This document shows positions 1-64,000 of a stretch of 64,000 nt of DNA, in pieces. The stretch comes from a virus. Position numbers and translations under genes: made by a program. Within the stretch, counting starts at the first letter, position 1, and every line of letters begins with the position of its first letter. The stretch lies in IMG/VR virus record IMGVR_UViG_3300033121_000981, positions 1 to 64,000 of that record. The stretch is one strand, 5' to 3'. The notes beneath the pieces were generated by a model. It was not told the origin of the DNA and ran no database searches. It saw nothing but the letters and a program-made list of their open reading frames with translations.

Positions 1-65
1 TATAATTTAGAAGAATTCCTTGATGAAATATTTGTCATGTGCGATGGAGATTGGAGTAAAGTTAA

Positions 66-356
66 GTGTGTATTGAAGTTGATAAATTAATTTCTGATAA
101 ACACATTGATGTATTGTTTCGCCCTGATGTCTTTAAAAGATTCATCGCAAACTATAAGCGTGAATTAAAAAGACGTTGGAGAGAACAAAGACATTTATAC
201 CAGAGCGGTACAACAAAGTATGATTGGATGGTAGCTATTGGTGTTAATGTTGATATATTAAATACTAAGATTACTAATAACAATTATATTAAAAACACAT
301 ACGACAAGAAATATTTTAATGTATATTCTCAAAACAATTGCCCCATATTTCCATAA
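66..356 (+). CDS. hypothetical protein; GTG start, overlaps the 3' end of an upstream partial ORF (1..90)
   Basis: ORF track; no recognisable motif. Confidence 0.3.
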   Translation: MCIEVDKLISDKHIDVLFRPDVFKRFIANYKRELKRRWREQRHLYQSGTTKYDWMVAIGVNVDILNTKITNNNYIKNTYDKKYFNVYSQNNCPIFP

Positions 357-448
357 AGGTTGTTTTTTTTTTGTGTCTCACCTTACCAGTAATATTCATT
401 AGGTGTTACTATTGTTGCTGGACATTTATTTGATAGGAGGATGCATTA

Positions 449-703
449 ATGTGGCCCTTTGTGCTTAAAAGTTATATTGAAACTTGCCCACATTTGCTTT
501 GGTATATTTATTCTGCAACTGTGATTATTTGTTGGTTCCTAATATTGCCAGCTATAATAAATAAGGAATATTCAAATATTTGTAGATTAAACACACCTGT
601 AATTATTATAATAGCGTTGTTCTCATCTTTCTTTCCTGTTATTAATTTCGGAGTTATGCTATCCATTTATTCTATAATTATAGCGACTTTGATGGATAGA
701 TGA
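449..703 (+). CDS. small hydrophobic membrane protein
   Basis: several predicted TM stretches; RBS GGAGG upstream. Confidence 0.4.
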   Translation: MWPFVLKSYIETCPHLLWYIYSATVIICWFLILPAIINKEYSNICRLNTPVIIIIALFSSFFPVINFGVMLSIYSIIIATLMDR

Positions 704-723
704 CAAAGATATTTTCATAAAGG

Positions 724-933
724 TTGTTTTGTATGATTTTGATAATTTTATTTTTTATAATATACTCTATTTCTGTCATAACATGCTATAATGTAATAGA
801 TATATTATACGGCAGTAGTGATGATTTTTGTCTTAAAAAGATAGTAGCTATATTTATTATTCATATTCCAATTTTAAACACAATGATTGCTCTAAGTTAT
901 TGGGCTTGGGAGGATGAAGACAAGTATGACTAA
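724..933 (+). CDS. small membrane protein
   Basis: hydrophobic N-terminus; preceded by motif CATAAAGGTTGTTTT that also occurs at 350. Confidence 0.35.
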   Translation: MFCMILIILFFIIYSISVITCYNVIDILYGSSDDFCLKKIVAIFIIHIPILNTMIALSYWAWEDEDKYD

Positions 934-1150
934 AGAAGAAATTAAACAAGTGTTGTTAGATATGGGAGTATTAAAAACACCATATTGTACATACTATTTT
1001 TATGAAATAAAACAGCAATATTGCTCTATTTGTGAAGATATGTATTCTGATGATAAATACTATGATTATGAGAAAGATTTAAATGAATTTGTAGAGAACA
1101 TTGATAGTGATTGTGGTGGTGATTTAGATATGGTGTGGATTTATGACTAA
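914..1150 (+). CDS. hypothetical acidic protein
   Basis: ORF track. Confidence 0.4.
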   Translation: MKTSMTKEEIKQVLLDMGVLKTPYCTYYFYEIKQQYCSICEDMYSDDKYYDYEKDLNEFVENIDSDCGGDLDMVWIYD

Positions 1151-1667
1151 TATATTCTTGATAGCTGACACGCATTTTGGGCACAGAGGAATTGTTGAAT
1201 TCTTACGAGCTGATGGTGTTACAAAAGAACGTCCTTGGTACAATGTAGAAGAAATGGATGAAGAGCTTATATCTAATTGGAACAGAGTTGTACGGCCTAA
1301 AGATAAAGTGTATCATCTAGGTGATGTTGTGATTAATAGAAGAGCTCTTCCTACTGTTGGTAGACTTAATGGGGAGAAAATACTAATCAAAGGAAATCAT
1401 GATTTATTCAAACCAGAAGAATATCTAAAATATTTCAAGGATGTTCGTGGAAGTCATAAACTAGATAATTACATCCTAACACATATACCAATTCATCCTG
1501 ACAGTTTAGCTCGGTGGACTAATGGAAACATTCATGGTCATCTACATTTTAATAATGTAAGGCTCCCAGATGGCAGCATCGATAAAAGATATTTTTGCAT
1601 TAGTGTGGAACAAATAAATTATACACCAATAGCTTTTGAAGAACTTAAAACAATTCTTAAATATTAA
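1143..1667 (+). CDS. calcineurin-like metallophosphoesterase
   Basis: motifs DTHFG, GDVV..R and GNHD typical of the metallophosphatase fold. Confidence 0.8.
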   Translation: MTNIFLIADTHFGHRGIVEFLRADGVTKERPWYNVEEMDEELISNWNRVVRPKDKVYHLGDVVINRRALPTVGRLNGEKILIKGNHDLFKPEEYLKYFKDVRGSHKLDNYILTHIPIHPDSLARWTNGNIHGHLHFNNVRLPDGSIDKRYFCISVEQINYTPIAFEELKTILKY

Positions 1668-1787
1668 AACTATTACACATTTTAAAGACATGAAAGTGGC
1701 AGTAGCAACACATCTTGGATAATATTTACAAGAATGGAAAAATGCGTAATAAAAAAAAACATTAACTAGAAAAATATTAAAATTATT

Positions 1788-2123
1788 ATGAATAATTTAA
1801 AGATATTAGAAGAAGTATTAGCAAAAGATATAGATTTATACCCTGAAACTTGGAAACCTTCCTATATCAACGAAGAACCTGATTTTCGTAAGAATGGTAT
1901 TGCAATTCGCCCATATAAAATAGGGGTATGTTTTGGAGTGAAAGGGTATACTAATAATGTTAATTTTGATTTCTCTTCAAGCTCAATATATAAAGCTTGT
2001 GTTAAATTAATAGATTTCCATAAAAATATCCAAAAACAAAAAGAAGAACAAGCTAGGAATGAAGAAGCGTTAAACATATTGAAATTATTTACAAAAATAG
2101 AAATAAATGTTTATAAACAATAA
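1788..2123 (+). CDS. hypothetical protein
   Basis: ORF track. Confidence 0.5.
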   Translation: MNNLKILEEVLAKDIDLYPETWKPSYINEEPDFRKNGIAIRPYKIGVCFGVKGYTNNVNFDFSSSSIYKACVKLIDFHKNIQKQKEEQARNEEALNILKLFTKIEINVYKQ

Positions 2124-2421
2124 AGAACAAGAATTAATAGACGACGTAATGGATAGTTTAGATTTTCAAAAAATAGCTTCTGTTATGGAATATTTAAATT
2201 GGAAATGGGCTGGAAAAGAATTTCCTATTTCTTTAAAGACATTAAAGACAAGTGTTAGAACACGTTTAAAAGCTTTAGTTATTGAAAGTGCAAATAATAA
2301 AGAATTTTATATGGCTTCTGGAGGATTCTTTTACACAGCTTTTAGGAATAAAGAAAATGAATTAGAAGAAATTCATGTTAAATTTTGTATAGAAGACTAT
2401 GAAGCTATTTCTTGTAATTGA
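2107..2421 (+). CDS. hypothetical protein
   Basis: ORF track. Confidence 0.5.
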   Translation: MFINNKEQELIDDVMDSLDFQKIASVMEYLNWKWAGKEFPISLKTLKTSVRTRLKALVIESANNKEFYMASGGFFYTAFRNKENELEEIHVKFCIEDYEAISCN

Positions 2422-2482
2422 ATGCATGGCCTATAATCAATTTAAATTAACTATGTAATACCAACACATCACTTATGTTAAA

Positions 2483-2503
2483 AGAGGGCCGTATGAGCCC
2501 TCT
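2483..2503. terminator. hairpin AGAGGGC-N7-GCCCTCT between convergent genes; probable bidirectional terminator
   Basis: 7-bp GC-rich stem, T-run on the minus-strand side. Confidence 0.4.
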
Positions 2504-2512
2504 AATACGTTT

Positions 2513-3151
2513 CTATAGGCATTTATATTGTTCTTGCTTTGTATTATATTCTAATTCGTATTTATCTAAACTATCTTTCCATTGTTTAATATTCCTAACT
2601 ACTGATGTCATAGGAAGAGAATATTTATCTGCAATAGCTTCGTATCCAAAACCGTTTACCCTATCCTCACACATAGCTCTCATTATTTCTGGTGTTATTT
2701 TAGGAGGACGACCAAACAGCTTCCCTTCAGCCTTAGCTCTAGCTAATCCAGAGTTAGTACGCTCAATAATAATATTACGTTCTAGCTCCGCAGCAGCAGC
2801 CATTACAGTAATAATCATTTTACCCATCGAACTAGTAAGGTCAATACCATCAAATTGTAATACTCTAAGTTTAATCTTGAGACGTTTAAACTCATCGATA
2901 GTGTGCAAAATATCTGAAGCTGTACGTCCAAGCCTGTCTACCATTGTACATATGCAAGTGTCTCCAGCCTTAGCTTTCTCCATCATGGATGAGAAAGCAG
3001 GGCGTTCTAAAGCTTTAATGGAACCTGAAACACCCTCTTCAGCATACCATTCATCTACAGCATACCCTGCATTCGTAATTTCTAATTTTTGATTTTCTGT
3101 AGTTTGACCTTTTTTAGTTGTGCTGACGCGCAGGTATGCAAATATTGTCAT
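2513..3151 (-). CDS. small serine recombinase (resolvase/invertase family) with C-terminal HTH
   Basis: N-terminal YLRVSTxxQ catalytic-serine motif, DRLGR, 212 aa. Confidence 0.9.
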   Translation of the reverse strand: MTIFAYLRVSTTKKGQTTENQKLEITNAGYAVDEWYAEEGVSGSIKALERPAFSSMMEKAKAGDTCICTMVDRLGRTASDILHTIDEFKRLKIKLRVLQFDGIDLTSSMGKMIITVMAAAAELERNIIIERTNSGLARAKAEGKLFGRPPKITPEIMRAMCEDRVNGFGYEAIADKYSLPMTSVVRNIKQWKDSLDKYELEYNTKQEQYKCL

Positions 3152-3182
3152 GGAGTATTCCTATACATGTTTTATTCTGAAG

Positions 3183-3217
3183 ACATAATTGTACGAATAA
3201 TAGAATATTTCGTCAAT
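3183..3217 (-). promoter_or_regulatory. sigma70-like promoter for the recombinase gene, TTGACG-17-TACAAT
   Basis: read on minus strand; a 14-bp palindrome TTTTTTATAAAAAA lies just upstream at 3229-3242. Confidence 0.4.
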
Positions 3218-3336
3218 ATTTTTTATAAAAAATTTATTTTTAATTTCACATTTTTATTATTTTGCAGAAATTGCCATATAGAAAATATCGATAAGCTCAT
3301 AAATTTTCTTGTGGATAATTATAAATAGCTAATTTT

Positions 3337-3352
3337 GCTTAATTTTTGTGCA
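3337..3352. repeat. direct repeat GCTTAATTTTTGTGCA, copy 1
   Basis: exact 16-mer repeated at 3718-3733. Confidence 0.6.
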
Positions 3353-3717
3353 GGATATACTTTTGTGTTGTTTTTTGGAAATAACGCTGCAAAGTCGTCT
3401 GCGGGGCTTAATAGGGTTTTCGGGGTTGATTTTAGACTTTTATATACAGCAAAATATCTAGGTTGTCAAGTGTTTTCTTTCACTTTTAACGATTATTTTG
3501 CTTGTAAGTGGTTGATTTACAACACTTTACCGAAAACAACCGTTTGTGGTAATGATTTAAAGTAACTTTTGATTGAATTTGTAAGGTATACCTATGTCAG
3601 AATGCTTCATAGGCTTTATTAGAGCGCTTACAGTGAATTATTTTGTGTTGGTAATAGGAGGGTACGCTTAAATGTAAAAACGCTGCTATGAGGCTGTAAT
3701 TGATTTCTATTAGAAGT

Positions 3718-3774
3718 GCTTAATTTTTGTGCAACTTGTAAAATTACAAGTAATTATTGTATCCTGTAGGATAC
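3718..3774. repeat. direct repeat copy 2 followed by two palindromes (CTTGTAAAATTACAAG and GTATCCTGTAGGATAC)
   Basis: seen directly; possible recombinase or regulator binding sites. Confidence 0.5.
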
Positions 3775-4060
3775 AGAAGAGAAGCACGCATGAAAACGTC
3801 GCCACTATTAGTTATCATATATGCTCTTATACACTACATATAGTAACGCATACACAAAATACTACTAGATATAGTGATATCACATATAATATGCAGTAAC
3901 ATTCATTAGCACTATACAAGCATTGGACACAACATCGGACACATGCACATATAACACACATCTTAACATACATATTCTTACGCATTATCATATAAACGAT
4001 ACCCTTACCTATAATTATTAGTATGTTATAAATGACGCGCAGATCGTATATGAATAGCAA

Positions 4061-4100
4061 TAAAAAAAAATACCCGCACAAGGCGGGCTATTCTTCTTTT
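4061..4100. terminator. intrinsic terminator, A9-CCCGC-acaag-GCGGG-T-rich; strongest on the minus strand
   Basis: GC hairpin flanked by A9 and TTCTTCTTTT. Confidence 0.6.
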
Positions 4101-4237
4101 ATTCTTTCTACAATATACCTATACGCGCCATATTCAGCATCTAATTTATCAGCTTGCAATGATGCTTTAAGCCTTGTTTTATATATTGTCTTTAGATAGT
4201 GTTTTATCTTAGTGTCATAAATTCTATACATATAGGA

Positions 4238-4531
4238 TTATTCTTCCCAGTATCGAATAGTCATAACATTGCCTAATTCTTCATAATCCGTCACAAGCTT
4301 ACAATAATATTCTTGACAATATTCTTTTAATTGTCCTCTATTAACTTTTACTGAATTATTATAAACATGCGCTTGCAGCATCTTAAACGCTTCTTTAGTA
4401 GTAAGATTTTGATCGAAGTAAAAGTTACTATTAAGCAACTCTAACCTGTCTTTATCATAGCATATAAAATAACGCTCTATATTGTTTTTCATAATTACCC
4501 CATAAATAACACATAAACAAATCCAGCGCAA
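4238..4531 (-). CDS. hypothetical early protein
   Basis: ORF track; start probably at internal Met MKNNIERY. Confidence 0.5.
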   Translation of the reverse strand: MRWICLCVIYGVIMKNNIERYFICYDKDRLELLNSNFYFDQNLTTKEAFKMLQAHVYNNSVKVNRGQLKEYCQEYYCKLVTDYEELGNVMTIRYWEE

Positions 4532-4605
4532 CTAACACATAATAATGCTATTGTCAAATAACACGCCATAAAAAATTTATCGTATGATTCTAATATTGCC
4601 ATGTA

Positions 4606-4941
4606 TCAATGTCCCAGCATTTTATTAATTTCAACCTCAAGAATAGCTGCCTTATTCCAACGATTCTCTATGATAGTATACTCTTGTATATATGTATTAT
4701 ACACTGCATTAATATATAAATACAATTCTTCTTCACTTAAATGCAAGCAGTTTAATGTATCTTTTTTAAAGGATGGAAATGTTTTAAACGTTTCACCCAG
4801 AATTGTTTTTACTCTCTCAATTGCGCCATTTTGCTTTTCTGCGATATGTATTTCTTCGCTAACACATTTATTAAATATCAATGTAAATGTATCATCAATT
4901 GATGGATATATGTTAAAATAGAATGGGGCTTTAATTTGCAT
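4606..4941 (-). CDS. hypothetical early protein
   Basis: ORF track. Confidence 0.5.
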   Translation of the reverse strand: MQIKAPFYFNIYPSIDDTFTLIFNKCVSEEIHIAEKQNGAIERVKTILGETFKTFPSFKKDTLNCLHLSEEELYLYINAVYNTYIQEYTIIENRWNKAAILEVEINKMLGH

Positions 4942-4944
4942 AAT

Positions 4945-5151
4945 TTAATTGTCACAGTAGATATCTTCAAAATAAGATTTTGCTTTTTCTACAATATCTT
5001 TCATATCTTTAGTTCTGTTCTCATACTGCATTAAAGCAAAATTTACAGAAATGACTTCAGGCTTTTGTTGAAAATCATGCCAAGATTTTGGGTGCAACTT
5101 TTGAGAATTTGATTTTATTGTCTCTCTGACTAATTTTTGAGTGATTTTCAT
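4945..5151 (-). CDS. hypothetical early protein
   Basis: ORF track; promoter cassette copy just upstream. Confidence 0.5.
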   Translation of the reverse strand: MKITQKLVRETIKSNSQKLHPKSWHDFQQKPEVISVNFALMQYENRTKDMKDIVEKAKSYFEDIYCDN

Positions 5152-5176
5152 TTTAAATTTACCTTTCTGATTAATT

Positions 5177-5257
5177 TAAACAATATAGATAGTATATACA
5201 CGTTTATTTATTAAATCAAGAATTATTTTCACTTTTTAAAATTGCTTCTAAATCAAT
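5177..5257. repeat. about 80-bp direct repeat, left copy flanking the GC-rich island; includes a duplicated 3' end of gene 5793-6230 (..LEAILKSENNS)
   Basis: about 93 percent identical to 5753-5834. Confidence 0.7.
5191..5219 (-). promoter_or_regulatory. early promoter cassette copy 1, TTGATT-17-TATACT
   Basis: one of five near-identical cassettes ATATACACGTTTATTTAATAAATCAAG. Confidence 0.6.
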
Positions 5258-5406
5258 AATTTTCATTTTATAATCCTTTTATAAGTTAATTAATAAAACA
5301 ATATCAAACAAATTTACGCCAACCATTTTTACAACGTTTGTCTCGTTTAAATCCAAGTTTTGCAGCTGCTATGATGACCAGTGCATCAAATTCAGGGAGT
5401 GGCGGT

Positions 5407-5619
5407 TCATGCTTGCACCACCTTCGCAAAGTTCGGCACGGTGCCTGGAACAAACCCAGCGACACGGAAAGAATGAAAACCGGCGGCACTTGCGGCGGCT
5501 TTCACCTTTTCGATGTTTTTGGCGGCTTTGTCAGTCACGGGGAAGCAAGCGAGTAAATCTTCCATATAGTCGCGGGTTTCGCCGCGCTTCAGTCCATAAA
5601 TGAGAATTTCGGGTTTCAT
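5407..5619 (-). CDS. moron ORF in GC-rich island, 70 aa; the open frame continues in a second frame (5304-5489), so possibly a frameshifted or longer gene
   Basis: GC-rich third codon positions unlike the rest of the phage; RBS AAGGA; own consensus promoter upstream. Confidence 0.5.
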   Translation of the reverse strand: MKPEILIYGLKRGETRDYMEDLLACFPVTDKAAKNIEKVKAAASAAGFHSFRVAGFVPGTVPNFAKVVQA

Positions 5620-5658
5620 GTGTCAGTCCTTTACGTTTACGGGTTATTGATAGGTTCT

Positions 5659-5686
5659 ATTATAACACAGTGGGTTTAATTGTCAA
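5659..5686 (-). promoter_or_regulatory. consensus sigma70 promoter TTGACA-16-TGtTATAAT inside the GC-rich island
   Basis: perfect -35 and extended -10, read on minus strand, about 40 nt upstream of the island ORF. Confidence 0.6.
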
Positions 5687-5752
5687 GCACTTTTTGACAC
5701 ACTGGGTAAAATTCCCAACTTGTACGCAAAAATCGCGGCGTCCCGTTCTTCT

Positions 5753-5834
5753 TTAAACAATATAACTATTATATACACGTTTATTTAATAAATCAAGAAT
5801 TATTTTCACTTTTTAAAATTGCTTCTAAATCGAT
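5753..5834. repeat. about 80-bp direct repeat, right copy flanking the GC-rich island; contains early promoter copy 2 (TTGATT-17-TATAAT at 5768-5796)
   Basis: matches 5177-5257. Confidence 0.7.
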
Positions 5835-6182
5835 ATCTGTTGTTATCATCTCAACATGCATTATGTATAATGTACACCACAAATCAATCTCACCTTTTTC
5901 GAATTTGTTGTAATTTTCCGCGGAAATTTTATGACACTCAAATGCTTTTAATTGTAGCACCTGAACATCGATTCTACCTAAATCATCGCACGAGTTTAAC
6001 AATATATCATCACGCGTACAATTAAATTCTTCTTGCAATTTTTGTAATAATTTTGTTATTGTGCTTGCCTTTATGTCAATCTTTCCCCATTCATGTAATG
6101 TTTCACCGTAGCAACCTTCCAAATATTTATCTTTTTCTGAGATAGCATGGTAATCATTTATTACATAATATTTAATAGCCAT
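5793..6182 (-). CDS. hypothetical early protein, about 130 aa from Met MAIKYY
   Basis: ORF track; stop codon overlaps the -35 of promoter copy 2. Confidence 0.55.
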   Translation of the reverse strand: MAIKYYVINDYHAISEKDKYLEGCYGETLHEWGKIDIKASTITKLLQKLQEEFNCTRDDILLNSCDDLGRIDVQVLQLKAFECHKISAENYNKFEKGEIDLWCTLYIMHVEMITTDIDLEAILKSENNS

Positions 6183-6268
6183 GTTATAGCCCCCCTGTTT
6201 TAATAATATAAACCACCACAACAGGCACAAAAATTATAGCACCAGCAATCATCCCTTCAAAGAATGTT

Positions 6269-6469
6269 TTAATGTTTTTCATTTTTAAATCCATATTTCG
6301 TAGCAATGAATAATTCTTTACCAGTCAATTCTCGATTAGCACTTATTTGATTTGCTTTTTCTCGAATATATTTGCCAGCAATAGCCTCACAACACAATTT
6401 TTCTACGCTTGTGTGACACGCTCGCAGTTCTAATTGTAAATCATTATATAAATTAATAATGATACTCAT
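6269..6469 (-). CDS. hypothetical early protein
   Basis: ORF track; degenerate promoter cassette upstream. Confidence 0.45.
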   Translation of the reverse strand: MSIIINLYNDLQLELRACHTSVEKLCCEAIAGKYIREKANQISANRELTGKELFIATKYGFKNEKH

Positions 6470-6570
6470 GTCGACACCCCTTAAAGTTAATCATTCAATA
6501 CAGAGTATTATATATAAAATAAACACTAATGTAAACAATATAAGAATTATATCACAAATTTAGCGTTGTT

Positions 6571-6810
6571 TTACATACGTACTTCTATTGTAAACTTCAT
6601 ACATCCGTTTGTATATTCTATATAATAACCAGTATCGTACAAAGAGCTTCCGCAAGATTCATCAATTTTTCTTAATTTTGTTTTTTGACAAAATCCAAAT
6701 TCGTATCTAAAATCTTTGAAATTTGTTGAAGTTATTTTTCTGCCGCAAATATTTCTCATAAAGAGAAAACAATCATAATTTTTAAGATAAAAATTAATAT
6801 TATTTTTCAT
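6571..6810 (-). CDS. hypothetical early protein
   Basis: ORF track; promoter copy 3 upstream. Confidence 0.55.
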   Translation of the reverse strand: MKNNINFYLKNYDCFLFMRNICGRKITSTNFKDFRYEFGFCQKTKLRKIDESCGSSLYDTGYYIEYTNGCMKFTIEVRM

Positions 6811-6846
6811 TTCATTACCTTTCTAATTAATATAAACAATATAGAT

Positions 6847-6875
6847 AGTATATACACGTTTATTTAATAAATCAA
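6847..6875 (-). promoter_or_regulatory. early promoter cassette copy 3, TTGATT-17-TATACT
   Basis: sequence match to the other copies. Confidence 0.6.
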
Positions 6876-7109
6876 GTATTTTCTTTATAAATTCCTTTAT
6901 CATTCTCATTTTTCCATTCCTTGCAAAAAAGCCTTGACAAACTTTTAAATTGCACTATTCCAGAATGTTTTGTGATGACAACATAATAAGCACCTTGTTT
7001 TTTAATTTCGTAGAATTCTTTATTGTCAAGCATTTTCTTTTCCTAAATTTACATTATTTAATACTAAAATTCGATAATTTTTCGCAGTAATTCTGCGCGT
7101 GTTTTTGTT

Positions 7110-7406
7110 TTATTCGCCATTCTCTTCCTCTTTTTTATCAAAATCTTTTAATTCCATGTCAAGCAAATAATGTTTTATAAACATTGGTTCTATTGTATAA
7201 AGCAATTCTGTGAGATTTTTAAGAAAATTAAAATAGTCCTTTTTTTCAACTAAACCACCTTTATTAATCTCAAACAATTGCATTAAATACTCACGTATTA
7301 AATGCAATTGTTTTTGTTGGTTATCAATAATGCAACGCTTCGCTTGTTCTTCAGTTGAAAATAAATCATTACAATTATTAATTTTATATATAATAAATTT
7401 TTTCAT
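7110..7406 (-). CDS. hypothetical early protein
   Basis: ORF track. Confidence 0.55.
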   Translation of the reverse strand: MKKFIIYKINNCNDLFSTEEQAKRCIIDNQQKQLHLIREYLMQLFEINKGGLVEKKDYFNFLKNLTELLYTIEPMFIKHYLLDMELKDFDKKEEENGE

Positions 7407-7729
7407 TTTAATAATTCCTCAATTCGTTCTAAAAATATAATATCCTTGATTGTCTCTTCCATTCCTTCTCGATAAATTGTTTCTATTGAATCGTATGAAA
7501 TTATACGATATTTATTTCCATCGAAATCAAACGTAAAATCGTCAAAATTATTGGCACCTTCTAAGTCGATCAGCGCAATATATAAATCATCAATATCAAA
7601 ATCTCCTATATAGTGATGCTCTTTAATAATCGATGATAAAATTGTTATTGTATCGTCATCTATATTATCGTTTGAGTAATAATTTGATAAACCTGCTCTA
7701 ATATACTCTGTTATTTCTGTTACATTCAT
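7403..7729 (-). CDS. hypothetical acidic early protein
   Basis: ORF track; Asp/Glu-rich. Confidence 0.55.
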   Translation of the reverse strand: MNVTEITEYIRAGLSNYYSNDNIDDDTITILSSIIKEHHYIGDFDIDDLYIALIDLEGANNFDDFTFDFDGNKYRIISYDSIETIYREGMEETIKDIIFLERIEELLK

Positions 7730-7753
7730 TTTTTAATTTTCTCTCTCTATTTA

Positions 7754-8182
7754 TTAATAATCTTGCAATAATTCCCTAATATTATCAATTTCTTTTTGTG
7801 TAAACACTTTTAGTAACTGTTTACCAATGTTGCAGCATTGTTTATATATGTTGAACGCGTGTATCGAATCGCTATCATATCCAAAATTACTACACCAATT
7901 TTCAAAACTCTCATCAAGCGATGTAGCATCCCAAACCAAACTATGTAAAACATCTGAATTTTTAGGTCTAACAGGCCTAGAAACCCCATATTTAAATTGT
8001 TTGCGAAGCCCGACTCCGGTGAAATAATTAAACATTTCCATCGCGTAGCCATTATTTGTTCTAATTATCACGTTCCATTGGTCGACAAAACTTTTCTTAT
8101 CACCCCAAGGTGAAGGCACTTCACCAACAAAATATATCTTTATTAAATCTGTGTTATCTATATCTTCAATCGAATTAAACAT
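7754..8182 (-). CDS. hypothetical early protein
   Basis: ORF track; promoter copy 4 upstream. Confidence 0.6.
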   Translation of the reverse strand: MFNSIEDIDNTDLIKIYFVGEVPSPWGDKKSFVDQWNVIIRTNNGYAMEMFNYFTGVGLRKQFKYGVSRPVRPKNSDVLHSLVWDATSLDESFENWCSNFGYDSDSIHAFNIYKQCCNIGKQLLKVFTQKEIDNIRELLQDY

Positions 8183-8215
8183 TCTTATATCCTCTTAAAA
8201 TTAAACAATACAAAC

Positions 8216-8244
8216 ATTATATACACTTTTATTTATTTTGTAAA
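8216..8244 (-). promoter_or_regulatory. early promoter cassette copy 4, TTTACA-17-TATAAT
   Basis: sequence match. Confidence 0.55.
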
Positions 8245-8786
8245 GAATTATTAACATAATATAAAGCATCCCCATTTTGTTTTACAGCTTCTAAACATAT
8301 TTCTTCTGTTTGTTCCTTAACATACCATAAAGCATAACCATTTTGTTTAACAGCTGCTAAACATATTTCTTCTGTTTGTTCCTTAACATACCATAAAGCA
8401 TAACCATTTTGTTTAACAGCTGCTAAACATATTTCTTCTGTTTGTTCCTTAACATCCTTTAAAGCATAACCGTTTTGTTTTACAGCTTCTAAACATATTT
8501 CTTCTGTTTGTTCCTTAACATGCTCTAAAGCATAACCGTTTTGTTTTACAGCTTCTAAACATATTTCTTCTGTTTGTTCCTTGACATCCTTTAAAGCATA
8601 ACCATTTCGTTTAACAGCTTCTAAACATATTTCTTCTGTTTGTTCCTTAACACACTCTAAAGCATATCCGTTTTGTCTAACAGCTGCTAAACATATTTCT
8701 TCTGTTTGATTCTCAACATACTTTAAAGCAAACCCCTCTTGTTTAACAGCTGCTAAAGCCTCTTGTTCATTAGTGAAATATTTCAT
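8229..8786 (-). CDS. DUF4116-type tandem-repeat protein, about 8 x 20-aa repeats (EQTEEICLEAVKQNGYALKDVK)
   Basis: obvious 20-aa periodicity; 60-bp DNA repeats. Confidence 0.8.
   Translation of the reverse strand: MKYFTNEQEALAAVKQEGFALKYVENQTEEICLAAVRQNGYALECVKEQTEEICLEAVKRNGYALKDVKEQTEEICLEAVKQNGYALEHVKEQTEEICLEAVKQNGYALKDVKEQTEEICLAAVKQNGYALWYVKEQTEEICLAAVKQNGYALWYVKEQTEEICLEAVKQNGDALYYVNNSLQNK
8270..8770. repeat. about 8 tandem copies of a 60-bp unit, coding and in frame, inside CDS 8229-8786
   Basis: near-identical copies, e.g. TTGTTCCTTAACATACCATAAAGCATAACCATTTTGTTTAACAGCTGCTAAACATATTTCTTCTG. Confidence 0.8.
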
Positions 8787-8822
8787 TTTTTAACATTCCC
8801 GTTTAAATTAAACAACACAAGT

Positions 8823-8851
8823 ATTATATACACGTTTATTTAATAAATCAA
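8823..8851 (-). promoter_or_regulatory. early promoter cassette copy 5, TTGATT-17-TATAAT
   Basis: sequence match. Confidence 0.6.
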
Positions 8852-9267
8852 GCATTATTCAATTTATTTCTATGTTTATGAGAAGCACCAATTTTAGCCG
8901 CGCACATTGTCACAGCTGCTACAGTGCGCCCCAATTGTCTAGCACACTCAACCCTGCCAAGAATTTTATAATTTCCTTTCAAGAAAATTATCTCATCATC
9001 TTTCCATTTTGTGCTATTTGTTAAATTAACAAAATTTTGACATTTTCCTGCTTTTCGCATCGCATTGCGCTGGTTTGTTAATTTTTCAATCGCGCCAATT
9101 TGCATTAAATAATGTGGCAAATTATAACTAGAAAGCCAATTTTCTAGCATACTGATATCGGTGCGTAATAATTTAGCAGCGTGCTCATTGCTGTATTCAA
9201 TTTCAGAAATTAATTTTTGAAGCTTTTTACTAAAATCTATCATTTCATTTTCCTTTGTTTTGTCCAA
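8848..9267 (-). CDS. hypothetical protein, possible C-terminal HTH
   Basis: ORF track. Confidence 0.5.
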   Translation of the reverse strand: MDKTKENEMIDFSKKLQKLISEIEYSNEHAAKLLRTDISMLENWLSSYNLPHYLMQIGAIEKLTNQRNAMRKAGKCQNFVNLTNSTKWKDDEIIFLKGNYKILGRVECARQLGRTVAAVTMCAAKIGASHKHRNKLNNA

Positions 9268-9455
9268 AAAGGATCAAAAGCGAATGGGCATTCGTACATC
9301 ATGCGCCCGTCAATATTGCTTATAAAAGTACTTCGTGCTTGGTTTTTGTGCCGCTTCAAAATCTCGCGGGTTTTTTGTGTTGCTGGAAAGTAAAGATCTG
9401 ACTGCCAATTACTGCACTCAATACCCGCTGCAATCAAGTCTTCATAAATTGTCAT
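9240..9455 (-). CDS. hypothetical protein
   Basis: ORF track. Confidence 0.45.
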   Translation of the reverse strand: MTIYEDLIAAGIECSNWQSDLYFPATQKTREILKRHKNQARSTFISNIDGRMMYECPFAFDPFWTKQRKMK

Positions 9456-9780
9456 TTTTAGTTCCTTTCAAAATTAATTAATAGAGTAGATATTATTACA
9501 TACAGAATAAATATGTACAACATATTTTTAAGAATTTATGAAAATAATTTATAAAATGTTATCAATAAATACATAAAACGATTTAAACGGCCCATATTCA
9601 ATTTAAATATTTACCCTAACCCTACTATTAAATTTATTTTTAAATCGATTATAGAGCGTTTTGACAAGCCTATTTTAAGTATGTATTGTATAAATTACAT
9701 TTAATAATTTTCTTGACAAAATGCGAAATATATGATGCATGCAAACTATAAGCGTGTGTCCCGCCAGGGACCATGCAAAC

Positions 9781-9810
9781 TATAAAAATAGTTTACACAA
9801 ATTTAAAATT
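9781..9810 (+). promoter_or_regulatory. sigma70-like promoter TTTACA-18-TATAAT in a non-coding region
   Basis: no plus-strand ORF downstream; followed by hairpins. Confidence 0.5.
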
Positions 9811-9884
9811 GTGTGTATAATAGCTGCATTGATACAACAAACTATCAATATGACAATTTAAGCAGCGACGAGAGGCGCAACCCT

Positions 9885-9914
9885 GCTGGGTGCGCTTGAC
9901 TACAATCTTTAGCG
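9885..9914 (+). promoter_or_regulatory. second tandem promoter, TTGACT-18-TATAAA
   Basis: seen directly. Confidence 0.5.
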
Positions 9915-10149
9915 TTAAGTATAAATTTAATGTTATTTTTTGAATGTAAGTAGCCCTTGCGCGTAATATTTATACGTTGATTTTTACGTAGCTACTGTTA
10001 CGCCTAAAATTATTTTATTGCTTTATTAGCAAGATATTGTAATATCGATAATATTAATAAATTATTAATGTTTCATTTTTGGAAACGTTTTTGCTTATTT
10101 TGATATTACTAAATTTGGATACCAAAAATCCTATAAGAAGGTTTAAAAA

Positions 10150-10330
10150 ATTCGGGTGAAATCTAGGAAATTCCAAATTCCTAGAAATGCTGAATTCCAA
10201 AATTCAAAATGGTAAATTTTCTTAAAATTTAAATTTATGAAAAGCCACATAATGTAAAATTCCGTGGCCAAATTTGGAATTATTTTCAAATCCTTGTTTG
10301 GATTTCATTTTTAAATTATTTAAAATTCCA
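10150..10330. repeat. iteron-like repeats of AAATTCCAAA (four or more copies) plus palindromes CCAAATTTGG and TCAAATCCTTGTTTGGATTTCA
   Basis: seen directly; AT-rich region. Confidence 0.5.
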
Positions 10331-10349
10331 AAATTAATATTTAGCAAAT

Positions 10350-11483
10350 TTACTTAATATCAAAACGTTTATCTAGTGCTTTAGTATAATCTTGTAATAG
10401 ATATATTTTATATTTTTCTTTACAATCATTCCAAGATGCTTTGACATTAATGTTCTTCTTTTTAGCATTAAACAAAACAGCAGAATAACGGAGTTTACAG
10501 AACTCGTCGGCTAGCTCTTTTTGTGTTGAACAGGTGTTGTTGAGATAATTATATGTACTAGCCATAGATTCCATAAGATAATTGAATCCTCTTATATATG
10601 GCTCAAACAAAAACCTATCGTCTGGAAAATAATTTAAATACTCTTCATGTTCTCCTGAAATAACTAATTGGCATATCCTTTTCGGTGAAATACCTTCACC
10701 CTTCATATGATGTACAGCTACATAAGTTGGACTTTTTATTTTACAGATAGGAACACCATTTTGATATAACACATACCCTTCATCAAGGTTTTTTAATGTT
10801 TTAACATGATTTAAACATTCGTCTATTGATTTAAATATGTATTGTTTTGGGATAATAGCGCCTAAATCTTCCCAGATAAAATCTAAATTCCAATATTCCC
10901 CAGTTTTTATATCTCTGGATGTCAAATAGTATAAACTACACCCATCGTACCGTTTAATCACTCTATTTTCTGGACTAACTACTTCCAATATGTGAGTATC
11001 TTTCTTTGAAAAATGCTTTTCACAGCTTTCTTGGAACTGTTTCTCAGACCAATTTAAAGATTTCAATACAAGCTCTTTATAAGTAATATCAAATCCATTT
11101 ACCGTTGTCTCTGCAAAAGCTGTACCTCTTGTGGATATTCTCCACTCATTGCCCCAATGGTAGATTTTAATTAAACTTCCGTCAATTTTCTCAAAACACT
11201 TTGTATTAGAAAAATATAACCCATTTAATGTCTCTGATTGTTCCCCATAATTAAAGAACCTATCAAACCCTCTTGATACAACATTATAATTTTTACTGTC
11301 AAGAATAAGCCCCCTACATTCCATAACAATTGGATGTGTTTTTGGGCTGTGAATTTGATCATAATTTAAAACAAGCAAACCCTCATCATATTGTTTCACT
11401 TTAATATGAAAGTTATCCTCTAAGGTTTTTATTCCATGTTCTTTTAAATATTCAATTGTTTTCATGTATTTTGAGCTTTCCAT
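10350..11483 (-). CDS. rnlA: RNA ligase 1 (T4 Rnl1-like)
   Basis: motifs ECRG, FFNYGE, KIDGSL (nucleotidyl-transferase motif I) and EGYV...CKIKS match T4 Rnl1 in order; 377 aa against 374 aa. Confidence 0.88.
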   Translation of the reverse strand: MESSKYMKTIEYLKEHGIKTLEDNFHIKVKQYDEGLLVLNYDQIHSPKTHPIVMECRGLILDSKNYNVVSRGFDRFFNYGEQSETLNGLYFSNTKCFEKIDGSLIKIYHWGNEWRISTRGTAFAETTVNGFDITYKELVLKSLNWSEKQFQESCEKHFSKKDTHILEVVSPENRVIKRYDGCSLYYLTSRDIKTGEYWNLDFIWEDLGAIIPKQYIFKSIDECLNHVKTLKNLDEGYVLYQNGVPICKIKSPTYVAVHHMKGEGISPKRICQLVISGEHEEYLNYFPDDRFLFEPYIRGFNYLMESMASTYNYLNNTCSTQKELADEFCKLRYSAVLFNAKKKNINVKASWNDCKEKYKIYLLQDYTKALDKRFDIK

Positions 11484-11758
11484 TGTTGTGCGTATAATTT
11501 ATACCTCTTGCCATACCCTCTTACCCACTTCCGTACTTTATTCCTTTTTCTGTTCTTATGATTACAATAATATTCTGCAAATCCATTAGGCATACAGAAC
11601 GCTATTGTACCTCCAGACCAGCTTTTTATTTTGTTCCTAGATTGATAAATAGAACATTCTACATGATTAGAATTAGCATAATTTACACCGTATTTAATAG
11701 CTTGCTGAAGTGTGGTAAAAACTTTTAAAGTTCCATTATTCGTTCCTGACACAAACAC
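11462..11758 (-). CDS. hypothetical basic protein
   Basis: ORF track. Confidence 0.45.
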   Translation of the reverse strand: MFVSGTNNGTLKVFTTLQQAIKYGVNYANSNHVECSIYQSRNKIKSWSGGTIAFCMPNGFAEYYCNHKNRKRNKVRKWVRGYGKRYKLYAQQWKAQNT

Positions 11759-11772
11759 CTCATATTTACACC

Positions 11773-12021
11773 TTACTGGGAAGATAGAATTATTTGCCCT
11801 ACCTTTATATTTTTCTTATCCACACCTCCAAGAATAGATAGTTCTCTTCTTGAAAGAAATTTTGTCATCTCAATATTCTTATAAACCAAACCCGCTCTAA
11901 TTTCATCTTCTGCTCCGTCTTCCCTAATAATTTTTACATTTTTATTATTGTCATACGAAATAATGGAAATTTTTTCTGGTGTTTCTGAATATAGATTTGT
12001 GTAATAAGTTTTCTTATTCAT
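11773..12021 (-). CDS. hypothetical protein
   Basis: ORF track. Confidence 0.45.
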   Translation of the reverse strand: MNKKTYYTNLYSETPEKISIISYDNNKNVKIIREDGAEDEIRAGLVYKNIEMTKFLSRRELSILGGVDKKNIKVGQIILSSQ

Positions 12022-13103
12022 ATTTTGCTTGCCCTATTTAGTTTATTAACAATTTCTATTACAAACATTTTTGCATACGGATTCTCAACCACTTTATTAT
12101 ATCTCATAAAATGTTGGTTAAAATCACATTTAGCATCACTTACGGAAATTCCAAGAGTACTGTGACGTTGTCCATTCTGTGTGATAGAGTAAACAAGGTA
12201 TCTTCCATTTTCTACCTGTGGAATGTAGCTGGCAACACAATGATGCATAGTCATACCTTCTTCTACAATAGCTAAAGGTGACTTCAATAGATGAGCTTCA
12301 AAACCATTCTCATCTTGAAAATATGTAGATGTTAAACTCTTAAGACAATTTATTTCTTCATTAGAAAATCTTCTTTTATTGTACTCTTTAGAACATATGT
12401 CATGCTCTTCTTTTATTCTTCTATAGCTTAGTTTATACAACCTTTCTGTATCTCTCCCAAGTAATCTGAAAAGGTTTAAAGTATCAGTAAATATTTGTTT
12501 TTCTTCGTAAAATAACTTACCCCACTTACCTTTACAATGTAGACTAATCCATTTTAAAACTACAATATCAACATCATAATTATTTTTCAAAACAGTGGTA
12601 GGTAAGTAGCAGTATTCGTTTAGGAATTTAAAACTACTGCCACACCTTGTATTACTTAAATACGCTGACATTAGCACCTTGTTTTTATTTAAAGAGTTTT
12701 TAGCAATAATTTTCCAGTTTGGGATACTTTCTTTTAACTCTTTAGGGCTTTTGCCAGTAATTGCAATAATAGGTAGTACGTTGAAGAGACCGTCGCTGTA
12801 CGCTTCTTTAAGTGTTGAATAATTTTTATGGACACTTTCCAGTAATAAATTATCCATTTTATACTTGTTCCAACTAATCTTTCTAATTATATCAATGTGA
12901 GGAACTACAAAAACTTTATATTGAAGTTTTTTAAAAGCTGCAAAAGCTCGATAATGTTCCCTTGAGATAGGTAAACTTAGGCCCATACCATAAACCCATG
13001 TTATGCAACTCTTAGTATTTTGATAGTTCGTGAATTCATGAATAGTTTTTCCATCTTGTAAAACTACAATACTTCTTCCTCTTACATCAAATGTTATTTT
13101 CAT
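12018..13103 (-). CDS. hypothetical protein with conserved C-terminal MHHCVASY motif (possibly PcfJ-like)
   Basis: ORF track; motif recalled from memory only. Confidence 0.55.
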   Translation of the reverse strand: MKITFDVRGRSIVVLQDGKTIHEFTNYQNTKSCITWVYGMGLSLPISREHYRAFAAFKKLQYKVFVVPHIDIIRKISWNKYKMDNLLLESVHKNYSTLKEAYSDGLFNVLPIIAITGKSPKELKESIPNWKIIAKNSLNKNKVLMSAYLSNTRCGSSFKFLNEYCYLPTTVLKNNYDVDIVVLKWISLHCKGKWGKLFYEEKQIFTDTLNLFRLLGRDTERLYKLSYRRIKEEHDICSKEYNKRRFSNEEINCLKSLTSTYFQDENGFEAHLLKSPLAIVEEGMTMHHCVASYIPQVENGRYLVYSITQNGQRHSTLGISVSDAKCDFNQHFMRYNKVVENPYAKMFVIEIVNKLNRASKI

Positions 13104-13374
13104 ATTTTGCTTTCAATTCTTTAAGTAACCGTCGTTCACGTACCTCTTCAATACTTTTCTTATTTTTCTCAACTCTTAATCTATGTATGTATTCCTCATC
13201 AGTCTCTAATACATCCCAATGCACGGGAAAATAGAAAGAATGGTTATCACTATCTCCACCAATTATGGCAGAGTCTGGAATATTATAAGTAGCTAACATC
13301 CTTTTAAATTCCCCAACGCTCATATTGCTACACTCTATACTCTCATATTTATTTATATATTTCTTTAGCATCAT
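13087..13374 (-). CDS. hypothetical protein
   Basis: ORF track. Confidence 0.5.
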   Translation of the reverse strand: MMLKKYINKYESIECSNMSVGEFKRMLATYNIPDSAIIGGDSDNHSFYFPVHWDVLETDEEYIHRLRVEKNKKSIEEVRERRLLKELKAKYENNI

Positions 13375-13398
13375 ACTCTCCTTTTGTAAGAAAATAGT

Positions 13399-13737
13399 TT
13401 ATATATTAACAAACAAACTATCCACTGTCCATTTTTTCTTCCTTAATATTTCAGCTATTTTTACACTACATTTTCTATATAATTTTAGAATGGCTACACA
13501 TTCAGAATATTCTATATCATAAATACACGCCAATTCTTTAACGGTAAGGGTAGAAAATGTTGTCAATAATAAATATATTCCACTTTCTGAAATACGTGTT
13601 CCACTTTCTACCTCCTGTGCTATAATTTTACTCACCCATTTAGGCTTTAAACGTTGCCTGCATAAATATGTGTAAGAATATTTGTTGTCATATGTTTTAT
13701 GATGTGGGTTTGTTATTTTTGATTTTTTCATAAACAC
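13399..13737 (-). CDS. hypothetical protein, possible HTH regulator
   Basis: ORF track; first gene of the leftward unit at the divergent region. Confidence 0.5.
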   Translation of the reverse strand: MFMKKSKITNPHHKTYDNKYSYTYLCRQRLKPKWVSKIIAQEVESGTRISESGIYLLLTTFSTLTVKELACIYDIEYSECVAILKLYRKCSVKIAEILRKKKWTVDSLFVNI

Positions 13738-13960
13738 TTCTCCAAAAATACTTCCTAAAAGGGATAATTATAGCATGTTACCTACATTATATGAACAAGC
13801 ATTTGCAAAAATAACCAGAAACAAAGAGTTGGTAAGACTCTCTAAAGTTGCTTGTTTAAATTAAAACAAGCAAAAAGCTGTAAGGTATGCTATAGTGAAA
13901 GCTGCTGCATATATAAGGTATTTGATTGAAAACAATTAATAATATTTAAAGGATAAAATT

Positions 13961-14209
13961 ATGAATATATTTAAAATTTGTGGTTATTCAACGCACGCAG
14001 TAGTTGTACCTTCACAATCTCACTTAGGTAAAGCTAATATAAAATCTGTTAATCCAGAACAAGCACATTTGTTTCGCATGATAGATAGTCACGGTAAGTG
14101 TCAAGAAGTTGATATTAGAATGATGAATAGAATTGCTATGCAAAGAATTGAACAGCAGCGCAGAGATCGGATTCTTAGTACGTTTTTGCAGGGAATGAAT
14201 GATGAGTGA
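13961..14209 (+). CDS. hypothetical protein
   Basis: ORF track; first gene of the rightward unit. Confidence 0.45.
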   Translation: MNIFKICGYSTHAVVVPSQSHLGKANIKSVNPEQAHLFRMIDSHGKCQEVDIRMMNRIAMQRIEQQRRDRILSTFLQGMNDE

Positions 14210-14855
14210 CATTTGCACAGAAGAATTGTTTCTTAAAGATGTAAAAGAACACGTTATTGAAATAATCAGAGATGACGGCGTGCATCGACACATTAGATTC
14301 AAAAAGACTGGAACTGGTTGCATGCATTTCGATTTGATCACATGGCCAGGCTACTTATGTTACACTGGCGACATGGGAACATACGTATTCACGCGACTAA
14401 TGGACATGTTTGAGTTTTTCAGAACGGATAGAAGAGACGAAAACAAATTAGGCATAAACCTCGGTTATTGGTCTGAAAAACTGATCGCAGTAAACAGCAA
14501 CGGAAGATTCGGCGGTTCTGCTGAAGAGTTTTGCGAAGATAGTTTTAGGCGCGCAATTAATGAGTACCGAATCGAGTGGATGCGGGAAGGTTTTGAAAAT
14601 GGAACGCTTCGTAAAAAGGAACGCAGAGAATTATGGGAAGCAGTTGATTGGCAAGTTTTAGATGAGATTGATAACGGGGAACTTTCTGCATTACACGCTG
14701 CACAAGATTTTCGTTACTTTATTGGAAAAAATGAAAAACCTTATGAATTTACTGATTTTTTCGAACACAATTTTAAAAAATATACGTTTCATTTTATTTG
14801 GTGTTGCTACGCAATAGCTTGGGGAATATTGAAATATGATGAGTTTAAGAAATAA
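14199..14855 (+). CDS. hypothetical protein
   Basis: ORF track. Confidence 0.6.
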   Translation: MMSDICTEELFLKDVKEHVIEIIRDDGVHRHIRFKKTGTGCMHFDLITWPGYLCYTGDMGTYVFTRLMDMFEFFRTDRRDENKLGINLGYWSEKLIAVNSNGRFGGSAEEFCEDSFRRAINEYRIEWMREGFENGTLRKKERRELWEAVDWQVLDEIDNGELSALHAAQDFRYFIGKNEKPYEFTDFFEHNFKKYTFHFIWCCYAIAWGILKYDEFKK

Positions 14856-15160
14856 ATGATGAAACTGATTACTTACAACAAAGGTAAGGGATTATTTTGG
14901 ATTCGATTTACCTTTTTAGGAAATAGAGGCTTTTATATTAAAGATACTGGAAAGTTACGGTTAACTTTCTCAGAACGTAATGCAAACAAGTTTGGTTTTT
15001 CTATACGTAATTTTTATTTTAGTTTTTTAAGTGGTTATTAAATAGAGGTGGAAAATGGAAGTATTGATTTATAAAGATAATACAAACGTTTTTGCAGGGT
15101 ATGAGTAATGCAAATATTTAAATACTTTACAGTTTTTATAATTTCATTCTTTTTATTCGC

Positions 15161-15478
15161 ATGTGGAGATACCTAATGAAACATAAACATTACGAACTAA
15201 TAATAGCTTTTGCTAACGGTGAAGAAATTGAACTCAAGAGTGGTGACAAATGGTTCGCTATACGGAACCCATCTTGGTTTGATAATATTGAATATAGAAT
15301 CAAACCAAAAGAGCCTAAAAAAGTTTCTATGTGGCAATTTGTTTGTAAGGACTCGTGTGGGTACTGGTTATCACAAAGATTCTATACTTCAAAAGAGGAA
15401 GCTCAAAAATCTAGGTTATCCCATTGCGAGGTGTTATTTAAATTAGAATCCTCCCATATTTTAGTAGAAGAGGAATAA
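15161..15478 (+). CDS. hypothetical protein
   Basis: ORF track. Confidence 0.5.
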   Translation: MWRYLMKHKHYELIIAFANGEEIELKSGDKWFAIRNPSWFDNIEYRIKPKEPKKVSMWQFVCKDSCGYWLSQRFYTSKEEAQKSRLSHCEVLFKLESSHILVEEE

Positions 15479-16831
15479 ATGACACTATACCAACTTATCA
15501 CTTTAATCAGGGAAACACAAGGACACACAAATAAACTCACACTTATGCGTCAGCATAAAGATAATGAACTGTTTAAAAATTACATGCAAGCTGTGTATGA
15601 TCCCACTTTAAATTACTATCTTACTAAGCTTCCTAAGTATGATAAAACTCTAATAGAAAAAGAAGTTGCACTTGAGTTCACTCAAGATACTTTGAGTTCA
15701 TTAATGAAGCTTGCTACAAGACAAATTACAGGTAATAAGGCTAAACAATTTTTGTCCAAGTTACTATGTTATTTGAATGATGAAGGTAGGGAGCTAGTTG
15801 GGTATATTATCCGCAGGAATATAAATGGAAATGTCGGTGATGGTATGGTGCTTAAAGTATGGCCTGAGCTGTTCTTTATTCCTCCATATATGCGTTGTTC
15901 TTTATTGAATGAGAATACAAAGAAACATTTCTCTTCTTTGCCTAGATTTTATGTACAAGAAAAAGTGGATGGTTCTTTTATATACTTAATTGTGCCTGAA
16001 AACAGTCCATCAGAGGCTCTTACAAGAGCAGGAAATGTATATCCTCATTGGTTCTCTTCTATGTTAATTAAGGGTGAAAAAGTAAATCATTGGGGTAAAG
16101 TTCTAATTGGGGAATGTTTAGTTTACAACCAATTCAATATTTTGCTACCAAGACAAGAGGGTAATGGGGTTTTAAATAGTATTCTACATGGGGGATTAAA
16201 AGAGGAGTTTGAAAATTATAGATTTTTAATGGTAGTTTGGGATAAGGTTACTATAGATCAATTTTATAATGGTTACTCAAGTATAGCTTATAAGTTTAGG
16301 TTTGATGGGATTAGGCTTGGGGATAATCCTAATTTAATTAAAGTTAGTTCATATCAAACAGATAGTCTTGAAAAGGCTTTTAACATTTATTCTACATATA
16401 CTTCTTTAGGTAAAGAGGGTGTAGTTATTAAAGACCCTGACAGTGTTTGGAAAGACTACACATCACCTTATAATGTTAAATTAAAACTAACGTTTGAAAT
16501 AGATTTAGAGGTTATTTGCACATATGAAGGTCAAGGTAAAGCTGCTGGTATGTTAGGTGGATTAGTTGTACAATCAAAAGATGGTAGAGTAAACTGTTGT
16601 GTTGGGACAGGGTTTACTGATAAAATACGTAAAGAATTATGGAGCAGCAAAGAGGACATTATTGGTAAAATTGTCACAGTTAAAGCGAATGATGTTATAA
16701 CTGATAAAAACCAATGGAAAACTAAAAGCTTATTTCTACCAGTATTTGTAGAGTTACGTAATGATAAAACTGAGGCGGATAGCTTTGAGCATATTATGAA
16801 TCAATTAGAAGCTGCTAAACAAGGAAAATAA
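15479..16831 (+). CDS. ATP-dependent DNA ligase
   Basis: motif I KVDGSF, C-terminal OB-domain GTGFTD as in T7-type ligases, 450 aa. Confidence 0.8.
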   Translation: MTLYQLITLIRETQGHTNKLTLMRQHKDNELFKNYMQAVYDPTLNYYLTKLPKYDKTLIEKEVALEFTQDTLSSLMKLATRQITGNKAKQFLSKLLCYLNDEGRELVGYIIRRNINGNVGDGMVLKVWPELFFIPPYMRCSLLNENTKKHFSSLPRFYVQEKVDGSFIYLIVPENSPSEALTRAGNVYPHWFSSMLIKGEKVNHWGKVLIGECLVYNQFNILLPRQEGNGVLNSILHGGLKEEFENYRFLMVVWDKVTIDQFYNGYSSIAYKFRFDGIRLGDNPNLIKVSSYQTDSLEKAFNIYSTYTSLGKEGVVIKDPDSVWKDYTSPYNVKLKLTFEIDLEVICTYEGQGKAAGMLGGLVVQSKDGRVNCCVGTGFTDKIRKELWSSKEDIIGKIVTVKANDVITDKNQWKTKSLFLPVFVELRNDKTEADSFEHIMNQLEAAKQGK

Positions 16832-17046
16832 TGGGAATATAATCGCATACTTAATTAGATATCATCATTTAAATACTTAAATGATGGCAGAAAAATTAAA
16901 TGTAAAATTCCACACTATGATTGATCTTAAAATACAAGAATCAGAAATATCTTATGATATACTTAATAGGTGCGCTAAAGCGTTTAACATGAATATTACA
17001 ACAGTTATTGCATTAGAGCGTATCTTAAGAGAATATAAGTTTTGTA

Positions 17047-18039
17047 ATGAAGGGTACTATTAGAACTATGACAACATTTAAACCATATCCAAGTATTTCA
17101 CAATTCAGAAATGTTATTAAAAGGGTTGTAGATCAGGCTCAGTTTGTAGCAATAGCACCGCCAACACTTACATACAAAGGTACCGTAAAGCTACACGGAA
17201 CTAATGCCTGCATTCATAAAAGTAAACAAGGAGAATATTCTTTTCAATCAAGGAATAGACTTATTACTAAAGAATATGATAATTGTGGATTTGTTCATGA
17301 AATGTCTCAGAAACCTTTAAAGGAATTGTTTAAAGGTTTTGATGGAAAAGATGTTTACATATATGGAGAGTGGTGCGGAACAGGTATCCAAAAGAACGTA
17401 GCTATTTCACAGCTACCTAAAATGTTTGTAGTTTTTGAAGTAATTGTGGACGGTGTTAAACTTGTACAAATTGAAAATATTAAACTTCCAGAACATAGAA
17501 TTTTTAATGTAAATCAATTCCAAACATTTACCCTTGATATTGATTTTAACAATCCACAAAAGGTTCAAAATAAGTTGATTGAAATAACTACTCAAGTGGA
17601 ATCTAAATGCCCTGTAGCAGCTTTCTTTGGTGTAGAAGGGATTGGTGAAGGTGTTGTGTGGAGTCTTGCTGAAAGTTGCAGTAATTTTAAAATAGGTGAC
17701 AGCGAATTAACTTTCAAAGTGAAGGGAGAGGAACATTCAACAACTAAAGTAAAAACATTAGCTGCGGTTGATGTAGAACTTTTAAATTCTATTGCAGATT
17801 TTATTGATACTGCAGTTACAGAGCAAAGATTACAACAAGCTATCTCTTATATGAAAGAAATGCAGATTAGTATTGACAGTAAAAATACTGGAGAGTTTGT
17901 AAGGTGGGTTTATAGAGATATTATGAAGGAAGAGTCAGATGTGATTGATAGCTCAAACTTAGATACTAAAACGTTAGGATTTCATATTAGTAAACATGCT
18001 AAGTTTTGGTTCTTTAAATATTTGGAGCAAAGTAAATGA
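17047..18039 (+). CDS. RNA ligase 2 (T4 Rnl2-like)
   Basis: motif I KLHGTN, GEWCGTGIQKNV matches T4 Rnl2 GEFAGPGIQKNV; 330 aa against 334 aa. Confidence 0.85.
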   Translation: MKGTIRTMTTFKPYPSISQFRNVIKRVVDQAQFVAIAPPTLTYKGTVKLHGTNACIHKSKQGEYSFQSRNRLITKEYDNCGFVHEMSQKPLKELFKGFDGKDVYIYGEWCGTGIQKNVAISQLPKMFVVFEVIVDGVKLVQIENIKLPEHRIFNVNQFQTFTLDIDFNNPQKVQNKLIEITTQVESKCPVAAFFGVEGIGEGVVWSLAESCSNFKIGDSELTFKVKGEEHSTTKVKTLAAVDVELLNSIADFIDTAVTEQRLQQAISYMKEMQISIDSKNTGEFVRWVYRDIMKEESDVIDSSNLDTKTLGFHISKHAKFWFFKYLEQSK

Positions 18040-18437
18040 CAACACTATACAAAAAAGAAATACGTGGCAAAAGTGTACGCTATATTCCTTTTAAGGAATA
18101 CGATGAAGCTCTGGTAAGTTCTTTGCCCGAAGGGTATCATTTAGTTTGCGTGACTCCTGGCTTTAGAAGTACCCTCCATAATGTAAATCCCGATTATGCT
18201 TCTTTATTGGCTGTTGGACGCTCTAAAGCGCTTGATGTACTGGTAGAGGCACTTCTATCTGCTTCTGAACTACACCCTAGAAAACCTTTGACAGATGTAC
18301 AAATGGAAGCTTATAATAGATTTGTAGATACAATGCCAGAAGATAAGTATTATTTGGAATATAATAGTTATTACAATATTGCAGAAGCTGGACTAAACGC
18401 TCTTATTGATGAGGCTAGGAAACTGAAAGAAAAATAA
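18036..18437 (+). CDS. hypothetical protein
   Basis: ORF track. Confidence 0.55.
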   Translation: MTTLYKKEIRGKSVRYIPFKEYDEALVSSLPEGYHLVCVTPGFRSTLHNVNPDYASLLAVGRSKALDVLVEALLSASELHPRKPLTDVQMEAYNRFVDTMPEDKYYLEYNSYYNIAEAGLNALIDEARKLKEK

Positions 18438-18457
18438 TAGTTTTTGAAGGATAATTT

Positions 18458-18829
18458 ATGGAAAAATCTAAATATGAATTCCACTACCCAAATGGTGAAT
18501 TAGCTGGACGAATTAATGCTGGATTAATTGAAAGTAAAAGAATTGGTGACTACACTCTAAAAGAGATTATCAGAATTCATGAACATAAACTAATTATTCA
18601 TGAAGATATTGAAAAAGAAACTGACTTAGCAATGTTACCTCATTATGCTAAGATGCTTACACATTATGAAAGAAAGCTACAAGTATTGTGGGGTTTTCCT
18701 GTAGATAATAGATTTCATCGTTTCTGGAACACACCAAGATGTGCATGCCCTAAACTAGATAATGAAGATAGGTACCCTCATGGGTATTACATCCGTAATT
18801 CAGAATGCCCTTTACATAAAGATGAATAA
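18458..18829 (+). CDS. hypothetical protein with C-terminal Cys/His cluster
   Basis: CxCP...CPLH. Confidence 0.55.
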   Translation: MEKSKYEFHYPNGELAGRINAGLIESKRIGDYTLKEIIRIHEHKLIIHEDIEKETDLAMLPHYAKMLTHYERKLQVLWGFPVDNRFHRFWNTPRCACPKLDNEDRYPHGYYIRNSECPLHKDE

Positions 18830-19259
18830 AAAATTTACCCTCTTTTTAATCTTAATATTAGTATCTTCAAATACACTTTCTAAGTCGCATAAAAAGAAGA
18901 TGTATTCTGAAGAACAATGTTTGGTTTCTGCCATTATTTATGAAGCAGGAGGGGAGGGTATTAAAGGTATGAAAAGTGTTCTGCAAGTTATTCGTAATCG
19001 TGCTAGAATACGTAAGCTATCTGTATGCCAAGTAGTTTTTGAGCCTAAACAATTTAGTTGGGTTGGTAAGAAAAAGATAGTTAAAAAACTTACAGAAGAA
19101 AACTTAGAGTTGTTGAGTATAGTAGAAGAAATGCCAGATTTGTTTGGTAAAAATTCAGATAAAATAGAATACTTTCACTCAACTAAAATAAACCCAAAAT
19201 GGACCAAAACTCTTAGCTATGTAGGAAAGATTGGTAAACATAGATTTTACAAAAGATAG
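18822..19259 (+). CDS. secreted cell-wall hydrolase domain protein (SleB / Hydrolase_2-like)
   Basis: signal peptide MNKKFTLFLILILV; IIYEAGGEGIKGMKSVLQVIRNR resembles the SleB-family core motif. Confidence 0.6.
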   Translation: MNKKFTLFLILILVSSNTLSKSHKKKMYSEEQCLVSAIIYEAGGEGIKGMKSVLQVIRNRARIRKLSVCQVVFEPKQFSWVGKKKIVKKLTEENLELLSIVEEMPDLFGKNSDKIEYFHSTKINPKWTKTLSYVGKIGKHRFYKR

Positions 19260-19348
19260 ATGAATTAGAGAAACAAATTAAACACTTTGAAAGGTAATAA
19301 AATGACTAAAACAACCGTTGAAATTATCACTTACGAATACTAAAGTTT

Positions 19349-19603
19349 ATGGATTATTGGAAAGATAAGTATTGTGAAGTTTGTGGAGCTGGTGCTGTAA
19401 TTCGTTCTGCTATTGGGCATGCATGTCCTAGATTATGGTGCTGGGAAATATTAGAACGCGCTTATGATAAGAAAAGAGCAGATGCTGAAAAAGAAGCCAC
19501 TTTATTTGGTTTTAGAAAAACTGGTGGTGCATGGGATGATGCAGTAAACAGGGCGATGATAGGGTATAAGTATAATAATAATAATTTACAGAAAAGAGTT
19601 TGA
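19349..19603 (+). CDS. small CxxC protein (paralog of 19713)
   Basis: shared N-terminal CEVCG motif. Confidence 0.45.
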   Translation: MDYWKDKYCEVCGAGAVIRSAIGHACPRLWCWEILERAYDKKRADAEKEATLFGFRKTGGAWDDAVNRAMIGYKYNNNNLQKRV

Positions 19604-19712
19604 TTCTTATTTATGTGCTTTAATACATCTTCGTAACGTTATGGTACTTGGAAAATATTAGTTATATAAATGCTGTTTAAAACAGACTCCTATAATTTAA
19701 TTTAAACATATT

Positions 19713-19946
19713 ATGAATCCATCTCTATCATTAAAAGTTTGTGAAGTTTGCGGTGATAATGTTGAACGTTATTATGTTTCAGGTTTTCAATGTCATAAAA
19801 GTGAGTGCGCAAACATATTACAATTTAAATATAGCAAAGAATATTTAAAAGGTTACTTAGAAGCAAATAATATAGGTTATAAGTTATTTTCAATACAGGA
19901 TAAACTTAGAGAAGATTGCAAGTTATGTGAGATAAATAATGTATAA
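19713..19946 (+). CDS. small CxxC zinc-ribbon-like protein
   Basis: CEVCG...C...C...CKLC. Confidence 0.45.
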   Translation: MNPSLSLKVCEVCGDNVERYYVSGFQCHKSECANILQFKYSKEYLKGYLEANNIGYKLFSIQDKLREDCKLCEINNV

Positions 19947-20125
19947 TAAAGAACAAACACAAGAGAAAAAGCTGTTAGCTTTTAAATTAGAACTAACAGA
20001 AGTAGCTTCTCTAAGTCAACCAGCAATTTATCATACAATTGAGATGACTTATTGTAATCAAGATGATATTAGGTTATTGGTTGATAAACTATTATGTAGT
20101 TTGAATTAAATTTTAAGGAAAATAA

Positions 20126-20440
20126 ATGAGCATTGAATACAGTAATTGTATTATGTACGGAAAAGAATTCCCATCTTTTGATGCAGCTTGTGATTATCTT
20201 TATAAAGAGGGCCTGCTTACTGATAGTGAATACACTAAAGCAATATATTATAGAGGAATTGATAATATTGATTGTATTTGTAAGAATAGTTATACAGATG
20301 ATGGGGTGGTTATAGGGCAAATATTTACAGCATCAGAGTTGTTTGACTTTTCAAAAAATCTTTTGAGTAAATTTACAAATTATACTGATACAAAATTAGG
20401 GGCTGGTTGCAGAATTCACGAATTTGTAAGAGTTTGGTAG
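20126..20440 (+). CDS. hypothetical protein
   Basis: ORF track. Confidence 0.5.
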   Translation: MSIEYSNCIMYGKEFPSFDAACDYLYKEGLLTDSEYTKAIYYRGIDNIDCICKNSYTDDGVVIGQIFTASELFDFSKNLLSKFTNYTDTKLGAGCRIHEFVRVW

Positions 20441-20450
20441 AAAGAATAGC

Positions 20451-20909
20451 ATGAAAACTAAAGAAATTAAAACAGCAAAGTATTTAGGATATTCTTATAA
20501 TTGTTTGACAAAAAATAGAGTGTACAAAGTTTTGAATGAGACTATAGATGGAAAATACGTTATTTTTAATGATGCAAATCATATAGTATTATCAGATATA
20601 GCTAATTTTATAACACAAATAGAAAAAGTACCTATCTTAGAGGTAGAACTGAAAACAGGTAACATGGGTTTTAGATTTGGAATAGCGTACAACGTTATTT
20701 ATGAAGAAGATAAATTTTATGCAGTGTCTGACGATTATGGGTGTTATAGAAGGGTTTCAAAAGATTATTTTGTAAAGAAGAAAACATATTCTGCACAAAT
20801 TTCTATTTTTGATAGTAAACGCCCTGGTTCGTTCTGTTTAGAAAACTTATCAAAGAGTGATTTAATAGAGGCAGCAACAGAATATCTTAATTCAGAATTG
20901 GAAGATTAA
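20451..20909 (+). CDS. hypothetical protein
   Basis: ORF track. Confidence 0.55.
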   Translation: MKTKEIKTAKYLGYSYNCLTKNRVYKVLNETIDGKYVIFNDANHIVLSDIANFITQIEKVPILEVELKTGNMGFRFGIAYNVIYEEDKFYAVSDDYGCYRRVSKDYFVKKKTYSAQISIFDSKRPGSFCLENLSKSDLIEAATEYLNSELED

Positions 20910-21862
20910 TGTCAAAAATTATTGTAGAAGGTAAAGGTGGAATTTACGCTAAAGTATTAGCGGATAGTGTTTCATCTGTCGGAGTTCGTCTTATGACATT
21001 TGAAGTTGAATTTCCAAGGTATATTCTTAGTGAATATAACACACACAGGATGTTTTCACGTAATGCCGCGTCAACTAGAGCCATTCCTATTCTCAAGATG
21101 CTAGAACAAATAGCAGAAAGTCCAGCTATGCCGATATATTATGGCAAGAATCAAACGGGAATGTCTGCAAAGGAAGAATTGTCAATAGAAGATGCTGAGA
21201 AATGTAAAACTATCATTGATGAGATGCGTCTTTATTGCACAGAAAAAGTTAAAGAGTTACATAGTATTGGATTACATAAACAACATGCTGGAAGATATAT
21301 TGAACCTTGGCAAATGGTAAAAGGTGTTGTGTCCTCTACAGAATGGGACAATTTCTTCTGGTTGCGTAACGATGAAGCAGCCCAACCAGAAATAAAAGAA
21401 CTAGCCCGTTGCATGCAAGAAGCTAAGAATCAGAGCATACCTGAAAAGTTATATCCTGGAGAATGGCACCTACCTTATATTGAAATTGATAAGGGCTGGT
21501 GTGGTAATTCTCGTACATATATGATTAAAGAGGATGCAGATGGAGACTACAAGCAACTTACACTAGAAGAAGCTATTATTGTAAGTTGTGCTAGATGCGC
21601 TGCGGTGAGTTTTCGTTCCACAAACTATAACTTAGAAAAATCAACCAATATTTATCAAAGATTGGTTGGGGATGAAAAAAAACATAGCAGTGCACTGGAG
21701 CATTGTGCCACTCCTGTATCAGGAAATGCCAGTTTGGATACAAACGGTGTGACAGCATTTCACAATATACTAGGTTTTATGTCTGGTAACTTATCCGGAT
21801 GGATACAGTACAGACAATTGATAGAGGGTCATACTTATTATGGTAACTTTAGCAGAAATTAA
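20909..21862 (+). CDS. thyX: flavin-dependent thymidylate synthase ThyX
   Basis: ThyX signature (T/R)HR-x7-S-xR: YNTHRMFSRNAASTRA. Confidence 0.8.
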   Translation: MSKIIVEGKGGIYAKVLADSVSSVGVRLMTFEVEFPRYILSEYNTHRMFSRNAASTRAIPILKMLEQIAESPAMPIYYGKNQTGMSAKEELSIEDAEKCKTIIDEMRLYCTEKVKELHSIGLHKQHAGRYIEPWQMVKGVVSSTEWDNFFWLRNDEAAQPEIKELARCMQEAKNQSIPEKLYPGEWHLPYIEIDKGWCGNSRTYMIKEDADGDYKQLTLEEAIIVSCARCAAVSFRSTNYNLEKSTNIYQRLVGDEKKHSSALEHCATPVSGNASLDTNGVTAFHNILGFMSGNLSGWIQYRQLIEGHTYYGNFSRN

Positions 21863-22415
21863 TAAAACTTTTTACTATTCTGAGGATAGTCCTAGCAAAC
21901 TTAAGTGGAAACTAGACAAATTTACTGGAGGTCATAGAAAAACACACTCCGTTGTTGCGGGAAGCAATGCTGGCGGTTTAAATCTACAAGGTTATTACGA
22001 GGTCAAACATAATGGGAAATCTTACAAATGTCATAGGTTAGTTTATATGTTAGTAAATAATACTATTTTAGATAAAGACGATCAAATAGATCATAAAGAT
22101 GGGGATAGATCAAACAATAGTAAAAACAATCTTTTAAAATCAAATGCAATCTTAAATTCTCGTAATAAGAGCTTAAGAAAATCTTCAAAAACTGGTGAAA
22201 CAGGGGTTTCTATTTCAACAAACGGGCGTGGGTATCTGTATGCAAAAGCCACTTGGCAGGAATTAAATGGTGAAGGTTGTTGGAAAACATTTTCTTTTTT
22301 GAAATATGGAAAAGATTTAGCTATAAAATTAGCAATAGAATGCAGGAAAGAAAATATGAATCGATTGCAAGAAACTGGAGCGGGTTATTCAGATCGTCAT
22401 CTAGGTTTGCAATGA
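21840..22415 (+). CDS. HNH homing endonuclease with AP2 domain
   Basis: HRLVYMLV...IDHKDGDRSNN (HNH) plus C-terminal AP2-like GVSISTNGRGYLYAKATW. Confidence 0.8.
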   Translation: MVTLAEINKTFYYSEDSPSKLKWKLDKFTGGHRKTHSVVAGSNAGGLNLQGYYEVKHNGKSYKCHRLVYMLVNNTILDKDDQIDHKDGDRSNNSKNNLLKSNAILNSRNKSLRKSSKTGETGVSISTNGRGYLYAKATWQELNGEGCWKTFSFLKYGKDLAIKLAIECRKENMNRLQETGAGYSDRHLGLQ

Positions 22416-22468
22416 CGTTATTTGGAGTGGAAATTTCAAAGGTTGGATTCAATATAGAAAGACATTGA

Positions 22469-22777
22469 ATGGAGAGAATTATAATGACAAGTAAAATAAC
22501 TAAAGTGACATTAACACAACTTAAAAATCTTTTGAAAGAAGCTGAAGAAAAAATTATAAATCTTGAACTTGCTTTGAAGAGTCAAAAAGAGTACAAAGAG
22601 ATGTATCAAAGAAACAATATTGAATTGGACAAACAAATTGAGAGTATCCATAGTGTACTTGATGTCTTACCTAGAGTAATAGCTAGGAAAACTGTACCTG
22701 ATGCAGATAGACCATATCATATTGTAGAGCATTCGGTAGTAACTCGTTTATGCTCTTTCCTAGCGGCTAAACAATAG
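22469..22777 (+). CDS. hypothetical coiled-coil protein
   Basis: ORF track. Confidence 0.5.
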   Translation: MERIIMTSKITKVTLTQLKNLLKEAEEKIINLELALKSQKEYKEMYQRNNIELDKQIESIHSVLDVLPRVIARKTVPDADRPYHIVEHSVVTRLCSFLAAKQ

Positions 22778-22779
22778 CC

Positions 22780-23214
22780 ATGAATGACAGAATAAAAGAA
22801 GTGAAAGCCGCTAGGAAAAGGGCTTTTTCGATGGGTGTATTACGAAACTATAAAAAAGAGTATGGTAATCATCCATTAGCGCCGATCATACATAATAATT
22901 TATTCTCTATAGACTGGAATTTTTATATTGAGGAAAAGATTGTTTATAGACAAAGTAAAACATTAAACTTAAAAGAGTTTTGCATTGCACGATATAAATA
23001 TAAAAGTACATGGGTTTGTTTTCGTAAAAGAAAAGAACGCTACAACGTACCTGACAATGATTTTTTATTAGCTGCCTACTGTATTCACATAATATCAAAA
23101 GTAATTAACGAATACTGCGATGAAAATATAATTAAAGGTGATGAGGGTGCTGAATATTGGCTTTGGAAATTTTCTCAACATGTAGATGCGCCCTGGGATT
23201 GGAGTAAATTATGA
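22780..23214 (+). CDS. hypothetical protein
   Basis: ORF track. Confidence 0.5.
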   Translation: MNDRIKEVKAARKRAFSMGVLRNYKKEYGNHPLAPIIHNNLFSIDWNFYIEEKIVYRQSKTLNLKEFCIARYKYKSTWVCFRKRKERYNVPDNDFLLAAYCIHIISKVINEYCDENIIKGDEGAEYWLWKFSQHVDAPWDWSKL

Positions 23215-23609
23215 AATTTATAACTAAAACACCAGAAGAATTAGTACAAATGGCTTTAGATATTACTGATGGTGACAAGTACGCAAGAGTTCTTGTATTT
23301 GCAGATAATCAATATGATTATTCAATAGAAACATTTAGACATCGGCCTGGTGTTTACACTAAAATATTAAGACGCTATACTTCTCAATCTGGTGGAACAG
23401 TATCTTTTGGGCGACATTGTAAATCAGATGAGGATGTACTCATGTATTCTGGAATCCAATTGACTCATCTGTTTCTTATTGATAATATTACTGGTTTTGA
23501 CTATTTAGTGGCTAAAAGTAGGATGAGATCAACACACAAACTTGTAGTCCCATTAGGTATTTATAATGAATACGGAATTGAAACTTGGAACATTAAATAC
23601 TATGAATAA
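23211..23609 (+). CDS. hypothetical protein
   Basis: ORF track. Confidence 0.5.
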   Translation: MKFITKTPEELVQMALDITDGDKYARVLVFADNQYDYSIETFRHRPGVYTKILRRYTSQSGGTVSFGRHCKSDEDVLMYSGIQLTHLFLIDNITGFDYLVAKSRMRSTHKLVVPLGIYNEYGIETWNIKYYE

Positions 23610-23798
23610 TTGGACACTAAAAGAGCGTAGATTATTACATTTTCTAGCTTGTAGATTAAGATGTGCTAGACAATATCGCAGTAATGTAATAAAACAGCAA
23701 GATTTTATGTTAATAGGTGAAGCTGGCGGCACATAGTTTGAAGCGTGGAATAGCTTCCAACAAGCTAAACGGATTGTGTATTTTAATAAGGACATTTA

Positions 23799-25454
23799 AT
23801 GGGTTATGAAAAAGGGCATTACAAAATGGCTAATAAAGAAGAATTTGTGCCGAAAGAAACTGTAAAAGATATTTTAACATATCCTTTCAAAGACATCCCT
23901 TTCAGAGGTTTGCGAAAAGAAACCTGCGAGAAGTTTGGTGTTCGTGTAGCTGTTAGTGAATCTGATGGTAAAACAATTGAGTCGGTATATTTCCCTTCAT
24001 TTAATCAAAAAGGTAAGATTGTTGGTTTTAAGAAACAAGATTGTACTAAAGATAAAAGTGAGAAATATCATTGGTCTACTATTGGTAGTGTTTCTATTTC
24101 CAATAAATTGTTTGGACAGGAAGTTGCTGAAAATGTGAAGCGTAAAAGAAACTCCCTTGTATATGTGGAAGGTGAGTATGATGCAATGTCTTGCTATCAA
24201 GCTATGGTTGACCAAGTGCAGAATACGAAGTACGCTAACCTTGAACCATTTGTTGTCAGTATTCCTTTAGGTACAGCTAATGCTGTAGAAGCTACGCTGC
24301 ACAATAACGAGTTTGTGCAAAGCTTTGATTCTCTATGTATATTCTTTGATGACGATTATTGTACCCCTGCTGAGAAGCAAAAAGGTATAATGAAGGGGCA
24401 TGAAGCTCGTGAAGCTGTAGCTTCTGCTATGCTTGGTACAAACATGTCTTTGTTTGTTCTCACGACAGAGGGAAGTTATAAAGATGCTTCTGATATGTTA
24501 CAAGATGGAAAATCTGAAGAGTTAGCTAAATTAGTGCAATTTGGTAAGAGAGCTTTCTCAGCAGAAAAGATTGTTAAAGCTAGTGATATTAGTTTAGAGG
24601 AAGTAATAGCTCCTAGGCCAGAAGGTATCTATGTTAAAGAATTTCCTAAGCTGATGGAAAAGATACATGGCTTCAGAAAGCGTGAGTTAGTATTATTGAC
24701 AAGCCCATCCGGTGTAGGTAAATCTACTGTTGTTTCTAAGTTTTCTTCAGCTATTATGCAAGCTGGGGAGCGTGTTGGGATGATTTATTTAGAAGAAACA
24801 AACATTGAGACAATGCAACGTATGATTGCAGGAGAGCTGAAAGTTAATTTTAATAAATTCCGTAATAATCCATTATCTGTAGCTTCTCATGAAGCAATTG
24901 CAGCAGCTAAGAAGAAGATTGATGATAATGACCAATTAATTATGCTAGGACATTTTGGTAGCTTGCCTATTTCAGAATTAATGGCTAAAATTAAACATAT
25001 GCACTTAGTGGAGAAATGCGGATATATCTTTATCGATCATTTGTCTGTAGTAATTAGCGGCTCTCAAATTGATAATGAACGTAAAGAGCTTGATATTGTG
25101 ATGACAGAATTGGCTGCCTTCTGTGCCTCTAATGATGTAGGGATTATTGCCATTTCACATATTAAGCGTTTAGAAGCTTCTGATTTAAAACCTGCTAAGG
25201 GTAAAGAAGATCAACCATTTTGGGTAAAAGTTACTAAAGAAATGATGCGCGGTAGCGCTGCATTAGAACAGCTTAGTTGGATTGTAATTGGACTTGAACC
25301 TGAGATATTACCAGATAGGAAACGTGGCAGGGTGAGGCTTACAAGCCTTAAGAATCGACCTTGGAGCTATCTAGGAGAAGCTGATACATTTAAGATGGAT
25401 GAAGAGACGTGGGAAGTTATTTTATCTGTTTCTGATAATGATGGGAGTTTTTGA
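23799..25454 (+). CDS. primase-helicase (T7 gp4-like: Toprim plus DnaB-family helicase)
   Basis: Toprim EGEYDAMS; Walker A SPSGVGKST; Walker B IFIDHLS; 551 aa. Confidence 0.85.
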   Translation: MGYEKGHYKMANKEEFVPKETVKDILTYPFKDIPFRGLRKETCEKFGVRVAVSESDGKTIESVYFPSFNQKGKIVGFKKQDCTKDKSEKYHWSTIGSVSISNKLFGQEVAENVKRKRNSLVYVEGEYDAMSCYQAMVDQVQNTKYANLEPFVVSIPLGTANAVEATLHNNEFVQSFDSLCIFFDDDYCTPAEKQKGIMKGHEAREAVASAMLGTNMSLFVLTTEGSYKDASDMLQDGKSEELAKLVQFGKRAFSAEKIVKASDISLEEVIAPRPEGIYVKEFPKLMEKIHGFRKRELVLLTSPSGVGKSTVVSKFSSAIMQAGERVGMIYLEETNIETMQRMIAGELKVNFNKFRNNPLSVASHEAIAAAKKKIDDNDQLIMLGHFGSLPISELMAKIKHMHLVEKCGYIFIDHLSVVISGSQIDNERKELDIVMTELAAFCASNDVGIIAISHIKRLEASDLKPAKGKEDQPFWVKVTKEMMRGSAALEQLSWIVIGLEPEILPDRKRGRVRLTSLKNRPWSYLGEADTFKMDEETWEVILSVSDNDGSF

Positions 25455-25951
25455 TTATGCTTGAATTGTTTGGAAGAAAAATAAAACCAACTAAATTAAC
25501 AGTGATTACAGGTGTTACTAGTCAAGAGTTCTTCAGAGAACTTCATAATAGCAATTCAAGCCCGCCACTTTTTAAATATTTTGGTACAGATATACATAGA
25601 ACTCCTTCGGAACAGAGGAAACTCGCAAAAGATATAGTTCAATGTATTAAAGAGGGTGTAGATAATAGTATAATGTTAATCACAAATAGTGATCACTGTA
25701 TAAAAGAGTTAAACACATATATTATGATACAATCTCTGAACCAGGATATTTCCGAGAAGTATCCAGAATACCCAACAGGATGTGGGCTGGATTACAAACT
25801 TGTTTCTGCCTATGAAATGTTTAATGGTGAATTAGTCGCTTGTGAAATTAATGAAAATATGGGTATAGAGGTAAAAAGTTTTAACAAGGAAATTGATTAT
25901 CAAAACGAGGTTAGTAGCCATATTTATTACGGAAGGGAAGGGTGGTATTGA
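25451..25951 (+). CDS. hypothetical protein
   Basis: ORF track; ATGA overlap with the helicase. Confidence 0.55.
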   Translation: MIMLELFGRKIKPTKLTVITGVTSQEFFRELHNSNSSPPLFKYFGTDIHRTPSEQRKLAKDIVQCIKEGVDNSIMLITNSDHCIKELNTYIMIQSLNQDISEKYPEYPTGCGLDYKLVSAYEMFNGELVACEINENMGIEVKSFNKEIDYQNEVSSHIYYGREGWY

Positions 25952-26295
25952 TGAGTAAAGTATTTGAAAGATTAAACTTTAATTTGTTGGCTGACTTAGG
26001 GAATAAATCTAAGCAAGAAATTATTACATATCTGGATAATATACCAGGTGACTATTTCTTACGAGTAGATGACTATGGTGAAATTTACATTGAATCTGTA
26101 AGGGAAGAAAAACCTTTTGAGAGAGAACGCCGCGTTAAGCTAGAAAAGCTGGAAGCTGAAGCCAAAGATGCTAGAGACAAGCAAGATAAACTTGACACTA
26201 TTAAAAATTTGAAAGATACTCTTAATAAATTAGAATCAGATTTTAATAGAAATCGTACTAATCTTCTTAGTAAATTAGCGAGGTTAGAAACGTGA
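25942..26295 (+). CDS. hypothetical coiled-coil protein
   Basis: ORF track. Confidence 0.5.
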   Translation: MVLMSKVFERLNFNLLADLGNKSKQEIITYLDNIPGDYFLRVDDYGEIYIESVREEKPFERERRVKLEKLEAEAKDARDKQDKLDTIKNLKDTLNKLESDFNRNRTNLLSKLARLET

Positions 26296-26483
26296 AACAT
26301 TTCTTTATACTAACTATGTTTTTGTTTTCGTGCTATTATATTTGGTATTATTGTGAGCACCATAATAAAGTATTGTTTTTAATGAAAGTAATAAATCAAA
26401 TATGTAAATTTGGTGCTATACTATGTGTAGTAGTTTTTATCTTGTTGTTATCTGTTAATTTAAAATCATTATCAATTGTTTAA
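26292..26483 (+). CDS. small two-TM membrane protein (possible NfeD-like partner of the SPFH protein)
   Basis: two hydrophobic segments; sits immediately upstream of the SPFH gene. Confidence 0.45.
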   Translation: MKHFFILTMFLFSCYYIWYYCEHHNKVLFLMKVINQICKFGAILCVVVFILLLSVNLKSLSIV

Positions 26484-26492
26484 AGGAAATTT

Positions 26493-27299
26493 ATGAAACG
26501 TTTATTTTTAGCTTTAGTTTTACCTATTATTTTATGTGCTTGCACACAAATCGATACAGGTAATGTTGGTGTAGAATCTACTCTTGGGCAAGTAGGTAAA
26601 GAAACTATGTCACCTGGGGTTTATTTCACATTGTTTAAGCGTGTGACAGAAGTGTCTACCAAAGAACTTCGTCTATCATTAGATGATTTAAAGCCACAGA
26701 CAAAAGATAAAATTACTTTGTCAGATTTAGATGTTGATATTTTCTATCAATTAAATCCATCTAAAGTAGTTGAAGTAATGACACGTTGGCCAGGTGACGC
26801 AATCCACTTAGATGGGGAAGATGGTGTACGTTTAGGTAATAATTTTGTCACACGACAAGCAAGAGAATCTATTTACAACGCTATTTCAAAATATGGCTCG
26901 GATGTGGTTCATACAGAGCGTGCTAACATCTCTGCAAATGTGGTAGAATCTTTACAAAAAGATTTAGATGAATCCGTAGGGAAGGGTGTATTCTTTATTC
27001 GTAGTGCTAATGTTCGTAATTTAGTTACAGACCCAGCTTTGGAACAATCTATTAAAGAATCTGCAAATCGTAATTTCCAGATTGCAGCTAAACAAAAGGA
27101 TATTGAATTGGCTCGTGCAGAAGCTGAACGTAAACGTGTAGAAGCACAAGGAGAAGCTGATGCAATTAAATTACGCTCTTCTGCAATTTCAGCGCAAGGA
27201 GGTTCTGAATATGTGCAATTGAAAGCTATTGAAAAATGGGATGGTAAACTTCCTACAACACAAGGTGGTACAATAACACCTTTTATTCAGGTTAAATAA
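26493..27299 (+). CDS. SPFH/band-7 (prohibitin/HflKC-like) domain protein with N-terminal signal or lipoprotein-like sequence
   Basis: N-terminal LALVLPIILCAC; C-terminal Ala/Glu-rich coiled region typical of band-7 proteins. Confidence 0.75.
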   Translation: MKRLFLALVLPIILCACTQIDTGNVGVESTLGQVGKETMSPGVYFTLFKRVTEVSTKELRLSLDDLKPQTKDKITLSDLDVDIFYQLNPSKVVEVMTRWPGDAIHLDGEDGVRLGNNFVTRQARESIYNAISKYGSDVVHTERANISANVVESLQKDLDESVGKGVFFIRSANVRNLVTDPALEQSIKESANRNFQIAAKQKDIELARAEAERKRVEAQGEADAIKLRSSAISAQGGSEYVQLKAIEKWDGKLPTTQGGTITPFIQVK

Positions 27300-27323
27300 T
27301 TAACATACAGAAGGGATGCTAAA

Positions 27324-27581
27324 ATGAAAAAAGATACATACGAAATTATTTACAATCCAGCTAACCTATTATTTAAATATGAGGTATGGATTAATGGTGA
27401 TGTTCATAGCGTTGTATATGATGATTTAAATATTCCTTCTGTTGTTTTTAAAAATGTAACGAAATGTGTTGGAGCTTACTTAACAGTTAATCAAGCTCAA
27501 GCACGTATTGATTATCAAGAGTCTCTTAATCAATTTAAAGAGAAGTCTGGTCAATGGAAACTTGGACACAATAATGGATAA
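27324..27581 (+). CDS. hypothetical protein
   Basis: ORF track. Confidence 0.45.
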   Translation: MKKDTYEIIYNPANLLFKYEVWINGDVHSVVYDDLNIPSVVFKNVTKCVGAYLTVNQAQARIDYQESLNQFKEKSGQWKLGHNNG

Positions 27582-27789
27582 TATTTTAACTAATATTGTT
27601 TCAGAATTAATTGATGTTAACGATAAACAACCAGAAAGCGGAAGTAGTGTTTTAGCTTTAACAGTAGGAGGTAAACTTTGTGAAGTTGTTTGGACAAGTA
27701 ATTCTCACAAATATTACGATGCTTGGTGTGTTTATCCTAAGATTCCTAAAAGTGTTAAGGAAAGACAAGTTGAAAGATTTAAAAATTAA
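27574..27789 (+). CDS. hypothetical protein (start moved to internal Met MDNILT)
   Basis: avoids a 74-nt overlap; ATG overlaps the upstream stop. Confidence 0.4.
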   Translation: MDNILTNIVSELIDVNDKQPESGSSVLALTVGGKLCEVVWTSNSHKYYDAWCVYPKIPKSVKERQVERFKN

Positions 27790-27807
27790 AACTAAGGAGA
27801 AAAATTT

Positions 27808-28242
27808 ATGCAACTAATTAGAAAATCTGTATTTGAAACAAATTCAAGCTCATGCCACAGTTTATCAATTTCCTCTGGCGATGTTCTTGATAGCATTACT
27901 CCAGACTATGAAGATAGTATTAAAATCCCTGCCATGGATTTTGGTTGGGAAATTAAAAGATATAATGCACCTATAGAAAAATTAACATACGTTTACATTT
28001 ATATTAGAGATTGGTGTCGTGGCCCAATACAAGAATTATTTATGGATATTTTATGGGAAGTTGTTTGCAAGCACACGGGTGCAACTAGCCTAGTGTACAT
28101 GGGTGATGAAAATGAGGGATTCATTGACCACCAATCTGTAGAGGACAATAATTTAGATTATTTGTTTGAAGACAAAGAGCTATTAAAACAATTCATTTTT
28201 AATCCAGATTCCATCCTATACACAGATAATGATAATCACTAA
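27808..28242 (+). CDS. hypothetical acidic protein
   Basis: ORF track. Confidence 0.55.
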   Translation: MQLIRKSVFETNSSSCHSLSISSGDVLDSITPDYEDSIKIPAMDFGWEIKRYNAPIEKLTYVYIYIRDWCRGPIQELFMDILWEVVCKHTGATSLVYMGDENEGFIDHQSVEDNNLDYLFEDKELLKQFIFNPDSILYTDNDNH

Positions 28243-28254
28243 TTAAGGAATTAT

Positions 28255-29142
28255 ATGCAGCTTTTATCTGAATGCAATAATGGTAATGCTAATATTAAAA
28301 TTTATGAAGACGGTACAAGAGTTATTACCTGTGATGAGGAAATACTTAATCTTAAATACCCTTTAAATATAGATATTCGGATTAGCGAAAAGTGCGCTTT
28401 TGGTCTTAATCCAAAAACAGGTAAAGCTGTTTGTAATTTCTGTCACGAGTCTGCAACGACAGATGGTGAAGATGCAGACTTGAATATCCTGTTTAATACT
28501 TTAAGCGAACTTCCTTCTGGGGTAGAATTAGCAATCGGTGTTAATCAAGTTCCAGAAGGTTTCATAAAATTCTTAGAAAAATGTAAACAGAAAGGTTGGA
28601 TTGTTAATATTACAATTAACCAAGGACATGTGAGGCGTGACAAAGAAAAGCTTCTCTGGTTGATTAAAAATAACTTAATTAATGGTTTAGGTATTAGTTA
28701 TAGAAGCGGTATGCTTGATATTCCAGACGAGTTACTTGCGTATAAAAACACTGTTGTACATGTTATTTCTGGAATTGATACTATAGATGAAATAATAGCT
28801 TTAGCATCTAAAGGGTTTAAAAAGGTATTAGTGTTAGGTGAAAAAGATTTTGGATTCAATCTAGGCAAGGTGAAAATAACTACAGAAACCCATAGGCAAT
28901 GGTATAGAAGGGTTTGGGAACTATTCGCATTGTTTGATATTGTATCTTTTGACAACCTTGCTTTAGAACAATTAAATGTTAAGAGATTTGTTAAAAATTG
29001 GGATGAGGTATATCAGCATGAGTATAGTTTTTATATAAATGCGGTTCAGAAATACTTTTCACCAAGTAGTAGATCAAATGAAAAAACTTACTACAAAACA
29101 AAGAATACAAATATTGCGCAATATTTTGAAAGTATTATTTAG
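28255..29142 (+). CDS. hypothetical protein with Cys-x12-Cys-x2-Cys cluster and alternating beta/alpha pattern (radical-SAM-like?)
   Basis: CAFGLNPKTGKAVCNFCHE; a speculative resemblance to CX14CX2C radical-SAM enzymes. Confidence 0.5.
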   Translation: MQLLSECNNGNANIKIYEDGTRVITCDEEILNLKYPLNIDIRISEKCAFGLNPKTGKAVCNFCHESATTDGEDADLNILFNTLSELPSGVELAIGVNQVPEGFIKFLEKCKQKGWIVNITINQGHVRRDKEKLLWLIKNNLINGLGISYRSGMLDIPDELLAYKNTVVHVISGIDTIDEIIALASKGFKKVLVLGEKDFGFNLGKVKITTETHRQWYRRVWELFALFDIVSFDNLALEQLNVKRFVKNWDEVYQHEYSFYINAVQKYFSPSSRSNEKTYYKTKNTNIAQYFESII

Positions 29143-29156
29143 TTTAAAGGAAAATA

Positions 29157-29384
29157 ATGGCACGAGTAGAGATTAGTAAATGGGATATTGCTTCGATGTT
29201 TGGCCTTGTCTATAAGGGAGAGGATGCTAGAGATGACAACGGGGGTTATTCGTATTATTTCATGTTCAAAGGTAAAGAACACATCATTACACAAGATTAT
29301 TACAACTGTCCTGACGAAGAAGAGGCAAAAGAACAGATGGCAGAAAGAGTTATCCAAGCTATCGTTGCAGGTGTTATGATTTAA
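29157..29384 (+). CDS. hypothetical protein
   Basis: ORF track. Confidence 0.5.
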   Translation: MARVEISKWDIASMFGLVYKGEDARDDNGGYSYYFMFKGKEHIITQDYYNCPDEEEAKEQMAERVIQAIVAGVMI

Positions 29385-29399
29385 TAGAAGGGACAGTTT

Positions 29400-31538
29400 A
29401 TGACTGCTGGAAATTTGAATGGGTGGTGTGTAGACTGTGAGAGTGATAATCTCTATCTTCAAGCTAATAAAATCTGGTATATAAAGTTTAAATCTATTGA
29501 TGGCACTAGGGAAATGAGTGTATACCCATTCAGAGAAGGTATTCAAAAGAGCTATGATAGAATTGTAGAATGGATATATTCATTTCCAGATGGTGCACAT
29601 GTTATAGGATTTAATCATCTAGGCTTTGATTTGTGGTTAATGTGGCGTATGCTGGATATCATTCCACGTGTAGGTAAAAAAGGGAAAGATTGGCTAGAAG
29701 GTAAGCATGTTCAATTTATAGATGGATATATCTTAAGTCAGTATTTGAACCCTGATTCACCTAAGCACTCACTAGACTACTTATCGAATGGTTCAGAGAA
29801 CAATGAAGATGGTAAAATTCACTATCGACAAAGCTTAATAGATGCTGGTGCAATGGATAAGGATGCACCTAAAGGGCATGAATTTACATTCTTTCATGAA
29901 CTGCTAGTACCATATTGTGATAAAGACGTAGATGCCACGATTGAAGTAGTAAAGAGATTATGGTCTAAAGCAAAAGATATGTATGGAGAAGATAAATGGT
30001 TGCACAGTAGCTTTAAACAATTACAAAAAGATTATTGGTTGTACAGTGCTCAAGCATACAGTGGAAGCCCATTTCATAAAGAACGTGCATTAGCTTTAAG
30101 TGAAAAAATTGAAGATGAAATGGCAAAACTGAAAGCTGAAGTTGATCCAGAACTGCCCCCAAGACCTCTTAAAACGGCTGAGAAGGCTTTATATAAATTC
30201 CCTAGCAAACCATTCTCTAAGACAGGTGAGAGGTCGTCAGCGCTCTTAAAATGGCTAGAAAAGCATAATGCTATATTAGATGATGAAGGTTATGTACTGG
30301 CATATGGAATTAAACAAAAATTGGTGCCAAATGAAATATTAGATATTAAAATCCCAATGGAAATATCTGACAATTTAGAAATAAAACAATATTTCTTAGA
30401 CTCTGGATGGGAACCTACATTATGGAATGTACAAAAAGGAGCTGATGGGAAGCCTATAAAAGATGAGTCTGGTAAAATAATAAAAACTTCACCTAAAATT
30501 CAAGAAGCTGGACAACTTTGCCCAAATCTGGAAAAATTGAATGGTGAAATTCCTCGTAAAGTTGTTAAATTCCTATCATATAGAAATAGACTAGGTGTAG
30601 TCACTGGTTGGCTAAATAATTGGCGCATTAATTTCGATGGCAGATTAAGTTCTGAAATTAGTGGCTACACCCCAACTTTTCGTGTGAAACACAAAACAGT
30701 AGTTAATTGCCCTAAAGCTGATCCTAAAGTGTTGCTTGGGTATGAAATGCGTGATTTGTTTAATGTTCCTGATGGTTATTGGTATATTGGTACAGATGCA
30801 GCAGGGCTTGAAAATAGAACAGTAGCAGCTTATACATATAAATACGATGGTGGGCAGTTTGCTCGGTTAGTGCTAGAAGGTGATTGTCATACATTTAATT
30901 CTTTTGCATTTTTTCCTGAAATTGAAAAGATGTTTGATATTAATGAGGAAGGGTTAAAGGATAAGGCAGAATTTAAGCCTTATAGAAATAAAGCTAAAAC
31001 AGGAGCTTATCTATTAGCCTATGGTGGTGGAATACCAAAGTTAGCAAGTAGCTTAGGGTTATCCAATGCAGCCGCAACTTTAGCATACAACAATTATTGG
31101 GAAAAGAATCCTGGATTAGGAAAACTAAAATTAGCTGCTGAGAAATACTATAACGGAGCAGGTAAAAAGAAATATCTTCCAGCTTGGGATGGACGTATTC
31201 TTTCGATTAGGAGTAAGAATAAGATTATTAATTGTCTAGGGCAAAGCTTAGGAGCTATTGCTATGTCTATAGCGGCTTGTTTAATGGATAGTAAATTAGG
31301 TGAGTTGCATTTAGATGATCTAGGTAGACCATATTATCTATACAAAGGTAAAAAGGTTTGGAGAAGTAACTTAACACATGATGAATATTCTTGGCCTTGT
31401 GAAGATGGTATTCACGAAGAAATTAGAGAAATGTCTGTAAAATGCATTATTGAGGCAGGGGAGTATCTTAAATTACCTGTAAAATTAGATGGTGAAGGTA
31501 AGATGAGTTTTGAAGGGTCATGGAAAGATGTTCATTAA
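29400..31538 (+). CDS. family A DNA polymerase (T7 gp5-like) with 3'-5' exonuclease domain
   Basis: Exo motif GFNHLGFDLW; motif A DAAGLENR; motif B RNKAKTGAYLLAYGGG; motif C HDE; 712 aa. Confidence 0.9.
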   Translation: MTAGNLNGWCVDCESDNLYLQANKIWYIKFKSIDGTREMSVYPFREGIQKSYDRIVEWIYSFPDGAHVIGFNHLGFDLWLMWRMLDIIPRVGKKGKDWLEGKHVQFIDGYILSQYLNPDSPKHSLDYLSNGSENNEDGKIHYRQSLIDAGAMDKDAPKGHEFTFFHELLVPYCDKDVDATIEVVKRLWSKAKDMYGEDKWLHSSFKQLQKDYWLYSAQAYSGSPFHKERALALSEKIEDEMAKLKAEVDPELPPRPLKTAEKALYKFPSKPFSKTGERSSALLKWLEKHNAILDDEGYVLAYGIKQKLVPNEILDIKIPMEISDNLEIKQYFLDSGWEPTLWNVQKGADGKPIKDESGKIIKTSPKIQEAGQLCPNLEKLNGEIPRKVVKFLSYRNRLGVVTGWLNNWRINFDGRLSSEISGYTPTFRVKHKTVVNCPKADPKVLLGYEMRDLFNVPDGYWYIGTDAAGLENRTVAAYTYKYDGGQFARLVLEGDCHTFNSFAFFPEIEKMFDINEEGLKDKAEFKPYRNKAKTGAYLLAYGGGIPKLASSLGLSNAAATLAYNNYWEKNPGLGKLKLAAEKYYNGAGKKKYLPAWDGRILSIRSKNKIINCLGQSLGAIAMSIAACLMDSKLGELHLDDLGRPYYLYKGKKVWRSNLTHDEYSWPCEDGIHEEIREMSVKCIIEAGEYLKLPVKLDGEGKMSFEGSWKDVH

Positions 31539-31547
31539 GGAGGAAAA

Positions 31548-32111
31548 ATGATTATAGGATTAGCTGGTAAGGCTGGGTCAGGGAAAGATACCGTTGCTGA
31601 TTATTTAGTGGCAAATTATGGATTTGAAAAAATTAGTTTTGCTAAACCTCTAAAAGATATGTTATCAGCAGCAGGGTTCCCAGAACCTACTAATCGTGAC
31701 GATAAAGAAAAACCTATTAATGGTTTTAATTTTTCTTGGAGGTATATGGCTCAAACCCTAGGCACAGAGTGGGGACGGAATTGTCTAGGTCAAGATATTT
31801 GGGTGCAGATAGCTATGCGTAATTTAGACACAAATAAAAATTATGTATTCTCAGATGTTCGTTTTGAAAATGAAGCAGATGCTATTCGTAAAGCTGGCGG
31901 TATTGTTATTCACTTACTTGGAAGAAAATCTGACTTAGGCTCTAATGGTGAACATATATCTGAAAAACCATTAGTACAGATTGGTAAAGATATTATGTTA
32001 CTTAACCAAAACAGTAAGCAACATTTATTTACTACTATTGATTGTTTTATGGAATCTATAAATATATCAAAATCTGAAAGTGATAACTCTAAACATTTTA
32101 GTTTATTTTGA
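31548..32111 (+). CDS. deoxynucleoside monophosphate kinase (T4 gp1-like)
   Basis: P-loop GKAGSGKDT and DVRFENEADAIRKAGGIVIHL parallel T4 gp1. Confidence 0.75.
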   Translation: MIIGLAGKAGSGKDTVADYLVANYGFEKISFAKPLKDMLSAAGFPEPTNRDDKEKPINGFNFSWRYMAQTLGTEWGRNCLGQDIWVQIAMRNLDTNKNYVFSDVRFENEADAIRKAGGIVIHLLGRKSDLGSNGEHISEKPLVQIGKDIMLLNQNSKQHLFTTIDCFMESINISKSESDNSKHFSLF

Positions 32112-32521
32112 AAGTAATATTCACAGGGCCTTGGTATATAACAGATACAGAGTATATAGATGAAGCTTTCTTATTCTCTTGTTTTGAAGAGTATGGCCCA
32201 ACTCTTGAAGTTGTAACAAATATGGAGAATATGTTAGATAAATATGCTAAACAATTCGCCAGAAAAAATAGGTTTTGGTACCACGAAATTCCTCCAAAAT
32301 GGTCTGAGCATGGGCCAGAAGCTTTTAAGATAAATAGAGATGATCTTATACAATTCTCTAGTGGATTAATTGCTGTATGGGATGGTGAATGCAGGGATAC
32401 ATATAAACTAATTGAGATGGCACAATCAAATGATTTATTAACTTATGTATATATGGTAGGAAAGAATGGAAATCATTTAAAACCATTAAATAAACTTGAC
32501 AAAAACTACGATTTGTATTAA
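32108..32521 (+). CDS. DUF2493 / SLOG-family protein
   Basis: pattern VIFTG...LIAVWDGECRDT resembles the DUF2493 G...DG.SRGT core. Confidence 0.45.
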   Translation: MKVIFTGPWYITDTEYIDEAFLFSCFEEYGPTLEVVTNMENMLDKYAKQFARKNRFWYHEIPPKWSEHGPEAFKINRDDLIQFSSGLIAVWDGECRDTYKLIEMAQSNDLLTYVYMVGKNGNHLKPLNKLDKNYDLY

Positions 32522-32545
32522 AATAGCAATACAAAAGGAACTATT

Positions 32546-32830
32546 ATGTACAATACTGAATCTGAGTATTTTGATGCAATATCTAAAGGTGATTATAAAA
32601 AGCCAATTGTGAAGTGTTGGCGTATTCAATTTGCGGATGTTGGTAAACGAGCACGTGTAAACGCATTCAATCATCCAGCACAGTATTTAAATAAAGCACC
32701 TTGGATTGATACATCACCTGTTATACGAATAATTGAAGACGGAAAAGCTATTGAAACATGTAATACTATTTATGTTTTAGATAGTTATTATGGTGAGAAT
32801 TTTAACAACAAGGTTGACACAGCAACCTAG
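32546..32830 (+). CDS. hypothetical protein
   Basis: ORF track. Confidence 0.5.
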   Translation: MYNTESEYFDAISKGDYKKPIVKCWRIQFADVGKRARVNAFNHPAQYLNKAPWIDTSPVIRIIEDGKAIETCNTIYVLDSYYGENFNNKVDTAT

Positions 32831-32881
32831 AAAATAATCTAAAGCAAGTGGCACTGTGTTATATAAAATATAAAGGAAAAT

Positions 32882-33526
32882 ATGTCTAAATTAGAAAACT
32901 CTTATGGCGTTATCGAAGGTACTTTAGTATATGCAAAAATTGCACAAAGTGATAAAAAATATCAATCAGAAGAACGTGAGTATAGTATTGCAGTAATTGT
33001 AGATGAAGATGCTGCTGATGAGTGGGACAGTAAATTTAAAAAGCAACCAGCTAAAAAGATTCGTGTAGGTGATTTTGAAAATAAATACAAAATTCCTTGC
33101 CCTATCGAAGGTGTCAAAAATGTATTTGAAATTAAATTAAAAAGAGATGCTACACAAGATGGTGTAGAACTTGATGCTAAATTCAGACCAAAAGTTTTTT
33201 TGGATACACGAGATGGGCGCGTAGATATCACACAGTCGCGCCTAATTTCAAATGGTTCTTACGGTAAAGTAAGTTATTATATTTATTCAAATGATTTTGG
33301 AACGTTTGCTCGCCTAAACAACATCTTAATAGAAGAAGATAACTTTAAAGAATATATTCCAACTGTAGGAGCAGGGCCAGGAAGTGAATTTGGAGAACCA
33401 AAACAAATTACTAAGGTTGAACCTGCAAGGGATGAAGTGACAAAAGCTCGTAAAGATAAGCCTATTAAAAAAGAACCACTAGTGATAGAAGAAGATGATG
33501 TATCTGATGATGATGCTCCATTCTAA
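32882..33526 (+). CDS. single-stranded DNA-binding protein (T7 gp2.5-like) with acidic C-terminal tail ending DDDAPF
   Basis: N-terminal similarity to the gp2.5 pattern; C-terminal tail resembles E. coli SSB DDDIPF. Confidence 0.65.
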   Translation: MSKLENSYGVIEGTLVYAKIAQSDKKYQSEEREYSIAVIVDEDAADEWDSKFKKQPAKKIRVGDFENKYKIPCPIEGVKNVFEIKLKRDATQDGVELDAKFRPKVFLDTRDGRVDITQSRLISNGSYGKVSYYIYSNDFGTFARLNNILIEEDNFKEYIPTVGAGPGSEFGEPKQITKVEPARDEVTKARKDKPIKKEPLVIEEDDVSDDDAPF

Positions 33527-33563
33527 TTAATACAACAGAAAGCCTCTAAGAGGCTTTCTTTCA

Positions 33564-34535
33564 TTGGAGACAATATTGAAAACAATTGCTGTAATAGATG
33601 GTGACATTGTGGCTTACAGATGTGCTGCTGCAAATGAAACCAGAAGTATTAAAGCTACACATAAAGTAACAGGGCAAGAAATTGTATGCCCGCACAGGAC
33701 AGCCTTTAAAGAACAAATTAAAGGTGTATTTGAAGCAGAAGAATTTACCATAGAAGATGTTCAAGAGTCTGGTAACATTATTTTAGCAAAGAAAGCTATT
33801 GATGCTGTTATTAACTCCTTGAAGCGGACTTGTAACGCAGACGAAGTAGAAGTATATTTAAGTGGGGTAGATAATTTTAGAGATAGCTTACCTTTACCTA
33901 GTAAATATAAGGGGACACGTTCTACAATTAAACCTTTACAATTAAAGCAATGCCGTTCGTACCTAGAAAGAGAGATAGGGGCTACAGTTATTAATGGTAG
34001 AGAAGTAGATGACATACTAGCTCAACGTTGCTATGAAGGATTGCAACAGAAAATAAAGACAATAGCATGTACTTTAGATGGGGATCAAAATGGTGTCTCT
34101 GGATGGATGTATAATTGGAATAAGCATAAAGAACCTGCCCTTGTAAAAGGATTAGGGAATATTTATCTTGTAAATGGAAATAAGGATTTTGATGGACAAG
34201 GTAGAAAGTTCTTTTACGCCCAATGGGTATTAGGTGATGTTGTAGATGCATTCAAGCCTTGTGAAATATCTGGGAAGAAATTTGGCGTAATGGGGATGTA
34301 TAACCTGCTATCTAAGTGTACAACAGATAAAGAATGTGTTGAAGCTATATATAAACAATATAAATCTTGGTATCCTCAAGAGTTTATTGAATACACAGAT
34401 TTCAATGGTGTACAACAAAAGAAAACACTGATAGAATTAATGGATATGTACGCTGCTTGTGCACATATGAGGCGATTTGAAGACGATGTATTTGATACAG
34501 CTAAATTATTAACAACTCTAGGAATAGAAAAATAA
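33564..34535 (+). CDS. 5'-3' exonuclease (T7 gp6-like, FEN/PIN fold)
   Basis: IAVIDGDIVAYRCAAA against T7 gp6 ILVMDGDWLVFQAMSAA; YKGTRS; GDVVDAF. Confidence 0.7.
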   Translation: METILKTIAVIDGDIVAYRCAAANETRSIKATHKVTGQEIVCPHRTAFKEQIKGVFEAEEFTIEDVQESGNIILAKKAIDAVINSLKRTCNADEVEVYLSGVDNFRDSLPLPSKYKGTRSTIKPLQLKQCRSYLEREIGATVINGREVDDILAQRCYEGLQQKIKTIACTLDGDQNGVSGWMYNWNKHKEPALVKGLGNIYLVNGNKDFDGQGRKFFYAQWVLGDVVDAFKPCEISGKKFGVMGMYNLLSKCTTDKECVEAIYKQYKSWYPQEFIEYTDFNGVQQKKTLIELMDMYAACAHMRRFEDDVFDTAKLLTTLGIEK

Positions 34536-35194
34536 TGGAAGATACTTTCAAATTTTATGTTAAAGGTAGCAACACTTTATATACGTATAAAAAAATAAAT
34601 CATTTTGAGTGTGTAATAACATGTAAAATAAATGGCAGAGTTTATACCGACTCTACGTATATTGAGGATATGAAACAGGCAATAATATCTGGTAATATTA
34701 TTTTAGCTGAAACTAAAACTATTATTCTTAAATATTATTTCAAAGATAATCCAACACAAGAATTTACTTATACAAGTGACGGCGATGAGTGGGCAACATT
34801 GAGCTATAAAACGCACAATATAGGTTGGAATGCTAAAATTAAGATTGATGATTTTAAAGAGTTAGTAGAAAGCGGAGATGTAATAATTTTATACTCTTGT
34901 GGTTTTGTAGAACATCATGCAAAAGCAGATGATTGTGTTATGCCGGAGCACTTAAGTCAAAAAGATGTGTTATTTGGTTTACCAAGCATTTACGAACTAA
35001 TCCAAGACGCTGTGAAGGTGACAAACAATGCACTAAATATCTTAATTACAAAAGATTTCTTTTCTGTAAGTCATAGAAAGATTTTTAATAGTGGTAATTT
35101 TAAAGTGTTTGGAGAAGATAATTTAAGAAAAATATTGCCACTACTAATTGAGATTGATAAGGTACTAAATACAAATGCCTCCAAAACCTCTTAA
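34535..35194 (+). CDS. hypothetical protein
   Basis: ORF track. Confidence 0.5.
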   Translation: MEDTFKFYVKGSNTLYTYKKINHFECVITCKINGRVYTDSTYIEDMKQAIISGNIILAETKTIILKYYFKDNPTQEFTYTSDGDEWATLSYKTHNIGWNAKIKIDDFKELVESGDVIILYSCGFVEHHAKADDCVMPEHLSQKDVLFGLPSIYELIQDAVKVTNNALNILITKDFFSVSHRKIFNSGNFKVFGEDNLRKILPLLIEIDKVLNTNASKTS

Positions 35195-35720
35195 AACGCG
35201 CTGTAGCGGCACAATGACAGAGTCAGCATACTTTGGATGGATACGTTCTGCTTTACGTGCTAAGAGCCTTAGGTGGCTTCCTAGAGCTAAAGCATTAGAA
35301 TTAGCTAGGCGTCCATACAAAGGTGCTAATAAGTTGCAAAAATGGGAATACCAATGTGCTATTTGTAAACAATGGGGAAGAATGAAAGATATGGTTGTCG
35401 ATCATTTTCCTAAGTCATGCGGGTCTATAACATGTGTAGAAGATATAGGAAAGTTTGCTACAACATTGTTTTGTGAGGTAGATAATTTAAGGGTATTAGA
35501 TAAAGAATGTCATGACATACATACATTAGCTGAAAGTATGAAAATATCTTTTGAAGATGCTAAAATTGAAAAACAAATTATTGCTATAACAAAACAGTCT
35601 TCTGCGAAAGTTGTTGCTTATTTGAAAAAACACGGGTATAATGGCGAAGCAGTAAGTAACCCAGAAAAACGTAGAAAGTTGGTCAGTAAAATTGTGAGAC
35701 AGGGAGAATATATTGACTAA
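35175..35720 (+). CDS. HNH endonuclease
   Basis: CAICKQWG...VVDHFP...NLRVLDKECH. Confidence 0.7.
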   Translation: MPPKPLKTRCSGTMTESAYFGWIRSALRAKSLRWLPRAKALELARRPYKGANKLQKWEYQCAICKQWGRMKDMVVDHFPKSCGSITCVEDIGKFATTLFCEVDNLRVLDKECHDIHTLAESMKISFEDAKIEKQIIAITKQSSAKVVAYLKKHGYNGEAVSNPEKRRKLVSKIVRQGEYID

Positions 35721-36555
35721 AGAATGGCAGCATAATGCTATAGCATTAGCAAATACAAAAGTGATGAGCTGGAGAAGTATTGCTAAAGAATTAGGGGTAA
35801 GTAAAAGCACTTGCTCCGATTTTCTTCGTTCATACTTTAAATTTAGAAATAATATAGGTGATATTGTAACTAAATGTGCAAAATATGATAATTCAAGAGT
35901 ATTATTCATCAGTGATTTACATATTCCATATCATAACAAAGAAGCTTTGAGTTTCTTAAAAATGTTAAAGAAACGTTATAATCCAACCCGTGTTATTTCT
36001 CTTGGAGATGAATTAGATAAACATGCATTATCATTTCATACAAGTGATCCAGATTTAAGAAGTGCTGGGGATGAACTTAGAGCAGCTTTGCCAGTGATTA
36101 AGGAATTACATGATATGTTTCCTGTTATGGATTTATTAGATTCTAATCATGGAAGTTTAGTGTGGAGGAAAGCTAAAGAGCATGGGATTCCAAGACATTA
36201 TATTAAAAGCTATAATGATGTGTTGCAAGTAAGTGATGGTTGGAAATGGTATGATGATTTAGTATTAGATTTACCAGACGGACAAAAAGTTTATGTGCAT
36301 CATGGTAAAAGTCAAGATGCTATTAAAACAAGTCAAGCTATGGGAATGAGTCATGTATGTGGACATTATCATAATTCATTCGGGGTTAAATATTGGGCTA
36401 ACCCTCAAGGACTGTATTGGGCAATGAATAGTGGATGTCTAATTGATGATGATAGTTTAGCTTTTGCATATAACAATGTTAATCTACATAGGCCAATCAT
36501 AGGGACAAGTTTAATTATTGATGGTGTACCTATTTTAGAGGCTATGCCATTATGA
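35713..36555 (+). CDS. metallophosphoesterase with N-terminal HTH-like region
   Basis: ISDLHIP, GDELD, SNHG, GHYH. Confidence 0.75.
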   Translation: MTKEWQHNAIALANTKVMSWRSIAKELGVSKSTCSDFLRSYFKFRNNIGDIVTKCAKYDNSRVLFISDLHIPYHNKEALSFLKMLKKRYNPTRVISLGDELDKHALSFHTSDPDLRSAGDELRAALPVIKELHDMFPVMDLLDSNHGSLVWRKAKEHGIPRHYIKSYNDVLQVSDGWKWYDDLVLDLPDGQKVYVHHGKSQDAIKTSQAMGMSHVCGHYHNSFGVKYWANPQGLYWAMNSGCLIDDDSLAFAYNNVNLHRPIIGTSLIIDGVPILEAMPL

Positions 36556-36815
36556 ATGGAATACAAATTAGTTTAGGTAATTTACCATTAACTTTGCAGC
36601 TATTTGATAATGGGTTATTGAGTTTTGTAAGAACAGCTAATTTTAATACTATTGTAGATCAACCAGAGATAGATGGAGTAAATGCTATTTTTGATAATAA
36701 TGGTTTTAAGATTGGAGATGAAAATTATGAATATGGGCATCTGATTGAATATAAACATATTCCAGATGTTTTAAATTGGTTACAACAACAAAATATACGA
36801 AACCCTTTTATGTGA
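36552..36815 (+). CDS. hypothetical protein
   Basis: ORF track. Confidence 0.45.
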   Translation: MNGIQISLGNLPLTLQLFDNGLLSFVRTANFNTIVDQPEIDGVNAIFDNNGFKIGDENYEYGHLIEYKHIPDVLNWLQQQNIRNPFM

Positions 36816-36825
36816 GGATGCAGTA

Positions 36826-37290
36826 ATGAAGAAATTTAGAATAAGTAAAGCGTATTCCTCAGTAGAGAAATTTAATGAGATTGCAGGTAATTTAACTAAT
36901 GTAGATGCTGAAAGTATTAATTTACAATTATCATTTATTTTTGAAGAACTTTCTGAAACTATTGAAGCATTTGAGAATAAAAACTCTCGTGAATTAATAG
37001 ATGGTGCTGCTGATATTTTTGTTACAACAGCAGGATTATTGCAAAAACTATCTATATTAGGCTTTGATGTAGACAAAGCAATAGAAAAAGTGTGTGAAAA
37101 TAATTTAAGTAAATTCCCTGATGTAGGGACAGCTGTAAGATTTGACGGAGAATTCACATCTACATTAAATGAAAAACATCAAGTGTACGTCATTAAAGAT
37201 AAGACTGGTAAAATTAGAAAACCTGCTGATTTTATTCCTGTAGATTTAAGTGATTGCGTGTCACACAATTTTAAATGGGAAAATATGTAA
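36826..37290 (+). CDS. MazG-like nucleotide pyrophosphohydrolase
   Basis: FIFEELSETIEAF...ELIDGAADIFV resembles the MazG EExxE...D core. Confidence 0.45.
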   Translation: MKKFRISKAYSSVEKFNEIAGNLTNVDAESINLQLSFIFEELSETIEAFENKNSRELIDGAADIFVTTAGLLQKLSILGFDVDKAIEKVCENNLSKFPDVGTAVRFDGEFTSTLNEKHQVYVIKDKTGKIRKPADFIPVDLSDCVSHNFKWENM

Positions 37291-37844
37291 TGAAAACAAT
37301 TTCCTTTCAAGATTTATTAAAAGTATCGTGGTTACAGGGATATAGCGAAATCGATTTATTATCTATTGAAATGGATGAGCAAGTTGATAAAGTATTGGAT
37401 GAGATTGGTATTGATACTGAATACCCTATTTTATATTTCCCTTGTAAGCATCGTACATTAGATAATAAAGTAGTAGTAGGGTATATGGCGTGTGGTGAAG
37501 TTAGTTGCAATCATAAGCACTACAATAGTCCATATTTTGATGTTACAGACAGAATTGTTGCTAGTATGTATCGAGATGTGGATTATGCTAAGGAATTAGC
37601 TGAAATGGCTGGAAGAACAACAGATTGGGTTGGTACATTAGAAGAAGAATTTGATGCAGAAGAAAATGATGATGAAATAGAAGTAGAGGAAGATTATGAA
37701 ATGGTATCTGAACATATTATGTTATTAGAAGATATTAGAGATCATATTCGAGGCCCCCTATATAATAGTGCAGGAGCTATTAAAACAAGAGCTGAATATA
37801 GAGAATGGTTTGAAGAGCAGAAGGAATCAAATGAAATCACCTAA
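37275..37844 (+). CDS. hypothetical acidic protein
   Basis: ORF track. Confidence 0.5.
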   Translation: MGKYVMKTISFQDLLKVSWLQGYSEIDLLSIEMDEQVDKVLDEIGIDTEYPILYFPCKHRTLDNKVVVGYMACGEVSCNHKHYNSPYFDVTDRIVASMYRDVDYAKELAEMAGRTTDWVGTLEEEFDAEENDDEIEVEEDYEMVSEHIMLLEDIRDHIRGPLYNSAGAIKTRAEYREWFEEQKESNEIT

Positions 37845-38832
37845 GATTAAGACAGCTACAGAAAGTTACGTAGTTAATTACCCTGAGTTTATCCAATTTG
37901 CTGATACACAGTTAGAGAAATGTTTTTGGACAGCTAATGAGATTGCTATTGAAAAAGATAAACAAGATATTCTAATTAATCTAACAGAGGCAGAAAAACA
38001 TGCTGTTACAACAGCTCTGAAATTGTTTGTTAAATACGAGTTATTTGTTGGAAATGAGTATTGGCTTACTAGGGTATTAAACACTTACCCTAGACCAGAG
38101 ATACAAAGGATGGCTTCTGTATTTGGAATGGTAGAATTAGCTGTTCATGCTCCTTTCTATAATAAACTGAATGAGGTTCTTGGGTTAAATACAGATGAGT
38201 TTTACACAAGCTACATTGATGATCCTGTTCTAAAAGATAGGGTAGATTTTTTGAACGGTATTGTAGGTAGCGAAGATGAGTTATTAAGTTTAGCTGTTTT
38301 TAGTATTATTGAAGGAGCTATCCTATTTAGCAGTTTTGCAATGTTTAAGAATTTTCAATCAAACGGGAATAACTACATTAGTAACATTGTAAGAGGGATA
38401 AACCAAAGCTTGATTGACGAAGGTTTGCATCAACAAGCAGGGGCAGCATTATTTAAGCAAGTTTTGAAAGAAACAAAATTAGATAAAGAGTCTAAAAAAC
38501 TATTATTTAAAAATATTCAAGATGCTGCTAAAAATGTCGTAACTCATGAAGAGCGTATTGTTGATATGCTGTTTGAGAAAGGCCATCTGCGAGGAATAAC
38601 AAATACGCAGCTAAAAAACTTTGTTGCAAGTAGAGTTAATATTTGTCTAAGTGATTTAGGGATTGAACCTGTATTTTATGTGGAAGAAAATCCTGTAGCA
38701 GATTGGTTTTATAAAAGCGCACAATCATTTCAACAAATTGATTTTTTTACAGGAATAGGTAGAGAATACCAAAGGGGTTGGAATGAAAAAGGATTTATTT
38801 GGAAAACAGAAAAGGATATCGCTGCAACATGA
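37768..38832 (+). CDS. nrdB: ribonucleotide reductase small subunit (class I, NrdB/NrdF-like)
   Basis: helical di-iron fold motifs; FSIIEGAILFSSFAMF. Confidence 0.85.
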   Translation: MQELLKQELNIENGLKSRRNQMKSPKIKTATESYVVNYPEFIQFADTQLEKCFWTANEIAIEKDKQDILINLTEAEKHAVTTALKLFVKYELFVGNEYWLTRVLNTYPRPEIQRMASVFGMVELAVHAPFYNKLNEVLGLNTDEFYTSYIDDPVLKDRVDFLNGIVGSEDELLSLAVFSIIEGAILFSSFAMFKNFQSNGNNYISNIVRGINQSLIDEGLHQQAGAALFKQVLKETKLDKESKKLLFKNIQDAAKNVVTHEERIVDMLFEKGHLRGITNTQLKNFVASRVNICLSDLGIEPVFYVEENPVADWFYKSAQSFQQIDFFTGIGREYQRGWNEKGFIWKTEKDIAAT

Positions 38833-40556
38833 CAACCAATATTTATGAAGTGCTTAGTGAAGAAAGAAAACAGGGACAACGTGCTGGTACAATTCCAAGC
38901 TGGATGTCAACTGCTGGATACCAGATGTTTAAGCAGAAATACCTATGGGGTGCAGATACACCTAAAGAACAGTTTGAACGTATTGCAGCAACAGCAGCAA
39001 AGCATGTTAAAAATCTTTATCCAGAAAATATTAATAAAAATATTAACCCTGAACAATACTGGAATAATAAATTTTTTGAAGTATTATGGAATGGGTGGGT
39101 TTGTTGCTCAACACCTATTCTCGCTAATATGGGTACTACTAGAGGCTGTCCTGTAAGTTGTGCTGGCAGTGTTTGTGAAGATAGTATAGAAGGTTTCTAC
39201 AATGCTTATCGTGAAGTAGCTATATTAACAAAGCAAGGGTTTGGTACAGCTACAGACCTTTCTAATATACGTCCTAGAGGTAGTACAATTAGCACAGGTG
39301 GAAAAGCCTCTGGTGTTCTACCCGTAATGAAACACTTTGTTAATGATATGCGGGATGTGGCACAGGGAAATGTACGTAGGGGAGCTTTTGCATCTTATTT
39401 AGATATTCAGCATGGTGATTTCTGGGAGGTAGTACAATATCTGGAAGAGCAACCTGATGATTTAAATATTGGTTGGATTATCACAGATGATTTTATCAAT
39501 AAATTGAAGAAGGGAAATAAAGAGGCTACGAAACGATATCAACGAGCTTTAAAAGCTAAGATGACTTTTGGTAAAGGCTATTTCTTTTTTGTTGATAAAG
39601 TTAATCGTCAACGCCCTGAAATGTATAAAGATTTAGGGTTAATGGTAAAAGCTTCGCAATTGTGTAGCGAAATCATGCTACACTCAGATATAGATAAAAT
39701 TTATACCTGCGTGTTATCTTGGATGAATCTTTCTAAAGCAGACGAATGGAGAAATACTGATGCAGTTTTTACAGCTACTGTCTTTTTAGATTGTGTTATC
39801 TCTGAATTTTTAGAAGTAGCTAAAGATATTAGAGGTATGGAAAAAGCTATTCTAACTACTGAAAAAGGTAGAGCAATTGGTTTAGGGGCTGGAGGATTTC
39901 ATACTTACTTGCAAGAACATAATATGGAATGGGGAGGGATAGATGCTCACTTATTTAACGGAAGTATTTTTAAACATATTCAAGAGCAGTCTTTATCAGC
40001 ATCTAAATGGTTAGCTAAAGAGCTTGGTGAACCAGAATGGTGTAAAGGATACGGATTAAGATTTACGCATACGATGGCTGTTGCTCCAACAAAATCAACA
40101 GCATTAATTTATGGTGGAATTAGTGAAGGTATTAATCCTGATATGGCAATGAGTTTTACTCAATTAACCTCAGCAGGTGAAGTATCTAGGGTAAATCCTA
40201 CATTGCTAAATGTAATTAAAAAGAAAGGGTTAGATATTGAAAAATGTATCTCAGAAGTAGCTATTGCACAAGGAAGTGTTCAAGGTGTAGAATGGTTATC
40301 TGATGATGAAAAAAGAGTGTTTAAGACAGCTTTTGAAATAAATCAAAAAGATATTATTAGGTTGGCTGCAACAAGGCAGCAATATATCGACCAAGGACAG
40401 TCTCTTAATTTATTTTTTGCAGGGAATTCAGATGAAAAATTAATTTCTGAAATTCATCAAGAAGCTTTTGAAAATGAACGCATATTAAGCTTGTACTACG
40501 TATATTCATCAAGAGGTGTAGTAAGCAGCAGTGGAGAATGTGCAAGCTGTATGTAA
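38799..40556 (+). CDS. nrdA: ribonucleotide reductase large subunit (class I, no ATP-cone)
   Basis: GSTISTGGKASGVLPVMKHF...GNVRRGA parallels E. coli NrdA; SQLCSEI; C-terminal CASC pair. Confidence 0.88.
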   Translation: MENRKGYRCNMTTNIYEVLSEERKQGQRAGTIPSWMSTAGYQMFKQKYLWGADTPKEQFERIAATAAKHVKNLYPENINKNINPEQYWNNKFFEVLWNGWVCCSTPILANMGTTRGCPVSCAGSVCEDSIEGFYNAYREVAILTKQGFGTATDLSNIRPRGSTISTGGKASGVLPVMKHFVNDMRDVAQGNVRRGAFASYLDIQHGDFWEVVQYLEEQPDDLNIGWIITDDFINKLKKGNKEATKRYQRALKAKMTFGKGYFFFVDKVNRQRPEMYKDLGLMVKASQLCSEIMLHSDIDKIYTCVLSWMNLSKADEWRNTDAVFTATVFLDCVISEFLEVAKDIRGMEKAILTTEKGRAIGLGAGGFHTYLQEHNMEWGGIDAHLFNGSIFKHIQEQSLSASKWLAKELGEPEWCKGYGLRFTHTMAVAPTKSTALIYGGISEGINPDMAMSFTQLTSAGEVSRVNPTLLNVIKKKGLDIEKCISEVAIAQGSVQGVEWLSDDEKRVFKTAFEINQKDIIRLAATRQQYIDQGQSLNLFFAGNSDEKLISEIHQEAFENERILSLYYVYSSRGVVSSSGECASCM

Positions 40557-40561
40557 TATTA

Positions 40562-40590
40562 AAGCCCTCAGAAATGAGGGCTAAGGAATT
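40562..40590 (+). terminator. hairpin GCCCTCA-gaaa-TGAGGGC after nrdA
   Basis: 7-bp GC stem; weak T-run. Confidence 0.4.
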
Positions 40591-40592
40591 AA

Positions 40593-40745
40593 ATGAAATT
40601 TATAATTCAAATTTTTGTAGCTATATGGGCATTACTAATAGCATTATTAATTAGTTATACAACTATTATAGCAAGCATGGCAGCTCTATTGATTGCCACA
40701 ACAATGGAGCTTGTTTGTACTACTGTGGATCATTTTAAGGATTAA
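40593..40745 (+). CDS. small hydrophobic membrane peptide, 50 aa (not in the ORF track, which lists only ORFs of 60 aa or more)
   Basis: MKFIIQIFVAIWALLIALLISYTTIIASMAALLIATTMELVCTTVDHFKD. Confidence 0.35.
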   Translation: MKFIIQIFVAIWALLIALLISYTTIIASMAALLIATTMELVCTTVDHFKD

Positions 40746-40747
40746 TA

Positions 40748-40921
40748 ATGGGTAAGAATCTTTTAGGAGTTGTATTTATTCTAGGTGTATTGGCACTGTG
40801 TTATGGCTGGGTTATGAATATTGTTGCTATCTGGAATACTCAAGCATTAACAGGCACTTTAATTGCCCGCGTAATTGGTACATTTATCGCACCTTTGGGT
40901 GGTGTATTGGGGTATCTATAA
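40748..40921 (+). CDS. small membrane peptide, 57 aa, stop/start TAATG coupled to the next gene
   Basis: MGKNLLGVVFILGVLALCYGW... Confidence 0.35.
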   Translation: MGKNLLGVVFILGVLALCYGWVMNIVAIWNTQALTGTLIARVIGTFIAPLGGVLGYL

Positions 40922-41133
40922 TGCTTGGATATATAACACCAGAAAAAGCTAAAAAATTTGGGTTTACTCACTATGGAACACGATTAGGTATTCCCGTATA
41001 TATGACAGATAGTGATGAGCCAACAGTTTGTGTTAAGTGGACACCAATGAATATTGTACTAGATTTAGGGGAAGCTATTGTGCAACTATCTAAGCCAGAT
41101 AGTTTTGAGTTTATTGTTAAAGGTGAATTGTAA
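40921..41133 (+). CDS. hypothetical protein (start at Met MLGYITPEK)
   Basis: ORF track, trimmed. Confidence 0.4.
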   Translation: MLGYITPEKAKKFGFTHYGTRLGIPVYMTDSDEPTVCVKWTPMNIVLDLGEAIVQLSKPDSFEFIVKGEL

Positions 41134-41343
41134 ATGAAAGTATCAAAACAAGAATTTTCATTAACATTAAAACTAGAATCACAAGAAGAGATTGATATAA
41201 TAACATCTCTATTAGGTATGCTAGATGCTTATGACAAAACAGGGTATCCAGAAGCTGATACACTTGAAATGCATAAACAATTATTACCATATTCTAGTAA
41301 AATTTATAAAACAGAAAACCCTATTAATTTTGTAAAGGAATAA
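41134..41343 (+). CDS. hypothetical protein
   Basis: ORF track. Confidence 0.45.
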   Translation: MKVSKQEFSLTLKLESQEEIDIITSLLGMLDAYDKTGYPEADTLEMHKQLLPYSSKIYKTENPINFVKE

Positions 41344-41344
41344 A

Positions 41345-41713
41345 ATGAACGCACTATTAGAATACAATAAAGAAATCGTCCCGATGTTTCGTCAACTAAA
41401 TGAACTGAAACAGCAATTAAAGGAATTTAAATTAAGCGATGAAAAATCACTAGAATTTGCAGATGAAGTGAAGGGTGTACATGATGCATGGGTACAATAC
41501 TTAGAATCTACTGAGGAAGGTGGGAAATTATTATCAGAAATTCATGCGCTACAAGAAGATATTAAACAAGCTGTAGCTTCTGCTAAAGGAAAAACACCAT
41601 TTAAGAAAGCTGAATTGAAAACATTCTTTGCTGCTCGTTCTAAAGAAAATGGTGTAGAAAAAGTTATTACAAAAGGTGAGTTGTTTGGATTAATTGACCA
41701 TCAATTGAAATAA
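41345..41713 (+). CDS. hypothetical coiled-coil protein
   Basis: ORF track. Confidence 0.5.
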   Translation: MNALLEYNKEIVPMFRQLNELKQQLKEFKLSDEKSLEFADEVKGVHDAWVQYLESTEEGGKLLSEIHALQEDIKQAVASAKGKTPFKKAELKTFFAARSKENGVEKVITKGELFGLIDHQLK

Positions 41714-41720
41714 CAAACAA

Positions 41721-41775
41721 AAAGCCCCTAAAGCAAAAAGCTAAAGGGGCATAAAAGAGGCATAAAGCCTCACCT
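41721..41775. terminator. two hairpins (GCCCCT...AGGGGC and GAGGC-ataaa-GCCTC) between convergent transcription units; T-run on the minus-strand side
   Basis: seen directly. Confidence 0.5.
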
Positions 41776-41788
41776 ACGTGGAAAACTC

Positions 41789-42031
41789 TTATTGTTTATA
41801 ATTACTACTGTTAGACACAGCTCTTATTAAAGCATTCTTACTATCAGAGCATTCATAATAAATAGCTGCGTTATTAGTAATATTCTTTATTAAATCAGCT
41901 CCTGTTGTTCCCTCAAGGCTTTCTAATGATGGGCAAGTCTGAAGCAGGGAAGGTGGGAGTTGAATTTCCTGAGAGCGCTTTATTGATGAGCAACAAGCCG
42001 TCAGAGTCAATACAAGAGTTATGATAAACAT
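41789..42031 (-). CDS. o-spanin (Rz1-like outer-membrane lipoprotein), overlapping the i-spanin gene
   Basis: signal peptide plus lipobox LTAC; Pro-rich mature part. Confidence 0.6.
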   Translation of the reverse strand: MFIITLVLTLTACCSSIKRSQEIQLPPSLLQTCPSLESLEGTTGADLIKNITNNAAIYYECSDSKNALIRAVSNSSNYKQ

Positions 42032-42275
42032 CCCTTGTAACAATCTTTTCCACTGTTTTTGTGATTGTCTTTGCATTATCTACCCTCTTTAATTTCAATT
42101 CTTCCAGTTCTTGAGCTATTGTATTATATTTAATAGCTGTAGCTCTATCTGAAATAGCTTGTTCAGCTAACATCTTATTATGTTCGCTATCAACACCGTA
42201 AGAATAGGAATAAAAACAGACAACTAATACAAATAAAATAAATGATAATATTTTAATATAAAATGTTTTATCCAT
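41913..42275 (-). CDS. i-spanin (Rz-like): N-terminal TM plus periplasmic coiled coil
   Basis: MDKTFYIKILSFILFVLVV followed by coiled coil; overlaps the Rz1 frame. Confidence 0.6.
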   Translation of the reverse strand: MDKTFYIKILSFILFVLVVCFYSYSYGVDSEHNKMLAEQAISDRATAIKYNTIAQELEELKLKRVDNAKTITKTVEKIVTRDVYHNSCIDSDGLLLINKALSGNSTPTFPASDLPIIRKP

Positions 42276-42495
42276 CCCTATCCTCATTTTTACCAGATAC
42301 ATTAGGTTGATGTAATAGACGTGCAAACAATATAGCTAAACCAACCCATTTTACCCACCCATCAGGTACAGCTTCTTTAATATCAGGAAGGTAATCATAA
42401 GCAGTAGATGCTATAACAAGTAACGCACTAAGTTGCACAGTTAGGTATTTATACGCCTTTTTCCAATTAGGAATTAACATATTACCCTCTAACAC
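42268..42495 (-). CDS. holin (two TM segments, charged C-terminus)
   Basis: 75 aa, two hydrophobic segments, adjacent to the lysozyme. Confidence 0.55.
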   Translation of the reverse strand: MLEGNMLIPNWKKAYKYLTVQLSALLVIASTAYDYLPDIKEAVPDGWVKWVGLAILFARLLHQPNVSGKNEDRDG

Positions 42496-43045
42496 TTAAG
42501 AATAAATTCCTGCGCACATTACACCTATTCACTAATCCTTGTATAATTTTACCTCCAACCTTATTCCACATAAGAAAAGCATCAGCAGCAGCTAAAATAT
42601 CACCCTCAGCAATCTTCTTAGCCACTGTGGAATTTGTATAAGCTGATACACCAACGTTGTATGCCATATCAATACAAGCAGCTAAACGCTCTGGGGCTTG
42701 ATTAGAGAGCTTTGGGGAGGTTTTTAAAACAGCGTCCATAACAACCTTCACCTTAGCTGCTAAATCGCTGTCAGCCCGTTCCTGAGTCCATTCTACGCCT
42801 TCTTTAATTTCAGCCCCTGTACAACCCCATCCAATTGTCCAAGGATTCCCTTTTAGATGACTCCATTCTTTTGGAATTTTAAATTCACCATCTTTGTATG
42901 CTTTTAATTTACCATGTGAAGCTAGTGCTTCTGATAAATCACTACAAGGATCGGGGTAGGCTTTTAAACAACACCCTTCATTGTTTTTAATTAATTTTAA
43001 TGCAATTTTAAATGCTTCATTATTACTATTACTCATACCTATCAC
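42482..43045 (-). CDS. endolysin, T4-type lysozyme (GH24)
   Basis: NEG..LKAYPD...TIGWG catalytic Glu/Asp/Thr region. Confidence 0.85.
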   Translation of the reverse strand: MIGMSNSNNEAFKIALKLIKNNEGCCLKAYPDPCSDLSEALASHGKLKAYKDGEFKIPKEWSHLKGNPWTIGWGCTGAEIKEGVEWTQERADSDLAAKVKVVMDAVLKTSPKLSNQAPERLAACIDMAYNVGVSAYTNSTVAKKIAEGDILAAADAFLMWNKVGGKIIQGLVNRCNVRRNLFLSVRG

Positions 43046-43317
43046 CTTTTGCTTTTTAGAATTATAATTTCCAATTGTTGTGACATTTGTTTTTGTAGTT
43101 CAATAAGTTCAATGCGTTTAACGTAACTTTCTTTTATATTTGCAACTTCAGCTTTAACACTAATTAATTCCGACCGCATGATTTCATGAGAATCAACAAG
43201 CCTAACTATCTGAACATATGTAGCAAACACACCAACGCACAATGCTATAATAAGGGATGGCATAACTTTGTCTCGTATCCATACCCAGAAATCAAACTTA
43301 CGTTGCGCTACTGTCAT
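43042..43317 (-). CDS. membrane-anchored coiled-coil protein in the lysis cassette (antiholin or spanin-like?)
   Basis: one N-terminal TM plus coiled coil. Confidence 0.4.
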   Translation of the reverse strand: MTVAQRKFDFWVWIRDKVMPSLIIALCVGVFATYVQIVRLVDSHEIMRSELISVKAEVANIKESYVKRIELIELQKQMSQQLEIIILKSKR

Positions 43318-43324
43318 TACAACC

Positions 43325-43795
43325 CTATTTAGTTAAATTGAAAATTTCAGATTTTTTATAATTACAATCGTATAAATCTTGTGGTGTTACTCTTTTTTGC
43401 ACAGATTTATCTAGTAAATCAATACCACCAGCAGATATCTGCATGAAACAGAACTCAGAACACCACCATTTAGACCAGTCAGCCCAATCCTCAGACATTA
43501 GGAAGGGTATACCTAATACACCCATAAAATCATACCCCTTACCTTTTTGATCTATTCCCCAACATTTAGCTTTATCAATATCAGGGATAGGGATATACAT
43601 GTCTTGGTAATATTTAACGCCTTGCATAGCTACATCTATAGGGACAATTCTGCAACCATCTGACATAGTTGCTTCGTATGCTTTATCATCTATAATAATT
43701 AAACAATGACTCCACATTTTTGATCCGCCTAGACGAGCCACTAACCATGAGCCTATATGATAGGGCCACCTACTACAAAATCGTAGAGTAATCAT
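43325..43795 (-). CDS. hypothetical protein with Cys/His motifs (possible papain-like peptidase fold)
   Basis: WSHC, WWCSEFC; weak. Confidence 0.4.
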   Translation of the reverse strand: MITLRFCSRWPYHIGSWLVARLGGSKMWSHCLIIIDDKAYEATMSDGCRIVPIDVAMQGVKYYQDMYIPIPDIDKAKCWGIDQKGKGYDFMGVLGIPFLMSEDWADWSKWWCSEFCFMQISAGGIDLLDKSVQKRVTPQDLYDCNYKKSEIFNLTK

Positions 43796-44202
43796 AATGT
43801 TGCTGCCAGAATGAATAGATCATCAAGCTGAGTTTCTGATAACCCTAATTTAGTGGATATAGATTTTACAAATGATTTATGCCTGTCTACAGTGTTACTA
43901 AATTCCCATTCAATCCTGGCAGCATCGCCTTCTACCCCACTCATAGTAGATATAGCATTATTAACCGTAGTAAGAAGACCTGCTGATAATAAAGCAAGGC
44001 GTGCTTGTCTCATAGTGACAGATTCTGGTACTATTTTAATAATCTCTGGTTCAGGTTTTTTTGTGATAGAACCATTAGGATTAACAGTATCACCTATACT
44101 CCCACCTATACTAGCATCTACTAGGTTTGGAATTACGTCTAGGGAATCTACTTCAATAGTGTTTAGAATTTCCCCTAATTCATTTAATTGATGAGCTTTC
44201 AT
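43792..44202 (-). CDS. hypothetical protein (tail fiber assembly?)
   Basis: position downstream of the fiber gene. Confidence 0.4.
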   Translation of the reverse strand: MKAHQLNELGEILNTIEVDSLDVIPNLVDASIGGSIGDTVNPNGSITKKPEPEIIKIVPESVTMRQARLALLSAGLLTTVNNAISTMSGVEGDAARIEWEFSNTVDRHKSFVKSISTKLGLSETQLDDLFILAATL

Positions 44203-44204
44203 AT

Positions 44205-45839
44205 TTATGCGATTCCTTTAATAATTGCTACACCATTAGCGCCTGCGCCACCAGCACCAGAGTTGTTGCCATTAACAGAGCTACCACCACCTCCACCAGC
44301 ACCACCAGGGAATCCTCCATTACCGCCTGCTGTAGCAGCTACAGTAGCTGAACTACCTCCACCGGCTCCAGAAGTTCCACACAAATTATCTGATGAAGCT
44401 GCTGTTCCATTTCCACCTGCTGTTGGGCTTGTACCACATGTTCCTCCTGTAGAGCCAGCTACACCGCAGCTACTACCAGAATTTCCCCCTCTTGTAGGAA
44501 ATGTATTAGATGCAGTTAGATGTCCTCCTACACCACCACCGCCAACGCCTCGTAATGAATCTCCTGCTGTAACAGCAGACGTGGTGGATAAATCCATAGT
44601 GCCACTTCCAGCCCCACCCCATTCAGAATTACCACCACTTGTACCTCCGCCACTACTGCCATAGCTACTAGCAGCACCGCCCTCTCCTATATTGTCAACT
44701 GTGGTAGTGCTGTTACCAGCGCCAAAACTATTATACCTAGGTGCACCACCATAAGCACTGTTGGTATTGCTTAAACTTGAACCTTGTCCTAACAACCCAG
44801 AGCCAGAGGTTTTAGTTTGTACACCTCCACCACCAACACCTGCACAACCACCATAGGCCGTTACTAAACTGCCGAATGTTGTATTACCACCAGCAGTACC
44901 TGTGTTCCCATTAGTAGAGTCTACTGTAACAGCAGCACCACCACTACCTCCACTACCAATTGTTACTGTTGTAGAGCTACCTGCTGTGATGTTTCTTAAG
45001 TTCCTTTTAATTCTAGCTGGAGCACCACCAGGAGCACCACCTGCATTAGCGCTACCACTAGCTAATCTAGCACCACTCCCACCGCCGCCACCTGCACCAA
45101 CTAAATCCACTTCAATTTCTGTGTATCCTGGTGGGTGAATATAAGTTGCTGTTGATGTAACTTTATAGTAGAATGGACTGACAACAATTGATGTGAAAGC
45201 TGTTCCATTACACTGGATTAGACGTGCTTCACCTGGATAAATATTATAGCTAGTTAAACCATCAATTAACTCAGACGAGTCAGGATCAACCGTGATAATC
45301 CCTGTCCCTGAGTTTCTGTACCAGCACCACCACCCATTTAATAGTGTTGTAGCAGCTGTAAATGTTTGTGTAAATGTACCAGAAGTGACATCAATAAATG
45401 TACCGTTGTCTGTTAACCCCAGAATAGTATTACTTGTTCGTGTAGAACGTAGTAAACTTACGTTAAACACAGGCGACCAGTTTGTACTATCTGCTGATGG
45501 GTCTGTAGTACCAGCACCAGATGTTTTACGTTTGTATGTTTGGTAGTTGCTAGGGCTATATACGTTAGCTCCAGCAGAGTATGTTGTACCACTAACCCAT
45601 AGTGTAACATTAGCTGTCGCTAATGCGGCAGCAGCAGAGGCAGCAGCAGCATTCTGTGAATCAGTAGCAGATGTAGCTGCTGACGATGCTGTAGTTTGTT
45701 TTGTAGACACATCTGTAGCTAATGCATTAGCTTCTGTAACAAAAGTAGGGAGAGCTGCAACAAAATTATCTGCGTTAGTAATAAATGTTGCTGCTGATTG
45801 ACTCCTACTAGGGGCTGTTGGTAATGGAGTTATTGCCAT
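44205..45839 (-). CDS. glycine-rich tail fiber protein
   Basis: C-terminal GGxGG-type Gly-rich repeats; N-terminal Ala/Thr-rich region. Confidence 0.7.
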   Translation of the reverse strand: MAITPLPTAPSRSQSAATFITNADNFVAALPTFVTEANALATDVSTKQTTASSAATSATDSQNAAAASAAAALATANVTLWVSGTTYSAGANVYSPSNYQTYKRKTSGAGTTDPSADSTNWSPVFNVSLLRSTRTSNTILGLTDNGTFIDVTSGTFTQTFTAATTLLNGWWCWYRNSGTGIITVDPDSSELIDGLTSYNIYPGEARLIQCNGTAFTSIVVSPFYYKVTSTATYIHPPGYTEIEVDLVGAGGGGGSGARLASGSANAGGAPGGAPARIKRNLRNITAGSSTTVTIGSGGSGGAAVTVDSTNGNTGTAGGNTTFGSLVTAYGGCAGVGGGGVQTKTSGSGLLGQGSSLSNTNSAYGGAPRYNSFGAGNSTTTVDNIGEGGAASSYGSSGGGTSGGNSEWGGAGSGTMDLSTTSAVTAGDSLRGVGGGGVGGHLTASNTFPTRGGNSGSSCGVAGSTGGTCGTSPTAGGNGTAASSDNLCGTSGAGGGSSATVAATAGGNGGFPGGAGGGGGSSVNGNNSGAGGAGANGVAIIKGIA

Positions 45840-45894
45840 TGTTATTTTTCCTAGGATATGTTATTATTGTTTTTATAATTTAAAAAGAGAGCTT

Positions 45895-46377
45895 ATGACA
45901 CAAGACGAATTAAAAGAGAAGATGCACTACGACCCTGAAACAGGAGTTTTCACTAGAATCAATCATTACTATAAAGGCCCGACAGGAACTAAGACACATC
46001 GTGGGTATATTGACATTAGTATTAAATACAAGAAATGGGCTGCTCATAGACTAGCTTGGTTGTACGTCTATGGTTATTTACCAGAACATCAAGTTGACCA
46101 TATCAATGGAATCAGAGATGACAATCGTATTTGTAATCTTAGGGAAGCTAAAGCTATAGACAACTTGAGAAATTCTGGAATACGTTCTGATAATACTTCT
46201 GGAATTAAGGGTGTTTCTTGGCATAAAGGTTATAATAAGTGGCAAGCTGTCGCCAGTTTAAACGGTAAACTACACCATTTAGGTATTTTTGAAGATAAAA
46301 TGCTGGCGGCAGAAGCTTATCAAAAATTTGCTAAGACACACCACGGAGAATTTTACAAAGAACCTAAGCCACTTTGA
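45895..46377 (+). CDS. HNH-AP2 homing endonuclease (opposite strand, between fiber genes)
   Basis: HRLAWLYVYGYLPE...VDHINGIRDDNRICNLR; AP2-like GIKGVSWHKGYNKWQA. Confidence 0.85.
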   Translation: MTQDELKEKMHYDPETGVFTRINHYYKGPTGTKTHRGYIDISIKYKKWAAHRLAWLYVYGYLPEHQVDHINGIRDDNRICNLREAKAIDNLRNSGIRSDNTSGIKGVSWHKGYNKWQAVASLNGKLHHLGIFEDKMLAAEAYQKFAKTHHGEFYKEPKPL

Positions 46378-46389
46378 TGAAATGTTGCC

Positions 46390-48810
46390 TCACGTCAACC
46401 CTTCCAAAGTGATTGTACATATGGATTTCAAATGGTAATTAACATCAATACTGAAATCCTTGTAGAATCCATATATAATAGAAGAACCATAACTAGCACT
46501 CCCAACATACACTGTAGGAGTAGCCCTATAGCCAGCTAATATATTAGAAACAGTATCAACATCAGATGCATCTATAAATATTGTCATTGTAGCGTTCTTT
46601 CTGAATGCCCTTTGCAATATTGTGTAATTCCCAAATGTATCTTGTGTTTTAACAGAATAATCTTGAATACCGAGCTTCATACCTAGCTCAATTCCAACAG
46701 GGACGTTAGAATCATTTAAATATGAAATATCCTTAGATAACCCCAATACTAATCCACCCAATAAAACAGTGTTACCTGTATCAGTAATTGTTACTACAAT
46801 TGTAGAGTTAGCATATGGAAGTAAATCTGTTACAACAAAATCCACTGTACGTACAATAGGTTCAAAGAAATATGCATACCAATCTGTAACACCACTTGTA
46901 GAGATTAATGAGTAAGTTTCATCATAAACTAATCCATCTGTAGCATCTATTTGTTTAATATTAACACTAGCTCCACTTATATTTAATAAAGCAACACTGT
47001 CAATACGTCCTGTTGTTTTAAATATATTTTGAATAGTATTTGTATTACTAGATTGACTGGTAATACTTTGATCAAAAGCTTTCCACTTGTTTGTATTACC
47101 TACAGATAACCAATATGTTGTATTTGTAACAGGTTGGTTATAATTCATAGAAGCTGTATATGTATGTACCCCACTTTGTGTTCCTGTTGTATTAATAGCA
47201 CTACCACCAGATGTTGCTGATACGTTAAATGTATCTGTTGTTGGTGATTTAACATAATATACTGTACCTGCAACTAATCCAGTAGGTAATGCTCCAGTAG
47301 TTGTAAAACTAATAGGTGTATTATCTGCTAACCCGTGAGCAGTAGCTGTGAATACTGCTGGAGAAGCAATTGTTACTGTAAATGTAGCTGTGCTTCCTGA
47401 TAAACTCTGATAAATCTTGTGAGTATCCCCTGAAACATATTTGACATAAGTTCCAGTTGTATATACAGTGGAAGCAGAATAATCTGGGTAATCATTTTCT
47501 GTAATATTGCTAGAAACAAATGTTCCAGAAGAATTACCTACAACATCTGCTGCGCGTGTTACTGTGGAAGATGTTGTAGGGATGTAGCTGGTAGCGGTTG
47601 TGCCTAGTTCTATCTGTGCGCCCCAAATGTATATAGATTCATCCCCGTTTGCTATCCAAGTAGTCGCTTGATTATCCGCAGTATGCACCTCTATTAGTGG
47701 AGAAGAAGCAATAGCAGGCATAGTCCTAGTTATTGAACACCTATACCACCCATTACCTAAATTCTTCATAGTTGCTGTAGTACCGCTTTTAACAGTACCT
47801 ACAACCCCCGCAGACAAATCAAAAAAAGCACCCTGAACTACTGCACTATTCCCATCTAAACATAACCCTAACCAGTTTACAGTACCTGTTTTAGCAAAAA
47901 CGGACATAGTGTAGGCAGCAGCAGTGGGGGTGTATGAACCATAAATATACTTCTGTAAGGACGTAGCTCCTGCTGTAAGGGTGTCAGCGGTAATGTTTCC
48001 GTCAGGTGCAGAAACACTGTTAGCTATGATAGAAGTATTTAACTTACTCCAAGCCGCACTATTAAACTGTTCTGAATACGTCAGAAGGTTTGTTGAAGCT
48101 GTCTCATACAATAGTGCAGCGTAATCAGTAGAAGCTGTATATGTTGCTGGAATTGTCCCATTGTAGCCAACACTTTTTATATATGTGGAGGCTGTTGAGC
48201 CTAATTCTACCTGCGCGCCCCACAAATACAAATCCCCTGTAGTCAATCCCTCAAATAAAACGACAAGAGCTGTTTGGCCTACAGAATATGTCACAGTGAG
48301 TGAACAACGAAACCAGCCATTTCCGACAGAAGAAATTGACCCTACGCCTGGGTTACTTTCCTGAAACACTGTCCCAGAAGAGATGTCAAAAGTGGCGCTT
48401 GTCCCAATGTAAAAAGCCTCTCTTATTCGGAACTGGTTGCCACTTATCGTACCGGCTTTTACGAAAACGCTGATTGTATAAGTACCAGAAGAAATGGTTA
48501 TTTGTTGATTAGTGTACCCAGGAAGTGCTGACACTGTGAGCGTATCAGCAGTCATAGTACCGTCCGGTGCAAACGTAGTATTAGAACTAAAGCTTGCGTT
48601 CATGCAACCCCACAGTACATTTTCAAACTGTTCTGAATACGTCAGTAGATTTGTAACAGCAGCAGTAGCCTGAGTGTACGTAATATTAGAATTCACCCGT
48701 GCATTGTCTACTGCTGCTGTTTGTAATACATTAGATGTGTCATAATATGTAGCTGTAGATGCTCTACTAAATTGAGCATCCGTCACAGACATAGGACGGA
48801 TGATTTTCAT
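46390..48810 (-). CDS. tail fiber / host-specificity protein with internally duplicated jelly-roll-like domain
   Basis: LLTYSEQF...APDG..TADTLT occurs twice (around aa 60 and 235); 806 aa. Confidence 0.65.
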   Translation of the reverse strand: MKIIRPMSVTDAQFSRASTATYYDTSNVLQTAAVDNARVNSNITYTQATAAVTNLLTYSEQFENVLWGCMNASFSSNTTFAPDGTMTADTLTVSALPGYTNQQITISSGTYTISVFVKAGTISGNQFRIREAFYIGTSATFDISSGTVFQESNPGVGSISSVGNGWFRCSLTVTYSVGQTALVVLFEGLTTGDLYLWGAQVELGSTASTYIKSVGYNGTIPATYTASTDYAALLYETASTNLLTYSEQFNSAAWSKLNTSIIANSVSAPDGNITADTLTAGATSLQKYIYGSYTPTAAAYTMSVFAKTGTVNWLGLCLDGNSAVVQGAFFDLSAGVVGTVKSGTTATMKNLGNGWYRCSITRTMPAIASSPLIEVHTADNQATTWIANGDESIYIWGAQIELGTTATSYIPTTSSTVTRAADVVGNSSGTFVSSNITENDYPDYSASTVYTTGTYVKYVSGDTHKIYQSLSGSTATFTVTIASPAVFTATAHGLADNTPISFTTTGALPTGLVAGTVYYVKSPTTDTFNVSATSGGSAINTTGTQSGVHTYTASMNYNQPVTNTTYWLSVGNTNKWKAFDQSITSQSSNTNTIQNIFKTTGRIDSVALLNISGASVNIKQIDATDGLVYDETYSLISTSGVTDWYAYFFEPIVRTVDFVVTDLLPYANSTIVVTITDTGNTVLLGGLVLGLSKDISYLNDSNVPVGIELGMKLGIQDYSVKTQDTFGNYTILQRAFRKNATMTIFIDASDVDTVSNILAGYRATPTVYVGSASYGSSIIYGFYKDFSIDVNYHLKSICTITLEGLT

Positions 48811-48834
48811 TAAATATAACCCTTTAAATTAATA

Positions 48835-51800
48835 TTACGTTCCAATACGCTCAGGAGGAATACCATCACCATCCCACTGACGCATTAACTTGCTTGATAC
48901 ACCAGTGTTTTGAGCAACAGATAGCAATGCAGCATTAATTTCCATACGCATTGCTCTAATTTCCTCTGCTGTACTATCTGCATCTCTTGCAGCTTTAGCT
49001 GTCAATACACGCTCTCCGGCATGGAGATTGGCCCTGTAATTATCAAAAGGAACCATATCCAAACCATCAGCATGACTACCATGTATAGATTGATATTCAG
49101 CACTCTTATAAAAATCCCCCATAACATCAGTTATAGTGAAATTGTTTTTGGATGCGTTATCAACCCACCAATCTAACCCTGCTTGATCTGGCGCTCTTCC
49201 AAGTACAGTTTGGTATAATCCAGCAATCTCATCCCTAGTAGCTGGCTTTGTAGCAGATAATGCTGGATTAGATGCAATAGCAGATGGGGAAGCTTGAATA
49301 GAATTAATTGCAGCCCTGCTACTCTCTGCAAATGCTACCATAGCACTAGATAAGTCTTTTATAGCAACATATGTACCATTCATTAAATCAATCTGTTGCT
49401 GTGCCATCTGCAACATAGAATCATATTTAGCAATCTCACCATCATATTTAGCTTGAGCTGCTGCTTGCTCTGCATCAAACTGTGCTACTTGCAAATCATA
49501 ATTACTTTGCAATAATGTTAAGCTATCCTCTAAAGCAGATACTTGCCTGTCTGAATTACTTTTAGCTACTGTAGTAAGATCATTAAGATCAGACACAGAA
49601 TTTTTCGTCATCTGAAAGTCTCTAGCGTAATCTTCATATGTTGCAAACAAGTCTTGAGATGCTTGTGTTAAAACACTTAAAGGTTTAGATAGTTCCTCAG
49701 ATGTTGGTAAAACTCCTGTGCTTCTTGCTACAGCTAAAGCTGTTGTGATAGTATTCTGAGCAGCAGTTCTTACAGATGCTTCAGTACCTGCTAATGTCAT
49801 ACTCTCAAGAGTTTTTGTAAGACTACTAGATAAACTTGAGAGAGCTGTATTAGCTGTTTTAGCAGTGTCTAAAGTTGCTTGAATAGCTGTCTTAGTATCA
49901 TTAAATACTTTCTCAGCACTATTTTTCTGAGCTGTAATTGCAGCAGTTTGTGCATCAAACGTAGCTTTACTTATATCCTTGCTAGATTCAATACTCTTTT
50001 GTAATACCTCATAATCTTTATTGGCAGCAGCTTTTAAAGTGCTTGTAGATGTTGTAAGCGATACAATAGAAGCATCTAGTTCAGAGAAAGCTGATGACAG
50101 ATTTACTAATTTAACCCATGTTTTCTGACCGCTTAATGTAGTTAAATCAAGAGATTCAATCATCTTTCTTAATTCATCTTTAGTGGAAGGCATGGTAAGT
50201 CCCAGATCACTAAAATTTTTAGAAAGAACTTTTGTAGCTTCATTAACTCGTTCTTGCTCTGTATAGTAATTTTTGAAATATGCAGAAGTTGTTGATTGCA
50301 TATTACTTAAACTACCAAACATATCTACAAGATTTGAAGCTAACTGAGCACCAAATAACGATGATTCATATACCCTATAATTCAAACTATCAAACATTGA
50401 ATTAACAGCTACTAAGCTTCCTGACAACCTAGTAATAGTTTCATTTGAAGTTTCACCAGTTTTTGCAAATGTAGCTATATTAGGTATAATCTGTTCAGCT
50501 AAACTATTAGCCATATCAGAAAACGCTTTATTAATTGCTTCAGTATTCGCTTTTGAGTCTGCTGTTAAAATTATATTTACATCTTGACTATAGCCTTTTA
50601 TCTTATCAGCAGATATCCCCAAATTCTTAGCAGAGGTTAAAGCAGCGTCAGTAACAGCGTAGAAACCTTTAGCTAGCTCTTGTTGCGTGCTAGATGGTAA
50701 GTTAGACCTTATAGTACCTGTTCTGTCTCCAGTGAACCACCCTCCAGCTTCTTTCCACTTTTGAAAGGAATTACCTGAGAATCCTTCGGATGTACTAAAG
50801 TTACCTTCTATTCCTGCGCTTTGAATCTCTCTCTCACCATGACCAAAACCTTTCTTCAATATAGTTGCTACAGCTAAAGCAGCAGCTACCCAAGGAATAG
50901 CAGCACCTATAGTAGAACCTATAGTGGCAGCAGCTTCTGCTGCTGTAGTAGCAGCTCCTAGAGCTTGTGAAGAGGCCGCTATAGCTGCCTCGCCAGATGT
51001 CACAGCGGCTGCTGCTGATCCAGCTCCTGATATACCTGCCCCAAAAGAACTGAGAGCACTTGAACCAAAAAGATTACCAGCAGTTGTAATTGCCCCACCA
51101 ATATTAGAAGTTAATCCACCTGAGAAACCATCCCATAAGGCTTTACCAGCAGAGTACATACTGTACATACCACTTAATCTACCACTTAATCCACCACTGG
51201 AATTTCCGCTTGCATAACTTGCAAAAGTAGCCTGAGCTTGAGCTGTACCTGTTGCCAAGGCTCCACTAATAGGCGCTAGAATTGGTTGAAGCAATGTTTT
51301 AGCAAAACCAAGCTTCATATCGTTGAGTATCTTCTTCCAGCCTTTGCCACCACCCTCTATAACAGCATTAGCTAAATCGTCAGAATATTGCTTATTAGAA
51401 CGTTTCCAAGCTTCGTTATATTCCGCTATAGCTTTTTGTTGTGCTTGCTGCATCTCTTTACTAAATTGCAAATCACGATACTCTATTTGTTTTGCAATCA
51501 TTGTATTAATGTGCTCTAATGCTCTCTGGTCGTAAGCATCAGTTATATCACCATTAGCAACTATAGCTTCACGTTCTTTGTATAAATTATCAATCTTAAC
51601 TTGTGTAATATTATCTTGGAGTTGCTTTTCAGTAACACCAGCTCGTTTCATAGCCTCTGGAAGAGAATCATATGCTTTTACTTGAGCAGAAATTGCATCA
51701 ATATTTTTGTTAATATCGTTTAGCTCTTTTTCTCTAGCCTTTTCTAGTTCTCTGAAAGGTTCTTGACTAGCATATATACTCTCAATACGGGCTTTTTCTA

Positions 51801-54570
51801 TTGCTGTATTTGCATCAGCAATCAAGCCAGTGTATTTTCTTGTTATGGATAATTTCTTTGTTTTTGCTGCTATTGTTAAATTTTCATCTTTAACATTATA
51901 TAACTCTGCTGCCTTTAAGTCTTTATCCATGGCATCTTGCATAAACTGAATACGCTTCAATTCTGCATCTTTTATGCTAAGATAGATATCTTGAGCACTC
52001 TCCATCTTATATTTTTTACGGAGCTTATCTAATGTAATTTCGCGTTCTAATGCTTGGACATTTTCTTGATAAACTAGAGCATTTTCCGCTATTGCTTCAT
52101 TAACGTTTAGGAGACCTTGAGATTTACCTTTTTTATTATCCTGAAGAACTCCAGTTCCAGTTTTATGTTTTTTTAAAGCTTTTTTAGCTTCTTCATCAGC
52201 AAGCTTTGCTAGTACCCTAGCTGCATCTACAACAAGCTTCAGAGATGCTTCTGTTTCAGCGTATTTTTTATTAGTTGTATCCCTAGCATTTTGTAAAGCT
52301 TTTTCTGCGGACAATAGTTGTAATATTTCTTTCTCATTAGCTGAGTGATATGGTAATACACCTGTTGAACGGTACTTATCCATTGCTCTTACTTGATCTG
52401 GATTTAAAGCTCCTCTAGCTTTCCTTACTTTTTCTTCAGCCTCATTAACAACTTTAGTTCCTTGCAATTTAACCAATTCAAGTTGCTGGTCTCGTATAGC
52501 TTGTGTTTCAGCATCCCTAGCAGTTTTGCCTTGTATCATTAACTCGATTTGCTTATTTAACCTTTTAGCTTCTTCATCAAGCTTACCTTTAAAGTCATCC
52601 ATGTAATTCAAAGCAGCTTTACTAGAACTTGAATTAGTGGCTTCGTCTCTTTTAGTAGTCCACCACACAAAGGCTGCTGCGCCAGCAGCTAAAGCAATAC
52701 CTAACACACCTAATGATGCTTGGAAAGCCATAGAAGACCATTTTGCTAAATCCATAGCTGTTTTTAATGCAATAAAGCTTTCAGCTATACCAACCAGTAA
52801 CCCAACTACAAAAGAAGCTGCTTTAAAAGCTAAAATAGCTCTAACAATTTCATATAATGCTGAAGAGTTTTCAACTAAAAACACTGCTAAATTTGCAGAA
52901 GCTGTTGCTAAAGATTGTATCCCACTGATAAACTCTGGCGAGTTAAAAGCAGCTTTCATACGTGTAGCTACTAATGATAATTCTGGCTGAATATCTTGAA
53001 AAGCTTTAACTAATGTTGTTTCAAGAGAATTCTTTACAGATTTGAATTGAGCATCTACAGTGAGGGCCATAGCTGCTGCACCAATAGCTGCAAAGCCATA
53101 ACTTTCATCAATTGATTTATTTAATGCCTCTAATTTGTTTTTAAAACCTTCAGCACCGTCTCCAGCTTCTGCTATCTTAGTTCTGTAAAGCCCAAGAACT
53201 TCAACAACATTCTTCATACCACGTTCATTAGCGAGTTCTGCTAATACTTTTTTCTGTGCAGGAGCTTTAAGAGTATCTAACCCATCAGATAGTTTTTTAA
53301 CAACATCAATTAGATTTAAGAAATTACCCTGATCATCTTTAAATGAATCTGGGGTTAATTTTATTTGTTTGAGTGCATTCTTAACTTTATCAGACTCAGA
53401 TGCTAACTCTTTGTACATATTTTTAAGAGATGTACCTGCTGCACTACCTTGAATACCTAAATTACTTAAAGCTGCTAACGATGTTCCCACATCTACCAAG
53501 GATATACCGTACAATTTACCTACTGACGAACCAGATTTAAACGCTTCTGATAAAGATTCAACACTAGACATAGAAACAGCAGCAGTCTTTGAAATAACAT
53601 CTGCAATACGACTATAACCTTCAGCACCATAATTCAAAGCTGTACCAACTTGAACTAATGTATATGCTGATTTCTCAATTGTTGTTCCACCAACAGTTGC
53701 AAGATTTAAGGCGTCCTTAATACCGCCTAAAGCTTGCTTGGCATTCAAACCAGCTAAAATAAGAGTTTCAAATGCTTTAGCAACCTCTTGTGGCCCATAT
53801 ACCCCCGTTCCAATTTGCAAAACAGCTTCTCTAATAGCATTAACTGATGCAACAGTTTCTAGTCCCTTTACACGTATGCTTTCCAGCGTTTGTTCGACAT
53901 CTTTACCAATTGTGACAATACCTTTTAATGATGCCCCAATTGCCAACCCTACAGCCATCCCTGCTAGATTGCCGTATGTCACCCACAAAGCACCTAAGCT
54001 ACCAGATAATCCTCTAGCTAGAGCATGACCTTCCTTCATGCTTTCATTATGAATTCTTTGGCTTCGTGCTGTACTGATGATACTATTATTAGCATCTCTT
54101 AATGCTTGTATCATAGGAGCTGCGGAAGAAGAAACGCCTAAGTTAGCAGCTTTTGCTTCTAATTGAGCAATATTATAATCTTTAATCTGCTTAGTAGTCA
54201 TTCCAAGCGTAGCCGTTTTTTGCTTTAGAGTTTCAATAAACTTATCACTGGATACCCTAGCATCATCAATATTCTTTTTTGTCGGCCCCATTGCAGACGC
54301 TAACGCATTAGTGCCACCAGCAGCAGAACGAGCATTTGCATTTAAACTATTCAAAGCATTAGCTTGTTCCATCATCTTACCCATGAAGCTGTCAGCTCCT
54401 TGAGCAGATGCTCTGCTAATAGCGTTAAGCTTCTCCATGGCGGCTATAAAAGATGTTACCCTACGCTCAGAATTCGCAGCAGACGTAGATAACCCACTAA
54501 GGCTATTACTAGCCTCTTTGATTCCATCACTTACAACTTTAATTTGTAGGCTAGTAATATCTACGCTCAT
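48835..54570 (-). CDS. tail tape measure protein, 1911 aa, with C-terminal DUF4214-like module
   Basis: size, coiled coils, Gly/Ala-rich hydrophobic blocks, position after the chaperones; LYQTVLGRAPDQAGLDWW motif. Confidence 0.85.
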   Translation of the reverse strand: MSVDITSLQIKVVSDGIKEASNSLSGLSTSAANSERRVTSFIAAMEKLNAISRASAQGADSFMGKMMEQANALNSLNANARSAAGGTNALASAMGPTKKNIDDARVSSDKFIETLKQKTATLGMTTKQIKDYNIAQLEAKAANLGVSSSAAPMIQALRDANNSIISTARSQRIHNESMKEGHALARGLSGSLGALWVTYGNLAGMAVGLAIGASLKGIVTIGKDVEQTLESIRVKGLETVASVNAIREAVLQIGTGVYGPQEVAKAFETLILAGLNAKQALGGIKDALNLATVGGTTIEKSAYTLVQVGTALNYGAEGYSRIADVISKTAAVSMSSVESLSEAFKSGSSVGKLYGISLVDVGTSLAALSNLGIQGSAAGTSLKNMYKELASESDKVKNALKQIKLTPDSFKDDQGNFLNLIDVVKKLSDGLDTLKAPAQKKVLAELANERGMKNVVEVLGLYRTKIAEAGDGAEGFKNKLEALNKSIDESYGFAAIGAAAMALTVDAQFKSVKNSLETTLVKAFQDIQPELSLVATRMKAAFNSPEFISGIQSLATASANLAVFLVENSSALYEIVRAILAFKAASFVVGLLVGIAESFIALKTAMDLAKWSSMAFQASLGVLGIALAAGAAAFVWWTTKRDEATNSSSSKAALNYMDDFKGKLDEEAKRLNKQIELMIQGKTARDAETQAIRDQQLELVKLQGTKVVNEAEEKVRKARGALNPDQVRAMDKYRSTGVLPYHSANEKEILQLLSAEKALQNARDTTNKKYAETEASLKLVVDAARVLAKLADEEAKKALKKHKTGTGVLQDNKKGKSQGLLNVNEAIAENALVYQENVQALEREITLDKLRKKYKMESAQDIYLSIKDAELKRIQFMQDAMDKDLKAAELYNVKDENLTIAAKTKKLSITRKYTGLIADANTAIEKARIESIYASQEPFRELEKAREKELNDINKNIDAISAQVKAYDSLPEAMKRAGVTEKQLQDNITQVKIDNLYKEREAIVANGDITDAYDQRALEHINTMIAKQIEYRDLQFSKEMQQAQQKAIAEYNEAWKRSNKQYSDDLANAVIEGGGKGWKKILNDMKLGFAKTLLQPILAPISGALATGTAQAQATFASYASGNSSGGLSGRLSGMYSMYSAGKALWDGFSGGLTSNIGGAITTAGNLFGSSALSSFGAGISGAGSAAAAVTSGEAAIAASSQALGAATTAAEAAATIGSTIGAAIPWVAAALAVATILKKGFGHGEREIQSAGIEGNFSTSEGFSGNSFQKWKEAGGWFTGDRTGTIRSNLPSSTQQELAKGFYAVTDAALTSAKNLGISADKIKGYSQDVNIILTADSKANTEAINKAFSDMANSLAEQIIPNIATFAKTGETSNETITRLSGSLVAVNSMFDSLNYRVYESSLFGAQLASNLVDMFGSLSNMQSTTSAYFKNYYTEQERVNEATKVLSKNFSDLGLTMPSTKDELRKMIESLDLTTLSGQKTWVKLVNLSSAFSELDASIVSLTTSTSTLKAAANKDYEVLQKSIESSKDISKATFDAQTAAITAQKNSAEKVFNDTKTAIQATLDTAKTANTALSSLSSSLTKTLESMTLAGTEASVRTAAQNTITTALAVARSTGVLPTSEELSKPLSVLTQASQDLFATYEDYARDFQMTKNSVSDLNDLTTVAKSNSDRQVSALEDSLTLLQSNYDLQVAQFDAEQAAAQAKYDGEIAKYDSMLQMAQQQIDLMNGTYVAIKDLSSAMVAFAESSRAAINSIQASPSAIASNPALSATKPATRDEIAGLYQTVLGRAPDQAGLDWWVDNASKNNFTITDVMGDFYKSAEYQSIHGSHADGLDMVPFDNYRANLHAGERVLTAKAARDADSTAEEIRAMRMEINAALLSVAQNTGVSSKLMRQWDGDGIPPERIGT

Positions 54571-54606
54571 GGGTACTCTCTATTTGATTATTTTAAACTT
54601 AATGTA

Positions 54607-55045
54607 TTAATTCTTTTTAAAACCACCTAATACATTCTTAATTTTATTACTTATTGCATCCCTATCTATTTGATCGTCTACAACATCGTATGGAGCTGGT
54701 CTATCTTTGTCAGAAGATGCATAGTATTCCTCACAATACTCCTTACTCAGAATTCTAACCAAACTCATCTCAAACGGTGTTACAGAAATATCAATAGCAT
54801 CTTTCCAAGCTATTATTTCTTGCCATGATAAAGGAACTATACCCATTCCACTCTGACCAACTGTTCCAGCTTCATGCCAGAATTCTGCGATATACTTAGC
54901 CTCTTCTAAATCTGGTAAAATGAGGAAGGGGCTACCTTCCCCACCAATCGAGAAATACTCCCTACGGGATTTTTCATCACCTTCAGGAGTTGCTGCTAAC
55001 CAAGCTAGATGTCTAGCATATACGCATAAATCATCTCTTATTTGG
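54607..55045 (-). CDS. T-like extension read in the -1 frame of the tail chaperone (lambda G-T arrangement)
   Basis: -1 frame open for 70 codons from the slippery site into ORF 54607-54846. Confidence 0.6.
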
Positions 55046-55439
55046 CCAAAAAATTAGCATCGCTCTCTAAAGCGGATTGAACTTGATCTTTAATCCAGTA
55101 CAAGTTATTATTACGATACAATTTACGGAAAGCTTCTGGTGTATTGATTTGAGCGTCATCATCAGTGAAATTGTGAGCTTCAATAGAGATAGCAACTAGA
55201 ATATCAATATTATCTTCGACATTAGTTTCAAATGATTGAGTTTTGTTTTTACGAGCAAGAGCTTTACGGCTCAAGTCAGAAAGGGCTTGACGATATTGTT
55301 TAGAAGCCTTACCATAAATGCTGATTTCCAATGGCTGAGTCTTTGCATCATCAGCGTACATTTTTAAACCTGTTTCAGGGTCTTCCAAATGCAAACGGGT
55401 GGATTCAGAGATGGATTTTTTATTAATATTGAATGACAT
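55038..55439 (-). CDS. tail assembly chaperone (G-like)
   Basis: position before the tape measure, size, slippery site at the 3' end. Confidence 0.6.
   Translation of the reverse strand: MSFNINKKSISESTRLHLEDPETGLKMYADDAKTQPLEISIYGKASKQYRQALSDLSRKALARKNKTQSFETNVEDNIDILVAISIEAHNFTDDDAQINTPEAFRKLYRNNNLYWIKDQVQSALESDANFLAK
55047..55053 (-). promoter_or_regulatory. -1 slippery heptamer T_TTT_TTG, 6 nt before the chaperone stop codon
   Basis: AAT TTT TTG GCC AAA TAA on the minus strand. Confidence 0.6.
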
Positions 55440-55640
55440 AATTTTGTTTCCTTTAATTGTAGGTTTGTGTTAAAATTGTTTTCTCTTTTATGAGAATATT
55501 GTTATAATTAGGTTTAGACAAATAAAAGCTACTAACAATGGTAACTTAGTTCTTTTCATGCGCCATAGTAGCATTCATGAATGCTTAGATGGAGGTTAGG
55601 TAATATGCCCAACCTCCGTAGGCTGTTTTATTACTATTGA

Positions 55641-56099
55641 TTAGGTAGCGTTCTCTGTGATGTCTGAGTCCAATTCCAGCTTGATTTCTGCACCAAGAAT
55701 AGAGTTGATACTACCAACGTTAGTCATGAAACTCATTGTCTTAGCTGTAAAATAAGCTTTGCTACCATCCTGATTAGTAACTCGGAAACTGTACGATGAA
55801 TCACTGTTAGATGCTGCCAAAGCAATAACTTGACCCGCATCAGTAGAGACTAAAGTTGCTTTAGCAAGCTTCACTGACAAGCTACCGTTATTATACGAAC
55901 CCCTAAATTTATACGTCTTCCGATCATTCAATGGATTGTGTGTAACCAATGTATAATCTTTACCAAACGTACCAATATCTGTCACTTCACCTAAGGTAGT
56001 GTACGTAAGGGCAGAAAAACCTGAATTATCATAAGTAGCTGGTAGGGATGCGCTGATAGCAATGGACGTACCGGCGACTGTTTGGGCCTTTGTTGTCAT
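55641..56099 (-). CDS. major tail tube protein (putative)
   Basis: position between terminator and chaperones; Ser/Thr-rich beta-type sequence. Confidence 0.5.
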   Translation of the reverse strand: MTTKAQTVAGTSIAISASLPATYDNSGFSALTYTTLGEVTDIGTFGKDYTLVTHNPLNDRKTYKFRGSYNNGSLSVKLAKATLVSTDAGQVIALAASNSDSSYSFRVTNQDGSKAYFTAKTMSFMTNVGSINSILGAEIKLELDSDITENAT

Positions 56100-56120
56100 A
56101 TTTATTTATTTCCTTTTAAA

Positions 56121-56477
56121 TTAAACGATGATTGCTGCTTTAACTACTGCACCTGTTGCTGCTGTAATTGCTACGACACCTTGTAGATACGCTGGAATAG
56201 TATCTAGTCGAATTACATTAAACGTACCTGCCGTTACAGTGACATCTAAACCTGATGCAACACTAACTGTCAATGCACCAGCGCCTGTAACAGGAACTGT
56301 AGTACCAGATGCACCATCAATTGTTACCACTACATCTGATGCTGATGTGTTGTACAACAAAAGTTCTTGACCAGTGTTTGCTGAATATGTTAGAGTATCG
56401 CCAGAAGTGGCTAATGCAATAGATGTGGCTGTAAAACCACCTAATACATTTTTAGATGTACTTGGGACTGCTGCCAT
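56121..56477 (-). CDS. hypothetical structural protein (Ala/Thr/Val-rich)
   Basis: ORF track. Confidence 0.4.
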   Translation of the reverse strand: MAAVPSTSKNVLGGFTATSIALATSGDTLTYSANTGQELLLYNTSASDVVVTIDGASGTTVPVTGAGALTVSVASGLDVTVTAGTFNVIRLDTIPAYLQGVVAITAATGAVVKAAIIV

Positions 56478-56490
56478 TTATTTTTCCTTT

Positions 56491-56889
56491 TTAAGTTTCT
56501 AATTCAAGTCTATATGGAATTATGATCGGAATAACTCGATATCCACCTTCATCAATGATGGCTTGTCGAATGCTTGGTGTTGCTTCAATACTTGTTGCTG
56601 TTGTTTTTGGAACAATAGGGAATGCCGCTTGTACAGCCCTAGCGATATCCTCACCCTGTTTTGTTCCAACATCTTGTTGTGTATATACATTTATTTGCAT
56701 ATACCCCATATCTCTTTGTCGTGTTCCATCTGTTGTAACGTCTAATAAAACAGATGGTATGATTAACATCTCAAGAAATGGGGCATTGTTTGGAGGTTTT
56801 TTAAATCCGTTGTTTTCATAAGCAACAGGAATATTTAAGCTAGCTGCTAAAGCTGCAACCCTAGGGGTTAGATCACTTCTTACTGTCAC
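56491..56889 (-). CDS. tail terminator protein (gpU/DUF4128-like, putative)
   Basis: pattern AYEN..F..P....P...LI......G.R..GYMQINVY...G. Confidence 0.5.
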   Translation of the reverse strand: MTVRSDLTPRVAALAASLNIPVAYENNGFKKPPNNAPFLEMLIIPSVLLDVTTDGTRQRDMGYMQINVYTQQDVGTKQGEDIARAVQAAFPIVPKTTATSIEATPSIRQAIIDEGGYRVIPIIIPYRLELET

Positions 56890-57320
56890 ATATACTCTCC
56901 TTTTAGTTTTATCAGAGATTTACTAACCATACCATAAGGTAATGCACCTCTCCATTTTGTACCTGGCGTTCCACTTGGCCAACCTAATGTTTCAACTCGG
57001 TATGCATAAGGTAGATTATTAGTAAAATAAATTACATTATCCTTCCCATAAAAAGGTTTTTGTGATAATGTAGAATTAACTCTATTAGTGCTATCTAATC
57101 CAGATGGGTTAGTTGCATTTGTATAAATTGTTGATGAATTACCTATATCAGAATACCACTGATTTATAAGATGATTATTAGAATATTTCCCTGTTGCTTT
57201 TGTAGGGGATAATGAAATTACGCTAGATGTAAATATCTTATAAGCATTACAAACACTGTTATTTATATCGTCTAAAGCTTTTTGTTCAAATTTTTTAATA
57301 TCTTCTAAAAAATTAGTCAT
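56886..57320 (-). CDS. head-tail joining / tail completion protein (putative)
   Basis: position only. Confidence 0.35.
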   Translation of the reverse strand: MTNFLEDIKKFEQKALDDINNSVCNAYKIFTSSVISLSPTKATGKYSNNHLINQWYSDIGNSSTIYTNATNPSGLDSTNRVNSTLSQKPFYGKDNVIYFTNNLPYAYRVETLGWPSGTPGTKWRGALPYGMVSKSLIKLKGEYM

Positions 57321-57537
57321 ATATTATCGTATTGTCAGATATTACAGTTTCTTGTACTGTATAATCAATAGCTTCAAACCCTAATTCATTTAATCTATTT
57401 TTGTACGAATCAAAATCATCAAAGGTTTCTTCCATACCTAAAGGTAAAATACCTGAAACTGATTCACTAGAACAGTTAGGAGTATATCCATATCCAATTA
57501 CTTGTAAATTTTCGTTGTATGCAATGTAATATATCAT
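57313..57537 (-). CDS. hypothetical protein
   Basis: ORF track. Confidence 0.4.
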   Translation of the reverse strand: MIYYIAYNENLQVIGYGYTPNCSSESVSGILPLGMEETFDDFDSYKNRLNELGFEAIDYTVQETVISDNTIIYD

Positions 57538-57755
57538 TCAATATCCTTGATTTCAGTTAAATATATTCCATCATGGGGATATTCAAATTTACCATTGTCA
57601 GTTTTACGTATATCATATATTGATGTAGTAATTTTATAATAGCTATCTAAATATGATTTTTCGCTATCAGATGAATTTAAATAACAGGAAGATTTAACAC
57701 TGTCGTAATGTAATTTTTGTGCGTTTATAGCTTCTTCTAAAGTGTCATAAATCAT
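57534..57755 (-). CDS. hypothetical protein
   Basis: ORF track. Confidence 0.4.
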   Translation of the reverse strand: MIYDTLEEAINAQKLHYDSVKSSCYLNSSDSEKSYLDSYYKITTSIYDIRKTDNGKFEYPHDGIYLTEIKDIE

Positions 57756-58690
57756 GATATTGTTACTCCATATTTCTTACCTAGATTGTTTAACACCATA
57801 GAAATTTCAGTTGCTGATAAAACCCTTTTCCAAGCCATAAACTCTGATATAAAACCATCTAAACCACGATTTCCTAAAACAGTATTCCCTAAATACATAA
57901 TTGTTCCAGCATCACTAACCGCAGCACCCGATCCGACAAGAAAAGTTGTAACTGATGCTGGGGTAGTTGAGTTTAGATAGTAAACTGGTGCTGTATTTAT
58001 AGTTTGTTGATTATATGTAATAACAACAACATATTTTGTATTTAATGAAAATGTTGCGTACCATTGAGAGTTTGTAGTAGCTCTGCCTTGTGTAAAATAT
58101 AATCCATTACCATTGCCTGTAATAATACTATTAGCATTTTTTGCAAATACTCTGCCCGCACTAGCTCCACCAAGCGACCTTAGATAAAAAACAAAAGCAA
58201 ATGTTCCACCATTTAATGTAATATCATCAATACTAGATGAGGATTGAGCTTGTATTACAGATGTATTACTATTGAATCCTAAAGATGGTTTAGAATTAAG
58301 TGGGCTACTCTCTACATAAGTAGGTTGCGTACTAGCAACAGCGTTTGAAATATTATTCAAATTACCAGAACTATCTGATGTTTGAGCATTTTTTAGATAA
58401 TATAACTGCTGTGACAAATAACTTGAAGTCAGTGTTTCAACCGTTGTAATTGTTGTTCCTGATAGATTGGATACTGTATAAACATCAGTCAATCCTATTC
58501 TAAACTTCTGGCCTATAAACATATACTCAGTTATTGTAGTTGCAGCAGTTATAGAATTAGTTCCTATTGTACCAGTACCAGTTGTTCCAGCTTGATAGGC
58601 CAGAAAATTTGATAAAGAGCTATAGTTTGATGAGTTTATCCAAATAGCAGGATTTGTTTGCTTAATTAATGAATTATATGTTTTTAGCAT
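57752..58690 (-). CDS. LamG / concanavalin-A-like lectin domain structural protein
   Basis: C-terminal DGFISEFMAWKRVLSATEI matches the LamG_3 signature. Confidence 0.6.
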   Translation of the reverse strand: MLKTYNSLIKQTNPAIWINSSNYSSLSNFLAYQAGTTGTGTIGTNSITAATTITEYMFIGQKFRIGLTDVYTVSNLSGTTITTVETLTSSYLSQQLYYLKNAQTSDSSGNLNNISNAVASTQPTYVESSPLNSKPSLGFNSNTSVIQAQSSSSIDDITLNGGTFAFVFYLRSLGGASAGRVFAKNANSIITGNGNGLYFTQGRATTNSQWYATFSLNTKYVVVITYNQQTINTAPVYYLNSTTPASVTTFLVGSGAAVSDAGTIMYLGNTVLGNRGLDGFISEFMAWKRVLSATEISMVLNNLGKKYGVTIS

Positions 58691-58696
58691 TTTATA

Positions 58697-59047
58697 TTAA
58701 AATATTTGCCATGCTGAACCATCATAATAAAACCCGATAGCAATCCCGTTTGCAATAGCTCCACCAGTGATTGTTATGTTGCTAGAGTCTTTTACAGTCA
58801 ATACATAGCCGCTAGTTCCTATGTTTTTAATAATAAAGAACATATCAACTACTGCTAAAGGTAAGGTTACATTACGAGAAGCCCCATTTGGGTCTAGGAA
58901 TTGATACTGCGGGTCTTTTGAGGCTATAACCTTATCTCCAGATAATATTTGCTTATTTGATGTAGCCTGCAATTGAGTGAATTTACCGCTATTTGGAGTA
59001 ACATCACCTATCGCAGGAGGTGATGACATACTGAATTGATACCTCAT
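58697..59047 (-). CDS. hypothetical structural protein (start at MRYQF)
   Basis: trimmed to avoid overlap; TGATG junction. Confidence 0.4.
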   Translation of the reverse strand: MRYQFSMSSPPAIGDVTPNSGKFTQLQATSNKQILSGDKVIASKDPQYQFLDPNGASRNVTLPLAVVDMFFIIKNIGTSGYVLTVKDSSNITITGGAIANGIAIGFYYDGSAWQIF

Positions 59048-59424
59048 TATACGAACTCCGTCACTCTTGCTGCACCTGTTGCTGATGCCCATATTCCGCG
59101 TATTTCACCCGTATATTCACCATTTCTTAATTCTACATAACCGTAAGGATCAACTTTTAGTGTGAAACTGGTTGTACTAGCTGTACTTGTCCCACATGAT
59201 AGATATAGCACTGATGTGCTATCATTGAGTATCACTCCACCTTTTCTATTAGTATTTGAACTAAGTAACAGAACATCTGTTATAGATGCTGAAATATTTG
59301 TCTTATTGGCTGTGGAGGAAGAGCTATTTACAGTAGAGTAAGGATTACCGCTAACAGGATCAATCAGAACAACACCTTGTGACCACTGACCTGTAGTTAG
59401 ATCAACTAATTTTTCTTGAGACAT
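59047..59424 (-). CDS. hypothetical structural protein
   Basis: ORF track. Confidence 0.45.
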   Translation of the reverse strand: MSQEKLVDLTTGQWSQGVVLIDPVSGNPYSTVNSSSSTANKTNISASITDVLLLSSNTNRKGGVILNDSTSVLYLSCGTSTASTTSFTLKVDPYGYVELRNGEYTGEIRGIWASATGAARVTEFV

Positions 59425-59437
59425 TTATATCCTTTGT

Positions 59438-59854
59438 TTAACGTCTTACGTAGACTTCATGTAAAATTAAATTATCAGAAGATGGATTAATATCTTTAAC
59501 TGTTACAATATTGTATGTGATATTTCCAAAAACAATCTTATCTTGACTTGGGTCAATATTTAATGGTGTTGCTGTTGAATCAACTTTTTCTGGTGGTCTG
59601 ATATAGATAATTTTATCGCCTTCCTGAATAAGGGTATTACTTTTATTACCAATTCCACCTAAGTTAGCATAAACATCCATAATTATGGCTTCTACAGTTA
59701 TCTCTGTTTTTAAAATTGAATTTAATCCAGTAACAGGGTCAAAACTGTAAGAATCTTGTTTAATATAGGTTGCAGTTCCACCAAAATCAACCATCATATC
59801 AAGTACAACTTGGTCAAAATCATCTAAAGTGGGCATTGATACTCCAACTAACAA
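59438..59854 (-). CDS. head-tail connector/neck protein (putative)
   Basis: position. Confidence 0.4.
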   Translation of the reverse strand: MLVGVSMPTLDDFDQVVLDMMVDFGGTATYIKQDSYSFDPVTGLNSILKTEITVEAIIMDVYANLGGIGNKSNTLIQEGDKIIYIRPPEKVDSTATPLNIDPSQDKIVFGNITYNIVTVKDINPSSDNLILHEVYVRR

Positions 59855-60273
59855 GAAGTTGTGACAAGAGGAATTGCACTCATACTCATTTGCTGAGATT
59901 GAGTAAATCCTACATAATTATTATTCCAATCTTGTTGAAATTGAATAAGAGGGTGTGCACAATCTCCAAATACATTTACTGGTACTGGACTAATATCCAT
60001 AAAAGATGGGTTTGTTACAGTAAGTAGTAGAAATTGCTTATATTGTGAAAATGCCTCACTACCCCATACTTCTAGTTGATTTAATTTTCTATGAGTTTTA
60101 TGTGATAAAATACCTAAAATATATGTTGCAATTATTTTAGCAGCACGTGGTAGATTCCCATCTTCTTCTGCTAATACTTGTGTATAGACAGAATCAGGAA
60201 GATAAGGAAGATCAGAGATGTCTGCTGTTCTAAGTCTTAATTTACCAACATCTGTTGAAAAATCTATTGCCAT
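59848..60273 (-). CDS. head-tail connector/neck protein (putative)
   Basis: position immediately after the capsid gene. Confidence 0.4.
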   Translation of the reverse strand: MAIDFSTDVGKLRLRTADISDLPYLPDSVYTQVLAEEDGNLPRAAKIIATYILGILSHKTHRKLNQLEVWGSEAFSQYKQFLLLTVTNPSFMDISPVPVNVFGDCAHPLIQFQQDWNNNYVGFTQSQQMSMSAIPLVTTSC

Positions 60274-60351
60274 ATTTTCCTTTATAATCTATACTGAAAA
60301 CTGATTTACTAAAACACCCCCATTTCAGAGGTGTTTCGATAAAGCAGCTAA

Positions 60352-61380
60352 TTAAGACTTGGTAAGTTTAATAACTACTTCTGGACGCATCAATGCATTT
60401 ACAAAGTTTGTTTCAGCATCAATACGGTGCTCAGTACCATCTTGTGAAGGATTCTCAAAGAAATACTGACGCTCACCTAATGTATTTGCAGTGAAGAAAC
60501 GATTAGCAGGGCCAAAATACGTTTTGAAGAAGTCAGTACCAGTTGGGACAGCTACAGCAGTATTTGTTGGAATTAGTTGCGAGCCATTATAAGTATCACG
60601 CATCTCAATAAAACGAGCACCACCATAGAAAAACTCACGGTGATAAGGGACAGCACTGCCATCAGCAGATAAACGTGCACGTAACGGGTCTTGCTGACTA
60701 GCAAAATATTGGAAAGCTGTTCTAGTTGTAGCATGGCCAACTAAGGCTGCAAACCATGTAGGTGAACATAACACAACAACACCAGACATAGAGATAGCAC
60801 CACCGTTATCTTGAATAGCAGCAATAACAGTTTCAATTTTACCAATGACATCTGTAGTTGATGTACTAAATGCAAAATCTACTTCAGTTTGAGTGATACC
60901 AAACTCAGTGAACCAGTTTTGAGAGACTGTACCTGTTGGAGCATATACAGTACCTAGTGTCAATGCTTGAGCACGTGCTGCTTCAAGAGTCCAGTTCAAA
61001 CTCTTAGCAATACGCTCCATTTTCCGCATACGGACAGCATCCAATGTCTCGGCAGCATCTGCACTACCGTATGCACGTCTACCCTGAACGTCTGATGGAC
61101 TAATATAATCAGTTAATGGGAAATGAGGGATATTGAATGAATGTACTTCACGTGCATAATCTTTACTTACATTGTTGCGCTCACCACGAATACGATCAAC
61201 AACCAAACCAACACTTTGATCTACTTTGTCAAACTGAACAACATGCTCGGCGACTGATTGTTCTTGAAACAAACCTAAACTACCAATTGTTCCCCAAGAG
61301 TTAGGGATAATATTCAGTTCTTCTGTATAATCAACAACAGAGAATTGACCAGTTGAACCAAAACTTCTTGTAATTGCCAT
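60352..61380 (-). CDS. major capsid protein (lambda gpE-like position, 342 aa)
   Basis: gene order portal-protease-scaffold-decoration-capsid; size. Confidence 0.7.
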   Translation of the reverse strand: MAITRSFGSTGQFSVVDYTEELNIIPNSWGTIGSLGLFQEQSVAEHVVQFDKVDQSVGLVVDRIRGERNNVSKDYAREVHSFNIPHFPLTDYISPSDVQGRRAYGSADAAETLDAVRMRKMERIAKSLNWTLEAARAQALTLGTVYAPTGTVSQNWFTEFGITQTEVDFAFSTSTTDVIGKIETVIAAIQDNGGAISMSGVVVLCSPTWFAALVGHATTRTAFQYFASQQDPLRARLSADGSAVPYHREFFYGGARFIEMRDTYNGSQLIPTNTAVAVPTGTDFFKTYFGPANRFFTANTLGERQYFFENPSQDGTEHRIDAETNFVNALMRPEVVIKLTKS

Positions 61381-61415
61381 AATTTATTTCCTAATATTTT
61401 TATTCTATGTTAATA

Positions 61416-62111
61416 TTACGCCTGAGTTGCAACACGAATACCAAGTGCGTCTAATTGGGCATAAGCAGCTGTTAGAGCAGTACCTGTTACAGAAGCACCA
61501 AAAGTAAGTTGTGATTTATTTACAATTGCTGGGCCTTTAGTGATTGCTAGAACAACTAAATCTGTATTAAGTGTTGTTGCAGATGATTGTGACAATCCAA
61601 GAGCATCAGCGATATAAATAGCAGCAGCAACTTGAGAACCATCTGTTGCGGATGCTTCTACAATTTTGTATTTTTTAGTACCTGTTACAGTGATTGGGAT
61701 ATAATCACCTACAACAAAATCTGTAGAGCCGTCTGCTAAGGTAAAAGCAAAGCCTGCTTGAGAGAATGCTGTACCAACTTGACCAATACCGATTGCTTGT
61801 CCTTGAGGGTCAAGCAAAACAAAATCACCAGCATTGCTTACAGTTTTAGTAATTTTTAAAGTATATGTACCAATTTGTAGGCCCAAAGAGGCTGACATTG
61901 TAATAGAACCCATAGTTCCATTACCTGTACCTACAGTTGTTCCTGCGGTTGCTGTAGGGCTTGCTAGATATGAACCAAGAACAGTACCAACTTGCAGAGT
62001 AGTAGCAGTACCGTTAAAAGTGATATTATCGCGGCAAAAGCCGGAAGCTGGATCGTATTCAGATTTTACAACGTTACCAAAACGGGTACTTTCAGTTGCA
62101 ATTGTGGTCAT
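61416..62111 (-). CDS. head decoration protein (putative; Thr/Gly/Ala-rich)
   Basis: position between scaffold and capsid. Confidence 0.45.
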   Translation of the reverse strand: MTTIATESTRFGNVVKSEYDPASGFCRDNITFNGTATTLQVGTVLGSYLASPTATAGTTVGTGNGTMGSITMSASLGLQIGTYTLKITKTVSNAGDFVLLDPQGQAIGIGQVGTAFSQAGFAFTLADGSTDFVVGDYIPITVTGTKKYKIVEASATDGSQVAAAIYIADALGLSQSSATTLNTDLVVLAITKGPAIVNKSQLTFGASVTGTALTAAYAQLDALGIRVATQA

Positions 62112-62134
62112 TTAAATTCCTTTTAAATTAAAAA

Positions 62135-62656
62135 TTATTTCTTATATTTTGCTTGCAACAACTTAGCAGTGTTGCTATTTGCAGCTTCTAAAATTGCTTC
62201 TTTATCTGGTTTTGACGATACGCCGATCTCTTTAAAACTAGACAAATTTTTCTCGTTATCTAAAGATACTGACATAACAGACAAAATAGATTCAAATGAT
62301 GCATCATCTAGGGATTTTGTAGCATCCATTACACTATCAACATGTGCATCCCCTAGTACAGATACTATTTTTTCTTTTCTTAATGTAGAACGTTTTAATT
62401 CTGCATCTGCTAACATCAAAGCTTTTTCTTCCTCAAAAGCATTTAATGCTGCTTTTACTTGAGCATACGAAGAAGATAGTTCTTCATATTTACTATTTAA
62501 TTCTTTGAGGGCTTCAGATTTTGTAGACAATGCTTCAAGAGCACTTGCCAACTCTGTAGCTGCCATTGTTGGCTGCGGTTCATCTTTCTTCATTTCTACT
62601 TCTTCCTCCTTGGCTTTTTCTGCCTTGTTAAAAAACTTTTTTAATGATTCACGCAT
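62135..62656 (-). CDS. scaffolding protein
   Basis: fully helical, coiled-coil, Glu/Lys/Ala-rich; position. Confidence 0.7.
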   Translation of the reverse strand: MRESLKKFFNKAEKAKEEEVEMKKDEPQPTMAATELASALEALSTKSEALKELNSKYEELSSSYAQVKAALNAFEEEKALMLADAELKRSTLRKEKIVSVLGDAHVDSVMDATKSLDDASFESILSVMSVSLDNEKNLSSFKEIGVSSKPDKEAILEAANSNTAKLLQAKYKK

Positions 62657-63518
62657 ATTGAATTCCTGTATTTGATGATATATAATTCATAAAATCGCTT
62701 CTGGTCATTATTTTATTAATGAATCCTACTTTCAATGCTTCTTTAGCAGAATAAGTTGAAGCTTCTGTAGATTTAATAGAATCTGTAGATAATCCTGTAT
62801 AATTTGAGACGTGCATACAAAAATCGTCATATAGAATATCTACTTTTGTTTGCAAATCTTTGATAAAAGTTGGCTTGAAACTGCCATCATCTTCGTATGG
62901 AATTTTGTTTTTTCCAGCAGAGATATAGATAGGTTTAATTCCATCTTGCTTCATCTGTTCAGAATAATCACAAAAAGAAACTAATACTCCAATTGATCCT
63001 ATATCTGAATCTGGATTAGATATGACTTCATCAGCAACACAAGCAATAGCATAAGCTGCGCTACAGCAACATCCGTCTACATAAGCTATAAGTTGAACTT
63101 TTGCATCATCACACAAAGCCCTAATATCATTAGCAGTTTCAAATGCGCCATATGACTCACCACCACCACTATCGATCCATAATACAATTGAAGAAACTCC
63201 TTCTTCAATCATATCTTCTGCTTTATCTAGTATTTCCTGATAAGAGCAACCACCGCATTCAGCTTCCCATCCAGTTGCTTTATACGTAAGTGGGCCACTT
63301 ATTTCAATAATTCCACAACTACCCGAAGGATCATCATCCCCCATCTCAGACTCACTATCATTTCCTCCATAAACTTTTCTATTAGGAAGATTCATTAAAC
63401 CAATATTCCTATCGTTTAGGTATGATAAAATATTGGAAAATAGGGGTTGAGAAATTAAGTGTGGTGTACCGTGGAGTTTTTGTGTTAATCTGAATAAACT
63501 ATGAGGCATTGTCAGCAT
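62649..63518 (-). CDS. prohead protease (ClpP/S49 family)
   Basis: SIVLWIDSGGGES and catalytic-serine region GCCCSAAY. Confidence 0.8.
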   Translation of the reverse strand: MLTMPHSLFRLTQKLHGTPHLISQPLFSNILSYLNDRNIGLMNLPNRKVYGGNDSESEMGDDDPSGSCGIIEISGPLTYKATGWEAECGGCSYQEILDKAEDMIEEGVSSIVLWIDSGGGESYGAFETANDIRALCDDAKVQLIAYVDGCCCSAAYAIACVADEVISNPDSDIGSIGVLVSFCDYSEQMKQDGIKPIYISAGKNKIPYEDDGSFKPTFIKDLQTKVDILYDDFCMHVSNYTGLSTDSIKSTEASTYSAKEALKVGFINKIMTRSDFMNYISSNTGIQYA

Positions 63519-64000
63519 TCTGTGTTGAAGAGTCTTTGTTACCAAATGGATTAGTCCTAGTTCCATCACCTGTTGGTGAGGCCATACCTTTACCAGAACT
63601 AGATTGATAACCAGCCATCTCTTCTTTATTAATCGGCATGTCAGATGGTTCTACAGCAAACCCGCCAACTTCTAATACTCTGTTTACTACTGACCTATTA
63701 ACAGGTAATAATCCTACAGAGGCAGTTCTTTGAACTAATTTACCAAACTCATCCATAGATACACCAGAGATGTTTTTATGTACAAATTTGGGGAGTTCTG
63801 TATCTGTCCACCCATTTAATCTAAATAAATGTGGTATTAAGTCATGATTGAGAACACTTGAAATTTCTTGTAAACGCCTATCAACAGCCAATGTTAAAAT
63901 ATTAGTATCACCATCCTGTAAACTAAAAGAGCCTGCAGAATCCATGCCCATTTTAAGTACACCACAAGATAGAGCATCTAAAATATTACCTTCTAGCCGC
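63499..64000 (-). CDS. portal protein, C-terminal part (gene continues beyond the window)
   Basis: position upstream of the protease; truncated by the window end. Confidence 0.55.
   Translation of the reverse strand, partial: RLEGNILDALSCGVLKMGMDSAGSFSLQDGDTNILTLAVDRRLQEISSVLNHDLIPHLFRLNGWTDTELPKFVHKNISGVSMDEFGKLVQRTASVGLLPVNRSVVNRVLEVGGFAVEPSDMPINKEEMAGYQSSSGKGMASPTGDGTRTNPFGNKDSSTQNADNAS

Follow-up and report, generated by a model that had tools for sequence, protein, structure and literature searches.

Lambda OOP, P22 sar and P1 c4 are cis-antisense RNAs of phages; to our knowledge, few phage small RNAs have been characterised, mostly in temperate phages. At the primary origin of T7, the promoters phi1.1A and phi1.1B are followed by an AT-rich region, and oriF and oriG of T4 are R-loop origins. 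In early promoters of the T4 type, a -35 of the GTTTAC type and the -10 TATAAT are accompanied by A/T-rich sequence upstream. The lambda small RNA LPR1/PreS regulates host dnaN (bioRxiv 10.1101/2024.10.31.621285).

The locus described here is a gap between two genes in a stretch of 64,000 nt of phage DNA, called the window, to which all positions refer. An earlier note on this DNA had regarded the gap as a candidate replication origin or non-coding RNA locus. The in silico evidence, consisting of the absence of coding sequence, a conserved promoter, a conserved strand-specific fold, and a hairpin followed by a U-run, makes it likely that a folded RNA of about 114 nt is encoded in the gap by a gene equipped with a promoter and a terminator of its own. 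The remainder is probably a mosaic control region. Production of the RNA, its exact ends and an action by base pairing are what we infer from these features.

The non-coding gap and its relatives

The phage belongs to an uncultivated clade with about 32% GC and appears to be lytic. No ORF of at least 60 aa is found in the 894 nt of the gap, which is the largest ORF-free stretch of the window, the runner-up measuring 299 nt. Both flanking genes, encoding an RNA ligase of the T4 Rnl1 type (rnl1) and a 71-aa ORF, are on the minus strand. The segment specifying the predicted RNA is the most GC-rich (37% GC) and most structured part of the gap, and outside of it the GC content is 20-25%.

For comparison, four distinct relatives with 76-90% identity across the gap were available from public assemblies (designated L002, L005, L006, and L109). 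Together with the window, five distinct sequences were considered, all from one narrow clade in which substitution events are few and related. An ORF of at least 22 aa common to the window, L002, L005, and L006 is absent from the gap, which agrees with the earlier statement that it contains no plausible ORF. P0121 was rejected, as it is a wrongly clustered peptide of 45 aa that belongs to an unrelated bacterial locus.

Among INPHARED phages, no match to the gap was obtained by megablast, and a distant blastn search gave short matches only; among these, a stretch of about 40 nt at the promoter is matched in four T4-like records. IMG/VR, queried with two flanking proteins and two DNA patterns, yielded nothing or chance matches only, and the nine matches of one DNA pattern in GTDB genomes were all due to chance. 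With an RNA ligase profile, 80 loci of distant relatives were collected from JGI metagenomes, none with more than 53% identity. A covariance model of the small RNA detected no copy in these 80 loci and no further copy in the rest of the window. The features of the gap are listed in Table 1.

Table 1. Features of the gap and their positions in the window
Feature	Position	Strand	Remarks
Whole non-coding gap	9456-10349		between the stop of rnl1 (10350) and the first position of the 71-aa ORF (9455)
Conserved AT-rich block	9470-9740		20% GC; core 9531-9660 92-100% identical in relatives
Weak candidate promoter	9492-9521	-	TTGTAC-17-AATAAT, TG upstream (extended -10, TGTAATAAT)
Strain-specific insertion, ~34-35 nt	9738-9785		just upstream of the -35; CATGCAAACTATAA twice and GTCCC hairpin
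Putative small RNA promoter	9792-9821	+	TTTACA 9792-9797, 18-nt spacer, TATAAT 9816-9821
Predicted small RNA, ~114 nt	9828-9941	+	5' end inferred from the -10, 3' end from the U-run
Hairpin 1	9828-9849	+	core pairs 9831-9834 with 9843-9846; stem of 7 bp in the window
Hairpin 2, GC-rich	9873-9897	+	10 pairs, bulged A, loop UGCU, -11 to -16 kcal/mol
Hairpin 3 and U6	9910-9941	+	11 AU/GU-rich pairs 9910-9935, U6 9936-9941; likely intrinsic terminator
Conserved 31 nt after the U-run, GAATGTAAGTAGCCCTTGCGCGTAATATTTA	9942-9972		87-100% identity
Variable spacer	9973-10129		~49-60% identity to L002/L005; L006 81% over 10076-10129
Conserved palindrome block	10130-10210		92-100% identity
AATTCCAAA copies	10169-10332	10169, 10193, 10324 (+); 10273-10281 (-)	iterons of the earlier note
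Optional two-hairpin module	10205-10322	-	absent in L006; bounded by the 12-nt repeat AATTCCAAAATT (10193, 10324)

Promoter, fold and 3' end of the predicted RNA

A promoter of the sequence TTTACA-18-TATAAT had been noticed before and exists, although at 9792-9821 and not at 9781; more generally, all positions given between 9727 and 9885 in the earlier note are about 11-12 nt too low. The promoter matches the consensus in 11 of 12 positions. Across the five sequences both hexamers are invariant, in contrast to the 18-nt spacer, in which 7-9 bases differ. If TTTACA is counted as a -35 match, it is the sole plus-strand site scoring 12/12 in the early region from 4 to 14 kb. Its style, 'GTGTATAAT a N5 ATTG', is common to six minus-strand early promoters located upstream of genes, and by this sequence criterion it is grouped with the early promoters of the phage itself. 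The match of about 40 nt mentioned above (88-89% identity) corresponds in the T4-like phage H11, the only one of the four records in which the location was inspected, to an intergenic site just upstream of a gene. Taken as a class, promoter-like sites show no enrichment in the region (22 observed, 17.6 +/- 4.5 expected); conservation alone singles out this promoter. When conserved promoters were sought on both strands of the gap, it was recovered together with only the weak extended -10 near 9500. From the sequence, the predicted RNA thus has its own promoter upstream.

The fold comprises 25 pairs in three helices. Pairing is kept in 100% of the cells when four sequences are considered, and in 124 of 125 (99.2%) with all five, the exception being an A·C mismatch in hairpin 1 of L109. 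In total, four pairs show double changes, and another six are altered on one side through G·U. One of the double changes, U-A to G-C, is located in hairpin 1 (ATTGATA/TATCAAT), the loop of which, ACAACAAAC, is invariant. The other three are those of L006 in hairpin 2, a helix in which two more pairs are changed through G·U, and in hairpin 3 four pairs vary on one side, all remaining paired. In the pairing controls, 0-4 of 500 shuffles reached the observed values, a figure that is not to be read as a probability, and sliding the pairing partners lowered pairing to 27-44%. In the four-sequence count, 19 of 100 cells (19%) are G·U, so that only the plus strand can fold in this way. Consistent with this strand preference, the fold z-score of the whole RNA segment is -2.8 for the plus strand and -0.2 for the minus strand. 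The two hairpins described earlier are real and both covary; the covariance with related phages that had been proposed as a check was found, pairs being held and changes on both sides being present.

Among the conserved blocks of the gap, the RNA region is the most diverged (84-96% identity), and still its pairs are kept. Variation was detected in 15 of 50 paired columns versus 9 of 70 unpaired ones; loops and linkers, including ACAACAAAC, ACAAUUUAAGCAG, and ACAAUCUUUA, are better conserved than the stems. The segment lacks protein-coding potential, with no conserved ORF of at least 22 aa, and a mini-ORF of the window, AUG-ACA-AUU-UAA, is absent in L002, L005, and L006. Secondary structure with compensatory change was thus found, within five closely related sequences. 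A long-range helix of 9862-9874 with 9953-9965, suggested by MFE and alifold predictions, was rejected, since it contains A·C mismatches at different positions in the window, L006, and L109 without compensation. The window gave no family match in Rfam (Rfam 15) at gathering thresholds, and at a permissive threshold the gap produced sub-threshold noise only (E 0.4-9). No tRNA or tmRNA was predicted by ARAGORN in the window.

In hairpin 3, the stem-loop is directly followed by the U-run. On the plus strand it folds at -7.5 to -10.3 kcal/mol, compared with 0 kcal/mol for the minus strand. The stem is weak, has one G-C pair in the window and failed the terminator criteria, including that for GC, of the tool used. 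As the stem is AU/GU-rich, termination may be weak, and the 3' end of the RNA is accordingly uncertain. The second of the two promoters proposed earlier (TTGACT 9896-9901, TATAAA 9920-9925) could not be upheld, as the site falls on two covarying RNA hairpins and, in L005 and L006, has TGTAAA as the -10; judged by its sequence, it is the putative terminator hairpin.

The following course of events may be envisaged. Host RNA polymerase with sigma-70 would initiate at the strong early-type promoter of a free-standing gene, whose plus-strand direction is opposed to that of all its neighbours. The RNA would form three hairpins, one at its 5' end, a second that is GC-rich and bulged, and an AU-rich third preceding six U's, and transcription would most likely end at the latter. 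The conserved loops and linkers are the likely working surfaces, either for base pairing to mRNAs or for binding of a protein such as Hfq. With a conserved promoter of the early class, covarying hairpins and a fold confined to the plus strand, the non-coding RNA reading of the earlier note gained support.

Other blocks of the gap

The remaining mosaic would include hairpins that resemble terminators for the RNA ligase gene converging on the small RNA, a block of conserved palindromes, variable or optional insertions and, upstream of the next gene on the minus strand, an AT-rich block that is also conserved. This last block is located between the small RNA promoter and that gene, and on neither strand does it fold better than shuffled sequences (z = -1.1 and -0.2). 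The extended -10 TGTAATAAT within it is kept in four of four aligned sequences, and the corresponding site is a weak candidate, by sequence, for a promoter that may serve the downstream minus-strand genes.

Adjacent to the -35 of the small RNA promoter, two copies of CATGCAAACTATAA (9738-9751 and 9772-9785) surround GTCCC-GCCA-GGGAC (9758-9771). This arrangement had been recognized earlier and is indeed present, but only the window and L109 have it, and L002, L005, and L006 do not. The insertion has a 16-nt match at 147-162, within an ORF, which was regarded as a chance match. In the variable spacer, the window and L109 again differ from L002, L005, and L006, and carry an insertion of 25 nt.

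The palindrome block contains two palindromes, a perfect one formed by TCTAGGAA (10162-10169) and TTCCTAGA (10178-10185) separated by 8 nt, and TGAATT-CCAA-AATTCA at 10190-10205. The block may serve as a protein-binding site or form an RNA hairpin of the rnl1 3' region. The optional module carries a terminator-like hairpin for rnl1, GCCAC...GTGGC followed by UUUUC (10269-10237, minus strand), and the palindrome CCAAATTTGG reported previously is present at 10268-10277.

Alternative readings and known systems

According to one alternative, the element acts in cis only: a promoter facing the RNA ligase operon would block or cut read-through, either by polymerase collision or by a perfect duplex with the read-through RNA that is cleaved by RNase III, and would have no targets in trans. 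The downstream genes would be uncoupled from the operon, resembling lambda OOP or P22 sar. Transcription of the small RNA does converge with rnl1, and L006 is without the module bearing the rnl1 terminator. Moreover, no strong minus-strand promoter is found between about 13795 and 8851, so that the genes at 9455-8848 may need read-through or the weak extended -10. A trans target was also not found in the phage: complementarity and duplex energies of the small RNA with phage start regions are no better than those of shuffled seeds, and the longest exact complements in the phage, 11-13 nt, are at chance level or on untranscribed strands. However, selection keeps the plus-strand fold, as indicated by the G·U-mediated changes and the three double changes in hairpin 2, and simple promoter interference would not require a kept fold. 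In addition, single-stranded segments are more conserved than stems, suggesting sequence-specific contacts. A cis-only device is therefore considered unlikely; it overlaps with the main explanation in that it, too, requires the RNA to be made.

A second alternative is a replication origin, in which the plus-strand promoter activates or primes synthesis in adjacent AT-rich DNA, and the AATTCCAAA repeats or palindromes bind an initiator, with the T7 primary origin and the T4 R-loop origins oriF and oriG as models. The gap is the largest non-coding stretch and AT-rich outside the RNA gene, it contains the conserved blocks 9531-9660 and 10130-10210 as well as perfect palindromes, and among the phage's own genes are those for a helicase-primase-like protein and a family A polymerase. 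The copies of AATTCCAAA are clustered: four, three direct and one inverted, are found in 10169-10332 and seven in the whole window, where 2.1 are expected by chance and none of 100 shuffles reached seven. Thus, the claim of at least four iterons holds with regard to clustering beyond chance. The repeats are, however, only 9-10 nt long, irregularly spaced (24, about 80, and 51 nt) and not conserved, the first copy reading AATTACAAA in L002 and L005 and two copies missing in L006. The exact 10-mer AAATTCCAAA occurs just twice in the gap and, with one mismatch allowed, is not enriched in the window (24 versus 18 +/- 5). An iteron origin would have at least three regular, conserved direct repeats of about 17-22 bp beside an initiator gene; such repeats are absent, and so is an initiator gene next to the gap, the neighbours being the RNA ligase and small ORFs.

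The proposed T7 layout fared no better. Instead of tandem promoters there is one promoter and a terminator, and this promoter corresponds to the sigma-70 type of the host rather than to those of phage RNA polymerases. The predicted transcript is structured and stops at the conserved hairpin and U6 rather than running into AT-rich DNA, the DNA directly downstream of the promoter is no unwinding element with its 37% GC, and the following 150 nt are not conserved, occurring as two unrelated alleles. A conserved AT-rich region directly downstream of the promoter is therefore lacking. The turning point of the cumulative GC skew is near 14 kb, at the divergence of the gene strands, and not at the gap, which is indecisive for a phage. 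Positive support for an origin was not obtained, and this function of the gap is judged to be quite improbable.

Equally doubtful are two more speculative versions, one in which the small RNA replaced a polynucleotide kinase-phosphatase (Pnkp) gene and is tied to RNA damage and repair, the other in which the RNA gene and the two other conserved blocks constitute a transcription-dependent origin of a new layout. In the repair-linked version, the RNA would be a decoy or regulator countering an RNA-cleaving defence of the host, rather than a regulator pairing to mRNAs. Finally, the gap could be the decayed remnant of a lost gene such as Pnkp, with promoter and hairpins arising by chance, as rnl1 is directly followed, in at least 8 of 34 distant relatives, by a Pnkp gene whose length of about 870-990 nt is close to the 894 nt of the gap, but this is most improbable and already largely refuted, since tblastn detected no Pnkp similarity in the gap or window (best E about 1-8, on the wrong strand), the blocks are constrained with substitutions that keep structure, and the promoter hexamers are invariant.

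The preferred reading, a small RNA gene, places a candidate with a clear promoter, fold and terminator next to RNA-repair genes. The outcome is a concrete, testable RNA gene with a covariance model for finding relatives, and a plausible origin call is corrected, tandem promoters and an iteron field being replaced by one promoter, a terminator and non-conserved repeats. Practical impact will be modest until host and targets are known.

Compared to the T7 and T4 origins, the gap is alike in a promoter pointing into partly AT-rich non-coding DNA of a phage with its own replisome genes. It differs by having one conserved host sigma-70 early promoter, not two, a transcript predicted to be structured and terminated, and downstream AT-rich DNA that is not conserved. 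The promoter resembles T4-type early promoters in its GTTTAC-type -35, TATAAT -10 and A/T-rich upstream region; the likeness concerns the promoter only, which would drive a predicted non-coding RNA and not an early protein gene. With lambda OOP, P22 sar, and P1 c4, the RNA shares the arrangement of a short, structured, terminated RNA directed against its neighbours in an operon-like array, but no annotated gene lies opposite to it, and it would be antisense only to read-through. Relative to Hfq-type base-pairing small RNAs such as LPR1/PreS, the predicted phage RNA is without a sequence or Rfam match and has an unusually AU/GU-rich terminator stem. It is like them in its own sigma-70 promoter, the absence of an ORF, a size of about 100 nt, a 5' hairpin, conserved single strands flanked by hairpins, and an AU-rich linker preceding a 3' hairpin and U-run. 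The small RNA gene probably adds a new case to a type of element that is already known.

The non-coding gap and its relatives

The phage has a low GC content of about 32-34% and genes in three strand blocks, and the gap is located within a minus-strand block of small early-type genes (see table). With 894 nt, it is the longest stretch of the window without an ORF of at least 60 aa, the runner-up being 299 nt, and no ORF of at least 22 aa common to the window and the relatives L002, L005, and L006 was found in it, which agrees with the lack of a plausible ORF stated in the earlier note. All sequence elements listed there are present, but coordinates in the range 9727-9885 were 11-12 nt too low. 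The remark on a T7-type replisome is roughly right: a family A polymerase and a DnaB-type helicase with a weak match to the T7 helicase-primase N-terminus are encoded. By polymerase, the nearest cultured relative is Pseudomonas phage vB_PsaM_M1 (42% identity).

Coordinates of predicted hairpins and of genes bordering the gap
Feature	Position	Strand	Description
rnl1	10350-11483	minus	377-aa T4 Rnl1-type RNA ligase, PF09511, E = 2e-19
71-aa ORF	9240-9455	minus	other flank of the gap
hairpin 1	core 9831-9834 with 9843-9846	plus	specified helix
hairpin 2	9873-9897	plus	specified helix
hairpin 3	9910-9935	plus	specified helix

Searches of INPHARED and IMG/VR revealed no close relative. Contigs were obtained via the 90% RNA ligase cluster in the protein database followed by exact look-ups, and L109 via the downstream 131-aa protein. 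Among the contigs, L001 and L004 have the same sequence as the window, L002, L005, and L006 represent distinct relatives, and L003 equals L002 across the RNA gene. Across the gap, the four distinct relatives show 76-90% identity to the window. Divergence is mosaic, with 95-99.7% identity in rnl1, about 89% in the downstream gene, 92-100% in the AT-rich core 9531-9660, 84-96% in the RNA region, and 93-100% in 10130-10204. The block 10130-10210 is nearly invariant and holds a perfect palindrome, TCTAGGAA-N8-TTCCTAGA. For 9973-10129, two unrelated alleles exist (window versus L002/L005 about 50-60% identity). Only the window and L109 have the direct repeat CATGCAAACTATAA, which is present twice with a GTCCC hairpin and represents an insertion of about 34-35 nt. 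L006 lacks 10205-10322, missing exactly between two copies of AATTCCAAAATT. This 12-nt direct repeat (10193-10204, 10324-10335) flanks a 131-nt two-hairpin module absent from L006, which was either deleted there by repeat recombination or is elsewhere a small insertion carrying the rnl1 terminator. The 71-aa ORF shows presence/absence polymorphism: in L002 and L006 it is absent and the gap reaches a 129-aa gene directly, while L109 has a 72-aa ORF at its position. A 185-aa protein encoded at 8229-8786 (minus strand) is a series of six DUF4116 repeats, with tandem units of 66 nt at the DNA level, and its gene gives a ladder of offset BLAST matches from relatives.

Promoter and fold of the predicted small RNA

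As a class, sequences resembling promoters show no enrichment in the gap (22 observed, 17.6 +/- 4.5 expected), and consensus matches alone are thus no proof. Two tandem promoters had been proposed. In the first, TTTACA-18-TATAAT (9792-9821), neither hexamer changes in any of the five sequences, whereas the 18-base spacer differs at 7-9 positions; the -10 region of the second, TATAAA, reads TGTAAA in L005 and L006. Strong sigma-70-type promoters of the early region, at 8851, 8244, 6875, 6535, 5796, and 5686, are all on the minus strand and precede genes. Three of these six belong to repeats of about 37 nt, CTTGATTTATTAAATAAACGTGTATATAAT, that are almost the same at 8823-8859, 5768-5804, and 6849-6883 (minus strand) and resemble a strong early promoter family. 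The 9792 promoter and the six minus-strand promoters have in common a -10 region similar to GTGTATATAAT and the start region 'a-N5-ATTG'. A blastn match to the 9792 promoter was found in a T4-like phage (H11), immediately 5' of a small gene, and the same stretch is matched in three other T4-like records, one within an annotated denB gene. From the shared features and the H11 match, the 9792 promoter appears to be an ordinary early promoter of the phage, reversed in direction and with nothing to transcribe but the predicted RNA.

Substitutions 3' of this promoter show a compensating pattern. In an alignment of 120 columns (9826-9945) with three helices specified by us, standard pairing was seen for 25 of 25 pairs in the first four sequences and in 124 of 125 cells once L109 was included. 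Both partners had changed in four pairs (in hairpin 1, U-A to G-C; in hairpin 2 of L006, A-U to U-A and, twice, C-G to U-A) and one partner, via G·U, in six. When the 3' partners were shuffled, 0-2 of 500 trials equalled the real pairing or covariation score, and sliding the partners by 1-3 columns lowered pairing to 27-44%. Structural covariance among relatives, named as a check in the earlier note, was found. G·U accounts for 19 of 100 cells in the four-sequence count, where the opposite strand would give A·C; hairpin 3 folds only on the plus strand (-7.5 to -10.3 kcal/mol), and the folding z of the whole segment is -2.8 on the plus versus -0.2 on the minus strand. Hence it is a plus-strand RNA, in the direction read by the promoter, that carries the fold. 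Directly 3' of hairpin 3, UUUUUU (9936-9941) gives the form of an intrinsic terminator, which a simple terminator scan missed because the stem is AU/GU-rich. Variable columns are more frequent in paired (15 of 50) than in unpaired positions (9 of 70), and no variation is seen in the hairpin-1 loop ACAACAAAC or in the linkers ACAAUUUAAGCAG and ACAAUCUUUA, as expected if pairing is all that stems require and unpaired segments form sequence-specific contacts.

At 9847-9865, the RNA contains AAUAUGACAAUUUAAGCAG, similar in sense to the mRNA start of the 71-aa ORF (9440-9458), AAAAUGACAAUUUAUGAAG; since L002, L005, and L006 lack the AUG, this is probably coincidence or local duplication.

Interpretation and distribution of the probable RNA gene

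Promoter, terminator, lack of an ORF, and conserved fold, the in-silico criteria for a free-standing sRNA gene, were all detected, which agrees with the ncRNA locus suggested earlier. The element at 9828-9941 is probably an expressed small RNA gene, the most likely reading. A serious alternative is a role in cis, in which the small RNA or its transcription would block or cleave transcripts that run on from the converging operon of the RNA ligase. Consistent with this, no strong minus-strand promoter is present between about 13795 and 8851, and L006 is devoid of the rnl1 terminator module.

For the replication origin also proposed in the earlier note, nothing positive emerged. The predicted transcript is structured and terminated, GC content within the gap peaks immediately 3' of the promoter, the AT-rich DNA further on is not conserved, and the turning point of GC skew is at about 14 kb rather than in the gap. 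Clustering of the supposed iterons is real for AATTCCAAA (four of seven window copies inside 164 nt; seven copies reached in 0 of 100 shuffles), but they are short, irregular, and not conserved, and the 10-mer originally listed was not enriched when one mismatch was allowed. The conserved blocks 9470-9740 and 10130-10210, to which no role could be assigned, might still harbour an origin or protein-binding sites, and an origin here thus keeps a low probability.

A covariance model of the small RNA detected one copy in the window and one per close relative (135-152 bits), and none in 80 loci of distant RNA-ligase relatives. In 34 of these 80 loci, those with enough flank, another ORF follows rnl1 within 120 nt, in at least eight of them an overlapping gene for a polynucleotide kinase-phosphatase (Pnkp). 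These distant Pnkp genes (PF25109 and AAA_33) overlap the rnl1 end by 4-8 nt, for example L010:4208-5074, L013:5083-5946, and L029:5113-5991. The non-coding region with its RNA gene thus appears to be a peculiarity of the small clade of this phage, at the usual pnkp position. A recognisable pnkp remnant was rejected, as tblastn found no Pnkp-like sequence in the whole 64-kb window. Besides Rnl1, two further ligases are encoded on the plus strand (15479-16831 and 17047-18039), one an ATP-dependent DNA ligase by PF14743, with PF01068 matched below threshold, the other a member of the PF09414 'RNA_ligase' family. For a window without Pnkp, this set of ligases is unusually rich.

The small RNA belongs to no Rfam family, and no convincing target was found among phage start regions. 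Its layout, a 5' hairpin, conserved single strands, an AU-rich linker, a terminator, and a U tail, matches that of base-pairing small RNAs, suggesting that it may act by base-pairing. Judged from the sequences of five related genomes alone, it would be a new phage sRNA of a kind already known, the phage-encoded sRNAs exemplified by lambda PreS.

Follow-up and report, generated by a model that had tools for sequence, protein, structure and literature searches.

What can a phage repair with three polynucleotide ligases and no polynucleotide kinase (Pnk)? Phage Rnl1 is the textbook counter to anticodon nucleases and is thought to need Pnk for end healing. The Rnl1 and Rnl2 families seal solely 3′-OH and 5′-phosphate ends; the classic PrrC-type break carries a 2′,3′-cyclic phosphate and a 5′-OH. 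In the 64,000-nucleotide stretch of viral DNA analysed here (the window), an initial annotation had recognised an Rnl1-like ligase, an Rnl2-like ligase and an ATP-dependent DNA ligase but no Pnk, and had suggested that two metallophosphoesterases might heal ends instead and that the leftward genes next to Rnl1 might form an RNA-repair or anti-defence module. The open reading frame (ORF) coordinates that it gave are all correct (Table 1).

Table 1. Features of the window discussed in the text.
Feature	Position	Strand	Size	Family, nearest structure or remark
Small calcineurin-type metallophosphoesterase (MPE)	1143–1667	+	174 aa	phrog_547
Non-coding hypervariable gap	9456–10349		895 bp	26% GC; directly downstream of Rnl1
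Rnl1-family ATP-dependent RNA ligase	10350–11483	−		PF09511; phrog_562; T4 Rnl1 2C5U
Five genes upstream of Rnl1, in its leftward unit	11462–13737	−	112, 95, 361, 82, 98 aa	
PcfJ-like protein	12018–13103	−	361 aa	PF14284
T4-type ATP-dependent DNA ligase	15479–16831	+	450 aa	phrog_114; PF14743; 6DT1
Rnl2-family RNA ligase	17047–18039	+	330 aa	PF09414; phrog_548; T4 Rnl2 2HVQ
P-loop dNMP kinase	31548–32111			PF21448 (E = 3e-23); P-loop GKAGSGKD
Larger phosphoesterase	35713–36555			phrog_221; N-terminal HTH

We compared the three ligases with family profiles and solved structures, and each assignment was borne out. Rnl1 matched PF09511 (E = 1.9e-19; score 70.9, cut-off 28.3), phrog_562 (E = 5e-55) and T4 Rnl1 (E = 2e-18), with ECRG, RFFN, KIDGSL, EGYV and KIKS in register. 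The motif I lysine, in EKIDGSL, lies opposite that of T4 KEDGSL (K99), ECRG is conserved, and E167, E235-G236 and K248/K250 of motifs III, IV and V fall opposite the T4 residues; K99, D101, G102, E167, E235, G236, K248 and K250 were invariant in 16 homologs. Arginine is found throughout the Rnl1 clade where T4 has K75 and K119. The alignment with T4 Rnl1, an enzyme with a C-terminal tRNA-specificity domain, ends at residue 295; within the clade the C-terminus is conserved. The ORF encodes 377 residues, or 371 from the likely start at Met7, as called in a sister strain; dN/dS against that strain is 0.23, showing that Rnl1 is still under purifying selection. For Rnl2 we obtained matches to PF09414 (E = 1.2e-12) and phrog_548 (E = 3e-61). 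A five-sequence Rnl2 profile aligned with T4 Rnl2 over both domains with KxHGTN in place (E = 3.5e-32), covering T4 residues 3–324 and including the C-terminal helical domain for nick sealing; the single-sequence match to PF18043 was under the cut-off (17.5 versus 27 bits). K48, H50, G51, N53, E108, E201, G202, K224 and K226 are invariant. The DNA ligase, which sits among replication-associated genes, matched phrog_114 (E = 5e-93) and PF14743 (E = 1.5e-10, over the cut-off), with PF01068 under the cut-off (21 versus 26.2 bits). Its best PDB match is T4 DNA ligase (E = 8e-34), aligned in two stretches (35–209 and 273–500) that take in the N-terminal, nucleotidyltransferase and OB regions, with KVDGS opposite KADGA. 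Judged from these alignments, all three ligases keep their catalytic motifs, and Rnl1 and Rnl2 are predicted to be catalytically intact ATP-dependent ligases.

Searches of the window for Pnk were negative. Its six-frame ORFs of at least 50 residues contained no [GA]xxxxGK[ST] or DxDGT motif in a plausible gene, tblastn gave no match for Pnk, and phmmer with two real Pnk proteins reached a best E of only 0.11. Two HMMs run with --max, one of the kinase domain built from 47 sequences and one of full Pnk, recovered only a dNMP kinase (E = 0.005), which is not a Pnk. The initial annotation had overlooked this enzyme, and its statement that neither a P-loop kinase nor a DxDGT phosphatase was visible stands for Pnk and DxDGT but not for P-loops, which in this genome are confined to the primase-helicase and the dNMP kinase. 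In control searches, Pnk was detected in Pseudomonas phage phiPMW and in L005 (E = 1e-65), and none was detected in the complete relative Pseudomonas phage vB_PsaM_M1 (OP714164; hereafter M1).

Overlapping public contigs allowed us to close a reconstructed phage genome of ~74 kb and low GC. One continuous contig (L092) joins both window ends: it overlaps window positions 62726–64000 at 99.1% identity and also overlaps L010, which matches positions 1–2265 at 99.96% identity. The closure includes 8.5 kb read from the sister strain rather than from the window strain. The extra 10 kb outside the window held no kinase, HAD protein or Pnk, and neither the HMM of full Pnk nor motif scanning revealed a DxDxT HAD 3′-phosphatase in any part of the reconstruction, window included. 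We conclude that a polynucleotide 5′-kinase and a HAD 3′-phosphatase are both absent from the whole ~74-kb reconstructed genome; the absence first noted in the window extends to the closed sequence. No tRNA genes able to bypass tRNA cleavage were found in the genome either.

Among the 26 closest Rnl1 loci, 23 have a Pnk-type gene directly downstream of Rnl1, and Pnk is also directly 3′ of Rnl1 in phiPMW and L005. In this phage that position is occupied by a gap with no ORF of at least 50 residues, no tRNA and no Rfam family. This gap is 67–82% identical to that of the sister strain, with non-triplet indels, and its flanking genes are ~100% identical. A degraded Pnk was considered here and rejected, since tblastn finds no remnant. 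The possession of three ligases without Pnk is thus unusual when set against the closest relatives, nearly all of which have Pnk. It is not unique, as 29 of 80 Rnl1 loci have no Pnk within ±10 kb, a state that may reflect a distant or host-supplied kinase.

We then considered the two phosphoesterases proposed as end healers. The small MPE matched phrog_547 (E = 1.5e-50) and Aquifex aq_1665 (1XM7; E = 2e-10), with PF12850 under the cut-off, and keeps the metal-ligand motifs DxH (DTHFGH), GD, GNHD, H114 and GHxH. Its homologs adjoin kinase-only Pnk in 10 of 16 such loci, compared with 3 of 35 loci with full Pnk. In L012, L039 and L089 the homolog directly follows a kinase-only (AAA_33) Pnk downstream of Rnl1, and L033 carries an in-frame Metallophos–Rnl2 fusion. 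These arrangements in relatives speak for the proposed role. Against it, 65 of 80 MPE-seeded loci have no RNA ligase or kinase nearby, and the MPE belongs to the gene backbone of this phage group. In the window it is encoded on the strand opposite to Rnl1 and is separated from that gene by 8.7 kb and from Rnl2 by 15 kb. The sister strain (94.6% identical) lacks the MPE and keeps Rnl1, so Rnl1 in this lineage cannot depend on 3′-healing for its function. The MPE is the sole candidate 3′-end-healing enzyme, a role for which the evidence is circumstantial. The larger phosphoesterase is flanked by exonuclease, HNH endonuclease and MazG genes in the DNA-replication module, and we found no link between it and the RNA ligases, which argues against end healing by this protein.

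The explanation that we favour, with a probability of about 45%, is that the sealing-only set of RNA and DNA ligases is a reduced form of the standard phage Rnl1–Pnk RNA-repair toolkit. There is no Pnk anywhere in the reconstructed genome, and the phage alone would therefore reseal only RNA breaks that already have a 5′-phosphate. Rnl1 (and Rnl2) would act on such breaks, made for example by metal-dependent ribonucleases; the MPE may optionally clear 3′-phosphate or 2′,3′-cyclic phosphate ends; and classic PrrC-type breaks would be beyond repair by the phage alone. The variable non-coding gap may mark where a kinase was lost; alternatively, Rnl1 may have been acquired without one. In phages, ATP-dependent RNA ligases are generally accompanied by PNK and phosphoesterases, and calcineurin-like domains sometimes act as the phosphatase (PMC7824862). 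We think it unlikely that Rnl1, with or without the MPE and neighbouring Macro/SLOG proteins, is a specialised kinase-independent repair system for 5′-phosphate damage (for example by metal-dependent defence tRNA nucleases), or that an ORFan is a new, non-P-loop polynucleotide kinase.

End healing might instead be supplied in trans, by an unrecognised ORFan kinase of the phage or by a host 5′-kinase (for example of the bacterial Pnkp/Hen1 type), in which case classic 2′,3′-cyclic-phosphate/5′-OH tRNA breaks would still be repaired. Rnl1 is both conserved and under selection, its relatives act together with a kinase, and many ORFs of the genome have no detectable family (more than 20 without any family match). 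An ORFan kinase is harder to reconcile with the few P-loops of the genome, as all known polynucleotide 5′-kinases are P-loop enzymes, and the neighbours of the 29 Pnk-less Rnl1 loci share no candidate kinase family with this genome. A host kinase is conceivable in that Pnkp systems occur in bacteria (PMC3675462, PMC4411300). Overall, we regard healing in trans as somewhat unlikely.

The absence of Pnk would be irrelevant if Rnl1 served a purpose other than repair, such as a T4 gp63-like attachment of tail fibres or the processing of phage RNA. Its PHROG family is annotated as 'RNA ligase and tail fiber protein attachment catalyst', and the gene is set apart from those of Rnl2, the DNA ligase and the MPE. 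However, the adenylyltransferase motifs are all invariant in the clade, the gene belongs to a leftward block of early type rather than to the structural genes, and the virion module, with a 1911-aa tape measure, a tail terminator and no sheath match, looks siphovirus-like, in contrast to T4 and its long contractile-tail fibres. A non-repair role is therefore doubtful.

We consider it improbable that the strain has a Pnk that was missed, either in the 8.5 kb read from the sister strain or in a larger genome. The right side of L092 is only 87–90% identical to the window strain, gene content varies between window and sister strains (for example in the MPE and a 71-aa ORF), and a protein identical to the MPE is recorded from a 66.6-kb contig. 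Nevertheless, the window ends are linked by one contig, L174 and L176 share the backbone and have no Pnk in that interval, and the Pnk-type gene of relatives is normally beside Rnl1, a position fully read here. L012 shares that backbone but has a kinase-only Pnk gene in the interval.

Rnl1, the 3′-terminal gene of its leftward transcription unit, ends this unit rather than heading it as had been described. The PcfJ-like protein encoded upstream matched PF14284 at 48.5 bits (cut-off 25; residues 205–345), and its C-terminal domain has a GNAT-like fold rather than that of a kinase, phosphatase or nuclease. In the HHC motif pointed out earlier, the His-Cys pair is invariant in the family but the first His is not. 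The block is 100% identical to that of the sister strain whereas Rnl1 has diverged, and the two have different recent histories. It is highly improbable that the block forms a novel module for RNA repair or anti-defence, with Pnk replaced by the PcfJ-like protein or its small neighbours: the fold and the discordance speak against it, and of 80 loci only one has a PcfJ homolog less than 10 kb from Rnl1, at a distance of 8.7 kb. The five genes are neighbours of Rnl1, not demonstrated functional partners.

A selected Rnl1 without a kinase would point to breaks with 5′-phosphates (and a different class of host nuclease), to a host kinase or to a second job for Rnl1. The underlying idea has been published before (PMC7824862); what this phage offers is a concrete, testable case, not a new principle. 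All three ligase families also occur in T4 (Rnl1/gp63 with Pnkp/PseT, Rnl2 and DNA ligase); the motif with the catalytic lysine and motifs III–V are conserved, and a T4 enzyme is the nearest PDB match for each ligase of this phage. T4, a T4-like myovirus, has Pnkp, whereas this phage, ~74 kb and siphovirus-like with a T7-like replisome, has neither a P-loop polynucleotide kinase nor a DxDxT HAD phosphatase. The closest Rnl1 sequences are those of the Rnl1–Pnk cassettes of Pseudomonas phages phiPMW/SYP and many uncultivated relatives (44% identity in deposited phages, 50–53% in metagenomes); in these cassettes Pnk follows Rnl1 by 0–2 kb on the same strand, in place of the hypervariable gap seen here. 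M1, whose DNA polymerase (42% identity) makes it the nearest annotated relative, likewise has a DNA ligase, Rnl2, RNR, MazG and a T7-like replisome, lacks Pnk and carries an ortholog of the small phosphoesterase (E = 9e-26), but differs in lacking Rnl1, in possessing tRNA genes and in its contractile tail.

Bacterial Pnkp is a kinase–metallophosphoesterase–ligase with a phosphoesterase of the lambda-phosphatase type. The window MPE is not of this type, its nearest solved relative being aq_1665. Bacterial Pnkp and Pnkp1–Rnl–Hen1 are analogous to the sets in L012, L039, L089 and L033, where a split, kinase-only Pnk and a calcineurin-type phosphoesterase lie by Rnl1 or Rnl2; the window shares both the phosphoesterase family and the ligases with these sets. 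L012 is genuinely related to this phage, and its MPE is 62% identical to that of the window (E = 2.8e-70). Here the kinase is missing and the MPE is unlinked to the ligases, linkage and fusion being seen only in relatives. Those relatives map a modular alternative of kinase-only Pnk and calcineurin-type phosphoesterase, extended in one contig to a phosphoesterase–Rnl2 fusion, that parallels bacterial Pnkp, and the phage described here is a kinase-less variant of the known phage RNA-repair toolkit.

The open reading frames (ORFs) named in the initial annotation were found where it had placed them, and we compared its three proposed ligases with Pfam, PHROG and PDB entries. Rnl1 scored 70.9 bits against the Pfam RNA_lig_T4_1 cut-off of 28.3, and alignment with T4 Rnl1 (PDB 2C5U; E 2e-18) matched ECRG, RFFN, EKIDGSL, EGYV and KIKS to the corresponding T4 motifs; its catalytic residues were invariant in a 16-sequence alignment. 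A single-sequence search of the PDB with Rnl2 returned no match, and a five-sequence Rnl2 profile matched both domains of T4 Rnl2 (2HVQ; E 3.5e-32), with KxHGTN in register. The best solved relative of the DNA ligase was T4 DNA ligase (6DT1; E 8e-34). From these family matches and aligned motifs, we conclude that the window contains three ligases of the proposed families, all apparently catalytically competent to judge by their sequences. The 105-aa protein encoded immediately upstream of the DNA ligase has homologs in two Rnl1 loci without polynucleotide kinase (Pnk), L015 and L018, and the one in L018 directly adjoins the MPE homolog.

Features of the window discussed in the text, in order of coordinates
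Feature	Coordinates	Strand	Size and matches
MPE (small calcineurin-type metallophosphoesterase)	1143-1667	+	174 aa; phrog_547 E 1.5e-50
Serine recombinase	2513-3151	-	Resolvase E 7e-38
DUF4116-repeat protein	8229-8786	-	185 aa; six DUF4116 repeats, E 1e-56
Non-coding gap directly downstream of Rnl1	9456-10349		895 bp, 26% GC, no ORF >=50 aa
Rnl1	10350-11483	-	Pfam RNA_lig_T4_1 E 1.9e-19; phrog_562 E 5e-55
PcfJ-like protein	leftward block		361 aa; PF14284 E 1e-12
105-aa protein	15161-15478	+	105 aa
DNA ligase	15479-16831	+	phrog_114 E 5e-93; OB_2 domain
Rnl2	17047-18039	+	Pfam RNA_ligase E 1.2e-12; phrog_548 E 3e-61
T7-type primase-helicase	23799-25454	+	Ser-type P-loop SPSGVGKST
dNMP kinase, T4 gp1/T5-type	31548-32111	+	PF21448 E 3e-23; P-loop GKAGSGKD
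Larger phosphoesterase	35713-36555		phrog_221; N-terminal HTH

No classical Walker A motif was present in any six-frame ORF of at least 50 aa in the window, and no DxDGT motif in a plausible gene among the same ORFs. When the Pnk proteins of phage phiPMW and Paraglaciecola virus GD1 served as phmmer queries against the window, no match was better than E 0.11. Two HMMs, one of the kinase domain (47 sequences) and one of full-length Pnk, were applied unfiltered to all window ORFs of at least 40 aa and matched only the dNMP kinase (E 0.005); as a positive control, they recovered the Pnk of phiPMW and of the metagenomic relative L005 at about 1e-65. In Pfam scans covering every early-region ORF, HAD, 2H, HD, KptA and RtcB were all absent. 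We conclude that there is no canonical Pnk in the window, as had been proposed. The accompanying claim that no P-loop kinase is visible was mistaken, the dNMP kinase having been overlooked. This gene directly follows the family-A DNA polymerase and encodes the only small-molecule kinase of the genome. We rejected it as a Pnk: it clearly belongs to the DNMK family, its match to the Pnk kinase HMM is marginal and at the level of the P-loop, and by family assignment it is an enzyme of nucleotide metabolism. A relaxed pattern recovered only two genuine P-loops in the window, those of the primase-helicase and the dNMP kinase. As the former is of the Ser type and the terminase (in the sister-strain locus L092) has no Walker A recognizable by pattern, the strict Walker A expression is empty across the 64-kb window.

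From the known chemistry of their families, Rnl1 and Rnl2 join a 3'-OH to a 5'-phosphate, and metal-independent nucleases of the PrrC type leave a 2',3'-cyclic phosphate and a 5'-OH. Having no 5'-kinase, the phage alone would therefore be unable to repair such breaks. The best-supported reading, to which we give a probability of about 0.45, is a reduced, sealing-only toolkit in which Rnl1 and Rnl2 would seal breaks already bearing a 5'-phosphate, with MPE possibly clearing 3' ends. If the host or an unrecognized ORFan supplied a kinase in trans, repair of PrrC-type breaks could be restored, a reading we consider unlikely; we found no non-orthologous kinase that the window phage shares with other Rnl1 loci without Pnk. 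The annotated 'nucleotide kinase' (277 aa) of Pseudomonas phage vB_PsaM_M1 (M1) was also rejected as a Pnk, since it is homologous neither to Pnk nor to any ORF of the window.

Comparison with other Rnl1 loci indicated how unusual this arrangement is. The closest deposited Rnl1 proteins are those of Pseudomonas phages phiPMW and SYP (44% identity). The gene order in phiPMW is Rnl1, small ORF, Pnk, and in L005 (a 92.7-kb contig) it is DNA ligase, DUF7390, Rnl1, Pnk (AAA_33 and HAD_PNKP), with an intein-containing Rnl2 upstream. Among 80 IMG/VR Rnl1 loci, some of them near-duplicates of each other, 35 had a full Pnk within 10 kb on either side, 16 had a kinase-only gene (AAA_33 without the HAD phosphatase) and 29 had neither. 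A Pnk-type gene lay immediately 3' of Rnl1 on the same strand in 23 of the 26 closest loci (identity at least 43%). Deposited phage genomes, in a coarse comparison only, gave 2,988 Pnk records against 1,560 for Rnl1, with Pnk records at least equal to Rnl1 records in every Rnl1-bearing host group. Loci L015, L021 (which has terminase and portal genes in common with the window phage) and apparently L018 are likewise without a kinase near Rnl1. An Rnl1 without a kinase is thus atypical, yet not unique.

In the gap 3' of Rnl1, GGAATTT/AAATTCC-type repeats are abundant, the 14-mer CATGCAAACTATAA is duplicated and there is a GC-rich hairpin (GCGCACCCAGCAGGGTTGCGC). A decayed Pnk was rejected here, tblastn with three Pnk proteins giving only chance-level matches; the gap matched no Rfam family (sole match a sub-threshold CRISPR-DR, E 0.38), and ARAGORN found no tRNA in it. 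Aligned with the sister strain (L003 and L004; 94.6% identical), the gap varies more than any other part of the region (67-82% identity, indels not multiples of three) and is a mosaic of near-invariant blocks interleaved with replaced segments. Possible identities for the gap are a regulatory region, an origin or an unannotated RNA. The genes at 11200-14800, including that of the PcfJ-like protein, have essentially 100% DNA identity to the sister strain, and Rnl1 has a divergent patch at 10601-11000 (85-94%). Such sharp mosaicism, together with the presence of MPE in one strain only, indicates, on these alignments, recent recombination around the ligase. With 23.5 non-synonymous and 22.5 synonymous differences, Rnl1 has a dN/dS of 0.23, so that purifying selection on the ligase persists in the absence of a kinase. 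The selected function might lie outside repair, a reading we hold to be distinctly improbable. The DUF4116-repeat gene shows a DNA self-similarity with a period of about 66 bp, and the sister strain aligns to it in several shifted registers.

We next closed the genome. Exact-protein look-ups identified two contigs of the same phage (L008 and L009; 100% identity to window 50352-62675), and a third, L010 (99.96% identical), reaches 1,615 bp left of the window. L092, from a 22-kb sister-strain contig reached via the Macro-domain protein at the end of L010, aligned at one end to window 62726-64000 (99.1%) and at the other to L010 1-743. Because L092 bridges the right end of the window and L010, the genome closes at about 74.1 kb, with only about 10.1 kb outside the window, of which 8.5 kb was read from the sister strain. 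This segment encodes an S49 protease, a Mu-type portal, an intein-containing large terminase, small early ORFs, a YAcAr/SLOG protein, DUF6197 and a Macro-domain protein. The initial annotation had named a canonical Pnk elsewhere in the genome as refuting its proposal; Pnk HMMs, motif scans and Pfam found none in the 10.1-kb segment, which also has no tRNA genes. That the window strain carries a Pnk within the 8.5 kb read only from its sister is very unlikely. An intein or homing endonuclease domain lies inside the sister strain's large terminase (L092 2284-4608, 774 aa) and the Rnl2 of L005 (1546-3516, 656 aa), and the window itself has HNH genes at scattered sites (21840-22415, 35175-35720). 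Macro-domain and YAcAr/SLOG-family proteins, with NAD/ADP-ribose-related functions, are encoded in the early block upstream of MPE (L010 251-694 and L092 7421-7789, just left of the window; window 32108-32521); in L069, a jumbo-phage locus, the gene right after Rnl1 encodes a Macro-domain protein.

Rnl1 had been described as heading a leftward block with a possible role in RNA repair; it is instead the last gene of a unit running from 13737 to 10350. There is a good extended -10 promoter-like site at 13795-13767 (-), although the promoter and terminator scan of 9000-14400, taken as a whole, did not exceed shuffled expectation. Of the 'HHC' motif reported in the PcfJ-like protein, H288-C289 is invariant in 95 homologs and the remainder is not; H234 and Q330 are also invariant. 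An AF2 model (pLDDT 93.8) has a small N-terminal sheet, a long helical region and a C-terminal alpha/beta domain, and on this predicted GNAT-like fold the protein is not a kinase, phosphatase or nuclease. A literature search on PcfJ function returned nothing useful. We rejected the protein as a healing enzyme on its fold and lack of linkage to Rnl1 (a PcfJ homolog within 10 kb in 1 of 80 loci), and a new repair module in this block, for which we found no evidence, is extremely improbable on the same grounds.

Both phosphoesterases had been suggested as end healers. For the larger we reject this: it has no PDB match and no linkage to a ligase, and its phrog_221 assignment, HTH and neighbours (5'-3' exonuclease, HNH endonuclease, MazG) place it in a replication and recombination module. 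MPE retains all calcineurin-superfamily metal-binding motifs (nearest solved relative Aquifex aq_1665, 1XM7), and its homologs occurred in 10 of the 16 kinase-only loci, compared with 3 of 35 with full Pnk and 2 of 29 without Pnk. A kinase-only gene is followed by MPE in L012, L039 and L089, with Rnl1 directly before in L012 and L039; Pfam found AAA_33 in all three kinase genes and Metallophos in the MPE neighbours of L012 and L089, that of L039 having no Pfam match. L012 is a genuine relative, with protease, portal, terminase, resolvase, Rnl1 (E 1e-114) and MPE (E 1e-71) in common. In L033, a 534-aa in-frame fusion (8234-9835) of Metallophos (residues 13-197) and an Rnl2-type ligase (241-439) precedes Rnl1 and a kinase-only Pnk gene. 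On the other side, neither a Pnk-type kinase nor an RNA ligase lay within 10 kb in 65 of 80 MPE-seeded loci. MPE belongs to the backbone of the phage group, where it closes the early block next to the opposite-strand resolvase, an arrangement seen in L174 and L176 with no Rnl1 or kinase there; M1 has MPE and Rnl2 but neither Rnl1 nor Pnk; and in the sister strain 242 bp replace window 1153-1753, removing MPE. Kinase-only Pnk thus usually comes with MPE, whereas MPE usually comes without a kinase, and this asymmetry makes MPE a plausible, unproven and non-obligate candidate 3'-healer.

The MPE(+)/resolvase(-) junction is conserved in L012, L174 and L176, and the serine recombinase gene lies at a reversal of both gene orientation and GC skew. 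The 2.5-13.7 kb block is wholly minus strand, flanked by plus-strand blocks, and is possibly an invertible or rearranged segment.

Polynucleotide kinases and phosphoesterases have been described as 'generally congruent' with ATP-dependent RNA ligases, the phosphatase sometimes being provided by calcineurin-like domains (Iyer et al. 2021, PMC7824862), and there is biochemical precedent in bacterial Pnkp and Pnkp1-Rnl-Hen1 (PMC3675462, PMC4411300). The phosphoesterase-Rnl2 fusion of L033 is a phage analogue of the bacterial Pnkp domain fusion. Since this association and its precedents are already published, the window phage is a kinase-less exception to a known toolkit, one with a clear comparative frame that is straightforward to test by experiment.

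Follow-up and report, generated by a model that had tools for sequence, protein, structure and literature searches.

A gene encoding an SPFH/band-7 protein and, directly upstream of it, a gene encoding a 63-aa protein with two transmembrane (TM) segments (hereafter the partner) form a conserved operon-like unit that has been transferred between unrelated phages and is also found in chromosomes of Burkholderiales. The unit was analyzed in a stretch of 64,000 nt of viral DNA, hereafter the window (positions 1 to 64,000 of the IMG/VR record IMGVR_UViG_3300033121_000981), and the coordinates of its features are given in Table 1. Judged by its sequence, the product of the downstream gene belongs to the SPFH/band-7 proteins, is of the prohibitin/HflKC type and carries a lipoprotein signal.

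Table 1. Features of the two-gene unit and of the insert that contains it (positions in the window).
Feature	Position	Strand	Basis
Accessory insert of ~3.9 kb that separates the helicase-primase gene from the DNA polymerase gene; contains 8 ORFs, the pair among them	25451..29384	+	Comparison with vB_PsaM_M1, ORF list
Putative small inner-membrane protein, 63 aa, two TM (partner)	26292..26483	+	ORF call, family HMM
SPFH ORF, predicted prohibitin-like lipoprotein precursor, 268 aa	26493..27299	+	ORF call, Band_7, phrog_200
Predicted lipoprotein signal peptide ending in lipobox L-C-A-C	26493..26543	+	Sequence, alignments A1/A2
SPFH (Band_7) domain, residues 19-211	26547..27125	+	Pfam match
C-terminal region: long helix, second helix and conserved tail	27033..27299	+	DSSP, profile alignment, conserved columns

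The SPFH ORF begins with ATG, and AGGA is read in the sequence 5 nt 5' of this start. Its product matched the Pfam family Band_7 (PF01145) with 55.1 bits (cut-off 23.6; E=1.3e-14) over the full length of the profile (positions 2-176 of 176), and the bacterial homologues also match Band_7. In the PHROG collection, phrog_200 ('lipoprotein') covered residues 4-267 (E=8.2e-48, 164 bits) and phrog_38808 residues 208-268; NCBIfam gave no match, and automatic annotation names the family 'regulator of protease activity HflC'. Hundreds of homologues with 71-81% identity were found. An earlier note on this DNA had proposed the SPFH/band-7 identity and had named the absence of an SPFH profile match as the result that would speak against it; the Band_7 match bears the proposal out.

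Two alignments of the SPFH protein were used, A1 with 25 sequences of the close family and the broader A2 comprising phage and bacterial families. The PDB profile search with A2 identified prohibitin-2 as the closest solved relative (residues 126-259, E=3.4e-6), and the same search with A1 returned nothing at E<=0.01. The top Foldseek matches of the structural model were prohibitin (8rrh, 9o9z), stomatin, erlin and HflK/C (9cz2), with an identity to prohibitin of only 15-18%; the AF2 monomer model is poor (mean pLDDT 56.8, below 50 in the SPFH1 region), so that the fold search is only supportive. In the C-terminal region (pLDDT 65-83), DSSP assigned a long, coiled-coil-like helix to residues 181-234 and a second helix to residues 237-247 of the model, and the profile alignment places this region of the family on the coiled-coil region of prohibitin; it ends in a conserved tail (...KWDGKLP...TPFI.VK in the columns of the family alignment). 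We presume that the C-terminal helices are the oligomerization region. The helix and the prohibitin-2 match agree with the prohibitin/HflKC-like C-terminal coiled region described in the earlier note.

The N-terminus of the SPFH protein (MKRLFLALVLPIILCAC) contains a lipobox, L14-C-A-C17, and its layout of basic residues, hydrophobic stretch and lipobox (MKR-LFLALVLPIIL-CAC) fits the criterion for bacterial lipoproteins, for which the pattern [LVI][ASTVIC][GAS]C was used. L14 and C17 are invariant and A16 is nearly invariant among the 25 sequences of A1, and no sequence of A2, phage or bacterial, deviates at C17; this agrees with the signal- or lipoprotein-like N-terminus noted before. Cys17 (26541-26543) is predicted to be the lipidated first residue of the mature protein, and with such a signal for export and lipidation the SPFH domain is predicted to face the periplasm. 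The domain begins two residues past the lipidated Cys and has, therefore, no tether. The residue that follows the lipobox Cys is Thr or Ser, not Asp. According to the +2 rule of E. coli, a lipoprotein with a residue other than Asp after the Cys is sent to the outer membrane; under this rule the SPFH protein would be located away from its inner-membrane partner, which counts against the reading that we prefer (see below).

The partner ORF has a GTG start that overlaps the stop codon of the upstream ORF (GTGA), with GAGG 8 nt 5' of the start. The protein consists of M-K-H, TM1 (~4-22), a basic loop (~23-40), TM2 (~41-56) and a short hydrophobic C-terminal tail; in TM1, Y15 is invariant in the family and W18 nearly so. 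All members of the family (alignment A3) are 63 aa long except two bacterial ones of 59 aa. Searches of Pfam, NCBIfam and PDB yielded no family for the partner, and the phage records, searched by tblastn with the 63-aa sequence, contained no match at a threshold as loose as E<=10. A resemblance to the TM hairpin of cytochrome c oxidase subunit II was considered and rejected as noise of hairpin shape and composition (PDB matches at E 0.1-0.45; NCBIfam CoxB in 4 of 26 family members, best E 4.9e-4; Pfam searches of ten members at E<=10 gave no COX2 family).

The partner HMM detected the partner immediately 5' of the SPFH gene in each of the 32 related phage loci and in 39 of the 53 loci on Burkholderiales chromosomes (E=1e-15 to 1e-24 for phage and bacterial matches), so that the pairing of the two genes suggested in the earlier note holds well beyond the window. 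At the pair, start and stop codons either overlap or lie within a short distance of each other. No gene other than these two is common to all 32 phage loci, and no third conserved gene was detected in bacterial or phage loci. In 13 bacterial loci the SPFH gene was present without the partner, which indicates that the SPFH protein can exist alone and counts against the reading that we prefer (see below). The ratio dN/dS, taken in gene pairs in which synonymous sites are not saturated, lay between 0.02 and 0.09 in eight of the nine pairs for the SPFH gene (0.23 in the most divergent pair, L027/L078), showing strong purifying selection; for the partner it was 0.10-0.35 in six of the seven gene pairs with usable dS and 0.61 in L027/L078. 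Both genes are thus more than chance ORFs.

The pair was identified on at least four phage backbones, namely the Ounavirinae-like window phage, a phage with polA, UvrD and AEP genes, YuA-like phages, and a lambdoid prophage of Aquabacterium. The SPFH protein of the AT-rich window phage is 76-81% identical to those of GC-rich phages (GC3 is 0.18 in the window and 0.78 in locus L002). Chromosomal pairs are present in Undibacterium, Inhella, Roseateles, Hydrogenophaga and other genera of Burkholderiales. Two chromosomal loci were examined for their context, and neither is a prophage, the flanks being housekeeping genes: the Undibacterium pair (L097) lies among EamA, AsmA, NUDIX, DUF815 and ArgJ genes, and in Acidovorax (L099) the SPFH gene, with no partner upstream, has the genes of a Cys/Met PLP enzyme and a CRP-type regulator as neighbors.

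SPFH genes as such are not as uncommon in phages as the earlier note had assumed. Matches at E<=1e-5 were obtained in 528 of 50,697 phage records, i.e., about 1% of sequenced phages carry an SPFH gene, and the family corresponds to PHROG 200; such genes were listed in T4-like phages in 2006 (PMC1524935) and in Vi01-like phages in 2011 (PMC3220722). All 528 matches have less than 60% identity, no cultured phage with a close relative is among them, and megablast of the locus against the 50,697 records gave no match. The function of SPFH proteins in phages has been called 'poorly understood' (PMC7760394) and no functional study of any phage SPFH protein was found in the literature searched, in line with their description as uncharacterized in the earlier note. 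A similar arrangement occurs in the Salmonella Kuttervirus SP1, in which a lipobox SPFH gene is preceded by a gene for a 69-aa two-TM hairpin with a basic loop, and in 107-kb plasmids of Acinetobacter, where the hairpin, also with a basic loop, has 60-70 aa (in A. baumannii the partner ORF bears no annotation). The partners of the Kuttervirus, Acinetobacter plasmid, metagenomic and Kayvirus SPFH lineages showed no detectable homology to the 63-aa family (HMM scores of 10 bits or less).

In the window, the pair belongs to the insert listed in Table 1. The helicase of the window is 67% and its polymerase 42% identical to those of Pseudomonas phage vB_PsaM_M1, in which the two genes are 10 nt apart. 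The pair always lies beside replication or recombination genes and on their strand. A 54-aa two-TM gene often accompanies the pair in other loci; it is not significantly similar (E=0.63) to the 57-aa two-TM gene of the window at 40748-40921. A scan for promoters and terminators around the pair yielded 26 sites against 30 expected, which is the chance level. From gene position only, we infer that the pair may be expressed early, together with the replication genes.

The reading that we prefer, to which we give about an even chance, is that the pair provides an early-expressed periplasmic SPFH ring and a small membrane partner that condition the inner membrane of the host; the mechanism that we infer is the following. 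The locus would be a membrane module of two genes that is self-contained, moves horizontally and is of cellular (Burkholderiales-type) origin, and which the phage would express with its early and replication genes. By the positive-inside rule, the partner would be an inner-membrane hairpin with the basic loop in the cytoplasm and both short ends in the periplasm. The SPFH protein would be exported, its signal peptide cleaved at the lipobox and Cys17 lipidated, and its prohibitin-like SPFH domain may then sit flat on a membrane leaflet that faces the periplasm; the outer leaflet of the inner membrane is the most likely one, given that the domain has no tether and the partner is presumably an inner-membrane protein. 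SPFH proteins generally form membrane-abutting oligomeric rings and domes (PMC12624060), and the analogy with all SPFH assemblies solved so far (HflK/C, prohibitin, stomatin, erlin, flotillin) suggests that the protein might oligomerize via its long C-terminal helix. The resulting ring or dome would enclose part of the membrane, and the hairpin protein could interact with the SPFH protein either as a transmembrane tether, the element that the lipid-anchored SPFH protein is without, or as an enclosed client. The most likely purpose would be the conditioning of the host inner membrane during infection, through membrane stabilization or through control of the access of membrane proteins to quality control such as FtsH, and the phage would benefit from an envelope that is kept energized and intact until its own lysis cassette fires.

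A role in superinfection exclusion, in which the lipoprotein and its inner-membrane partner block DNA entry or receptor use by other phages in the infected or lysogenized cell, is possible, on balance unlikely. Many of the exclusion proteins known so far are lipoproteins or small membrane proteins (e.g., T5 Llp, T4 Imm and Sp), the pair is located in early or accessory regions, a lambdoid prophage carries it, and in the Kuttervirus a gene with the annotation 'superinfection exclusion' is found two genes upstream of the corresponding pair. However, homologous pairs reside in non-prophage chromosomal contexts across genera of Burkholderiales, and an SPFH protein that is under very strong purifying selection and remains 76-81% identical across phages that differ widely in base composition and backbone is unlike proteins engaged in an arms race; furthermore, neither protein matched a family in PADLOC-DB at E<=0.1, and no paper linking SPFH proteins to exclusion was found in the literature searched.

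In a bolder reading, which we put forward tentatively and regard as rather unlikely, the pair would be a universal plug-in 'membrane guard' traded among phages, a periplasmic prohibitin-like cage with its own minimal TM subunit that either sequesters a conserved membrane machine of the host, such as a respiratory complex or a protease of the FtsH type, or protects the inner membrane from the suicide effectors of host immunity. If this were true, it would be the first SPFH-based viral system of host takeover or counter-defense, and hairpins of 60-70 aa would be a previously unrecognized obligatory subunit of lipid-anchored bacterial SPFH complexes. Counter-defense, with the SPFH ring shielding or repairing the inner membrane against membrane-disrupting abortive-infection effectors or sequestering an effector, seems unlikely as well. 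The YuA-like phages carry the pair in an island that also encodes a Methyltransf_24 protein, an AcrVA2-like protein and LPD38, a large polyvalent protein, in locus L136 the partner and the SPFH gene are separated by an inserted gene for a 75-aa Acb2_Tad1_hairpin protein, and the portability of the module across hosts would fit a generic membrane target; however, this is guilt by association only (the AcrVA2-like matches being weak or faint), the neighboring ORFs of the window that were tested showed no anti-defense match in Pfam or PHROG, and the cellular homologues suggest a housekeeping role.

It is very unlikely that the pair controls the timing of lysis, the 63-aa protein acting like a class-II holin or an antiholin and the SPFH ring setting the time at which the membrane is permeabilized. 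The partner does resemble small holins in size and two-TM layout, in the Staphylococcus Kayvirus G1 the endolysin gene is followed directly by the SPFH gene with its upstream membrane ORF, and in Kuttervirus SP1 the pair comes after a gene that is annotated as 'endolysin'. In the window, however, the lysis cassette is separate from the pair: the endolysin (phrog_7) and the Rz-like and Rz1-like spanins (41789-43045, minus strand) lie, together with a holin candidate (41789-43317 in total), 15 kb off on the opposite strand. The pair, for its part, is situated among replication genes and is not adjacent to the endolysin, neither of its genes matched a lysis PHROG (the partner matched no PHROG holin), and the chromosomal homologues occur in housekeeping contexts. 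A true NfeD-SPFH (stomatin-operon) pair, as read in the earlier note from the small membrane protein gene directly upstream of the SPFH gene, is scarcely tenable and already contradicted: an SPFH protein that is paired with NfeD faces the cytoplasm, whereas the SPFH domain is here predicted to be exported, a protein of 63 aa has no room for the NfeD OB-fold, and no NfeD domain was detected by Pfam in the window protein (E<=0.1), in 26 family members (E<=1, with no family matched consistently) or in ten further ones (E<=10), nor did NCBIfam give an NfeD match to the partner family.

The locus shows that a prohibitin-like protein, predicted to be lipid-anchored and to face the periplasm, and a membrane hairpin of 63 aa that bears no annotation move together as one fixed unit of two genes. 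This unit, a chromosomal operon in Burkholderiales, would have been captured repeatedly by unrelated phages, in which it is kept under very strong purifying selection. The pair may therefore represent a minimal portable system in which to study SPFH rings in bacterial envelopes and the reason why viruses want one, a question that is directly testable because a hairpin with a lipobox SPFH protein is present in the cultivable Kuttervirus and in the 107-kb plasmids of A. baumannii.

Among known systems, the mitochondrial inner-membrane prohibitins PHB1/PHB2 are the most similar, with PHB2 as the best profile match and prohibitin as the top Foldseek match; their SPFH domain, which precedes a long coiled-coil helix, faces the compartment that corresponds to the periplasm. 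They differ in having an N-terminal TM anchor and two paralogues, which assemble as 11 heterodimers (PMC12624060), whereas here a single SPFH gene, in the window region as in every related locus, encodes a protein with a predicted lipid anchor (a lipobox, not a TM helix, in alignment A1) and is accompanied by a separate hairpin. The HflK/HflC-FtsH complex, also among the Foldseek matches, shares a periplasm-facing SPFH assembly on the inner membrane; the pair differs from it by the lipobox in place of a TM helix and by the lack of a second SPFH paralogue, and no conserved protease neighbor was found in bacterial or phage loci. HflK/C has historically been linked to phage biology via FtsH and lambda CII, and proteobacteria carry hflKC; if this holds for Burkholderiales too, the pair would be an extra system. 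The NfeD-SPFH operons (YbbJ-QmcA, PH1510-PH1511) likewise consist of a membrane-protein gene tightly linked to an SPFH gene, but the partner described here is much smaller, and the topology is predicted to be the opposite one (exported here, cytoplasmic there). The phage SPFH proteins of the Kuttervirus gp102 type and the Kayvirus MbpS/ORF28 type belong to the same PHROG, but their identity is only 25-36%, their partners are not detectably homologous, and in Kayvirus the SPFH protein is TM-anchored and the partner has one TM. The YdjG/YdjH-YdjI system of B. subtilis (SamG/H-SamI, pspA operon) showed no sequence relationship to either protein, and its SPFH protein is cytosolic and works with PspA; according to two reports (PMC8581546, bioRxiv 10.64898/2026.02.06.704340), however, YdjG/H recruit YdjI, which is without a TM of its own, so that there, as may be the case for the pair, small membrane proteins place a TM-less SPFH protein on the membrane.

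The gene of a 63-aa two-TM hairpin protein and the SPFH lipoprotein gene that follows it form a conserved module, an undescribed variant of SPFH operons. In the window both genes are in the same frame with tight spacing; the partner gene starts with GTG, overlapping the TGA stop of the preceding ORF (GAGG 8 nt upstream), and the SPFH gene with ATG (AGGA 5 nt upstream). Antisense ORFs around the pair are short and without conservation, no tRNA genes were found in the window, and an identical copy of the pair is present in an independent sequencing run. The earlier note had described an SPFH/band-7 protein with a lipoprotein-like N-terminus and a prohibitin/HflKC-like C-terminal region, and these features were confirmed. 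The Pfam Band_7 profile (PF01145) matched residues 19-211 over its whole length (55.1 bits; cut-off 23.6), and the N-terminus (MKRLFLALVLPIILCAC) is a lipoprotein signal in which lipidation is predicted at Cys17, two residues before the onset of the SPFH domain. The gene belongs to an already known phage family (PHROG phrog_200, "lipoprotein", E = 8e-48); PADLOC and NCBIfam searches gave no match for either protein of the window.

In a search with the profile of the phage and bacterial SPFH family, residues 126-259 matched prohibitins, among them prohibitin-2 (E = 3.4e-6). Confidence in the AlphaFold model is low (mean pLDDT 56.8, below 50 in the SPFH1 region); its elements are in the expected order (SPFH2 strands and helices, helix 181-234, helix 237-247), and its Foldseek matches were prohibitin, stomatin, erlin, HflK/C and FliL. 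Based on these matches and on the domain start close to the Cys, the protein is a prohibitin-like SPFH protein in which a predicted lipid anchor replaces the usual N-terminal TM helix. After its predicted export the SPFH domain would be periplasmic.

The pairing of the two genes is real and old. Metagenome contigs as long as 95 kb yielded hundreds of homologous SPFH proteins (266-271 aa, 71-81% identity), and the HMM of the 63-aa protein placed the partner immediately 5' of the SPFH gene, as first noticed in the window, in all 32 related phage loci having upstream DNA (E = 1e-16 to 1e-24), which have only these two genes in common. The bacterial scan, with one genome per species, yielded 53 loci, nearly all of Burkholderiales (including Undibacterium, Inhella, Roseateles/Pelomonas, Hydrogenophaga, Acidovorax, Rhodoferax and Ideonella), whose SPFH lipoproteins are 37-46% identical to that of the window and annotated merely as "SPFH domain-containing protein", "HflC" or "prohibitin 1". 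The 63-aa gene is immediately upstream in 39 of these loci (13 are without it, one is cut off), and no third conserved gene was found in them. Neither the context in Undibacterium flavidum (pair next to EamA, AsmA, NUDIX, DUF815 and ArgJ genes) nor that in Acidovorax (SPFH gene without upstream partner, adjoining a Cys/Met PLP enzyme and a CRP-type regulator) is prophage.

Members of the partner family are 63 aa long, except for two bacterial ones of 59 aa, with an invariant Y15, nearly invariant W18 and H36 and a basic loop. The resemblance to NfeD-SPFH operons proposed in the earlier note is rejected for two reasons, domain content and topology: the partner family found no match among Pfam, NCBIfam and PDB families, and the SPFH domain is predicted to be periplasmic. 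The family alignment (A3) gave a full-length, sub-threshold match to the N-terminal two-helix hairpin of cytochrome c oxidase subunit II (PDB E = 0.1-0.45), and 4 of 26 members matched NCBIfam CoxB (best E = 4.9e-4); Pfam confirmed neither, and this resemblance is probably noise from hairpin and composition.

At least four unrelated backbones carry the pair. The nearest known relative of the window phage is Pseudomonas phage vB_PsaM_M1 (Ounavirinae; helicase-primase 67%, polymerase 42% identical), in which these two genes are 10 nt apart, whereas in the window a 3.9-kb block with the pair separates them; the block also holds an "Fe-S oxidoreductase"-like gene and several ORFs without assigned function. 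The second backbone is a phage with polA, UvrD helicase and AEP primase, and the third comprises YuA-like phages with LPD38 polyvalent protein, ERF, PDDEXK, methyltransferase and an AcrVA2-like gene. One of the latter, L136, has an Acb2_Tad1_hairpin gene, of a family of anti-CBASS/anti-Thoeris sponge type, between partner and SPFH gene, with AcrVA2-like and methyltransferase genes nearby; in another (L137) a Cys-/Thr-rich peptide with signal sequence (MKKALIALWIAATATTTWAACTTHTITSGGRMVTCTTCCFGGNCTTNCF) is encoded just 3' of the pair. The fourth is a lambdoid prophage in an Aquabacterium MAG (NZ_CAJYGK010000058.1, L083), with the pair directly 5' of O-like, DnaC-like and NinG genes; its SPFH protein is 79% identical to that of phage locus L078, and Aquabacterium is probably a host genus of the GC-rich phage clade. 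In 10 of the 32 phage loci a 54-55-aa two-TM protein (W..TH..VC.KTASW...GTG.WFG) is encoded upstream or downstream of the pair. It is absent from the window, whose 57-aa two-TM protein is not significantly similar (E = 0.63).

All relatives have a GC content of 0.50-0.60, versus 0.34 in the window, and the SPFH gene has a GC3 of 0.18 there versus 0.78 in phage locus L002, the proteins being 76% identical (the highest identity, 81%, is with homologue P0003). The low GC3 together with 76-81% protein identity shows that the gene is fully adapted to an AT-rich genome and strongly constrained. Among gene pairs with unsaturated synonymous sites, dN/dS was 0.02-0.09 in 8 of 9 for SPFH and 0.10-0.35 in 6 of the 7 with usable dS for the partner; the most divergent pair (L027/L078) gave 0.23 and 0.61, respectively. 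Partners keep their length and layout but share only 11-30% identity with that of the window.

Features of the window and of comparison loci
Feature	Locus	Position	Strand	Remarks
Partner gene	window	26292-26483	+	63 aa; two hydrophobic segments, basic loop between
SPFH gene	window	26493-27299	+	268 aa
Block between helicase-primase and DNA polymerase genes	window	25451-29384		~3.9 kb, 8 ORFs
"Fe-S oxidoreductase"-like gene	window	28255-29142		295 aa; phrog_16999
Two-TM gene	window	40748-40921		57 aa; phrog_6006
Lysis cassette	window	41789-43317	-	canonical; separate from pair
Rz1-like lipoprotein o-spanin	window	41789-42076	-	overlaps i-spanin
Rz-like i-spanin	window	41913-42326	-	
Endolysin	window	42482-43045	-	phrog_7
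Holin candidate	window	43042-43317	-	91 aa, one TM
ORF adjoining lysis cassette	window	43325-43795	-	155 aa; phrog_1128 "enoyl-CoA hydratase/carnithine racemase-like", E = 1e-19
54-55-aa two-TM gene	L002	6814-6978		
54-55-aa two-TM gene	L012	3627-3794		
54-55-aa two-TM gene	L136	10813-10977		
54-55-aa two-TM gene	L137	8518-8682		
Acb2_Tad1_hairpin gene	L136	9760-9987		75 aa
Cys-/Thr-rich peptide	L137	8360-8509		49 aa
gp103/gp102	L140 (Salmonella phage SP1)	2289-3289		
Two-TM ORF	L142 (NZ_CP035046.1)	2793-2975		60 aa; record 49399-49581

In the best-supported reading, the SPFH lipoprotein would form a periplasmic, lipid-anchored ring with the 63-aa protein as its small inner-membrane tether or client, and the pair, of host origin, would be deployed by phages early in infection and condition the host inner membrane. 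Solved SPFH proteins are rings or domes abutting the membrane (PMC12624060), and HflK/C influences protein stability and respiration (PMC12005517). We infer that the lipoprotein resides at the inner membrane, since it has no tether past Cys17 and its partner is an inner-membrane protein; its +2 residue is Thr/Ser, which by the E. coli sorting rule counts against this placement. Conservation this strong between hosts speaks for a conserved cellular target or a self-assembly constraint rather than an arms-race function. Superinfection exclusion, counter-defence, to which the anti-defence neighbours in YuA-like phages would point, and lysis timing are further possible roles; the pair is not part of the lysis cassette, which is on the opposite strand and whose spanins indicate a host with two membranes.

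That SPFH proteins are uncommon in phages, as the earlier note held, proved incorrect: 528 of 50,697 phage records matched at E<=1e-5 (275 Staphylococcus, 136 Salmonella, 31 Escherichia, others), all with less than 60% identity, and phage SPFH domains were tabulated in 2006 (PMC1524935) and again in 2011 (PMC3220722). That they are uncharacterised stands, as our literature search found no functional study and they are still termed poorly understood (PMC7760394). The module overturns no current view; it is a compact, mobile unit under strong selection that can be tested in cultivable phages, and gp103/gp102 of Salmonella Kuttervirus SP1 offers a system for this.

Like the window pair, Kuttervirus SP1 has a small two-TM protein (gp103, a hairpin of 69 aa whose loop is very basic) ahead of a lipobox SPFH gene (gp102), whose start overlaps the stop of the former; the gene two positions upstream is annotated "superinfection exclusion". 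The same applies to 107-kb non-mobilizable plasmids of Acinetobacter baumannii, in which a lipobox SPFH gene (35% protein identity to that of the window; matches in 27 Acinetobacter records) follows 1 nt after the end of a 60-aa two-TM ORF that the annotation lacks, and the architecture recurs in several metagenomic lineages, the partners in all three settings being without detectable homology to the 63-aa family. In the Staphylococcus Kayvirus, in contrast, a TM segment anchors the SPFH protein, and the upstream ORF encodes a protein with a single TM segment.
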